A stretch of DNA of 63,578 bases, counting the filler, from Octopus bimaculoides (taxonomy: Eukaryota): assembly GCF_001194135.2 (NCBI RefSeq). It is 6 parts of 5 records of this genome, joined end to end, with 100 filler letters (N's around TTAATTAATTAA, not from the genome) between each part and the next. Parts side by side here need not be neighbours in the genome. Positions count along the whole stretch, not along the records: positions 13,324 to 42,188 come from NC_068985.1; 5 more parts are not named here. One strand, 5' to 3'. Positions 1-63,578 of the stretch are shown here, piece by piece. Made by a program: the position numbers and the translations under genes. Positions within the stretch are counted from its first letter, which is position 1; every line of letters begins with the position of its first letter. The notes under the pieces were generated by a model. It ran no database searches, was not told where the DNA came from, and worked only from the letters and a program-made list of their open reading frames with translations.

Positions 1-13849: not shown

Positions 13850-14165
13850 CATATGTGGCACGTGAAAAGACATTCGAGCGAGTTCGTTGCCAGTACTGCT
13901 GGACTGGCCCTTGTGCAGGTGGCGCGTAAAATACACCATTTTGAGCGTGGCTGTTGTCAGTACCTCCTGACTGGCTTTCGTGCTGGTGGCACATAAAAGC
14001 ACCCACTACACTCTCTGAGTGGTTGGCGTTAGGAAGGGCATCCAGCTGTAGAAACTCTGCCAAATCAGATTGGAGCCTGGTGTAGCCATCTGGTTTCACC
14101 AGTCCTCCGTCAAATCGTCCAACCCATGCTAGCATGGAAAGCGGATGTTAAACGATGATGATGAT
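13850..14165 (+). mobile_element. RTE 3'-end copy
   Basis: aaagcacccactacactc...ggaagggcatccagctgtagaaac...ccatgctagcatggaaagcgga...(GAT)n, the same sequence as the LINE 3' UTR at 24520-24900. Confidence 0.75.
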
Positions 14166-14516
14166 ATTAATGTGTGTGTGTGTACATTAATTGTATGGAT
14201 GTAGGCACTAACTGCCTCAGTATCTTTATGAACCCCTTCTTAAGATAGCAACATCAAAACTATACATTAGCCATTTGTTCTACTTTCCTAAAACGTACTA
14301 AAGTGAAGGATAAATGCAGATCAAGCTGAAACAATGTGTTTATGGCACCTTGTGTCATGTCTATAACGCATGCACATAGAAAGTTGGCTTCACTAACACA
14401 TATCAAATATGCACAATCAGTTTGATCAAGTACCCTGTAGAAGACAGTAATGGCACATTGATATCCACCCTAATTTTCATGTAACATTTTAATTTTCTAT
14501 TTTTACTTCTGCAAAG

Positions 14517-14723
14517 GTTTCAGTGAAAATGGAAATGAACTATATGAAAATGACACCATTCCTTTTAGCCGTCTCCCGTGGTCACCTCGGAATGATCCAC
14601 AAATTGATAGCAAGGGGTGCAGAAGTAAATGCTCGCAACAATGAAGGCAACAATTGCCTGCACCTTGCTGTGAAGAAGGAGGTATTTCATTCTGAGGAAG
14701 AACCCTTAATTATTTTAAATGAG
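14517..14723 (+). CDS. Ankyrin-repeat exon (first identifiable coding exon)
   Basis: Encodes TPFLLAVSRGHLGMIHKLIARGAEVNARNNEGNNCLHLAVKK, ankyrin consensus. Pyrimidine tract plus AG at 14515-14516; donor GAG|gtaag at 14724. An alternative acceptor at 14522-14523 is possible. Confidence 0.88.
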
Positions 14724-15274
14724 GTAAGTTTTAAAATTGCTTGTTAGTATATGTGTGTGTGAGAAAGAGAGAGTGAAGGAGAGAGAGAGAGAGAAACAGA
14801 CACTTTGATTGTCATCTCTCAATTCACAGCCATCAACCCCTTTTCCTTTACAATTAAGTAACCCAGTCTTCTTGATAACCCTAGTTATATTTTGTAACTA
14901 ACAACATCCCATGTCCATCTACCCTCAAAGGCATGGCCTCTCCTCCGTAAAGAAAGTAATCCATCTTTGATCATCATCATCATCATCAAAAGAAGAAATA
15001 TTCCTTACTAATAATGATACATGGTAGAAAAGAGGTTTGTGTGACATGATAGCCAATAACCTTTATAGTGTTGGTGTCCTGATAAATACATCCAGTCCAT
15101 TCTATGAAGAATTCTTACCGAAACAGCTCCCTATCATACTTTTTTTATATGATATATATGCTCTGACATTTTGTGCAAATGCCATAAAAATGTTGAATCT
15201 CAAAACACTAGAGAATGGATACAACAAAGCAAAGTCCTTAGAGAGTTTTCCCTGCATTTAAATATTGTACAACT

Positions 15275-16425
15275 ATATATATTAGGCCTCACCGAGGCAA
15301 TGACTTCTGACCGAGACCTTTGGAAATATACTGTGCGTGAGAAGACCCGGCAAGCCAAGTAAGACCAAAATCCAACGCCTCTGCCTGGGGTGTAGCCAGC
15401 ACACTTACGCATAACACTCCTTCTTTGGACAATAAACTCTGCTTGCGAAGACCTGTTGGGGCAAGCGAAAGCGAAATCGTGATGGCACCTGTACCAGTAG
15501 ATCACTAAGAGCACCGTCCGAGCGTGATCATTGCTAGAGCACCAGCTGTCTGGTTTTTGTGCCGGGGGCATGTAAATAGCACCATTTGAGCGTGATCATT
15601 ACCAACATTGCCCTCCTGGCACATGAAAAGACAGTACCGCTGGACTGGCTCCTGTGCAGGTGGCACATAAAATACACCATTTCGAGCGTGGCCGTTGCCA
15701 GTACCTCCTGACTGGCCTTCGTGCCGGTGGCACGTAAAAACACCCACTACACTCTTGGAGTGGTTGGCATTAGGAAGGGCATCCAGCTGTAGAAACTCTG
15801 CCAAATCGTCCAACCCATGCTAGCATGGAAAGTGGACGTTAAACGATGATATATATATATATATCGTCGTCGTCGTTTAACGTCTGCTTTCCNNNNNNNN
15901 NNNNNNNNNNNNNNNNNNNNNNNNNNNNNNNNNNNNNNNNNNNNNNNNNNNNNNNNNNNNNNNNNNNNNNNNNNNNNNNNNNNNNNNNNNNNNNNNNNNN
16001 NNNNNNNNNNNNNNNNNNNNNNNNNNNNNNNNNNNNNNNNNNNNNNNNNNNNNNNNNNNNNNNNNNNNNNNNNNNNNNNNNNNNNNNNNNNNNNNNNNNN
16101 NNNNNNNNNNNNNNNNNNNNNNNNNNNNNNNNNNGCCACGCTCAAAATGGTGTCTTTTATGTGCCACCCGCACAAGCCAGTCCAGGGGCACTGGCAACGA
16201 TCTCACTTGAAAATCCTACGGGAGCCAGTCAGGCGGTACTGGCAACGGCCACGCTCAAAATGGTGCATCTCATGTGCCACCCGCACAAGAGCCAGTCCAG
16301 GGGCACTGGCAACGATCTTACTTGGCTTGCCGGGTCTTCTCACGCACAGCACATTTCCAAAGGTCTCGGTCAGTAGTCATCGCCTCGGTGAGGCCCAATG
16401 TACGAAGGTCTTGCCTCACCACCTC
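15275..16425. mobile_element. Tail-to-tail pair of RTE 3'-end copies (gap inside the second)
   Basis: The + copy ends ...gttaaacgatgat(at)n; the minus copy begins immediately with cgtcgtcgtttaacgtctgctttcc. Confidence 0.75.
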
Positions 16426-16888
16426 AGCCCAGAATAATATTATTCCATAACTATTTCTTTTAGTATGGCCAGTTGTATGAATAGGCTCTTCTTGGCTTGT
16501 GTTTTATTATTGCGACATTTGTTCCATTGTAACTTCATGCTGTGATGTTTATCTATTGTTTATTTTCATTGACTGTATCATGATGTTTGTGATTGGCAAG
16601 TCAATATTAACTCATTCAGTAATAATTGAACTGAATGTTAACCACTAATGTGTGTTTTGTTCAATACAATGATCATAAATATTGTCCTAACGTAGAAAGT
16701 AGAGTAAAAACAAAAGATAATGGGAAATGGACTCGACTGGAGATGATGTAGGAACTCAACAACATTGTGTAATCAGTTTAATTACTGGGTAAACAAGCTA
16801 CATGAAGATGTAGTTGAACTGTTGTGCAATCTATAATGTAAATATTGTGTAATCTTTTACTCATTGTTTTATATTTCATCATTTGTAG

Positions 16889-17064
16889 TGCTGCACTGAG
16901 CTCAAACTGAGAAATGAAAACCGGCTCTCGGGTGTAGTGGTTGCTAGTTACCTGGCCCTCCAGGGAGCTGACTTTTACTGTAAAAACAAAAATGGCATAG
17001 CACCACTGGACCTCATTAAAAATGCAAAATTGAATATTAAAGTAATGACATTATTCCCACCACA
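16889..17064 (+). CDS. Degenerate ankyrin-repeat exon
   Basis: tttgtag|TGC...CA|gtaagt. Reads CCTELKLRNENRLSGVVVASYLALQGADFYCKNKNGIAPLDLIKNAKLNIKVMTLFPP (GAD...N..G..PL ankyrin-like). Phase 0 in and phase 2 out match its neighbours. Confidence 0.85.
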
Positions 17065-17683
17065 GTAAGTATTCACTATCGATGACAAGATAAACCAGTA
17101 CAGTTTCTATTTTTTATATCATCATATTTATATGTTTGCAATGTTTTAATTTAGCTGTAACTAGGGGTAGATTTCTATCCAATGGTTTCTTATTTGGTCC
17201 TTCAATGTATGATTATGTAAGGAACTATGCTTTTAATATCTGTCTCAACAGATTTCCAAAATTTCCTGGTGGATGGCCAGATTTTGTTCAACTGTAATGG
17301 TGGGGGAAGACACACGATGCCAGCCACCGAAAGGATCAATTTGATAGCTGGACCATTTCTCACAATCCTTTTAATCATACAATGATAGTGTATCTTTGAT
17401 TGACCTGAAATCATCAGGAAGTTAATGGTGCATAGAAATATGACATTTATTGCAGTCAACTCATCAATTTTGAAAAATGTTGTCAAGTTTTGTACATATA
17501 TATTGTATTGTATTCTCAAAGCGTTCTTCTATTTTAGAACAGTGACTTGTTTTGTTACATCAATCTCCTATATATGAAGCTATAGCAATTGTGTCTCATC
17601 TCTCAATCCATAAAATTCAAAACCAGATGTCTAAATATGGAGGACTTGTTAAACAGATTAGATACAATTAAGTGTTTTATATT

Positions 17684-18055
17684 GTTGTTGGCACTCCGTC
17701 GCTTATGACGTCGAGGGTTCCAGTTGATCCGATCATCGGAACAGCCTGCTCGAGAAATTAACGTGCAAGTGGCTGAGCACTCCACAGACACGTGTACCCT
17801 TAACATAGTTCTTGGGGGAGATTCAGCGTGACACAGTGTGACAAGGCTGACCCTTTGGATTACAGGCACAACAGAAACAGGAAGTAGAGTGAGAGAAAGT
17901 TGTGGTGAAAGAGTACCGCAGGGTTCGCCACCATCCCCTGCTGGAGCTTTAGGTGTTTTCGCTCAATAAACACTCACAACGCCTGGTCTGGGAATTGAAA
18001 CCGCGATCCTATGACTGCGAGTCCGCTGCCCTAACCACTGGGCCATTGCGCCTCC
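17684..18055 (-). mobile_element. Near full-length tRNA-derived SINE
   Basis: Reverse complement ggaggcgcaatggcccagtggttagggcagcggactcgc...ggtttcaattccc; highly similar to 54020-54405 and 49845-50190. Confidence 0.8.
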
Positions 18056-18089
18056 ACAAGTGTTTTATATATACATATATTAATAGTTG

Positions 18090-18953
18090 TACATGGTCTT
18101 ATCAACAAGTATCCTGAGTGTTGCCATAGTAATGATGCTAAAGCACACAGAGTGAAGCTGCTTGGCACAGATTGACCTTAATCTCTGTTGTGCATGCTCA
18201 GCTTTAACATTCCAGCTCACTTCCACTGTTTACAGCAGTGCTTGGGAGGAAGGTGTGTAGCATGTGATTGTCGCATTGACATAGAAAGTTGAGCAGAGAG
18301 TCTGCATCAAATTTTGCCAAAAGCTTGGCGATACCTGCTCAAAGGCCTATACAAAGTTTCCAAAAAGTTTTCCTCATTCTTGACACAATGAAGGCGATCT
18401 TCTGCAACTGAAACCCAAGTGTCTTCTTGGTCAGCTGAAAGTTTTGGTACAAATTTGGCAGACATGCGTCTCATACCCAAATGAACTAAACTGTAACTAA
18501 CCTGTGCATCCTCGGATAACTCAAGGATGGTGAGTTGACAGTTTCCCCTCACTGCTGCACGCACATCTGTAATGTCTTTCTCAGTTGTGCTGGTTGTGAG
18601 TCTCCCAGAATGTTTGTCAATATCAACGTTTTTTTCAGCCATCTTGGAAACATCTAAACCACTTGTATGCTTGTGTGTGGCTCATACACCCCTCACGATA
18701 CACATTCTGCAACCTTGCGTAGGTCTCTGAGCAGGTATCGCCATGTCAACTTTCTTTCTCATGGTCAATGCAACGATCACATACTACACACCTTCCTTCC
18801 AAGCACTGCTGTAAACATCAGAGGTGAGTTAGAACACTAAAACTTAGTGCGCATGCACAGATTAAGATCAATCTTCGCCAAATGGTTTCACTCTGCATGC
18901 TTTCAATTTGTTACTATGGCAACAGTCCAGATAATTATTGATCAGACCTCATA
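18090..18953 (-). mobile_element. Fold-back non-autonomous mariner with ~250 bp inverted arms
   Basis: TA-bounded ends (tacatggtcttatcaacaagtatcc / reverse complement tatatgaggtctgatcaataattatc). The minus strand encodes a transposase relic (KWFRCFQDG...RRMSAKFVPK). The 5' region is duplicated in inverted orientation at ~18090-18350. Confidence 0.8.
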
Positions 18954-19313
18954 TATAGACACAAACCTGTGTACATGTATATTTGTTCATAAGAAATGGA
19001 GTCTAGAAGTGAAGTATGGATTTTGAATATATGTAGTGCACTGTGTGCCCACCTGTTTTTCTGATGTATCAGAGTCAAGACATATATTGAACAATATCTG
19101 TATAAATATACACATGTATGTGTGTGTGTGTGTGTGTAGCACTTATATACACATAAATCTGTCTGTACGGAATTGTTTAAAACAGAATTTGTGTGACACA
19201 CATGATGGTCACAGCAGAATTTCATAATATTTTGTACTGCAAACATGTATACCATGTAATATTTGTTATAAAGGAATGTTGTTGATGGGATGTGTTTATA
19301 TTTTGTTACATAG

Positions 19314-19456
19314 ATGTCGCTGGTGTCAAGAGAAAAAGGCCTCTGTCACACTTCATCCATGTCAACATATTCTTGTTTGTGAGAACTGCTGTTCTGAAAT
19401 GACATTTAAGAGATGCCCCATGTGTCGACAAAGCGTACTCAGGAAAAGTGGATTTG
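19314..19456 (+). CDS. C3HC4 RING finger exon (IAP/MIB-type)
   Basis: CRWCQEKKASVTLHPCQHILVCENCCSEMTFKRCPMCRQSV. Acceptor tacatag, donor G|gtaag; phase 2 in, phase 1 out. Confidence 0.92.
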
Positions 19457-19924
19457 GTAAGATAATTTATGGTGATCTGTTATTGACATTATAGTGTGGA
19501 ATAATGTACTTCGTGCTTTTGTGTAGTCCCAGGTTTGTCATAATGTGACAAATTTATGATAGGTGTCTCTGAGGTCTTTTCTTTGTGATAGTATATCTAT
19601 CATTACATCCACTAGATATTGTCTTTATCTAATTTTAAGATTTGTCACACTTGAAGAGTGTTGTGGTTTGTGACATAAGACTAATGAATAATGATGAATG
19701 ATAGATAGTAATTAACTGAAATTTCAATAAATCTCCAGTGTTCTATTTGTAAACATGAACATTTTACTTTCAATTGTGAGTGATTAAAGGTGATTAATGA
19801 TTTACTAGTGTAATGGGGAGCTGATAAAGACAATGTTACTCACAAGAACATCAGAGTCAGCTTTGATAAAGTAGGAGATTCAATGGCAAAATCTCAACTG
19901 AGAGTTTAAGGACCAACATCAGAG

Positions 19925-20180
19925 AGTGAAGGCCTAGTGGTTAGGCTGTTGCACTCACGATCACTGGGACAGGAGTTCGATTCCCAGACAGGGCACCACA
20001 TTGTGTTCTTGAGCAAAACTCTTCATTTCATATTGCTCCAGTCCCTTCTTTCGATCAGGGATGGAGAATGTTGGCCTGCTTGGTTAGCCAACAGATATCA
20101 TTTGAAGCCTAAAACAATGCATTGTGGCCAGAGATGTCTAACAGCATCTGACAGTCCATTTGGTCACGTGATCATGTGAC
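19925..20180 (+). mobile_element. tRNA-derived SINE
   Basis: ggcctagtggttagg...ggagttcgattccc head, then gtgttcttgagcaaaactcttcatttc. Confidence 0.65.
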
Positions 20181-20439
20181 ATTTTTTGGATAACACTTTC
20201 TATTCATATAAACATTTATATTCTCACACTTCTCAGTTTCTTAATGATATTAATACTAATAGAAGCTCAGTTTTGTTTGTCTTTCACAATTTGGTTTTAG
20301 TTCTGATTTGATTGTTTCGTTCAAATTACCCCATGAAACCGTGCCGTTCTTGTTTTACCTGGGAAAGGAATTACAATTAGTACTTTGCACAATTTTTCAT
20401 GGCACTACCATAATAGCAACTGTGCCGAGACACAATCAT

Positions 20440-20720
20440 CATCATCATCATCGTTTAACGTCCGCTTTCCATGCTAGCATGGGTTGGACGATTTGACTGA
20501 GGACTGGTGAAACCGGATGGCGACACCAGCCTCCAATCTGATTTGGCAGAGTTTCTACAGCTGGATGCCCTTCCTAGCGCCAACCACTCCGAGAGTGTAG
20601 TGGGTGCTTTTACGTGTCACCCGCACGAAGGCCAGTCAGGCGGTACTGGCAACGGTCACGCTCAAAATGGTGAATTTTACGTGCCACCCGCACAGGAGCC
20701 AGTCCAGGGTCCCTGGCAAT
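20440..20720 (-). mobile_element. RTE 3'-end copy
   Basis: Reverse complement of the 13850-14165 family. Confidence 0.75.
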
Positions 20721-22094
20721 GATCATATTTATTGTTAATGAACGTCACATGTTCTTTAGTCAGATTATATGCAATCTATCTTGTACTGTAATGATAGACA
20801 GTGTGCTATTCTATTTCCCATATCCCCATTAATATGACATTTAATTAGCCATCATTCATTACCATTCTTACATGTCTATGTCTGGAATGTAACCTATTTT
20901 CTCATAGCATCATCTTGTACCCTCACCTAACATTTTATAACTTGTTACTCTTTATGTAATTTCACTGTTTTTCTTGGGTACAAGACCACATCCCTAAAAA
21001 CTGGGATTATTGACATCTATGGTTTAGTAAGGTCCAGATGGTTCTGTGTCTTGGCTTCATTCCATAGGAAACAGTATATTGTGAAACGTTCTGTATATTT
21101 ATTTGATACAAGGTAGATGTACCTTATAAAGCTTGTAGAGATATTTTCAATTAGTTGATCTCAGTTAGCATTAGTGACAAATGTTGTATAGTAGTGGTGA
21201 TGGCATGTGGTGTGAGTAGGGTTAACATATTCCTTGTAATATCTTTTTATTTTAACAATGACATCAGAAAGACAGTTTCTATCAGTTAAACCCTTCTGCA
21301 AGGGAATAAATTTTGCTTCTTGAAATTTGCTGGGTTTCACCATATTGCGATCCACCATATTGATAGAGAGGACATCAAGAATGTGAAAAACTTTGATTGA
21401 TATATAGATTAGTACTCTTGAGTACCAGGTCTTCTGTGCCTTCTGTGTTTTAGGAGGACTAATACCACTTTCTGTTCCACCTGTGTAGAAGTAATCATTT
21501 TTCATCCGGAAAGAAAGCTGCTTTATTTAGGAGGACGAATGATGTTCAGATGTCTTAAAGTATCTCCTGAATCAATTGACATTCTGGTGAAGTGTATTGT
21601 GGAGAGTTAGAATTAAGGATTACAGAAAGCAAAGAGAGCAGGTGTATCTTGATCCTACCTGATCATGTGGTGTGTCATGTGTTTGTAACCACATCTTTGA
21701 TGACCAACTTAGTTGACATTGGAATTAAGCAGAAGATGAGGAGAATGTCGGTTAGTGAAATCTAGAGGAGAGAGGACAATGCCGTGTCATAGATTTGGCA
21801 CAGATATAAGAAAAGAAAGACAGAACAAAGAGATAAACAATGTCATCGAGTGATAATTAAATGAGATAATTGCAACATTGATAGATTATGTAGGATGCCT
21901 TACTAGAGAGATAAAGTTTAGGGATGTTATTCTATTTAACTGTACGCCTAAATATTGAGCTCTTACATGGTAACACTGTTGAAACAGTAGAAAGGTTGAT
22001 CTTCAATGAATGAAATGTTTCATGAAAATGAAATATAGATTAGTAACAAAGAAATTCTACCATGAAGTATAAAACTTGGAAATATTTATTTCAG

Positions 22095-22145
22095 AAAGTC
22101 CAATGTTTGAAGAGAAAGAAGTGCAGACAGTTTCAGATGCAGTTA
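22095..22145 (+). CDS. Mini-exon 1 (51 nt, phase 1-1): ESPMFEEKEVQTVSDAV
   Basis: atttatttcag acceptor, gtgagt donor, open frame, KEVQT motif. Confidence 0.75.
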
Positions 22146-22364
22146 GTGAGTATAAATTAACAGTAACTAATTGATTTCTATAACGTTCAACTTCAGGTTA
22201 AGCAAAACGTTTCAAGTGAAAGCTCCACAGGTTTCATTCCTAATTTCCATTTAAAAGGTTATCTGAGAAGTAATTCTATTTAAGAGATTACTGAAATTTC
22301 ATAAAATCAGGGTTAGCATGGTTGGTAAAATGGACAAAGTCAGACGACACAATAGAATTAATAG

Positions 22365-22562
22365 TGCCGTCTGACTGGCTCCCATGCCAGTGGCACATAA
22401 AAAGCACCCACTACAATCTTGGAATGGTTGGTGTTAGGAAGAGCATCCAGATGTAGAAACCTTACCAGATTGGAGCTTGGTGCAGCCTCGTGGCTTGCTA
22501 GTCCTCAGTCAAACCGTCCAACCCATGCCAGCATGGAAAGCGGACGTTAAATGAAGATGATA
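22365..22562 (+). mobile_element. RTE 3'-end copy
   Basis: Same 3' UTR family with gatga tail. Confidence 0.7.
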
Positions 22563-24204
22563 ATGATTGTCTTTTAGAATAGAGAACTAAAGTGTTATTT
22601 ATGTGTAAACATGGGACTTAATTAGAATATTTTTGTTTCTTTTTCTGCTAAGATTTCCGATAGGTTAGGGTTGTTGTTGATGTTATTGTCGAGCCAGATG
22701 TCCGTCAAATCATGTCGTCTTTTGATGGGGTAGATATCCAGAATGTCTTTGACTAGAATATATATTGAAGTTGTAAATTAAAACAATACTATATTAACTC
22801 TGTATAAGAATATTGCTCATTAAATTACTTCTAATTAATGTTTAATTTTATATTGAACTGTGAACATCTGTTTACATTTAAACAAAGTATTGGTATTAAG
22901 ATGAAATATACAGATAGGAATAAAATATGAGTTGTTGGTGTGATTTGAACACACATATCCCTGTTGGTAACTGTATATGATTAACACCAGCTATATTCCT
23001 GGAATAACATTTATTATCCATATAGGCATTCTTGTATTCACACTTATTGGCATTTAGATGATATCAATACTAAGAGAGGAATAGTTTTCTGAGGCTTTAC
23101 CTTTAAGTTTTGCTTCTGACTTGGTTGTTACATTCAAATTAGATTACGAAATCTGGTGATTGTTATTTGACCAGGAAAAAAAAAAATTACTATTTCATTT
23201 GGTGCTGGACCTGGTAACCTTTTACCTTGACTGCTTATGGAACTACCATAATATCAACTATGCTGAGACACAATCGTATTCATTGTAATGAATAACACAT
23301 GTTCTTTAATCGAATTATATACAGTCTGTAAGAATATATAGTATCACAATATCAGGCAATGTCCTATTGTACTTTCCATATACTCTATTAACATGATAAT
23401 TAATCTGCTATCATTCAGTAACTCTTTTATACTTGTATATCTTAAATTTAATCATATTTTTTTTGTCACAGCATCATCTTCTACCCTCATCTTACATTTT
23501 ACTCCTAGTTACCTTCTGTGCATTTCTACTGCTTTTCTTGGATACAAAACCACATCCATACAAACTGAGATTATTGACTTCTCTAATCCTGTAATGTCTA
23601 GATGTTCTTGTGTCTTGTCTTCATTCCATATGAAATAATATGTGAATCGTTTCTGTGTATTTATGTGACACTAATTAGATATATTTTATAAAGCAAGATA
23701 GTGACATTTTTAATTAGTTGATCTCAATTAGCATTGGTTACAAATGTGGTATAGTAGTGGCGATGGAGTGTAATGCGAGTAGGGTTACATATTTCTTGTA
23801 ATGTTCTTATATTAATAATGCCATCAAAGAGACAGTTTCTGTCAGTTAAGCTCTTCTGCATGGATGTAATCTTGTGTCTTCGAAGATGTTTGTCACTGGG
23901 ATTTTGCTCTTTTGAAGTCAACCACATTGATATAGTAGATATGAAAGGAGCGGGCAAGAATTTTTGACTAATGTTTAGAAGGGGTTTGACAGAGATCTTT
24001 TCTATTCTTGTGAACCAGGCCTTATGTACCATTTCAGATATTTTCACTGCAATTGGTGGATGTCCAGATGAGCATAAGAAAATGTAAGCCAAAACCATAT
24101 TGTTCACCACTTGACCATTGATGATCAGAACGTCTCACAATAATATAATGTAGATTAGCAGAGATACTCGGCCTTGCTTGGGATTAAAATAGCATAGTTG
24201 TTTT

Positions 24205-24520
24205 ATTGTTTTACTTGTTTCAGTCACGTGACTGCGGCCATACTGGAGCACCGCCTTTAGTCGAACAAATAGACCCCAGGGTTTATTCATTGTAAGCTAG
24301 TACTTATTCTATCAGTGTCTTTTGCCAAACCGTTTAGTTATGGGAACGTAAACACAGCAACATCGGTTGTCAAGTAATAATGGGGGTACATACACAGGCA
24401 CAAACAAATGCGTGCGCACGCACACACACAAATATGCACATATCTACAACAGACTTCTTTCAGTTTCCATGTACGAAATCTACTTGCAAGGCTTTGGTTG
24501 GCCTGAGGCTATGATATCGT
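24205..24520 (-). mobile_element. SINE
   Basis: gactgcggccatactggagcaccgcc...gtacttattctatcag...gtaaacacagcaacatcggttgtcaag, shared family core. Confidence 0.6.
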
Positions 24521-25910
24521 CGTCATCATCGTTTAATGCCCGTTTTCCATGCTGGCATGGGTTGGACAGTTTGACTGGAGACTGGCAAGCCAGGAGGCCA
24601 CACCAGGTTCCAGTCTGATCTGGCAATGTTTCTACAGCTGGATGCCCTTCCTAACGCCAACCACTCCGAAAGTGTAGCAGGTGCTTTTTACATGCCAGCG
24701 GCATGGGAGCCAGTCAGTCTGCACTGGCATTGACCACATTCAGATGGTGCTTTTTATGTGCCACGAGCACGGGGAGCCAGCTAGGCAGTGACCCACACAT
24801 GGATGTATGGTGCTTATTGTGTGCCACCAGTACTGATAATGGCCACAACTACAATTTCCATTTGGTTGTGATTTAATTTGATTTTGATTTACTTGACTCA
24901 ATAGGTTTCCTCAAGGATGGCATTTTGCCCGACGATTCAAAGGCACTTTTTAAATGGGCTGCTTATGCGACACGGGTGTAGGCTATGGCTGTGATCTCAC
25001 TTTCCTTGCCGAGTCTTCTCAATCACAGCATATCTCCAGAGGTCTCAATCTTTCGTCATTGCCTCTGTGAGGCCCAACATTCAAAGGTCATACTTGACCA
25101 CCTCATTTCATATCTTCCTGGGTCTACCTCTACCCCGGATTCCTTCAACTGTTTGGGAGTGGCACTTCTTCACACAGCTCTCCTCATCCATCCATAGTAC
25201 ATGACCATACCAACACAAACGTCTCTCTTGCACACTGCATCTGATGCTTCTTATGTCCAACATTTCTCTCAGGGTGCTTACACTGTCGTGTGTGCACACT
25301 GACATAACACATCCAGCGGATCTTGCCAGCTTCATTTCTTTCGAGCCTACGCATGTCTTCAGCAGTCATGGCCTGTGTTTCACTGCTGTGTAGCATGGCT
25401 ATTCGCAGACATGCATCATACAATCTACCTTTCACTCTGAGCGAGAGGCCCTTTGTCATCAGTAGGGGTAGAAGCTTTCTAAACTTTGCCCAGGCTATTC
25501 TTATTCTAGTGGCAATGCTCTCTGAGCATCCACCCTCACTACAGATTTGGTCACCTAGGTAGCAGAAGCTATCAACTACTTCTAGTTTCTCCCCCTGGAG
25601 TGGGATGGAATCAGTTTTCTGAGCATCTATGGTGTTTATTGCCCCTGGGCATCTGCTACATAAAAAAGCTATCTTCCCAGTTAACCTTCCTTTGATGTTG
25701 CTGCACCTCTTATGCATCCATAGCTTACACTGGGTACATCTTATAGAGTTTCTACCTATACCTTTTCTACAGATTGATCAGGGCCAGCTACCTGAAGGCG
25801 TTTGTGATGTGTTTGCCTTCCTAATTACTAGGACTTTGGTTTTTGCAACATTGACTCTAAGGCCCTTCGATTCTAAACCTTGCTTCCACACATGAAATTT
25901 CTTCTAGTTC
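24520..25910 (-). mobile_element. RTE-clade LINE, 3' part of RT plus 3' UTR
   Basis: GLRVNVAKTK...LEVVDSFCYLGD...RIRIAWAKFRKLLPLL...WYGHVLWMDE...RGRGRPRK, then the 3' UTR ending in a (GAT)n tail. Confidence 0.88.
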
Positions 25911-25954
25911 TGGTTGTGATTCTGCAATGAGAGCAAGGTTGATTTTTATTATAG

Positions 25955-26055
25955 ATTTGGAGCCTGGTGTAGCCATCTGGTTCACCAGTCCTCAGTCAAA
26001 TCGTCCAACCCATACTAGCATGGAAAGCGGACGTTAAACAATGATGAACGATGAT
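25955..26055 (+). mobile_element. Short RTE 3'-end copy
   Basis: ttggagcctggtgtagccatctgg...ggacgttaaacaatgatg. Confidence 0.65.
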
Positions 26056-26163
26056 ACATACATACATACATATANNNNNNNNNNNNNNNNNNNNNNNNNN
26101 NNNNNNNNNNNNNNNNNNNNNNNNNNNNNNNNNNNNNNNNNNNNNNNNNNNNNNNNNNNNNNN

Positions 26164-26218
<55 letters not shown>

Positions 26219-26400
26219 ATATATATATATATTTTTATATATATATATGTATGTATGTATATATGTAATGTGAGATAATAGTTTCATTATGTATATATCA
26301 TATACATTGTGAAACTATTATCCCACATTACAATAGAGATGTTATTGTTTCACTTTTGACATGTATTACTGAAACAGTCTAAGAGATTGCTCCGGGCTCG

Positions 26401-26568
26401 CACTAGACAAGAAGTTGAAAATTTCTTTGGCCCATTAAACTCCATGGATCCTAACTAACGCATGTGTAAAATTTGAATGAAATCGGTTGGGTAGTTCTCG
26501 AGTTTTAGTGATGCACACAAACAAACAGACAGATGGACGCACATGCTCAGTTTTATATATACAGATTA
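26401..26568 (+). mobile_element. Helentron-associated (HINE/DINE-like) short element
   Basis: Starts actaga, contains aaatttgaatgaaatcggttgggtagtt...acaaacagacagatggacg, and ends ttttatatatacagat, the typical layout of such elements. Confidence 0.45.
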
Positions 26569-26629
26569 TGGATGAAGATTAAAAAATAAATTGATAATAA
26601 AGTGTAAAACTTGCAAATATTTATTTCAG

Positions 26630-26683
26630 TGAGACCAAAATCAGTGACAAAGCAAGTCCAGACAGTTGCATCCACTTCAGAAA
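26630..26683 (+). CDS. Mini-exon 2 (54 nt, phase 1-1): xRPKSVTKQVQTVASTSE
   Basis: atttatttcag acceptor, gtaagt donor, open frame, KQVQT motif. Confidence 0.72.
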
Positions 26684-27158
26684 GTAAGTGTCAAATAACT
26701 GAACATAATTAATTTCTATAAATATTACCTTCACCTGAGCTACTGTTTGTCAGAATGACTGGGAACAGGGCCCATTCCTATTTTCCATTTGAAAGTAAGA
26801 TGTAAAACGATTCTATGAATTATATTACTGAAAAAAGAAAATGAAAAAGGAAAGACAAAACTAAGAGATAAACAGTGTTATCGAGGAGTAAGATGAGAGA
26901 GTTTCAGAATTGCTAAATAGTGTAGGGTGTCTCAATAGAGAGAGGACGATCCAAAACCAATTGAACTCATTGGTGGTAGGGTTTTCACTAGAAATGTGGT
27001 ATTGAAGCATTTGCTTAGATAAAGGTTGTAATATTTTAATTTTATTTTCCGTATCATTTTCATGCCATCATTTCTGACGGCACGGGCACACTAGTAGATT
27101 AATAATAGAGATAAAGTTGTTTTCTATTAAGTATAAAACTTAGAAACACATATTTCAG

Positions 27159-27209
27159 AGGCTTCAAAGATGAAAGAGAAAGGAGTCCAGACGGTGGCTG
27201 AGGCAGCTG
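27159..27209 (+). CDS. Mini-exon 3 (51 nt, phase 1-1): xASKMKEKGVQTVAEAA
   Basis: catatttcag acceptor, gtgagt donor, open frame, KGVQT motif. Confidence 0.72.
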
Positions 27210-27978
27210 GTGAGTATGAATTAAGAGTATCTAATTCTTTGCTATAAAGTTTACCTTCACCTGAGTTATTTTGTTTGTCAGAATGTCTGGGAGCAGGTTC
27301 TTCTTTCCTAATCTCCACCTGAAAGGTTGGCTGTAAAGTAATTGCATTAAATGTTATAATGAAATTCCATTCACCGAATACCAGTTTCTGTTCTGGCAGT
27401 GTAGAATGAATCATTATTCACCTTTTAAAATGCTACTTTATTAAGGTGTCTTGAAATATTTCCTCAATCAGACACCAACAGCAATGTTTCACAAAAGAGT
27501 AGCTGTATGTTTATCCTACCTGAGGTTGTGTGTTGTGTTTGTGGCCAGATCTTTGATGATCAACTTGGTTGACATTCATACAACACGTAAGAGGTGGACA
27601 ATGTTGTTTTGAGATGTCTAGAGGAGAGAGGACAGTGTGAAGTAATAGATTTGGCACTAAAATAGGAAATGAAAGAGAAAACTAAGTAAAAATTTGTTAT
27701 CAATTGATAATTGAATGAGATTATTGCAGAATTATCACATTATACAGAATGTTTCAATAAAGGAATGGGATCTAGAAATTTAATCTAGTTTGTGATGACT
27801 CAAAATACTGAGCTATTACACAACACTGTTGAGCCTGTAAAAATGTTAGCCAAAACCATATTGGTCACTAGTTGACCACTGATGATCAGTACAACTCATA
27901 ATGAAATAATATAGATTATTGATGAAGATTAAAAAAAAATTGATAATAAAGTGTAAAACTTGCAAATATTTATTTTAG

Positions 27979-28032
27979 TGAGGCCAAAATCAGTGACAAA
28001 GCAAGTCCAGACAGTTGCATCCACTTCAGAAA
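27979..28032 (+). CDS. Mini-exon 4 (54 nt, phase 1-1): xRPKSVTKQVQTVASTSE, near-identical to mini-exon 2
   Basis: atttattttag acceptor, gtaagt donor. Differs from mini-exon 2 by one synonymous change (AGA/AGG). Confidence 0.7.
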
Positions 28033-28449
28033 GTAAGTGTCAAATAACTGAACATAATTAATTTCTATAAATATTACCTTCACCTGAGCTACTGTTTGTC
28101 AGAATGACTGGGAACAGGGCCCATTCCTATTTTCCATTTGAAAGTAAGATGTAAAACGATTCTATGAATTATATTACTGAAAAAAGAAAATGAAAAAGGA
28201 AAGACAAAACTAAGAGATAAACAGTGTTATCGAGGAGTAATTAGATGAGATAATTGCAGAATTATTAAATAGTGTAGGGTGGAAATTTAGGAATGTGAAT
28301 CTATTTTATTGTAGACTTAAATATTGAGTTATTCCTTAGTAACACTGTGGGAATTTTTTAAAATGTTAACCAAAACCATTGTGGTCATCAGTTGAATGTT
28401 GTTGAAAGAAACGTCTCATCTCAAAATAATAAAATATTGTATATTAATA

Positions 28450-29815
28450 AAGATGAAGAAATTTTACTCATCATTGTTTCACTGTTGTACCTGTGCACCT
28501 TCCACACTCAGAAACTATTTTGCCAGTTAACTTTCCTTCGATCTTGCTGCACTTGTTATGAGTCTATAGTTTGCACCGGGTAATCTTATGAAGTTTATAC
28601 CACCAATGCCTTTCCTACAGATCGAGCAGGGCAATCTACTTGAAGGGATTTGAGATTTACCTGCTCTCCTACATTCTAAGACTTTGGTTTTTGTTTAGCT
28701 CTAAGACTCTTTGACTCCAGATCTTGCCTCCAGGGTTGAGATTTCTTCTCCAGTTGAGGTAGGGAATTGATTATAAGAACAAGGTCATCAGCACAGAGGA
28801 TCTCCCAGTGGTAGCATGTCTTAAATTCCTCTGTTAATCCCTGAGGACTATGATGAACAATACGGGGCTGAGGACTGATCCTTGGTGAACCCCTACTTGT
28901 ACACTGAATTCCTGGCTATGCCTGTTGGTAATCTTCACCTTACTGACAGCATTTCTGTACTTGGCCTGTACAGTTCCCTCCAAACACTCATCTATCCCTA
29001 GCTTCCACATTGATCACCAGATAAGGGAATGGGGGACTCTGTCAATGGCTTTCTCTGTGTCAACAAATGTCAGGTACATGGGTTTCTTTTTGGCTAGATA
29101 TTTCTTCTGCAGTTGCCTAACTAGGAATATAGTGCTGGAACAAATCCGAACTGCATTTAATCTACTCTAATATTTCTCTCCCTAATTGATTGAGCTATGA
29201 CCTTCTCTGGGATTTTCATCAACTGGTCCAGCTGTTTGCTGCCTCTGTAATTATTCCTGTCCAAGGCTTCACCTTTGCCTTTGTAGCAGTTGACTATGAT
29301 GTTGCTATACCAATTGTTGGGTATGACTCCCTTGTGGAAAACCTGATTAACTATACGGGTGGCTTAGCCTCCTGTATAGTCTGCCAGATATTTTAAGCAT
29401 CTCAGCAGAAATTTCTAATGGGCTGGGGGGTTTCCCCTGTCTTCATGTCCTTAATTGCTTTATCTACTAAGCTACTGTTGATTCGGATAGCTGGTCCCCT
29501 CAGTTGGGTCAACATCTCGCAGAAGACTCTTCCTCCCATTCATTCTCCACATTTAGCAGTTTTAAAAATGGCATTTCCAAGCCTCTTTTTTTGCAGAATC
29601 ATTAAATGCACGTGAAGCATTATCCATGCAGGCACATTTCTCTTGTATGACCTCATGATTTTCTCTCACACACTGTCTTGCAATCGGAAACACTTCAAGT
29701 CTTTTGGTCCTCATGTCGTTTTTGCTACTCCCTTGACTAGATGTACTTGTCTCCTAGCTTCTCATCTAGCTATGTGATACAGTTCCCTGCTACCCCTATT
29801 CTTCCACTCCTATAC
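28450..29815 (-). mobile_element. RTE-clade LINE RT-domain fragment (same family as 24520-25910)
   Basis: The minus strand reads GVHQGSVLSPVLFIIVL followed by a degenerate YADD region, and contains the same Cys-rich insert. Confidence 0.8.
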
Positions 29816-29854
29816 AGTGCTATGAAATATAAAACTTGCAAACACATATTTCAG

Positions 29855-29905
29855 AGACTCTGATGATGGAAGACAAGCAAGTCTGGACGGTGACAGAAGC
29901 AGTTG
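29855..29905 (+). CDS. Mini-exon 5 (51 nt, phase 1-1): xTLMMEDKQVWTVTEAV
   Basis: catatttcag acceptor, gtgagt donor, open frame. The motif Q is replaced by W. Confidence 0.65.
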
Positions 29906-30854
29906 GTGAGTATAAATTACCAATACCTAATTGATTTCTCTAACATATAAACTATACAGATAGAAATAACAGTATCAGTTTCCAGTGTGACTTGAACACT
30001 CAACTCTTTGTTCATAACTGTCTATAATTAGTACCTTTGGCTTTAGTTCTGACTTCATTATTTCCTTTAAATTAGATCTTCAAACCTAGTCCTTGTAATG
30101 TGGCCAACAAAAGAATTTATTATTAGTAGTTGACACAGAACCTAGAAATGGTTTTCTTTGATTGCTCACATAGCCACCATAATATCAACCTTGCTCAGAT
30201 GCAATCATATTTATTTTAATGAAGGCCACATATTCTTTAGTCAGGTTATATACAATCCACATCAATACCTAGTATTTCACTGTCAGTCAGTGTGCTATAG
30301 TATTATATATATATATATATGTGTGTGTATGACAGAGAAAGAGAGAGAGAGAGAGATGAGAGACAGGTATTCCCCGTATAGAATAGACTTTGTAGTGCTC
30401 AGGTGCACTCGAGCAGGTAGAGGAGTAAATGTAAGGAGAAGGAGCAAGTTAGGTTAAGTTGGTATACAAAGAATATTAAATACATTTGATACAAAAAAAT
30501 GTACATATGCTTACATATAAAAAGGTCCGACTTACACAGAATAGAAATGATATCAGGAATTAAAGGGGTTGAAGAAAAGTTTTAATATTCTTTGTATATC
30601 AATTTGCCTAACTTGCTTATTCTTCCATTTATTCCTCTGTGTGTATGTGTGCGCACGCGTGTGCATGTGTGCATCCACCATTAACATGATAATTAATCTG
30701 CTATTGTTCATTAATTTTCTTACACCTGTATGTCTATGTAACCTTATTTTGTCATCTTCCCTCACCTAACATTTTACACTCTGTTACCCTCTATGTAATG
30801 TGATTGTTTTGCTTGGGTACAGGACCATAACCCTACAAAGTAGGATTATTTCTG

Positions 30855-31260
30855 TATTTTTATGAAACGAACTGTAAAGAAATAGCTGGAGGTAGTTGGT
30901 AGCTTTCTTTCTTTAGGTAGCAATGTCAATAACAGATGTGGATGCTGTGAGAGCGTAGCTGGGAGAATAAGAATAAGCTGGGCAAAGTTCAGATTTGCTT
31001 TGCTTTCGAAGAAGACCCATCAAGTCGAGTGGGATCGTAGTCATGGCAGATACTGGTGTCATGCAAGTAGCACCCATGTTGGTGGCATGTAAAAGGACCT
31101 GTTACGCTTTCAGAGTGGTTGGCATTAGGAAGGGCATCTAGCTGTAGAAAGCATGCCAAATGAGACTGGAGTCTGGTGCAGCCCCTCAGCTTTCCATCCC
31201 TGGTCAAATCGCCCAACCCATGCTAGCATGGAGAATGTACATTAAATGATGATGAGGAGG
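30855..31260 (+). mobile_element. RTE LINE fragment plus 3' end
   Basis: LEVVGSFLSLGS...GRIRISWAKF, then the ggaagggcatc...ccatgctagcatgg...gatgatga tail. Confidence 0.65.
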
Positions 31261-32608
31261 ATGTGGATGAACTGAGTTGACATCAGAAATAAACAAAATG
31301 AGATAAATGTTGTTTAGTGAAGGAGGGCTCTTGTCTATTTGGTTGTGGTTCTAAATATTTAGCTTATCACATATTGTTACAACTTAGTAGTTTTGACCAA
31401 AAGCATGGTTGGTCACCAGTTGACCATTTATGATAGAAATGTTTTACAATAATAAAATGTAGATCATTAATTCTTTCGTTACTGTATTTGAGATGCTCTG
31501 TGTTTCTTTCAATTACTTTAACTATAACAAAGAATTTAGTAAAATAATTTAGTTATCATTCAACTAGTGTTAAGAACATAAATTGTAACTAAGGTTTGGT
31601 GGAAGATTTTAATTCACAACTTAAGAAAACATTTGTACTCAAAGCCAGAGCTGGTTTCAACCAGGTTGGTAATGAAAGGGTTAATAAAGATAGTGAAATT
31701 ATGCTATAAAATGTAAAACTTGGAAATATCAGTCATTTGGTTTGAGATTGTTATGGAGATGTTACGTAGATCACCTAAGACAGCATCAGTGGATGACATA
31801 ACAATACTAACGACAGAGCAAAATGGTATGCAAATAGTTCTCGATGGACTGGATTAACTAATTAGTTGGTCAAGAATGTGGTTTAAGGCAATAAATAATG
31901 TTGTCAGTTGCCAAAGGTCAACAGAAACAAGTGAAATTCAAAGAAGCAGGAGAAACCATGCCAAAGGATAAAGACAGACCTGTAAACTGTTGAGGACAAT
32001 GGTACACCACCTCATTGTCCAACAAAAGTAGAGGCATTGAGATCATGGCACAAAGAGAAGACACCTTATAAGCAATAGATAAGTCAAAACTTTTTGGAAA
32101 TAAAGGATTTAAAAAAAATTATTTATTAAGGAGTCTTAAAAAAAATGTTTCCTGAATCAGATGATGTTCTTGTGAACTGGGATGTGGGGAGTTATGATTC
32201 AAGATTACAAACAACAACCCTTAACAAAGAAGTTAGGTATATGTTTATCCTACATGTCTGCCATTGTATTTGTGGTTAGATCTTTGGAAAGCACCTTTGT
32301 TTGACATTGGAATTAAGCAGAAGATGAGAAGAATGTTAGTGAAGTCAAATCATAGATATAAGGAAGGAAATAGAGAGTACCAAGAAAAAAACCAGTCTTA
32401 TCAAATGATAATTAAATGACGTCTTAATAGAGAAACGAGATTTAGGAAGGTTAATCTATTTTGTTGAGAACCTATGGGACTACATGGGACCACTGTAGAA
32501 AGATAAAAAAAGTTGAACAAGACCATAGTGGTCACCAGTGGACCATTGACAGTAAGAATGCCTCAGTAATAAGGAATAGATTATAAACCTTGGAAATATT
32601 TATTTCAG

Positions 32609-32680
32609 AGAGTCGAAAGCTGGAGGAGAAGGATCTTCTGAGGGTGGCCAAGAGGTTAGGAAGTGATTGGTGGCAAGTGG
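32609..32680 (+). CDS. Death domain exon 1 (72 nt, phase 1-1): ESRKLEEKDLLRVAKRLGSDWWQV
   Basis: atttatttcag acceptor, gtgagt donor. L..VA..LG.DW matches death-domain helices 1-2. Confidence 0.85.
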
Positions 32681-33599
32681 GTGAGTATGAAATTACAGTA
32701 CCTAACTGATTTCTATAAATTTTACTTTCACCTGAGTTATTTGTCAGAATGAAAAAGTACAGGTTACATTTCTAATTTCCAATTGAAAGGTTAACTGTAA
32801 AGCAATTCTATTAAAGATATTACTAAAAGTTCATAAAATATCCACTGAGGTTAGCATGGTTGGTAATAATGGATAAACTAGAAGATACAAATGGCGTTTA
32901 ATATTGTCTTTTTGGAATAAGGAAGAAAAATATGTTGTTCAAGGGTAAACAGCTGAGTTAATGACATTTTGGTTTGTCCTTATTCCAAAATAAGACCTTG
33001 AGTTAGGTTCTTCTTGAAACCATTATGGGTTGGGTTATTGTGTTGGAAGCTGATAATTGCAATTTATATTGCCATATTGGAATGACTTTACCACATGATA
33101 TATGTCTTTAGATGTTTCAATAAAAACAGGCTGAATAGGGGTGACGCAGCCACATCATATCATATTCCCTGCAGCCAAAAAGAGAGAATCCCTTTAAAGA
33201 AATTTATCAGAAAATGAATATTCACAAGTCAAGCCAAACTGGAGGTGGCCTCTCTTACTGGGACTGACATAATTAATAACTGGATAGGTTCAGGAAAATT
33301 GGTCGAATCTGGAGTTCATTGAAGAAGACTCAAATGGGATTGAATTTCGATTTTCAGTGTCCTATTGGGAACTTTACAAAGGGGATTGATTGCGCTGAGA
33401 TATATTACTTTCATGACCCTTTGAATATCAGATCTGAAGTCTGCCAGATTAAAATAGATTTATAGGATTCCTTTAAAAGGTCTCTGGAGTAATGTTACTC
33501 ATAACGATGTATAGTTTAGAGATCAGGGAGTCTCTCCAGGTTGAGTCACTTCTTCTCCACACCTGTGATACTACAGAAATGTGATCAGAATGTCACAGG

Positions 33600-33830
33600 A
33601 ATGAATTACAAGATTGGTTCTTCAAGCCAAACCAATGGAGCTGGAGACCTAGGGGTAAACTAAGAATGAAATGGTTGGATGATATCCATAGACTTAGTTG
33701 TTCATGCTTGAGAATCCAACCAAAATGTGTAATGATGGTTGTTTCTGATAGGACTCTGTGGAGGAGGAGGTGCCTGAAGACTCTATTCCCATAACCCTCC
33801 CAGGAATATTGAGCAGAGGGAATGGATGGA
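33600..33830 (+). mobile_element. RTE-type LINE 3' coding end, degenerate
   Basis: RPRGKLRMKWLDDIH...VSDRTLWRR resembles the RTE ORF C-terminus. Confidence 0.5.
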
Positions 33831-34137
33831 TCAAATGGTTTGCCTGTTGGTCGTCTATGTTGATACTTTAGATTTTCATACATTTTTGTTTACAGAAACA
33901 CTCCTGCCTTTTGTTTACCATAAATATTCTCAAGTGTAATTTTCAATAAATTTTCTTTAAAAATTTCCTTTAATTCAACCGCTTTATTTTTGTTTTTGTC
34001 ATCTTTAGAAATAGAAAACAATGCCTTACATTCTTCGTGTTTGTTAGTTATTCTTTTGTCTTCATTGGAATTGTTTGTTTGTTTGTTTGTTCATAAAAAG
34101 CCGACGGTACACAACTTTTGTATTATTGTTGTTGCAG

Positions 34138-34337
34138 GTGTTTTTTTAGGTATTGAAATTACTGAGCTGGAAATTGATGATGGTTCTAATAACACTGTAA
34201 AACAGGGCTACAATATGCTGTACGAATGGTTTACAAGTTGTGATCCACAAACACGAATACTCGAAACATTAAGTGCAGCTCTTGAAGAAGCTGAGTGTTT
34301 GACTGCACTTGAGTGCTTGTCATTAGTTGCAGAGTGA
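34138..34337 (+). CDS. Terminal exon, death domain C-terminal part
   Basis: ttgcag acceptor. GVFLGIEITELEIDDGSNNTVKQGYNMLYEWFTSCDPQTRILETLSAALEEAECLTALECLSLVAE* fits the death-domain pattern LG...EL..I / Q...ML..W / L..AL. Confidence 0.85.
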
Positions 34338-34938
34338 ATTGCTGTGTAAATGTTGTTGTCTCAGGTTAACCTTGACCAAACAGGGGCTTATGATTAAATG
34401 CATTCCAGCCAGGGCCATCCTGTCTTTTTCTTGAGTGTAGACAACTCAGAACCATATTGTTGAATGCGTCCTACTTTAAAGGGATAAGGTGTGAAGTACA
34501 GTGGATTTGGCTACTAATTCTAGCAGGACTGTCTATCTCATAGAGACGCCCTTCACTGGTTTGGCTCCTTTGTTAAAAATTGACTTTTGAAATAAAGATA
34601 AACTTCAAAATGTTCATTTGTTGTTGTTCTTGGATATCTAATCCCCTCCCTAAACACTTCCATTGTTATAAAGACAGTTTTAATATCCTCTGCTATTTTT
34701 AATACTTATCTACCTTCATTCATAGCTGAGAGTAGAATACTTTCTACATATATACTGATGTTTTTTCTTCTTATATAGTATTTCTATATAAGCACAATGT
34801 ATGTACAGATATTTCACTCTGTCCTGTTGTGGTTTAAGACAGACTTCTCTAAAGTAGGGTTAGTAGAATGTTCTATTTTATATTCTAGCTGGAGGATCAT
34901 CGTCATTTATTGATTACTGCAAATGTTGTGCCTATGAA

Positions 34939-34944
34939 AATAAA
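34939..34944 (+). promoter_or_regulatory. Candidate polyadenylation signal AATAAA
   Basis: About 600 nt after the stop codon, followed by T/GT-rich sequence. Another AATAAA is at 34591-34596. No transcript evidence. Confidence 0.3.
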
Positions 34945-35812
34945 TCCCAAAATTTAAAAGTTAAAAATAACTGTACTGAAAAATCCTGTTGTAATTAATT
35001 TGTTATTTTAATTCCATGTGATTGTGGAAAAGCTACAGTGTCTCCCTCTTTTTATATAACTTTGGATAAAGGAAGTGTACAACTTTTTCCCTACAATGTT
35101 TGTCTTCATACTATTTGAAGTTATTTTAATTTGTATTAATTTTCAAGTTCTTACAGCAGAGACCAAGATTAAAGAAGGAAAACACATGAAACTTTTATGC
35201 ACATATGACCACTAGGCTGAATGTATTTAGGGATGTTCAGCCAATAGCTGTTTGTTTGTCTCGCCAACCCACTGCTTGGGGACTGTGGATGCTAGTTCAG
35301 AAGTTAGACTTTATATTATAATTCTCCAAATGTAGGTCACTTCCTCACTCATTACTTCCCCTTGACCGTAGTTTGCACCTTTATCTCCCTCTCTATTTCC
35401 TTTCCTACGAGTTAATTCCTGTCTATTTTAAAAAGCATTTGTCCACCCCAACCGCCTTAATTCACAATTGTCCAGATAAGTACCTCTCTAGGTTTTAATG
35501 ACACTACTGGCCTTGTTTATTCGTTTGCATTCTGCTTGCTTACATTTTTTTTTATATGCAATGTCCTAAGCGATTTGGGCCACTTAAAACATCTACTGCT
35601 TTTCCACACTTTTATTCATTCATTCATTCATTCCACCCGTATAAACAGTCTTGTCCCTTTGTTTTTAAATTCAACTGAATAACTATATCGAAAGCTGGTC
35701 TTTGGTCAAACCCATTACGGACAATAGGTGGTTGGTCTTTACAGCATATCAGTAAGTAAATAACTGTAATCAATTGATGGGCACTTTATTATGATAAACT
35801 ATTAATTAGTAC

Positions 35813-36030
35813 TATTGGATTGGTGCATAATTATTGCACCTTTTTTTTAACAAAAACAATAACAACATGTAAGAAAAACATCTTTAAATGATTATTCCGG
35901 AGCATATTCACCATCTACTTCAATTAATGCTTTCCATTTGCTTGGCAGACGGTCAGAATAATCATTTAAAGATGTTTTTGTTAAATATTGTTATTGTTTT
36001 TGTTGAAGAAAAGCCTCAATAATTATGGTC
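35813..36030. mobile_element. Mariner-derived MITE with long inverted arms
   Basis: TA plus ttggattggtgcataattattgc, a mariner TIR-like end. Arms 35841-35897 / 35956-36012 include a perfect 24-bp inverted repeat. The centre encodes a transposase C-terminus on the minus strand (RLPSKWKALIEVDGEY). Confidence 0.65.
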
Positions 36031-36086
36031 AAACTAAAGCGTTTGACCCGGTGACAAAAATACGGGTCAAACGCTTTAGTTTGACC

Positions 36087-36230
36087 CTTAATTTATCGAC
36101 CCGGAAAGGATGAAAGGCAAAGTTGACCTCGGCGGAATTTGAACTCAGAACATAACGGCAGACGAAATACCGCAAAGCATTTCGTCCGGCGTACTAACGT
36201 TTCTGCCATCTCGTCGACTTCTGACGGATA
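36087..36230 (-). mobile_element. SINE 5' half
   Basis: atcgacccggaaaggatgaaaggcaaagttgacctcggcggaatttgaactcagaac. Confidence 0.7.
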
Positions 36231-39030
36231 GATGCATCTGTTTCTGGCTTCACACCCCAGCGGAAACTTGAATCGTCTTCCAGCCATGCTCAGAGAAATG
36301 AACAGCGGTCAGTTCGTGTATGTGCTTGTGTGTGTGTGTGCATGTATGTGATTGTCCCACATGAAACTGCCATACAACAAAATTAGGAAAACAGTAAATG
36401 CAGGCATGGCAAAACATTTCCTTTTTTTACTGAATATTCCATTGAAGACGATGCTGCTTTTTACAGCTCACTTGTTGCCAATATCTGAAATTGAGCCAAG
36501 GGTTATGGCATGGCATACCTGGTATTGTAAAAGATATCACCAAAGTGTCAGTGATTCAGATGGCTGTCTTTATTTCCTGCGTACGTCCACCACCAGAGGA
36601 GAGAATGTGAACCCCATTTCAAATGACGAGATTGACACATTTTCAGCAGCAATCTGTCGGGGAACTTAGAGCTACCTAGATAGACAGACAGATAGGTAGA
36701 TAGCCAACCAGTCAGAGAGACAACATCATATATATATATATATATAGATAAAGAGGGACAGACAGACAGAGTGAGAGGAAGCTGCTTGTAGGTTTAGGTG
36801 TGACTACATCAACTTAGGAGGTGCATGGACACAACAGGAAAAGCATAAAAGCTCTCACCAGACAGAATGGATTGCCTGCTATTTATCCGACTTTTGATTT
36901 GACAACGGGGTAACGGCACATCTTTGTGACCTGTCCCTTTGTAATTGTTCGCCTCATTTAAAATAGACATGCACCAGTCACCATGGACGTAGCTGCTCCC
37001 CAGATACCAACCTGTCCAGTATGCCTTGAATGATCGCTGCTCTTCTGTCGGTTGAATTGAGCACGAAAGAGTGGGTGTTTGTTAGGGATGCTGAGACAGG
37101 CAGACTTTTTTATTTGTCAGGTGATGACAGCTTCAAATACCTATGTTTTCTTTGGTGGAATTCAGCGTGAAGGAGCAGGTGTCTGTCAGGACCTGCAAAA
37201 CTAGTGGTTTTCTATCTTTATCGGACAAAGACAATGGCAAGTATATCATTGGCAGAAATAAGACAGAGGTAGACACAGGTCTGGCTCTCGGTGAAGCATT
37301 GCACTACAGCTTCTTCAGAATTGGAATCAGAGGCTGGAATGACTGTGTGGACATATCTATGAAAGGAAGGTGGACAGAGTAACATCCATTGAGTGCAGAC
37401 GTCGCCGGGGCCATTTCACTTTGCTCAATTTCTGAGTGTATTGAATTTGTTCAGGAGTGGAGTCTGCATTGGTAACTGCCTGAGAGTTGAAGCACGTGAG
37501 GATGGCAGGGCTCAAAGTCATCGTCAGTCACTCATCATATGACAGCCTCTCATGCGAAGACTTGGACACTAATGATAGTCTACAATGAAGATCTGTAGTA
37601 GCCATTACCAAGTTCTCCTGTGTGGCACAGAACATTTAGAATGGCCTTTCCCAAATTAAATTACAACAAAGTGTTTGGAACAGATTCTTTCTGTGACATA
37701 TTGAAATAGTGTCAATAGATTCCTTTACTAAGTAAATTATTTTTGTCCTGCACCAGTCCTCAGTCACTTCAACTTTATACCACAAATCTCTACTTTTATA
37801 TAATGTTTAGAACAAAACTGAGTAACTTTCAATGGTACACCATGTCCTGTTGCTGCAGACTGGTTTTGCTTTATTCCAAAAGCGATAACTTCATGGAATA
37901 CCACTATTTGAAGCAGTAAAGTGAGATATGTTCTTCAGCCAATGATGGAGGGAAGCGGTATTGAAGAAGAACTCACTTTGACCGTGTACGCTCATCCATT
38001 CCATGGGAGGCTGGAAGTCTTAAGATAGACGTTGAGGACATTTTCATTGAATATATTGCATCTTGCAATCTGTACCTGTCTTGGAAAAAGCTTCTAGTAC
38101 ATGTCTGCTGACAAACCTTCTATGGCACACCATCACCTGATGCTACAATCCACTCTTGCTTTATTTCCAAACTATTTACTTCTTTCTTGCTGCAAACTCT
38201 AGGCTCAAAAGTTTGAATCAGGCCTTTGGTAGACATTTTATTAGAGATGACAATGTTTCTCCTGCTTGTGCTATAATAAAATGCACCTAGAACCCTTTAT
38301 AAAGTGGTTGGTGTTAGGAATGACATGGCATTCTATAAAGTCAGTAATGTTTAAGTGAGATATGTTCCTCAATCAATGAAGGAGAGAAAGAATTCTGAAG
38401 AACAACTGACTTGAACAGTGACAACTCATCCAATCCATGGGAGCTTGGAAATATGAGGATGAATGGTAGGGATGTTTGTCATTGATTGTATTGCATTTTG
38501 CAACCTGTATCTACCTTGAAGAATGAGAGAGAGAGAGAGACAAAGATTGTAACAACAGCAAAGAAAAGTTCTCTGCTTGGAATGTAAGGATAAAATTACT
38601 GTGAAATAAGATAGGGTGCTTATACGTGGAACGCATTTCATTTGTCATTCTTTCAGTTTATGAGAGATGTTCGCTTAAATAATAACTACAACCATATCCT
38701 ATCAGTAAACTTTAAAAAAAATGTAAAACAACCAAAAATGCTGTCCTTAACTCAAATGTTTATCACTAAATGACTTATTTTAGATCTCTCTTCCAAAATA
38801 TTATATTAACTGGATTCTCTTTTAAATGTTCCACTTTACAAACCATGCTAACCTCGTTGGATAATTTGTGAAATTTCAGTAATATCAATATGTTTAATAG
38901 AATTACTATACAGCAAAGTTTTCAAATGTAAATTAGGAATGGAACCTGTTCTCTGTCATTCTGATATACAAAGTCTCAGGTGAAGGTAAACTTTATAGAA
39001 ATGGATAAGTTAATGTTAGTTTCTATTTAC

Positions 39031-39111
39031 ATGGTTCCTCTGATTTTTTTCTTAGAAGACACTAATGTGGTGTGAAATCAGGCCAGTCATTGTCTGAAAT
39101 ACTTGGTTTGT
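39031..39111 (-). pseudogene. Inverted pseudo-exon homologous to the death-domain exon 1 / mini-exon unit
   Basis: The minus strand has an attcatttcag acceptor and a gtaaat donor 81 nt apart (phase 1-1), reading DKPSISDNDWPDFTPH*CLLRKKSEEP. The intron after it (38830-39030, reverse complement) aligns by eye with 32681-32870. Confidence 0.55.
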
Positions 39112-39439
39112 CTGAAATGAATATTTTCATGTTTTACATTTTAGAATATGATTTGATTATATTTATTTATAATCTATATTTGATTATTGTGAGACATTTT
39201 TATCTTCAGTTGTTGACGGGTCACCACTATGCTTTTAGTAAGCACCATTTACGGTTTCACTATGTGTTTTTTGTTTTTAGTTTTGTCTTTCCTGTTGTAT
39301 GTCTTTGTCTTTAATGGAGTTTAAGGCACAGATATAAGAAAATAAAAACAAAAGTAAAAGGACATTGTTATAAAAAGGTGATTACGTGAAATAATTGCAG
39401 TATTGTTAAATTAAATTGGATGTCTTAATACAGTGGGGT

Positions 39440-40200
39440 GGTATGTGGAGTTTGGTCTCGAAAGGAAGCTGGATTGGACCAATTGCACAAACCTCTTCAA
39501 CCACACCTACTTGCCTGCAATTTACTACCGAGGTGAAACCGGGGCCACAATGAAGGGAGAGAATGTGAGGCTGGTAATGGCCCAAAGAACAATGGAAAGA
39601 TCAATGCTGAAAGTGTTGTTAAAGGAGAACATCCAGAGTGAAAGTATCAGAGAGAGAGAGAGAGATCTGGTGCGAGAGACAGCGTCACCAAATGCAGAAG
39701 GAAGAATTTCAGATGGGCTGCAGATGTCATTCAGTTCACTGACAATTGGTGGACTTGCTTAGTTGTTGAGTATGCGAGCAGAAGAGGCCACTTGGAGGGA
39801 CTCCAAAAAGTAGGGTTGACAGCCACGTAGATTGAGGAGGCAAGATCCAGAAAGAAATGGATGGTGTGCTGTGGTCAGCGGTGTCGGTAGGAAGCATGAC
39901 ACTCCAGTCGGTCAAAGTCAAGACCATAATTGTGTATGTCCATCGATTGTCAGTGAAATGAGTGACGTGCCCCATCCATCTGAAATTCTTCCTTCTACAT
40001 CTGGTGATGCTGTCTCTCTCACCAGATTTCTTGCTGATCGCTTCACTCTTAGACACACTCACAGCATCGATCTTTCCATTGCTCTTTGGGCTGTTACCAG
40101 CCCCGCATCCTGTCTTTTCGTCATGGTCCAGGTTTTAATTCAGTAATAAATTGCAGGAAAATCGGTTGGAGATGTTTTTTTGCAGTTGGCCCATTCCAAC
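39440..40200. mobile_element. RTE LINE C-terminal fragment, present twice in inverted orientation
   Basis: + strand YLPAIYYRGET...AQRTMERSML...RRKNFRWA..TDNWW; the minus strand has the paralogous QRAMERSML...RRKNFRWMGHV..TDNRWT. Confidence 0.7.
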
Positions 40201-41679
40201 TTCCATCTTAACACTATCCATTCTATTGAGACATCAAAAATAATTTAACTATATTGCAATTATTTCATGTAATTATCTCTTTGGTAAGTGAACTCTTTTT
40301 GCACCAGTCGTAGACTAGTTCACCTTTACACCACAAATCTTTACTATTATGTAATGCGGATAATAAAACTGTGCATCACCTGTTGCTGCATCTTTGATCT
40401 TGTCTTCTTCCCAAACCTATTTATTTATTTCTTGCTACAATCCCTGCGCTCAAAGTTTGATCACTGATTCCGTTACACGTTTTATTAAGAAGACGCTTGT
40501 CTTTGTTATGCTTGTGCCACAATAAGATGCACCTAGAACCCTTTATAAAGTGGTTGGTGTTAGGAATGGCATGGCATTATATAAAATTAGTAATGTTTCT
40601 CAACCAATGAAGGAGAGAAGTAATTCTGAAGAACTGACTTGGTCAGTGACCACTCATCCAATCCATGAGAGCTTGGAAATATGAGGATGAATGGTGGGGG
40701 TGTTGTCATCCATTCTATTGCATCTTGCAACTTGTATCTATCTTGAAGAATGAGAGAGAGAGAGACAAAAAATATCACAGTAGCAAAGCAAAGTCTTCTA
40801 CTTGGATAAAGACAATGTTTAGTGGATGTAATGATTTTAATATCAGTGTAAGAAGACAGGGTGTTCCCACCTGGAATGCATGTTATTGTTAGTCTTCCAG
40901 ATTATGTGATGCATCAACCTAAACAACAACACTGACCCATCAGGAAACTTAGTAGACAATGTAAAACAAACAAAAACGTTGTCATTAGCTCACCTGTTTA
41001 CCCCTAAAAGACAAGATCATATTTTTGTTCTCTGGCCACAAAGTGCAAATGATTCCTTGATTTTTGCATTGGCCCCAATTAGTCACCTCTTCCACAAGAG
41101 GTAATAGCACTTTGGATCTGCTATGTATCACTGGTTATGAAATTGTCATCAGCCTCACTACTAAGGTACACTTAGCGGACTCCGATCATGCTCTAATCTT
41201 GTCAATCTCTTATAGATAGAAAGGAAAGTCACTGTCGCACTGCTTTGCATATCCAGTTTGGAACACTCACCTTGTCCAGGATATCGATCTACTGGAAGCA
41301 GTACCAAGATGTACAACCAGGCAAATAACCTCTGTCAGTCACCAGATCTTGAATGTATTGTTTTTCTGAGTTTTGACACTGTAAAGTCTCGATATCTAGC
41401 ATCTTAACTTATCAAAATCCTTCAAGATTATCCACCATCTCTCCAACAACAACAACAACTTTGGCCACATTTCTGAATTCAGTGTCTGCCATCAGCAGAT
41501 GTGCTTCTAAAATACAAACAAAACCCAGTGCAGCAGTCATGAGTTTCACAAAATATGTTTCCCTGCTCACAATTCCTGAAACCCAGAATAAACTACCAAC
41601 ACCAATTGTTAGCTATTAGAACACTGTTCCCTGAAATTCACCAACACTACTGATGATGGCTCTTTTACTGTTTTCCTTT

Positions 41680-42188
41680 CTGCTTTTTGGGTTGAACCAA
41701 ATTTGATGACTGGCACCTGTGCCGGTGGAGTGCTAACAGCACCATCCGAGTGGGGTCACTGCAAGAGCAGCGGTCTCGCTCCCGTGCTGGTGGCACATAA
41801 AAAGCACCATTTGAGCGCGATCGTCTCCAGCTTTGCCTTGCTGTCACTTGTGTCGGTGGCATGTGAACAAAACATTGGACTGACTGACTCCTGTACAGGT
41901 GGCATGTAAAATACACTATTTGAGCGTGACCATTGCCAGTACCGTGGGACTGGCTCATGCAGGTGGCACGTAAAAAGCATCCACTACACTCTCGGAGTGG
42001 TTGGCATTAGGAAGGGCATCCAGCTGTAGAAACTCTGCCAGATCAGATTGGAGCCTGGTGTAGCCATCTGGTTTGCCAGTCCCCAGTCAAATTGTCCAAC
42101 CCATGCTAGCATGGAAATCATCATCGTTTAACATCCGCTTTCCATGCTAGCATGGATTGGACGATTTGACTGAGGACTGGTGAAACTG
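41680..42188. mobile_element. RTE 3'-end copy (+) followed tail-to-tail by a minus copy
   Basis: ...ccatgctagcatggaaatcatcatcgtttaacatccgctttccatgctagcatgg... Confidence 0.7.
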
Positions 42189-42288
42189 NNNNNNNNNNNN
42201 NNNNNNNNNNNNNNNNNNNNNNNNNNNNNNNNTTAATTAATTAANNNNNNNNNNNNNNNNNNNNNNNNNNNNNNNNNNNNNNNNNNNN

Positions 42289-42348
<60 letters not shown>

Positions 42349-42369
42349 TGTATGTATGTGTGCGTATAT

Positions 42370-43985
42370 GTTTGTGTGTCTGTGTTTGTCCCCCAACATC
42401 GCTTGATAACCGATGGTAGTGTGTTTACGGTCCCGTAACTTAGCTGTTCGGCAAAAGAGACCGATAGAATAAGTATTAGGCTTGCAAAGAAATTTATTTT
42501 GTCGGGTAATTTATGTGAATTCGTCGTTGTTACCTTAATTGGGTTTCATGTTCTCCCTTTCCTTCACTCATTTATATTTTAATTACATAGTGTATAGGTG
42601 CGTGTGCGCCTGTATGCATGCACGTAGACATGCACACGCACATACACACACATGCATAAATTAGTTATAAAGAGAGGAGGAGGAGAGGGAAAGAGAGAGA
42701 AAGCTATATGTACAAACGATCACATATATGCCAAAATGTGTTAGCGAACCTTTCCTCTTAAGAAGCCGGTTGCGCAAGCCACAGGAACTGAAGTTAACTC
42801 GAAATACTTTTCAAATATATATATACTTTTTCTCTTGCCACTTTTCGAAACTTTGGAAATCTAGAATTATTTGTAAGTACACGATATTATAACTGCTCAA
42901 TATTCAATACTGAGATGCATACAAATGTTCTTGTCTATTTCAGCAAAAAAAAAAAAAAAATAAAAAGCAAAGAAACTTTATAACCTTCAGAATCAATTGA
43001 ACCGAAAACAAACGTTTCTGTTTATATTTAGTCAAATAAGAAATCAAACAAAACATTAACTAACACATATTCGATATCGAACCATAAACAAATGTTTCCC
43101 TTTATTCTCGCACAAAGAACTTAGACAAAACAACTTTGAAAACTGAAACATATATATTCCCTTGTCTGTTTAGACACATAAAACAGAGCCTTGATATCTT
43201 TCGAAAACAAAGTTAAATGAATAAATGAACAAAGGAATATGTCACTCCGTAAATATTACTACAAAAACCCCCGCTTCATAATAAACAAATTGCATGTCTA
43301 TAATAGTCATATCTCGACAGAGAATGAAATTGATATTCTGATCAATGCCCGGTTCTTTCTTTGCCAGGCTGGAGCGCTTACTACAAGGCCTGTCCTTCTC
43401 TGCTGCTCAGTAATTCAACAATCGATCGGTGAGACGAACTAAAAATAAAAGAAATTCAAATTTTCGAAAGCTTTTCATCTCCTTAAAAAGCATTTGGAAA
43501 ACAAAATTCTATTTGTTATTCTCTTGGTGCTACAGTGCAACGGGATTGTAATCAAGATTAACACAGCCACCATCGCCGCCACCACCACCACCACCAGTAC
43601 CGCTACCGTCAACAACACCAACAACATTAAACTGAAAAACAGCAGCAGTTTTGGTGGTGGTAACAACAACAACAACTTGCTTTTCCACTGATCTTTTTTT
43701 TCCTCTGACCTCTCAGGTGACCTCGTGACTGACCTCTCCGACCGTTTCTTGTCGAAAACCGGCACATAATGTATCCCCCACACTCCGCAATCACTCATCC
43801 TTCTATTTGCCAAGTGATTCTGCTACTGCCACCTCCTATTCATCTCCCCCCCCCCTCTGCTTCCCTTCCTTCCACCTCCTCATCTCTGTCATTGTTGCAA
43901 TTGTCATTGTGTTCTTTTCCACCATCACGACGACCACCACCACCACTATCATCACCACCGCCGTCGGAAACTGCAAAAAGCCTGT

Positions 43986-44061
<76 letters not shown>

Positions 44062-44230
44062 TGTCTGTCCTCCACCACCACTTGATAACTGGTGCTGGGG
44101 TGTTTACGTACCCGTAACTTAGCTGTTCGGTAAAAGAATCGGATAGAATTAGCAATGGGGACGATTCTTCTAAGCGGTGTCCTGGCATGGCCACAGTCTG
44201 ATGAAGGAAACAAATAAACGATTAAAGATA
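42370..44230 (+). mobile_element. Two SINE 3' halves (~42370-42490 and ~44070-44230), each following a (TG)n/(TA)n tract
   Basis: cttgataac(c/t)g(a/g)tg...gtgtttacg..cccgtaacttagctgttcgg.aaaaga core in both. Confidence 0.6.
43988..44060. repeat. (TG)n microsatellite
   Basis: Direct inspection. Confidence 0.95.
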
Positions 44231-45699
44231 GAAGATAAATCCATTGTCTATCTTTACGCATATCGGCTCACTGACCAACGCCAATGTGTAACCACGAAAC
44301 ACCCAACTACATAATGCACAACGCATCATCTGCCCCAACCACAATGAAACACAACAAGTAACCCAATAGTTTTCTATCCCTTCCGTACTTCATTCCCGAT
44401 ACACCAGAAACAATTTACAGAATGCTTGAAGTTTTTCTTTTAAGCATGTTCATCCACATCCACCGTTCGACAAAAAAACTCCTCACTCCAAGTTCTTGAT
44501 ATGAAATTGATGAAGTGTGCTACGGCTGATCAGGCAGTGCAACAATACCTCGAAAATCTCACTAAAACTTCCAAAACTATGAAGAACGAAGGGTAACATT
44601 GTATTTCCTCCAGGCTCTTCTCTTTAACAAACCAAAGCTGACCTTCCTGGTGTCTTGCTAAATTATCTTCCTCAACTTTGCAGAATCATCCATGTCTCGA
44701 CTTCTCACCTCTGCTCCCTGAGCAGACTCTCTGCGGAGAAAAACTTCCATCTTCGCAGCTAATTTCACATTACACACAGGCAACACATTTCCAACTTTAT
44801 TTTTGTGTTGCAGAAATAGCGGTCCCCGCATTTATGGCATTTCCCTCGAACACTACAGATTCATGTAGTCATATGCTTTTAGCGTGAATAGAGTATTTTC
44901 TAAATATATTGTTGATCTCAAGGAGTTTTATTTTAGCAAGAGTTCGACATAAACAAAGTCCAAAGTGAGCCAAATGTATGTCAAACCTAACAGAGAATGG
45001 CTTTACACTTGGCGGCAACAGCAATTTTTCTAAGGTATGGTAGTTTAAACAAGTAGATGTTTTTGTGGTGTTTGTTCTGTATTTTACGTGGTGTAAGTGG
45101 CTCGGTGTGTCGACATGCTGCATCGGTTGCAAATGTGAACGAAAGCATATAGAATATAGTTGTGCTTACTACAGATGATGTGGCTTATTTAAATCGGGCG
45201 AAGAGTTTTCTTCAAGCCGAATTTTGTTGTGATATCATCTGAAATAATGAGTACAAAATCGAGTACTTGGAGAAATTCTGTTTTCGGTTGAGTATTGAAT
45301 AGTGTGTTTATCAATTATATTGATATATGCGTTTATCAATATTAATATTTTTATCAATATTAATATTTTTATCAATATTCAATGTGTTTGTCAATATTAT
45401 TGAATGTTTCAAAGATAGAATAGCATCAGCGAGCGCGATGTACAGATCAATTATGTCACCAACGTGACTTATAAAGAAAAAATAGGAATTGGAAGTGTTA
45501 ATTACTCGTCTTCCCATTCAGTCTCGTAGTCCATTAAACCTAAAATAGAGGATCACATGAGTAGAACTTATGTGTGTTTATCGTTGTGCTCGTTGGAAGC
45601 GAAGCAGGTGTTTGTGCCAAAGATGGAAAAGAGTTGATGAATGTTCGCGGCAGTGAACCCGCATCAGCGGGAATAAGAAGAGATAGTAGAGATAGTAAC

Positions 45700-46600
45700 G
45701 ATATTCGCAGTTGCGAGGACAATACAGGGTGTGTAGAGAAATATTACATCCAGTTTGGAGTCATGCCTACTGCGCTTGAATATATCGCAATGGTGTTTGT
45801 AGACTCATTCCAGCTGTCGACGTGATCAAAGAAAGAAAATTTACGAGCATCTTAAATATCCGAGAGAGGAGCCCGGAAACAATGTAAACAGGTCCGTTGA
45901 AGCTAGAGACAATGGTGCAGATTTATGTATTTTTATAAGGTGGTAAGATGTATGTAACTTAATATTACTGATCATGATATTGTTGTTAGCTTTCAAACCG
46001 AAATTCGTCGGGTTGCAAACCTCGGTTCATGTAGTATCGATGTCTTCAATCTGGATGCATGTTATGTCTGTGACTATCGCATAAAGCTTGTTGTTAATGA
46101 TCTGCCTGAATACTAAGCAGTTGTAAGCGTATTCGGCAATGTTGCAAAATTCATTTCCTTTGTCCAATGTGAGATAATAATGTCTTTAGATCGTATGTTT
46201 TTAAGACCCCAGACGTCGTGAATGCGAGAGTTGGGGATAGAATTGTGTTTAAGTAGGAATTTGGAGATCGATCCTTTTAGTCTTTGAAGTCTATGATTGA
46301 GCTCATTGTTTGCAGGAATAGGTGACGTAGGTCATCGACGTGATAGGCTGGGTTTTTGTCTTTGTACATATCTTCTTAAGTACCTGATAAAATGTGATAA
46401 ATGTGGAGATCCCTACATCGGCAGCACGATTTGGAAACTCCACACCTGGATTAGGAAACAGCTCAAAAGCACATACCTTCTGGCTAAAGAAATACATCGA
46501 CAAACGCTGCAACATCTTAGATAGTGATCGAAACATTGGTAACTTGAGAAACAAGGAGGCTATTCTCATTTAAAACATAAAACAAAAATCAACAGAACTG
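45700..46600 (+). mobile_element. Degenerate Penelope-like retroelement relic
   Basis: KYYIQFGVMPTAL (resembles the RT Q..GVAMG motif) and YLIKCDKCGDPYIGST (GIY-YIG endonuclease motif). Confidence 0.55.
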
Positions 46601-47619
46601 ACATTTCTAACTACTCGTGTAACCTATCCCTCATCTATTCGCCGTTCCTCTCATTCGTCTAACTTTTTTCTCAGACACCTTCGCCGCAACAAACAGCATA
46701 TTTTATCACAACCTACGCTTTTTGAACAAAAACTAAAAGACCCTACCTGCAGACTAACCATAATTTAAAGTTCTGCAACTTTTCAGCGTCCTTTCACACT
46801 ATCCCACATCATCTTGTCATGCCACGTCACTACCTACCGTGGCTCTTGCTACACCTAACTATCTGCTGCGGGTGATTCTACCAAATTCAAACCTCTACCA
46901 ATGCAACACCAACGTCCTCTCAACGCCAGAGATGATTTTTTTAAATGGGAATAACTGAAATAAACTCGACTACTCTCACGAACAAGAATACTAAAAATGA
47001 ACCCGACCTCTCTCAAAAATTCAGTAAAAAAAAGGGAAAAATAATCCAGAATCCTTGTCCATACCTGATCGATCTCAATGGTAGTCATGGAATGTGAAGG
47101 TGGCTGAAGAAAATTTAGTAACAGTAACAAATAGTTTATTCTTATTTAGTATAAGCCAAAGCTGACAAATTCACTATTCAAAACAGTTTCATGGGCGGAA
47201 GTAATAATAATAAGTTCTACTCAGGAATTTTTTATTGAATAGCATGAGACCTTTTGGCTTTCTCTTCTCTTAAATTCTGGCTTTTCTTTAATATTCCTGT
47301 TGTTTTAGATCGATGTATAGGTGTATGTATATATGTAAGTATACTGTAAAGAGTTAATATGTATGTATAATGTATAATAATATATGTTATAAAAATATGT
47401 TTGTGTTATTTAATATTTGAACGGTTTTGCTGCCGTTTGTTTATGTAGTTTGATTTCTTTATCCATCAGTTTCTACTAAGATGGAGACGTGGGTAAAATT
47501 AATAATAGAGAAACGAAAATAAAACTTTGACGACATATAAGTGTTCAATTTTTGTTGGACATCTTACACAAATGACTTGTTTATAGTGATCAATTATACG
47601 TGTGGTACATTAGCTCACT

Positions 47620-47815
47620 CCGTCCCTCCCTCAAGTTTACCTTGCCTGAACAGGTGCGCAGAGTAACACAAGCCAGGTGTCGAAGTGTCAGACCACAAAG
47701 CAACGTGAGAAGAAGTGTTTTTCTCAAGATCACAACGCACCATCCGGTCTAAGAATTGAAACCACGATCTTGCGATCGTGAGTGCAAAACCCTAACCACT
47801 AAGCTGTGAGCCCTC
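47620..47815 (-). mobile_element. tRNA-derived SINE
   Basis: ctcaagatcacaacgcac...ttgaaaccacgatcttgcgatcgtgagtgcaaaaccctaaccactaagc. Confidence 0.6.
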
Positions 47816-61520: not shown

Positions 61521-63300
61521 TTTATATATATATATATATGTTTTGGGATTCGTTTCAACCATTTATCACTCACATCAATTTTAACTGTGCTACTCCCATT
61601 GCGTCAGCAGTTCACATTTGTCAACATCAAAAATATTTCAGTTCTTGTAATCAATAACAAAACGATTGCCTTTTATAACGTGCGTCTATATGTATGCATG
61701 AATGCATGTATCTATGCATGTATGTATGTATGTATGTATATATGTACGGTAGATAGTATATTTCAGTAGAAATAATATAGAAGAGCATAATAATGTTTTT
61801 GAATCGTTGACACATCTTCATTCATTTGACTTTCATACAATAAATGTACTGTTAAATTGACATCAACGAATATGTCAATGAGAGAAAGAGAGATGTGTTA
61901 CATATGTCTCGGTGTGTGNNNNNNNNNNNNNNNNNNNNNNNNNNNNNNNNNNNNNNNNNNNNTTAATTAATTAANNNNNNNNNNNNNNNNNNNNNNNNNN
62001 NNNNNNNNNNNNNNNNNNCAAAGAAAACCTGTTTTTCGCGCCTGTTGATTGTGGTGTTTTGGAACCGAGAATTCTTAGATTCGGTTTCGAATCTAGGCTT
62101 GGAGAAGGAAGTGTAAATTTTTACAAACGTAATAATTATCTTTCGAACAATGCGTTCGACAGTTTTAGCTGTGTGAGATATGAAAGAAAGAAATCTGTAG
62201 GTCGACTTTGCCTTTTATCGTTTCGGGGTCCATAATATAAGTATCCCTCTCTGAACTTGCTAGCTTTGTACCAAAATTTTAAACCAGCATCATGTTTGTG
62301 CGACGTACGTAGGTACCATTCAAGGGAAATAACTCGATTTCTTTAAAAAAAAAAAAAAGGACGTTACGTCAAGGGAAATAACTAAATTTCTTAAATATTT
62401 TTTAATAAATGCTGTTATCGCACAATTTCTTATTTACGATAGTATTTATATAGTTAATGCCATTATCATTATGACTTCTCAGTGAATCATAGAATCCCTC
62501 ACACTTATTGAATTAAGGATTAGAGACTCACTAAAGCTATACAATAATTGTAGACGAGTAATTACGTATACTAAGCAAATTTTTATTACTGAAACTTATC
62601 CAGAGTTGTCTCCCATGTTGTTCTAAGATTAATGTTTTATTCACTGCGTAAGTCTTTCTAGCAAAAATGTCTGGTGCTTATAGCACTACATCGCAGCTCC
62701 TAGAACATATGGCGCATTACTATACCTACATTTACGTTTGATATTCACAATGAGGGAATCTCTGCAATCATCTTACAATAAATAGCAGTTAAATCTTCCT
62801 GAAATCAAGTGTCTTAGAGGTGACGTACTTTCGGATAACATGGCTGGAAGGTGTTTTGTCATTGGCGTCTGCTTGGCTAGATCTGACCAAAGACGGCCTA
62901 AACACAAACAACTATAAATAAATGATAGTGAGACACAACTCATTAATATGTGTAAAATAACAGTTTTATAGAAAGAACTTTCTGTCTTTGGTTAACTCTG
63001 TTAGTCACAAAATTTGGTCATGTGGTATACAGTAGAGTCTGTTATACGTATCTTTAGCGGGAATATTTAGCAACTGCAAAACTTTGCAATGGAACTCAAT
63101 TCATTATGTCCGATGCAAAAAGAAAAAAAAAGAATTTTAAAAAAAGGTACACGCCCGCGTTTCGCTCAAATATTACTGACGTCATAAAAAAAAGAAATTG
63201 ACCATAAAGACTTCTTTTGGAACCAGATCTAATAATAATTTCATTTTTAGCACGCTTTTCTGACTAGTAGTATCGCTATATATTCAACGCATTTTAGCCA

Positions 63301-63578
63301 CCAGACAGCAGAAAGCAGGTGAGCAGACCGCAGAACGCTGACAGCAGACGACAGAAAGCAGACAACAGACGGCAGAAAGCTGACTGCAAACGGCAGAAAG
63401 CATACAGCAGACGGTAGAAAGCAGACAGCAGATGGCAGAAAGCAGACAGCAGACGGTAGAAAGCAGACAGCAGACGGCAGAAAGGAGACAGCAGACGGTA
63501 GAAAGCAGACAGCAGACTGTAAAAAGCAGACAGCAGACGGCAGAAAGCTGACGGCAGACGACAGAAAGCAGACAGCAG
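63301..63578 (+). repeat. 21-bp minisatellite built from three 7-mers (GCAGACA-GCAGACG-GCAGAAA), running off the window end
   Basis: About 13 imperfect copies of agcagacagcagacggcagaa. Confidence 0.9.

What the first reader, a model, noticed from the sequence alone, without database searches (positions are those of the whole stretch)
22080..32870. Mini-exons appear to be tandem duplicates of death-domain exon 1 that gained a new linear motif
Seen: death-domain exon 1 begins AG AGT CGA AAG CTG GAG GAG AAG GAT CTT CTG AGG GTG GCC. Mini-exon 3 begins AG GCT TCA AAG ATG AAA GAG AAA GGA GTC CAG ACG GTG GCT. Single substitutions (CTG to CAG, AGG to ACG) turn L-R into Q-T at the same offset from the acceptor. 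All six exons share the aaaacttg..aaa...tttcag acceptor context, phase 1-1 and a homologous downstream intron. Inference: a fragment of a folded domain (death-domain helix 1) was duplicated, shortened and converted into a short linear motif, a rarely visible route to motif birth. The direction is inferred, not proven.
Basis: partly seen in the sequence, partly recalled or inferred. Interest (0 to 1): 0.78.

Follow-up and report, generated by a model that had tools for sequence, protein, structure and literature searches.

The report
Death-domain exon copies became motif mini-exons
In an octopus gene for an ankyrin-RING-death-domain protein, five small optional coding exons are shortened tandem copies of the first death-domain exon, and a few base changes gave them a conserved K-x-V-Q-T peptide that looks like a docking site for the LC8 hub protein, which shows how a piece of a folded domain can turn into a short linear motif.

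Summary

**What is there.** The window is Octopus bimaculoides CM046605.1. The gene is the RefSeq "MIB2-like" ankyrin–RING–death-domain gene. Its isoform X1 contains all five mini-exons exactly as I spliced them.

**Shared features of the six exons.**
- All six are phase 1-1 and share the acceptor context and about 200 nt of downstream intron.
- A flank model built from the mini-exons alone finds the death-domain exon 1 (DD1) intron at E=1.7e-28.
- In acceptor register the mini-exons are 50–57% identical to DD1, against about 28% for shuffles (P≤1e-4).

**Not a dispersed repeat.** In about 216 kb (the window plus seven paralogue loci), the flanks lie only beside linker exons and DD1, apart from one inverted relic.

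**Direction of change.**
- DD1 is part of a true death domain (RIPK1 death domain, E=1.4e-10).
- Two O. bimaculoides paralogue loci show no mini-exon, though one has assembly gaps. Their DD1 still has the same flanks.
- Paralogues hold intermediate copies of 72, 78 and 57 nt.
- The 51-nt form equals DD1 minus 21 internal nt.

**Function (inferred only).** The K, V, Q and T codons vary almost only synonymously. The motif fits the published loose LC8/DYNLL consensus. Some paralogues carry the canonical K-E-T-Q-T.

**Limits.** The assembly gap is intronic and unresolved. No relative outside Octopus was available.

The parts
19313..19456 (+). RING (zf-C3HC4_3) exon; ends in phase 1 and is the splice partner of the first mini-exon
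   Evidence: Pfam PF13920 E=4e-9; splice sites read; present in RefSeq protein P0210
20722..21011 (+). Intron block X, copy 1, upstream of U1. It is part of the larger duplicated block.
   Evidence: BLAST to 30030-30900. The same block lies upstream of units in L001 (three copies), L002 and L004, and upstream of DD1 in L006, which shows no mini-exon.
22041..22094 (+). Shared acceptor-side flank of U1
   Evidence: nhmmer E=2e-11
22095..22145 (+). Mini-exon U1, 51 nt, phase 1-1, SPMFEEKEVQTVSDAV
   Evidence: in RefSeq isoforms P0210, P0079 and P0211
22146..22389 (+). Downstream intron flank of U1, homologous to that of DD1
   Evidence: nhmmer E=2e-52; 313-nt HSP with 32582-32890
23098..23575 (+). 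Intron block X, copy 2
26075..26163 (.). Assembly gap (89 N) inside the U1-U2 intron. It is not part of any exon and its length is only estimated.
   Evidence: same gap in CM046605.1
26630..26683 (+). Mini-exon U2, 54 nt, phase 1-1, RPKSVTKQVQTVASTSE
27159..27209 (+).
27979..28032 (+). Mini-exon U4, 54 nt, TTTTAG acceptor. Its peptide is identical to U2. It lies in a 374-nt tract 97% identical to the U2 unit.
   Evidence: present only in isoform X1 (P0210)
29855..29905 (+). Mini-exon U5, 51 nt, TLMMEDKQVWTVTEAV (motif Q replaced by W)
30030..30900 (+). Intron block X, copy 3
31698..31729 (+). Relic of a unit: acceptor-side flank only, truncated before the TTTCAG, with no exon
   Evidence: nhmmer E=9e-5; sequence read
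32577..32608 (+). Acceptor-side flank of DD exon 1
   Evidence: Found by an HMM built from mini-exon flanks only, E=6.7e-5
32609..32680 (+). Death-domain exon 1, 72 nt, phase 1-1, SRKLEEKDLLRVAKRLGSDWWQV (helix 1 and the start of helix 2)
   Evidence: family death-domain profile matches solved death domains from profile position 3
32681..32890 (+). Downstream intron flank of DD exon 1, homologous to the mini-exon introns
   Evidence: E=1.7e-28 with an HMM built from mini-exon introns only
34138..34337 (+). Death-domain exon 2, including the stop codon
38829..39143 (-). Orphan, inverted and decayed copy of a unit, 4.5 kb beyond the stop codon. Its exon part contains stop codons.
   Evidence: nhmmer downstream flank E=1e-24, upstream flank E=0.005; sequence; no paralogue coding remains nearby

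Best explanation
**What the gene is.** The gene is an Octopus-specific ankyrin-repeat / RING / death-domain protein. RefSeq calls it MIB2-like, but it lacks the domains that define MIB2.

**How the mini-exons arose (shown).** The ancestral layout was RING exon, then an intron holding block X, then DD exon 1, then DD exon 2. A block of about 0.5-2.5 kb was duplicated in tandem several times. The block holds part of that intron, DD exon 1 and at least 0.2-0.3 kb of the next intron. DD exon 1 is symmetric (phase 1-1), so each extra copy is read in frame as an insertion between the RING and the death domain.

Only the 3'-most copy still has to build helix 1 and helix 2 of the death domain. The upstream copies were freed from that constraint. 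They lost 21 internal nucleotides, the K-R-L-G-x-D-W-W codons, but kept the donor. Their core changed from E-K-D-L-L-R-V-A to E-K-x-V-Q-T-V-A through CTT>GTC, CTG>CAG and AGG>ACG. Turnover continues: there are dead copies, a relic flank, and a 374-nt near-identical U2/U4 tract.

**How they are used (annotation-level evidence).** The copies are cassette exons. RefSeq isoforms carry 5, 4 or 3 of them.

**What they do (inferred).** The copies sit in a linker that is predicted to be disordered in a paralogue. Each presents K(-3)-x-V(-1)-Q(0)-T(+1), which fits the LC8/DYNLL recognition consensus. Several sites in a row would let LC8 dimers zip two chains together. That would favour RING dimerisation and death-domain clustering, with splicing setting the number of sites.

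**Confidence.** The figure given refers to the origin and direction of the exons. I put LC8 binding itself at about 0.35.
For: **Exon anatomy and the open spliced frame.** My splice product is identical to RefSeq isoform X1 (P0210), and isoforms P0079 and P0211 lack one or two mini-exons.

**Unit homology.**
- Self-BLAST HSPs cover the flanks and the exon.
- Leave-one-out HMMs find the DD1 flanks at E=1.7e-28 and E=6.7e-5.
- In-register exon identity is 50-57% against about 28% for shuffles, P<=1e-4. The same holds in four paralogue loci, P<=8e-4.
- One alignment holds all 17 units in register, from -25 through the donor.

**Not a dispersed repeat.** Flank hits in about 216 kb lie only beside linker exons and DD1 on the gene strand, with one inverted relic as the exception.

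**Large block.** Block X lies upstream of units in the window, L001, L002 and L004, and upstream of DD1 in L006.

**Polarity.**
- The family profile matches RIPK1, ankyrin-3 and PIDD death domains over positions 3-85.
- L005 has only 363 nt between the RING exon and DD1 and no mini-exon. Its DD1 intron still hits the flank HMM at E=2.5e-30 and has the same acceptor context.
- The graded series is the 72-nt SLKMEENHFHSTAKILSVKQQQV, the 78-nt APKFEDRCVQTEATCQELGAASQAI, the 57-nt SPKSEDKCVQTEVASEEI and the 51-nt NPNFEEKQRETMAKRV.

**Birth and death.** L001 carries copies with a lost donor or a lost acceptor.

**Constraint on the motif.** Across nine diverged copies, codons 7, 9, 10 and 11 (K, V, Q, T) vary only synonymously, apart from one K>R and the Q>W of U5. 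Neighbouring codons take 3-6 different amino acids (Fisher p=0.04).

**Motif fit.**
- The published consensus is [D/S]-4 K-3 X-2 [T/V/I]-1 Q0 [T/V]+1 [D/E]+2 (PMC3078936). PMC6607443 reports a positive residue at -3 and a mid-sized hydrophobic or H-bonding residue at -1 and +1.
- Paralogues P0076, P0081 and P0109 carry the canonical K-E-T-Q-T.

**Disorder.** In the AlphaFold2 model of paralogue P0001 the repeat region 182-243 has pLDDT below 50. The ankyrin repeats and the death domain score about 90.
Against: - No genome outside the genus Octopus could be examined. Every RING + death-domain hit that I looked up is from Octopus. Polarity therefore rests on within-family evidence.
- Neighbour-joining trees of the units are poorly resolved, and DD1 flanks do not form their own clade. 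Together with the U2/U4 tract, this shows that gene conversion blurs the history. The number and order of duplications cannot be read.
- I saw no transcript data. Exon use rests on RefSeq models.
- The window motifs have V rather than T at -1 and V rather than D/E/P at +2. PMC6607443 reports that many anchor-containing peptides do not bind LC8.
- The codon test is small and the copies are not independent.
- Whole mini-exons are no better conserved than their flanks: 67-69% in the exon against about 77% over exon plus flank.
- The structure prediction was run on a paralogue, not on the window protein.
Confidence: 0.85

Rival explanations
1. The copies are real duplicates of DD exon 1 but have no motif function. 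They are tolerated in-frame filler in a disordered linker and act at most as a length-variable spacer. On this view K-x-V-Q-T persists through shared ancestry and gene conversion.
For: - Whole-exon identity between units is not higher than flank identity.
- Conversion is active, as the U2/U4 tract shows.
- Many copies have decayed or lost splice sites.
- U5 has lost the Q.
- Variants such as V-K-T, V-Q-A and V-Q-M are common in paralogues.
Against: - Synonymous-only variation at the K, V, Q and T codons contrasts with free amino-acid change at adjacent codons, across copies about 30% diverged at the DNA level.
- The part of the exon without the motif was shortened independently in the 78>57 and 72>51 series, while the motif part was kept.
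- Canonical K-E-T-Q-T appears in other paralogues.
Confidence: 0.3
2. The motif is functional but the partner is not LC8. It could be another beta-strand-capturing or helix-binding module, or the copies could act as decoy helix-1 peptides that dock on the protein's own or a partner's death domain.
For: - The copies descend from an amphipathic death-domain helix.
- In the paralogue model the last repeats and the 24-residue copy are drawn as helices, at low confidence (pLDDT 52-61).
- +2 is V rather than the strand-breaking D/E/P preferred by LC8.
Against: - The conserved positions are K(-3), V(-1), Q(0) and T(+1). The hydrophobic face of helix 1 (L4, L9, L10, L16) is replaced or deleted.
- The spacing and multiplicity resemble known multivalent LC8 clients (PMC10046861, listed).
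Confidence: 0.15
3. Reverse or mixed direction. A K-x-V-Q-T exon arose on its own, for example by exonisation of intron sequence. The resemblance to DD exon 1 would then come from later gene conversion of the DD1 flanks and 5' half by neighbouring mini-exon units.
For: - Conversion between units occurs.
- The flank tree does not separate DD1 units from mini-exon units.
- Some paralogue DD1 exons carry L-Q-D at the motif position.
Against: - Paralogue loci that show no mini-exon still have the same DD1 flanks and block X. There is no donor for conversion at those loci.
- Full-length 72-nt copies align with DD1 over all 23 codons without a gap, including A-K, L and Q-V in the 3' half.
- DD1 encodes conserved death-domain positions that match solved structures.
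Confidence: 0.05
4. The flank similarity is a dispersed repeat (for example an exonised SINE) that happens to sit beside these exons, so the exons are not duplicates of one another.
For: - One inverted orphan copy lies outside the gene (38829-39143).
- The introns are full of other interspersed repeats.
Against: - All other copies (more than 25, in eight loci from three species) sit in one orientation. They hold the same register to an exon or a decayed exon, and they lie only between the RING exon and DD exon 2.
- Similarity runs through the exons themselves.
- There is no Rfam or tRNA-like signal.
Confidence: 0.03

Closest known systems
Tandem exon duplication (the process behind many cassette and mutually exclusive exon clusters)
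   Same: Neighbouring same-strand exons with matching phase, homologous splice-site contexts and homologous flanking introns. New copies are born and die within a paralogous gene family.
   Different: The copies are not mutually exclusive alternatives of the same structural element, because isoform X1 uses all five plus the parent exon. They no longer encode the parent's structural role. They have been shortened by 21 nt and re-used as a repeated peptide in a disordered linker.
Multivalent LC8/DYNLL clients with arrays of TQT-type motifs (ASCIZ, Nup159, KANK1, Panoramix; PMC10046861, PMC12803091, PMC7861614, PMC6607443)
   Same: Several K-x-[T/V]-Q-T sites spaced 16-18 residues apart in a predicted disordered segment, next to domains that work as dimers or oligomers.
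   Different: Binding is untested. The window sites have V-Q-T-V rather than T-Q-T-[D/E/P]. Each site is a separate cassette exon, and the sites descend from a death-domain exon rather than from point mutation in an existing disordered region.
Ex nihilo birth of short linear motifs (Davey et al. 2015, PMC4654906)
   Same: Very few substitutions (L>Q, R>T, L>V) create the core of the motif.
   Different: The raw material was not pre-existing disordered sequence. It was a duplicated fragment of a folded domain that already supplied K(-3), a hydrophobic residue at -1 and V(+2). The motif was then multiplied by further duplication.
Death-domain proteins RIPK1, PIDD and ankyrins (solved death domains)
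   Same: The C-terminal 89 residues belong to the death-domain superfamily. DD exon 1 covers helix 1 and the start of helix 2.
   Different: The architecture (ankyrin repeats + IAP-type RING + linker repeats + death domain) differs. It was seen only in Octopus species in the searches run here.
MIB2 / Mind bomb E3 ligases (the RefSeq name of the gene)
   Same: Ankyrin repeats followed by a C3HC4 RING of the zf-C3HC4_3 type.
   Different: No MIB/HERC2 or ZZ domain is present. There is a single RING and a C-terminal death domain. The name reflects partial similarity only.

Membership tests
Tandem exon duplicates | Adjacent same-strand exons with sequence similarity above chance | tested here: met
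   50-57% ungapped identity from the acceptor against about 28% for shuffles, P<=1e-4; paralogue loci P<=8e-4; joint alignment
Tandem exon duplicates | Same intron phase on both sides (symmetric exons) | tested here: met
   All six are phase 1-1, and the spliced frame is open from the RING exon to the stop
Tandem exon duplicates | Homologous flanking intron sequence in the same register | tested here: met
   Leave-one-out nhmmer finds the DD1 intron at E=1.7e-28 and the acceptor flank at E=6.7e-5; BLAST HSPs
Tandem exon duplicates | Flank similarity is not a genome-wide dispersed repeat | tested here: inconclusive
   In about 216 kb of eight loci the hits lie only beside linker exons and DD1, plus one inverted relic. 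The whole genome could not be searched.
Mutually exclusive exon cluster | Only one copy of the cluster is included per transcript | tested here: not met
   RefSeq isoform X1 (P0210) contains U1-U5 and DD1 together
Death domain (PF00531 / six-helix death fold) | Match to the Pfam Death model above its gathering score | tested here: not met
   The window protein scores 17.7 bits against a cut-off of 22.6, E=0.004. Several paralogues carry a precomputed PF00531 hit.
Death domain (PF00531 / six-helix death fold) | Profile similarity to solved death domains over the whole domain, including the exon-1 part | tested here: met
   Family profile against PDB: RIPK1 death domain 1.4e-10, ankyrin-3 5.9e-10, PIDD 1.8e-9, profile positions 3-85. 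The paralogue model is a helical bundle with pLDDT 87-96.
LC8/DYNLL-binding motif | Q at 0 with T/V/I at -1 and T/V at +1 | tested here: met
   U1-U4 have V-Q-T. U5 has V-W-T and fails. The consensus is from PMC3078936.
LC8/DYNLL-binding motif | Strict canonical T-Q-T anchor preceded by K/R at -3 | tested here: not met
   There is no T-Q-T in the window exons. K-E-T-Q-T is present in paralogues P0076, P0081 and P0109.
LC8/DYNLL-binding motif | Positive residue at -3, an H-bonding residue at -4, and a strand-breaking D/E/P at +2 | tested here: inconclusive
   K is at -3 in all five. -4 is E, T, E, T and D. +2 is V in the window and E in the 26-residue paralogue copies. Preferences are from PMC6607443.
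LC8/DYNLL-binding motif | Located in an intrinsically disordered segment | tested here: inconclusive
   The AlphaFold2 model of paralogue P0001 has the repeat region 182-243 at pLDDT below 50.
LC8/DYNLL-binding motif | Physical binding to the LC8 dimer groove | not testable with these tools
   Needs ITC, pull-down or a complex prediction with LC8
MIB2 / Mind bomb orthologue | MIB/HERC2 and ZZ domains N-terminal to the ankyrin repeats, and tandem C-terminal RINGs | tested here: not met
   Pfam on the full-length P0210 finds ankyrin families and one zf-C3HC4_3 only

The most novel reading that the evidence does not exclude
An octopus-specific family of ankyrin-RING-death-domain proteins has built arrays of LC8-docking cassette exons out of duplicated copies of its own death-domain exon. 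The helix-1 sequence K-D-L-L-R-V was already close to an LC8 site, and the non-motif half of the exon was trimmed away independently at least twice. Alternative splicing would then set the number of LC8 sites. That number would in turn set the dimerisation or clustering state of an E3 ligase / death-fold signalling module.
Probability: 0.3. Interest if true: 0.75.

Novelty: new variant of a known kind. Interest (0 to 1): 0.55.

Why it matters
Short linear motifs are usually thought to arise from nothing, by point mutation in sequence that is already disordered. Folded domains, by contrast, evolve by duplication.

Here the two routes meet in one locus, and most of the intermediates are still readable:
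- the parent exon
- full-length copies
- copies with and without the deleted half
- dead copies
- paralogues that show no copy

This gives a step-by-step example of a domain fragment becoming a repeated motif-bearing cassette exon. It can be tested with a handful of peptides and with public RNA-seq.

It also flags a large, unstudied, Octopus-restricted family of RING + death-domain proteins. Their RefSeq names (MIB1, MIB2, PSMD10, ankyrin-3, RIPK1) are misleading.

Tried and rejected
- **Protein searches for an orthologue or outgroup.** Three word-indexed searches returned only Octopus sinensis, O. vulgaris and O. bimaculoides paralogues at 64% identity or less. They did not list the window's own protein.
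- **Exhaustive profile search.** It found the window's RefSeq proteins and 1884 death-domain proteins. Every RING + death-domain hit that I looked up was from Octopus, so no outgroup test of polarity was possible.
- **The look-up of encoding contigs.** It failed for non-longest isoforms P0002, P0018 and P0012.
- **Structure prediction of the spliced window protein.** A paralogue was modelled instead.
- **Neighbour-joining trees of 18 units.** Trees built on flanks only and on exon plus flanks were too poorly resolved to order the duplications.
- **Neighbouring inverted paralogue.** I looked for one to explain the orphan inverted unit at 38.8-39.1 kb. There are no death-domain, RING or ankyrin coding remains there.
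- **Resolving the gap.** I checked whether the chromosome-level assembly closes the gap at 26075-26163. It carries the same 89 N.
- **RNA scans.** Rfam and tRNA scans of the piece found nothing.
- **Literature.** Searches for this gene family, and for tandem exon duplication giving linear motifs, found nothing in the held library.
- **Other motif readings, by inspection only.** A TRAF-binding, caspase-site or SUMO-site reading fits a few variants but not the conserved K-x-V-Q-T core.

Full report
**1. Where the window comes from and what the gene is**

The usable piece (13324-42188) is 100% identical to Octopus bimaculoides GCA_001194135.2, chromosome record CM046605.1. Window coordinate + 62702 gives the record coordinate. 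The same 242-N and 89-N gaps are present there.

On the + strand the piece carries the 3' half of one gene:
- two ankyrin-repeat exons, at about 14511-14729 and 16889-17065
- a RING exon, 19313-19456
- five small exons
- two exons that together encode a death domain and end at a stop codon, 32609-32680 and 34138-34337

My spliced product of RING + U1 + U2 + U3 + U4 + U5 + DD1 + DD2 is letter for letter the C-terminus of RefSeq XP_014776758.1 ("E3 ubiquitin-protein ligase MIB2 isoform X1", 563 aa). Isoform X2 (545 aa) lacks U4. XP_014776764.1 (528 aa) lacks two of the mini-exons. The exons are therefore already annotated as coding cassette exons. What is new is their origin.

The name is misleading. 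Pfam finds only ankyrin repeats and one zf-C3HC4_3 RING in the full protein, with no MIB/HERC2 or ZZ domain.

The C-terminal 89 residues are a real death domain. The Pfam score of the window protein is below threshold (17.7 against 22.6 bits). However, a profile of 13 family members matches solved death domains of RIPK1 (1.4e-10), ankyrin-3, PIDD, CRADD, TRADD and FADD over profile positions 3-85. That range includes the part encoded by exon 1.

**2. The observation**

| Exon | Coordinates | Length (nt) | Peptide |
|---|---|---|---|
| U1 | 22095-22145 | 51 | SPMFEEKEVQTVSDAV |
| U2 | 26630-26683 | 54 | RPKSVTKQVQTVASTSE |
| U3 | 27159-27209 | 51 | ASKMKEKGVQTVAEAA |
| U4 | 27979-28032 | 54 | same peptide as U2 |
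| U5 | 29855-29905 | 51 | TLMMEDKQVWTVTEAV |
| DD1 | 32609-32680 | 72 | SRKLEEKDLLRVAKRLGSDWWQV |

All six are phase 1-1. All follow a TAAAAC(T)TGxAAAxAxxTATTT(C/T)AG context and precede GT(G/A)AGT. CTG>CAG and AGG>ACG at the same offset turn L-R into Q-T.

*The assembly gap, tested first as asked.* The gap at 26075-26163 lies inside the U1-U2 intron, between a SINE-like repeat and a (TA)n run. No exon touches it. The frame is fixed by the phase-1 donor of U1 and the phase-1 acceptor of U2, and the RefSeq models splice across it. The gap is unresolved in the chromosome-level record too. The U1-U2 distance is therefore unreliable, and a hidden unit cannot be excluded.

**3. Is the similarity more than chance, and is it a dispersed repeat?**

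*Pairwise BLAST within the window:*
- The U1 unit and the DD1 unit align in one 313-nt HSP that runs through the exon (E=4e-32).
- The DD1 downstream intron is 76% identical to those of U2 and U4 over 151 nt (E=4e-25).

*Leave-one-out test:*
- HMMs built from the flanks of U1, U2, U3 and U5 only find the DD1 downstream intron at E=1.7e-28.
- The same approach finds the DD1 acceptor flank at E=6.7e-5.

*Exons alone:*
- Ungapped identity to DD1, counted from the acceptor, is 50-57%. Shuffled exons give about 28% (P<=1e-4 each).
- The same test in four paralogue loci gives P<=8e-4.

*Paralogue loci.* I fetched seven:
- O. sinensis: L001
- O. bimaculoides: L002, L003, L005, L006, L007
- O. vulgaris: L004

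In these and the window, about 216 kb in all, the flank models hit only beside linker exons, decayed linker exons and DD1. All hits are on the gene strand and lie between the RING exon and DD exon 2. The single exception is an inverted, decayed orphan copy in the window at 38829-39143.

A second intron block, X, lies upstream of units in the window (three copies), L001 (three copies), L002 and L004, always on the same strand. The duplicated block was therefore sometimes as large as about 2.5 kb. The tight U2-U3-U4 spacing (529 and 820 nt) shows that smaller blocks were copied as well.

The dispersed-repeat reading is thus rejected, as far as it can be without a whole-genome search.

**4. Direction**

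Four lines point from DD exon 1 to the mini-exons.

1. DD1 encodes conserved death-domain positions (L9, V12, A13, L16, G17, W20) that match solved structures. It therefore belongs to an old domain.
2. Two paralogue loci show no mini-exon.
   - In L005 the RING exon and DD1 are only 363 nt apart. In L006 only DD1 carries the flanks, though this locus has 4137 N.
   - The DD1 of L005 still has the same acceptor context and the same downstream intron (E=2.5e-30). The DD1 of L006 has both flanks, and X lies upstream of it.
   - The flanks are therefore DD1's own introns.
3. Paralogues keep a graded series of copies:
   - full-length 72-nt copies that align with DD1 codon for codon without a gap (SLKMEENHFHSTAKILSVKQQQV; SPKFEDKGVQSDAQLLGATSKQG)
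   - 78-nt copies that still have L-G (APKFEDRCVQTEATCQELGAASQAI)
   - a 57-nt copy
   - 51-nt copies, one of which keeps A-K-R (NPNFEEKQRETMAKRV)
4. The joint alignment shows that the 51-nt form is DD1 minus 21 internal nucleotides.
   - The deleted codons are K-R-L-G-x-D-W-W. The last 9 nt or so and the donor are kept.
   - The 57-nt form is the 78-nt form minus a different 21 nt. The non-motif half was therefore probably trimmed twice.

*Limits on this argument:*
- The unit trees are poorly resolved, and DD1 flanks do not form their own clade.
- A 374-nt tract around U2 and U4 is 97% identical, with a 240-nt identical core. Gene conversion or very recent duplication is therefore at work.
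- No relative outside Octopus was available.

**5. What changed, and is the new peptide a motif?**

Position by position, the 28 distinct short copies and the 20 distinct DD1 peptides share P2, K3, E6, K/R7, a hydrophobic residue at 9, V12 and A13. They differ in these ways:
- 9: L>V
- 10: L>Q
- 11: R>T
- 14: K>E
- L16-G17..W20 is lost

Helix 1 thus already supplied K, the hydrophobic residue and V. Three substitutions made K-x-V-Q-T-V.

Across nine copies that are about 30% diverged in DNA, the K, V, Q and T codons vary only synonymously: AAA/AAG, GTG/GTC/GTA, CAG/CAA and ACA/ACG. The exceptions are one K>R and the Q>W of U5. Adjacent codons take 3-6 amino acids (Fisher p=0.04). This is a small and non-independent sample, but it points to constraint on the core.

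The core fits the published loose LC8/DYNLL consensus, [D/S]-4 K-3 X-2 [T/V/I]-1 Q0 [T/V]+1 [D/E]+2 (PMC3078936). It also fits the preferences reported in PMC6607443: a positive residue at -3 and mid-sized hydrophobic or H-bonding residues at -1 and +1. It does not fit the strict T-Q-T anchor, and it lacks the preferred D/E/P at +2.

Three paralogues have the canonical K-E-T-Q-T in the same exon position (P0076, P0081, P0109). The 26-residue copies have V-Q-T-E.

In an AlphaFold2 model of paralogue P0001 the repeat array has pLDDT below 50. The ankyrin and death domains are at about 90.

Multiple LC8 sites at spacings of about 17 residues are typical of known multivalent clients, which LC8 dimers zip into duplexes (PMC10046861 and PMC12803091, listed). 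For a RING E3 with a death domain, enforced dimerisation is a plausible use. All of this paragraph's functional reading is inference. I put LC8 binding at about 0.35.

**6. Comparison with what is known, and novelty**

Tandem exon duplication is common. Usually it yields alternative versions of the same structural element. Motif birth is usually described as ex nihilo, in sequence that is already disordered (PMC4654906).

Here a duplicated piece of a folded domain was stripped of its fold-specific half and re-used as a repeated, alternatively spliced peptide. Many of the intermediate forms are preserved in paralogues.

I found no description of this family or of this route in the held literature.

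I rate it a new variant of a known kind. The origin is well supported, the function is unproven, and the interest is moderate.

Noticed in passing
window 26555-26929 and 27906-28281: The U2 and U4 units share a 374-nt tract at 97% identity with a 240-nt identical core. Other unit pairs are about 70% identical, and the sequence on both sides of the tract is diverged. This could be a recent gene conversion, a very recent small duplication, or an assembly artefact close to the gap. U4 has a TTTTAG acceptor and is used only in isoform X1.
   Followed up: partly
window 38829-39143 (- strand): An orphan inverted copy of a unit lies 4.5 kb beyond the stop codon. It has the acceptor flank, an 86-nt exon-equivalent with stop codons, and the downstream flank, and it is most similar to the DD1 unit. 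There are no other coding remains of a paralogue nearby.
   Followed up: partly
window 31698-31729: The acceptor-side flank of a unit breaks off before the TTTCAG and no exon follows. This is a relic of a lost unit between U5 and DD1.
   Followed up: partly
window 20722-21011, 23098-23575, 30030-30900; L001 30240-30583, 32720-33105, 35389-35804; L002 8159-9127; L004 25524-25867; L006 13028-13209: Intron block X recurs upstream of the exon units on the same strand in several paralogues and species. It also lies upstream of DD1 in a locus that shows no mini-exon. The ancestral duplicated block was therefore larger than the exon and its immediate flanks.
   Followed up: yes
L001 31167-31244 and 35907-35955: Dead linker exons in an O. 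sinensis paralogue. One is a 26-residue-type copy whose donor GT is lost. The other has its acceptor AG changed to AA. Neither is in the annotated protein.
   Followed up: yes
L003 32355-32400: Telomere-like (AACCCT)n repeats start directly after the donor of a mini-exon in an O. bimaculoides paralogue. This is either an interstitial telomeric repeat or an assembly join.
   Followed up: no
paralogue proteins P0029, P0030, P0033, P0046: Some predicted isoforms splice the RING exon straight to DD exon 2. They skip DD exon 1 itself, which would give a death domain without helix 1.
   Followed up: no
window 13959-14165, 15700-15850, 20438-20647 (-), 22363-22567, 24523-24725 (-), 25957-26047, 31070-31255, 41938-42117: An interspersed repeat of about 200 nt occurs in at least eight copies in both orientations in the introns and downstream of the gene. 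One copy abuts the assembly gap. It has no tRNA or Rfam match.
   Followed up: partly
window 25187-25777 (-), 18310-18681 (-), 28679-29363 (-): Open reading frame fragments lie on the opposite strand inside introns. The first has a PHD-finger-like match (E=2e-5) and the others have no Pfam hit. They are probably remains of mobile elements.
   Followed up: partly
O. bimaculoides CM046629.1 11.46-11.69 Mb (L002, L003, L006) and CM046630.1 (L005, L007): The ankyrin-RING-death-domain paralogues sit in clusters on several chromosomes. RefSeq gives them unrelated names (MIB1, MIB2, PSMD10, ankyrin-3, RIPK1, PPP6 ankyrin subunit). In the searches run here the family was seen only in Octopus species.
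   Followed up: partly

What the first reader, a model, noticed from the sequence alone, without database searches (positions are those of the whole stretch)
22095..29905. Exon-encoded multivalent LC8/DYNLL-type motif array (K-x-V-Q-T x4) between a RING and a death domain
Seen: four consecutive mini-exons each encode K-x-V-Q-T (KEVQT, KQVQT, KGVQT, KQVQT), with the Q residues 17-18 aa apart in a polar, probably disordered linker. Established: LC8 (DYNLL1/2) is a dimeric hub that binds K-x-T-Q-T and VQT variants in disordered regions. Tandem arrays form ladder-like duplexes (ASCIZ/ATMIN, yeast Nup159). Many RING E3s and death domains act through dimerisation or oligomerisation. Inference: LC8 could zipper two chains of this protein, setting RING activity and death-domain presentation, with one binding site per exon. 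I know of no described ANK-RING-(QT)n-DD system.
Basis: partly seen in the sequence, partly recalled or inferred. Interest (0 to 1): 0.88.

Follow-up and report, generated by a model that had tools for sequence, protein, structure and literature searches.

The report
Duplicated mini-exon motif array in octopus
An already annotated Octopus bimaculoides gene for an ankyrin-RING-death-domain protein carries five tandemly duplicated, optionally spliced mini-exons, copied from the first death-domain exon, which build a floppy linker with a repeated K-x-V-Q-T-V motif; whether that motif binds the dimer-maker LC8 is plausible but untested.

Summary
On the + strand there are five 51/54-nt mini-exons: A 22095-22145, B 26630-26683, C 27159-27209, D 27979-28032 and E 29855-29905. 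All have AG/GT splice sites and phase 1-1. They encode KEVQT, KQVQT, KGVQT, KQVQT and a fifth, degenerate KQVWT. They lie between a RING exon and two death-domain (DD) exons. My conceptual splice is an exact substring of RefSeq XP_014776758 (O. bimaculoides "MIB2 isoform X1"). Two other RefSeq isoforms skip D, or C plus D.

The assembly gap sits in intron A-B inside a TA microsatellite. It cannot affect the reading frame, but it is unresolved in the public assembly.

The mini-exons and their intron flanks are copies of DD exon 1. In an O. vulgaris paralogue the same unit forms a 166-bp exon-plus-intron minisatellite. Splice flanks and the K-x-V-Q-T-V codons are conserved, with synonymous variation, while the rest of each exon drifts. 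AlphaFold2 predicts the linker to be disordered.

LC8 binding is compatible but unproven. In favour: VQT is a validated anchor, the linkers are 9-10 aa, and paralogues carry KETQT. Against: valine at +2 is disfavoured, my scores are ambiguous, and about 30% of family modules have K instead of the key Q. I put LC8 at roughly 0.2-0.25.

The parts
14517..14723 (+). Ankyrin-repeat exon (residues ~210-278 of RefSeq isoform X1). The gene's 5' part lies outside the piece.
   Evidence: The ORF with splice sites was read. tblastn with P0066 gives 91% identity. Pfam Ank hits.
16889..17064 (+). Exon for the last ankyrin-region helices.
   Evidence: tblastn with P0066 gives 100% identity over residues 281-339.
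19314..19456 (+). RING exon (C3HC4, IAP/MIB type). It ends in phase 1.
   Evidence: Pfam zf-C3HC4_3 at 38 bits, above the cut-off of 27.
22095..22145 (+). Mini-exon A, 51 nt, encoding SPMFEEKEVQTVSDAV.
   Evidence: TTTCAG acceptor and GTGAGT donor, frame 2. Present in all three RefSeq isoforms.
26075..26163 (.). Assembly gap (89 N) inside intron A-B, flanked by TACA/TA microsatellite.
   Evidence: The same gap is present in GCA_001194135.2. The transcript model joins A to B across it.
26630..26683 (+). Mini-exon B, 54 nt, encoding RPKSVTKQVQTVASTSE.
   Evidence: It belongs to the 300-nt repeat 26582-26881, which is 99% identical to 27931-28230.
27159..27209 (+). Mini-exon C, 51 nt, encoding ASKMKEKGVQTVAEAA. 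It is skipped in the 528-aa isoform.
27979..28032 (+). Mini-exon D, 54 nt, a near-identical duplicate of B. It has a TTTTAG acceptor and one synonymous difference from B. It is skipped in isoform X2.
29855..29905 (+). Mini-exon E, 51 nt, encoding TLMMEDKQVWTVTEAV, with W in place of Q.
   Evidence: Present in all three isoforms.
31703..31729 (+). Relic of the conserved upstream intron flank with no exon attached.
   Evidence: nhmmer hit at E=0.005, matching model positions 3-29 only. The sequence was read.
32609..32680 (+). Death-domain exon 1, 72 nt, encoding SRKLEEKDLLRVAKRLGSDWWQV. It is the parent of the mini-exon family.
   Evidence: It is a member of repeat families D8 and D11 together with the mini-exons. 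Alignment A1.
34138..34337 (+). Death-domain exon 2, including the TGA stop codon.
   Evidence: tblastn gives 100% identity. DD profile hits.
38974..39143 (-). Degenerate inverted copy of the exon-plus-flank unit, about 4.6 kb downstream of the stop codon. It has no donor site, an in-frame stop and no motif.
   Evidence: nhmmer at E=5e-12 on the minus strand. The sequence was read.

Best explanation
The array is a set of tandemly duplicated cassette micro-exons. An 'exon plus short intron' unit containing death-domain exon 1 was copied head to tail. The copies lost 18-21 internal nucleotides and became 51/54-nt, phase 1-1 exons, any subset of which can be spliced in frame between the RING exon and the true DD exon 1.

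Together they encode an intrinsically disordered tether. Each module carries one constrained short linear motif, [ED]-K-x-V-Q-T-V. The number of modules (3, 4 or 5 in the RefSeq isoforms), and so both the valency and the RING-to-DD distance, is set by alternative splicing. Over evolutionary time it is set by unequal crossing-over and by exon birth and death.

Shown:
- the exon structure, and the homology of the mini-exons to DD exon 1;
- annotated isoforms that differ by whole modules (indirect: RefSeq predictions, no junction reads examined);
- predicted disorder of the linker;
- selective retention of the splice flanks and the motif codons;
- restriction of the family to Octopus.

Inferred: the motif is a docking site that adopts an extended, strand-like conformation on a partner. 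The best specific candidate for the VQT (and paralogous TQT) modules is the LC8/DYNLL dimer, which would pair two chains. That last step is unproven, and I put it at about 0.2-0.25.
For: Exon anatomy and one continuous frame. Exact identity to RefSeq X1. Isoforms that differ by whole modules: X1 has A-B-C-D-E, X2 lacks D, and the 528-aa form lacks C plus D. O. sinensis LOC115225502 has isoforms up to X17 that differ by the same kind of module.

Homology to DD exon 1, including both intron flanks: repeat families D8 and D11, alignment A1, and nhmmer E values of 1e-35 to 1e-40 for all six units.

Conservation pattern among the copies: intron -33..-1 is 83% identical, intron +1..+40 is 75%, and the exon body is 55%. 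Within the exon, the 18-nt K-x-V-Q-T-V core is 74% identical against 47-50% for the rest. Across 17 mini-exons from four loci, synonymous codons vary at K (AAA/AAG), V (GTC/GTG/GTA), Q (CAG/CAA), T (ACA/ACG/ACT) and V (GTT/GTG/GTA).

Dead copies as natural controls. The O. vulgaris copy with a CAA acceptor has decayed to KDALTT. The O. sinensis copy has CAG changed to TAG and an AT donor.

An O. vulgaris paralogue holds six modules in a 166-bp period, each a 51-nt exon plus a 115-nt intron.

AlphaFold2 gives the linker pLDDT 31-40 with no secondary structure.

Family range: 97 representative clusters at E<=1e-3 out of 1.84 billion. The named RING-linker-DD members are all Octopus; the three non-Octopus clusters I looked up were echinoderm and matched in the DD region (one unnamed ENA hit aside).
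Against: I could not examine RNA-seq junction reads, so exon use rests on RefSeq (Gnomon) models and on sequence signatures.

The copies are related by descent, and possibly by gene conversion, so the conservation statistics are not independent samples and the exons are very short.

Part of the conserved core (K at -3, a hydrophobic residue at -1, V at +2, A at +3) is inherited from DD helix 1 (EEKDLLRVA). The purine-rich 5' half of each exon could serve as a splicing enhancer.

No partner is demonstrated.

No close orthologue was found. The best non-self hit is 54% identical, although the O. vulgaris locus is also near a chromosome start. True orthologue conservation therefore could not be measured.
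Confidence: 0.6

Rival explanations
1. The VQT modules are bona fide LC8/DYNLL sites, and LC8 dimers ladder two chains in register. That dimerises the RING and presents paired death domains, and splicing tunes the valency.
For: VQT anchors occur in validated binders: MAST1 RHQSVQTE, SON RCVSVQTD and ZFPM1 SDKGVQTP. Gephyrin's EDKGVQCE is similar. K at -3 and an H-bonding residue at -4 fit the stated preferences.

The linker is predicted to be disordered. Linkers of 9-10 residues match the mid-length class (6 and 9 aa) that gave homogeneous duplexes.

The paralogues add support. Some carry KETQT two or three times at the same 17-aa period. Some paralogue modules score at or above the binder median in my PSSM: EDKGVQTD, EDKCVQTE, ENKEVQTP.

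The core is the conserved island of the exon.
Against: V at +2 is present in all window modules, but in only 1 of 79 binders against 4 of 32 non-binders. The paper stresses that many peptides containing the anchor do not bind.

My PSSM scores of 9.0-11.5 lie between the non-binder median (6.7) and the binder median (14.6).

Module E has W at position 0.

In the family census, 27 of 61 unique modules have VQT, 1 TQT and 1 SQT. By contrast, 11 have VKT, 5 VQA, 3 VKK and 2 VQM. Some paralogues, such as the O. vulgaris gene for P0043, have five VKT modules and one VQA, so no known LC8 anchor at all. A family-wide LC8 function is therefore unlikely.

No binding data exist.
Confidence: 0.22
2. The array is a passive spacer. 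The modules only set the length and flexibility of the tether between the RING and the DD. On this view the conserved core is a leftover of DD helix 1 ancestry, or reflects exonic splicing-enhancer constraints on very small exons, and is not a protein docking site.
For: Several core positions are shared with the parent exon: EEK-D-L-L-R-V-A against EEK-E-V-Q-T-V-S.

The strongest conservation is in the intron flanks rather than the exon.

Some family members have no module at all, with the RING followed directly by the DD, for example P0015, P0033 and P0051. Module number varies freely from 0 to 6.

Position 0 tolerates both Q and K.
Against: Amino acids in the core are kept while third codon positions vary. 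That points to protein-level rather than RNA-level constraint.

V-Q-T replaces the parental L-L-R and is then retained: T at +1 in 16 of 17 and V at -1 in 15 of 17 across four loci.

Copies that lost their splice sites also lost the motif. That is only two cases.
Confidence: 0.2
3. The mini-exons are annotation or assembly artefacts. On this view they are intronic repeats that happen to have an open frame, or haplotype duplicates, and are not part of the mature mRNA.
For: The window comes from a gapped short-read assembly. The chromosome-scale record re-uses the same contigs, and the piece is 100% identical to it, with the same gaps. B and D are 99% identical over 300 nt. I saw no read-level evidence.
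Against: Every copy has canonical splice sites, symmetric phase and length divisible by 3. The splice flanks are conserved.

The same architecture appears in the gap-free O. vulgaris assembly and in O. sinensis. RefSeq models several isoforms.

B and D differ at 9 positions plus 3 gaps over 378 nt, with C lying between them. That does not fit a simple collapse or duplication error.
Confidence: 0.05
4. The modules are SUMO-interaction motifs. The protein would then be an RNF4-like SUMO-targeted ubiquitin ligase, with tandem strand-forming motifs next to a RING.
For: The general layout resembles RNF4, with several short hydrophobic or beta-branched motifs in a disordered region beside a RING (my own knowledge). 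Some paralogue modules are more hydrophobic and end in acidic or Ser residues, for example AVQAVVESVV and VKTVVESF.
Against: Reading the window's linker directly, there is no [VIL][VIL]x[VIL] or [VIL]x[VIL][VIL] core. V-Q-T-V has only two aliphatic residues.
Confidence: 0.03

Closest known systems
Multivalent LC8/DYNLL clients (ASCIZ/ATMIN, yeast Nup159, Chica)
   Same: Several 8-residue motifs of K-x-[TV]-Q-T type sit in a disordered segment with short, regular linkers. The VQT anchor is documented in binders.
   Different: Binding has not been shown. The +2 residue is valine rather than P/D/E. The key Q is replaced by K in about 30% of family modules. The motifs are encoded one per exon in a duplicated exon array and are flanked by a RING and a DD, which the LC8 papers I read here do not describe (PMC6607443, PMC10046861).
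Mind bomb E3 ligases (MIB1/MIB2), the RefSeq name of this gene
   Same: Ankyrin repeats followed by a C-terminal C3HC4 RING of the zf-C3HC4_3 type.
   Different: Pfam finds no MIB/HERC2 or ZZ domain in the full-length protein. There is one RING rather than two or three, followed by a death domain. The RefSeq name reflects partial similarity, not orthology.
Tandem exon duplication with cassette or alternative splicing, and splice-variant control of short linear motifs (e.g. PMC3424572; NCoR CoRNR boxes, PMC4554918)
   Same: Neighbouring homologous exons share the same phase, and alternative inclusion changes the number of motifs in a disordered region.
   Different: The parent exon encodes the first helix of a folded death domain, and its copies were remodelled into a disordered motif. 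In a paralogue the unit is a 166-bp exon-plus-intron minisatellite.
Death-domain adaptors and kinases (RIPK1, ankyrin-3, PIDD, TRADD, FADD)
   Same: The C-terminal domain matches these death domains by profile, with E from 9e-10 to 1e-2.
   Different: Here the DD is combined with ANK repeats and a RING in one chain. The family is confined to Octopus as far as the searches reach.

Membership tests
LC8/DYNLL-binding multivalent clients | An 8-residue motif anchored by TQT or an experimentally accepted variant | tested here: met
   VQT is the anchor in 3 of the 79 LC8Pred training binders. Four window modules have VQT; the fifth has VWT.
LC8/DYNLL-binding multivalent clients | The motif lies in an intrinsically disordered region | tested here: met
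   In the AlphaFold2 model, residues 387-455 have pLDDT 31-40 and no secondary structure. This is a prediction only.
LC8/DYNLL-binding multivalent clients | Favourable flanks: an H-bonding residue or D at -4, K/R at -3, no bulky residue at -2, a strand breaker (P/D/E) at +2 | tested here: inconclusive
   K at -3 is met. Position -4 is E, T or E. Position +2 is V in every module, which occurs in 1 of 79 binders against 4 of 32 non-binders. My PSSM scores fall at the 16-28th percentile of binders and the 59-69th percentile of non-binders.
LC8/DYNLL-binding multivalent clients | Anchor (Q at position 0) conserved in homologues | tested here: not met
   In 50 unique family modules, position 0 is Q in 68% and K in 30%. 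V(-1) and K/R(-3) are each 92%. In 17 mini-exons from four loci, Q occurs 10 times, K 6 times and W once. No close orthologue was available.
LC8/DYNLL-binding multivalent clients | Direct binding to the LC8 dimer and formation of duplex ladders | not testable with these tools
   This needs ITC, pull-down, SEC-MALS or a multimer model. The structure tool here folds single chains only.
Mind bomb (MIB1/MIB2) E3 ligases | N-terminal MIB/HERC2 domains and a ZZ zinc finger, plus multiple C-terminal RINGs | tested here: not met
   Pfam on full-length P0066 finds only Ank families and one zf-C3HC4_3.
Death domain superfamily (PF00531) | Sequence match to the Death profile or to solved death domains, and a helical bundle | tested here: met
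   The window's DD scores 20.6 bits, below the cut-off of 22.6. However, 13 of 14 family members match (best E 1e-12), and the profile hits the RIPK1 DD at 8.8e-10 and the ankyrin-3 DD at 1.9e-9. The AlphaFold2 model has helices at 462-544 with high pLDDT.
Tandemly duplicated cassette exons | Adjacent exons homologous to each other including their splice flanks, with the same phase and length divisible by 3 | tested here: met
Tandemly duplicated cassette exons | Alternative inclusion observed in transcripts | tested here: inconclusive
   Three RefSeq isoforms differ by whole modules, but these are Gnomon models. I could not inspect reads.
RNF4-type SUMO-targeted ubiquitin ligases | Tandem SIM cores, [VIL][VIL]x[VIL] or [VIL]x[VIL][VIL] | tested here: not met
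   Direct reading of the linker sequence finds no such core.

The most novel reading that the evidence does not exclude
In an Octopus-specific, fast-turning-over family of ANK-RING-death-domain ligases, a minisatellite of 'exon plus intron' units born from death-domain exon 1 encodes a splice-tunable and copy-number-variable array of LC8-type K-x-[VT]-Q-T sites. On this reading, alternative splicing and unequal crossing-over set how strongly LC8 pairs two chains, and thereby set RING activity and death-domain oligomer seeding. Sister paralogues carrying VKT modules would be natural LC8-blind versions.
Probability: 0.18. Interest if true: 0.72.

Novelty: new variant of a known kind. Interest (0 to 1): 0.45.

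Why it matters
Two things would matter if the reading holds up.

The first is an evolutionary route. A folded-domain exon (helix 1 of a death domain) is copied together with its intron, trimmed, and converted into a disordered linear-motif module. The module number is then dialled by splicing and by repeat instability. This would be a compact case of how multivalent motif arrays arise.

The second is functional. If the modules bind LC8 or another dimeric partner, the family would link a ubiquitin-ligase RING and a death-domain oligomerisation module through a valency-tunable dimeriser. The lineage-specific expansion (all named RING-linker-DD members are Octopus) is suggestive of innate-immune or cell-death signalling, though this is not shown.

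The gene and its exons are already in RefSeq, so the new content lies in the interpretation, not in the existence of the gene.

Tried and rejected
- **Locus look-ups.** Looking up the chromosome-scale locus through isoform X2 (P0001) and through an O. sinensis isoform (P0004) found nothing on record. The longest isoform, P0066, worked.
- **Closing the gap.** The chromosome-scale record re-uses the same contigs and the same N runs. It neither closes the gap nor independently confirms the B/D duplication.
- **Orthologue search.** The best non-self hit is only 54% identical (O. vulgaris P0002). I could not measure orthologue conservation and used paralogues instead.
- **A second family gene on the minus strand.** tblastn with five family proteins finds none. 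The minus-strand nhmmer hit at 38974-39143 is a dead copy of the unit.
- **First attempts to segment the linker repeats.** Simple regular expressions were confused by the CPRC/CPKC modules. An iterated ungapped PSSM replaced them. It still missed a few modules next to the DD, which I added by hand.
- **LC8 score.** My score is a home-made log-odds matrix built from Table S4 of PMC6607443. It is not the published LC8Pred.
- **Mutually exclusive splicing.** Rejected, because the isoforms contain several modules at once.
- **SUMO-interaction motifs.** Considered and rejected by reading the linker sequence.
- **TRAF6 and sumoylation consensus sites.** Also rejected by reading the sequence.
- **CK2 sites.** A T-x-x-[DE] pattern is present in three modules, but it is too low in information to weigh.
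- **Intronic ORFs.** Pfam on five intronic ORFs gave only a weak PHD-finger match.
- **Octopus LC8.** I ran no further search on confirming that octopus encodes LC8. That is assumed from its near-universal conservation in eukaryotes.

Full report
**1. What is in the sequence**

The piece 13324-42188 is 100% identical to Octopus bimaculoides GCA_001194135.2, chromosome record CM046605.1, and carries the same N runs. On the + strand it holds the 3' two-thirds of one gene:

- two ankyrin-region exons, 14517-14723 and 16889-17064;
- a RING exon, 19314-19456;
- five mini-exons;
- two death-domain (DD) exons, 32609-32680 and 34138-34337 including the stop codon.

The five mini-exons are:

| Exon | Coordinates | Length | Peptide |
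|---|---|---|---|
| A | 22095-22145 | 51 nt | SPMFEEKEVQTVSDAV |
| B | 26630-26683 | 54 nt | RPKSVTKQVQTVASTSE |
| C | 27159-27209 | 51 nt | ASKMKEKGVQTVAEAA |
| D | 27979-28032 | 54 nt | same peptide as B |
| E | 29855-29905 | 51 nt | TLMMEDKQVWTVTEAV |

Each has a TTTCAG or TTTTAG acceptor and a GTGAGT or GTAAGT donor. Each has a length divisible by three and is flanked by phase-1 introns. The RING exon ends in phase 1 and DD exon 1 begins in phase 1, so any subset of the mini-exons splices in frame.

Joining everything gives a 352-aa open frame. That frame is an exact C-terminal substring of RefSeq XP_014776758, "E3 ubiquitin-protein ligase MIB2 isoform X1", 563 aa.

K-x-V-Q-T occurs four times, against 0.40 expected from dinucleotide shuffles, and none of 200 shuffles reaches 4. 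The copies are homologous, so this reflects duplication, not four independent events. The Q/W residues are 17, 18, 17 and 18 residues apart. It needs three additions: a fifth, degenerate module (KQVWT), the fact that B and D are a recent duplicate pair, and the position of the gap, covered next.

**2. The assembly gap**

The gap at 26075-26163 lies in the intron between A and B. It sits 3.9 kb downstream of A and 555 nt upstream of B, between a TACA/TA run and a long TA run. Reading frame across it is set by splicing, so continuity of frame is not an issue. The annotated mRNAs join A directly to B. The same 89 N persist in the chromosome-scale record. The true length of the gap, and whether it hides another unit, remain unknown.

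**3. The flanking domains**

- **RING.** Pfam finds ankyrin repeats and one zf-C3HC4_3 RING at 38 bits, above the cut-off of 27.
- **Death domain.** The C-terminal domain scores just below the Pfam Death cut-off (20.6 against 22.6 bits). However, 13 of 14 family members match PF00531. A family profile hits the solved death domains of RIPK1 (8.8e-10), ankyrin-3 (1.9e-9), PIDD, TRADD, Fas and FADD.
- **Not a Mind bomb orthologue.** There is no MIB/HERC2 or ZZ domain, so the RefSeq name "MIB2" reflects partial similarity only.

**4. Where the mini-exons came from**

The repeat finder groups the five mini-exons with DD exon 1, both at the acceptor flank (family D11) and at the donor flank (family D8). 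An alignment of the six units shows clear homology from about 35 nt upstream to about 90 nt downstream of the exon. A profile built from it recovers all six units at E values of 1e-35 to 1e-40.

At the protein level, SRKLEEKDLLRVAKRLGSDWWQV (DD helix 1) lines up with SPMFEEKEVQTVSDAV. The mini-exons are DD exon 1 minus 18-21 internal nucleotides.

Related loci show the intermediates and the mechanism.

- An O. vulgaris gene (L002, gap-free assembly) has two 78-nt modules (APKFEDRCVQTEATCQELGAASQAI) that keep roughly the parental length. It also has one 51-nt module (RLIFEDKEVQTVEESR) and one dead copy.
- Another O. vulgaris paralogue (L003) has six 51-nt modules in a perfect 166-bp period, each a 51-nt exon plus a 115-nt intron. 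This is an exon-plus-intron minisatellite.
- In the window the same short intron has been inflated by SINE-like and other repeats.

The "one motif per exon" pattern is thus explained by tandem duplication of an exon-plus-intron unit.

**5. Are the exons used, and what is constrained?**

I could not look at reads. The indirect evidence is as follows.

- *Isoforms.* Three RefSeq isoforms differ by whole modules: A-B-C-D-E, the same minus D, and the same minus C and D. An O. sinensis paralogue, LOC115225502, has isoforms numbered up to X17 that differ in the same way.
- *Splice flanks.* Among the copies, the 33 nt before the acceptor are 83% identical and the 40 nt after the donor are 75% identical. 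The exon body is 55% and more distant intron is 44-54%. The splice-proximal sequence is being kept.
- *Core codons.* Inside the exon, the 18 nt encoding K-x-V-Q-T-V are 74% identical, against 47-50% for the rest.
- *Synonymous variation.* Across 17 mini-exons from four loci, the conserved residues use varying synonymous codons. This indicates constraint on the peptide rather than on the RNA.
- *Dead copies.* Two copies that lost splice signals have also lost the motif. One has acceptor CAG changed to CAA and its core decayed to KDALTT. The other has donor GT changed to AT and the Q codon changed to TAG.

These samples are small and phylogenetically related, so I treat them as suggestive.

**6. 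Structure of the linker**

AlphaFold2, run with a 30-sequence family alignment, models the ankyrin repeats, RING and DD confidently. It gives residues 387-455 of isoform X2, exactly the mini-exon product, a pLDDT of 31-40 with no secondary structure. The linker is predicted to be disordered. This is a precondition for a linear-motif function.

**7. Testing the LC8 idea as far as possible**

The LC8Pred paper (PMC6607443) gives these rules:
- Q at position 0 is the most conserved residue.
- Positions -1 and +1 take mid-sized H-bonding or hydrophobic residues.
- Position -4 often forms an H-bond, and -3 prefers a large positive residue.
- Position +2 prefers P, D or E.
- Many TQT-containing peptides nevertheless do not bind.

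Its Table S4 lists VQT as the anchor in 3 of 79 binders: MAST1 RHQSVQTE, SON RCVSVQTD and ZFPM1 SDKGVQTP.

All window modules, however, have V at +2. That residue occurs in 1 of 79 binders against 4 of 32 anchor-containing non-binders. A simple log-odds matrix built from that table (not the published LC8Pred) scores the window motifs at 9.0-11.5. This corresponds to the 16-28th percentile of leave-one-out binders and the 59-69th percentile of non-binders, which is ambiguous. Module E (VWT) scores as a non-binder.

The spacing is favourable. With an 8-residue motif, the linkers are 9-10 residues. In ASCIZ, linkers of 6 and 9 residues gave homogeneous duplexes, whereas 3, 30 and 41 residues gave heterogeneous ones (PMC10046861).

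**8. Family-wide view**

All 65 sequence-search hits are Octopus proteins, from O. bimaculoides, O. sinensis and O. vulgaris. An exhaustive HMMER search of 1.84 billion representatives finds only 97 clusters at E<=1e-3. The distant clusters I looked up are Octopus, three echinoderm proteins matching in the DD region, and one unnamed ENA sequence. Members have 0 to 6 modules.

Over 50 unique 17-residue modules the logo is [CAS]-P-K-x-E-[DE]-K-x-V-[QK]-T-[VE]-[AV]-E-S-x-E:

| Position | Residue frequency |
|---|---|
| -1 | V 92% |
| -3 | K/R 92% |
| -8 | P 80% |
| 0 | Q 68%, K 30% |
| +1 | T 66% |

An anchor census over 61 unique modules gives VQT 27, VKT 11, VQA 5, VKK 3, VQM 2 and AQA 2. TQT, SQT and nine other triplets occur once each.

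About half of the modules therefore carry an LC8-compatible anchor. Some look strong (EDKGVQTD, EDKCVQTE, ENKEVQTP). O. sinensis paralogues carry the canonical NRTFEVKETQTLAEPV two or three times. The other half carry anchors never seen in binders, and some genes have only such modules.

A family-wide LC8 function is unlikely. A subfamily-specific one, including this gene, remains open.

**9. Best explanation and its rivals**

The best-supported account is a tandemly duplicated, alternatively spliced micro-exon array that builds a disordered, variable-valency tether between the RING and the DD. Each module carries one constrained K-x-V-[Q/K]-T-V motif that probably docks onto a partner in an extended conformation. 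My confidence in this is about 0.6.

| Reading | Confidence |
|---|---|
| LC8 as that partner in this gene (the best specific candidate) | about 0.2-0.25 |
| Pure spacer, with the core explained by DD helix 1 ancestry or by splicing enhancers | about 0.2 |
| Annotation or assembly artefact | about 0.05 |
| SUMO-interaction motifs (no SIM core is present) | about 0.03 |

**10. Novelty and score**

The gene and its exons are already annotated, and I found no paper on the family. Tandem exon duplication, and splice-controlled linear motifs, are known kinds (for example PMC3424572 and PMC4554918).

What is unusual is the conversion of a death-domain helix exon into a disordered motif module, its minisatellite-like amplification, and its position between a RING and a DD in a lineage-restricted family. 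I rate this a new variant of a known kind, with interest 0.45. If LC8 binding were demonstrated, the interest would rise to about 0.7.

Noticed in passing
L003 18950-19830 (O. vulgaris OX597842.1, gene of P0043): Six 51-nt modules (CPKCKEK/CPRCREK...VKTV..., CPKSEEKAVQAV...) are arranged in an exact 166-bp period, each a 51-nt exon plus a 115-nt intron. This is an exon-plus-intron minisatellite. The CPxC pairs recurring every 17 residues might bind zinc.
   Followed up: partly
L002 56706-56753 and L004 about 25315-25365: Two dead copies of the module. The O. vulgaris copy has acceptor CAA instead of CAG, and its core has decayed to KDALTT. The O. sinensis copy has the Q codon mutated to TAG and its donor changed from GT to AT.
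   Followed up: yes
window 38974-39143 (minus strand): A degenerate inverted copy of the exon-plus-flank unit lies about 4.6 kb beyond the gene's stop codon. It has no donor site, an in-frame stop and no motif. No family gene was found on the minus strand of the piece.
   Followed up: partly
window 31703-31729: An isolated relic of the conserved pre-acceptor sequence (ATGTAAAACTTGGAAATATCAG) with no exon behind it. It is probably the remains of a lost sixth module between E and DD exon 1.
   Followed up: no
window 22146-22175 and the equivalent donor flanks; proteins P0052, P0061, P0062, P0098: If a module's donor site is not used, the conserved intron start translates as (G/S)EYK(L/I)TV(T/A)N and then reaches a stop codon. 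Several RefSeq family models end in exactly GEYKITVAN, GEYKIPVPN or GEYKITALD. They are therefore truncated models or intron-retaining isoforms that would lack the death domain.
   Followed up: no
window 14109-14164, 15800-15855, 22508-22563, 25995-26050, 31203-31258, 42086-42141 and others: A SINE-like interspersed repeat (core GTCAAATCGTCCAACCCATGCTAGCATGGAAAGCGGACGTTAAACGATGATGA) occurs at least eight times on both strands in the introns. Both assembly gaps in the piece abut copies of this repeat and microsatellites.
   Followed up: no
window 25187-25777 (minus strand) and 28530-29363 (minus strand): There are long intronic ORFs on the opposite strand. The first has a weak PHD-finger match (E 2e-5). 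They are probably remnants of transposable elements that inflated introns A-B and D-E.
   Followed up: partly
L001 and L002 record coordinates: The O. bimaculoides gene lies 31-107 kb from the start of its chromosome record, and the best O. vulgaris relative lies 114-189 kb from the start of its record. This hints at conserved position despite only 54% protein identity, which would mean very fast divergence or paralogue turnover.
   Followed up: no
P0085/P0153 (O. bimaculoides LOC106882527): An adhesion-GPCR-like protein of 1283-1535 aa ends in the same type of death domain, preceded by a long (S/Q)STSQQ repeat. The DD of this family has therefore been attached to other architectures in octopus.
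   Followed up: no
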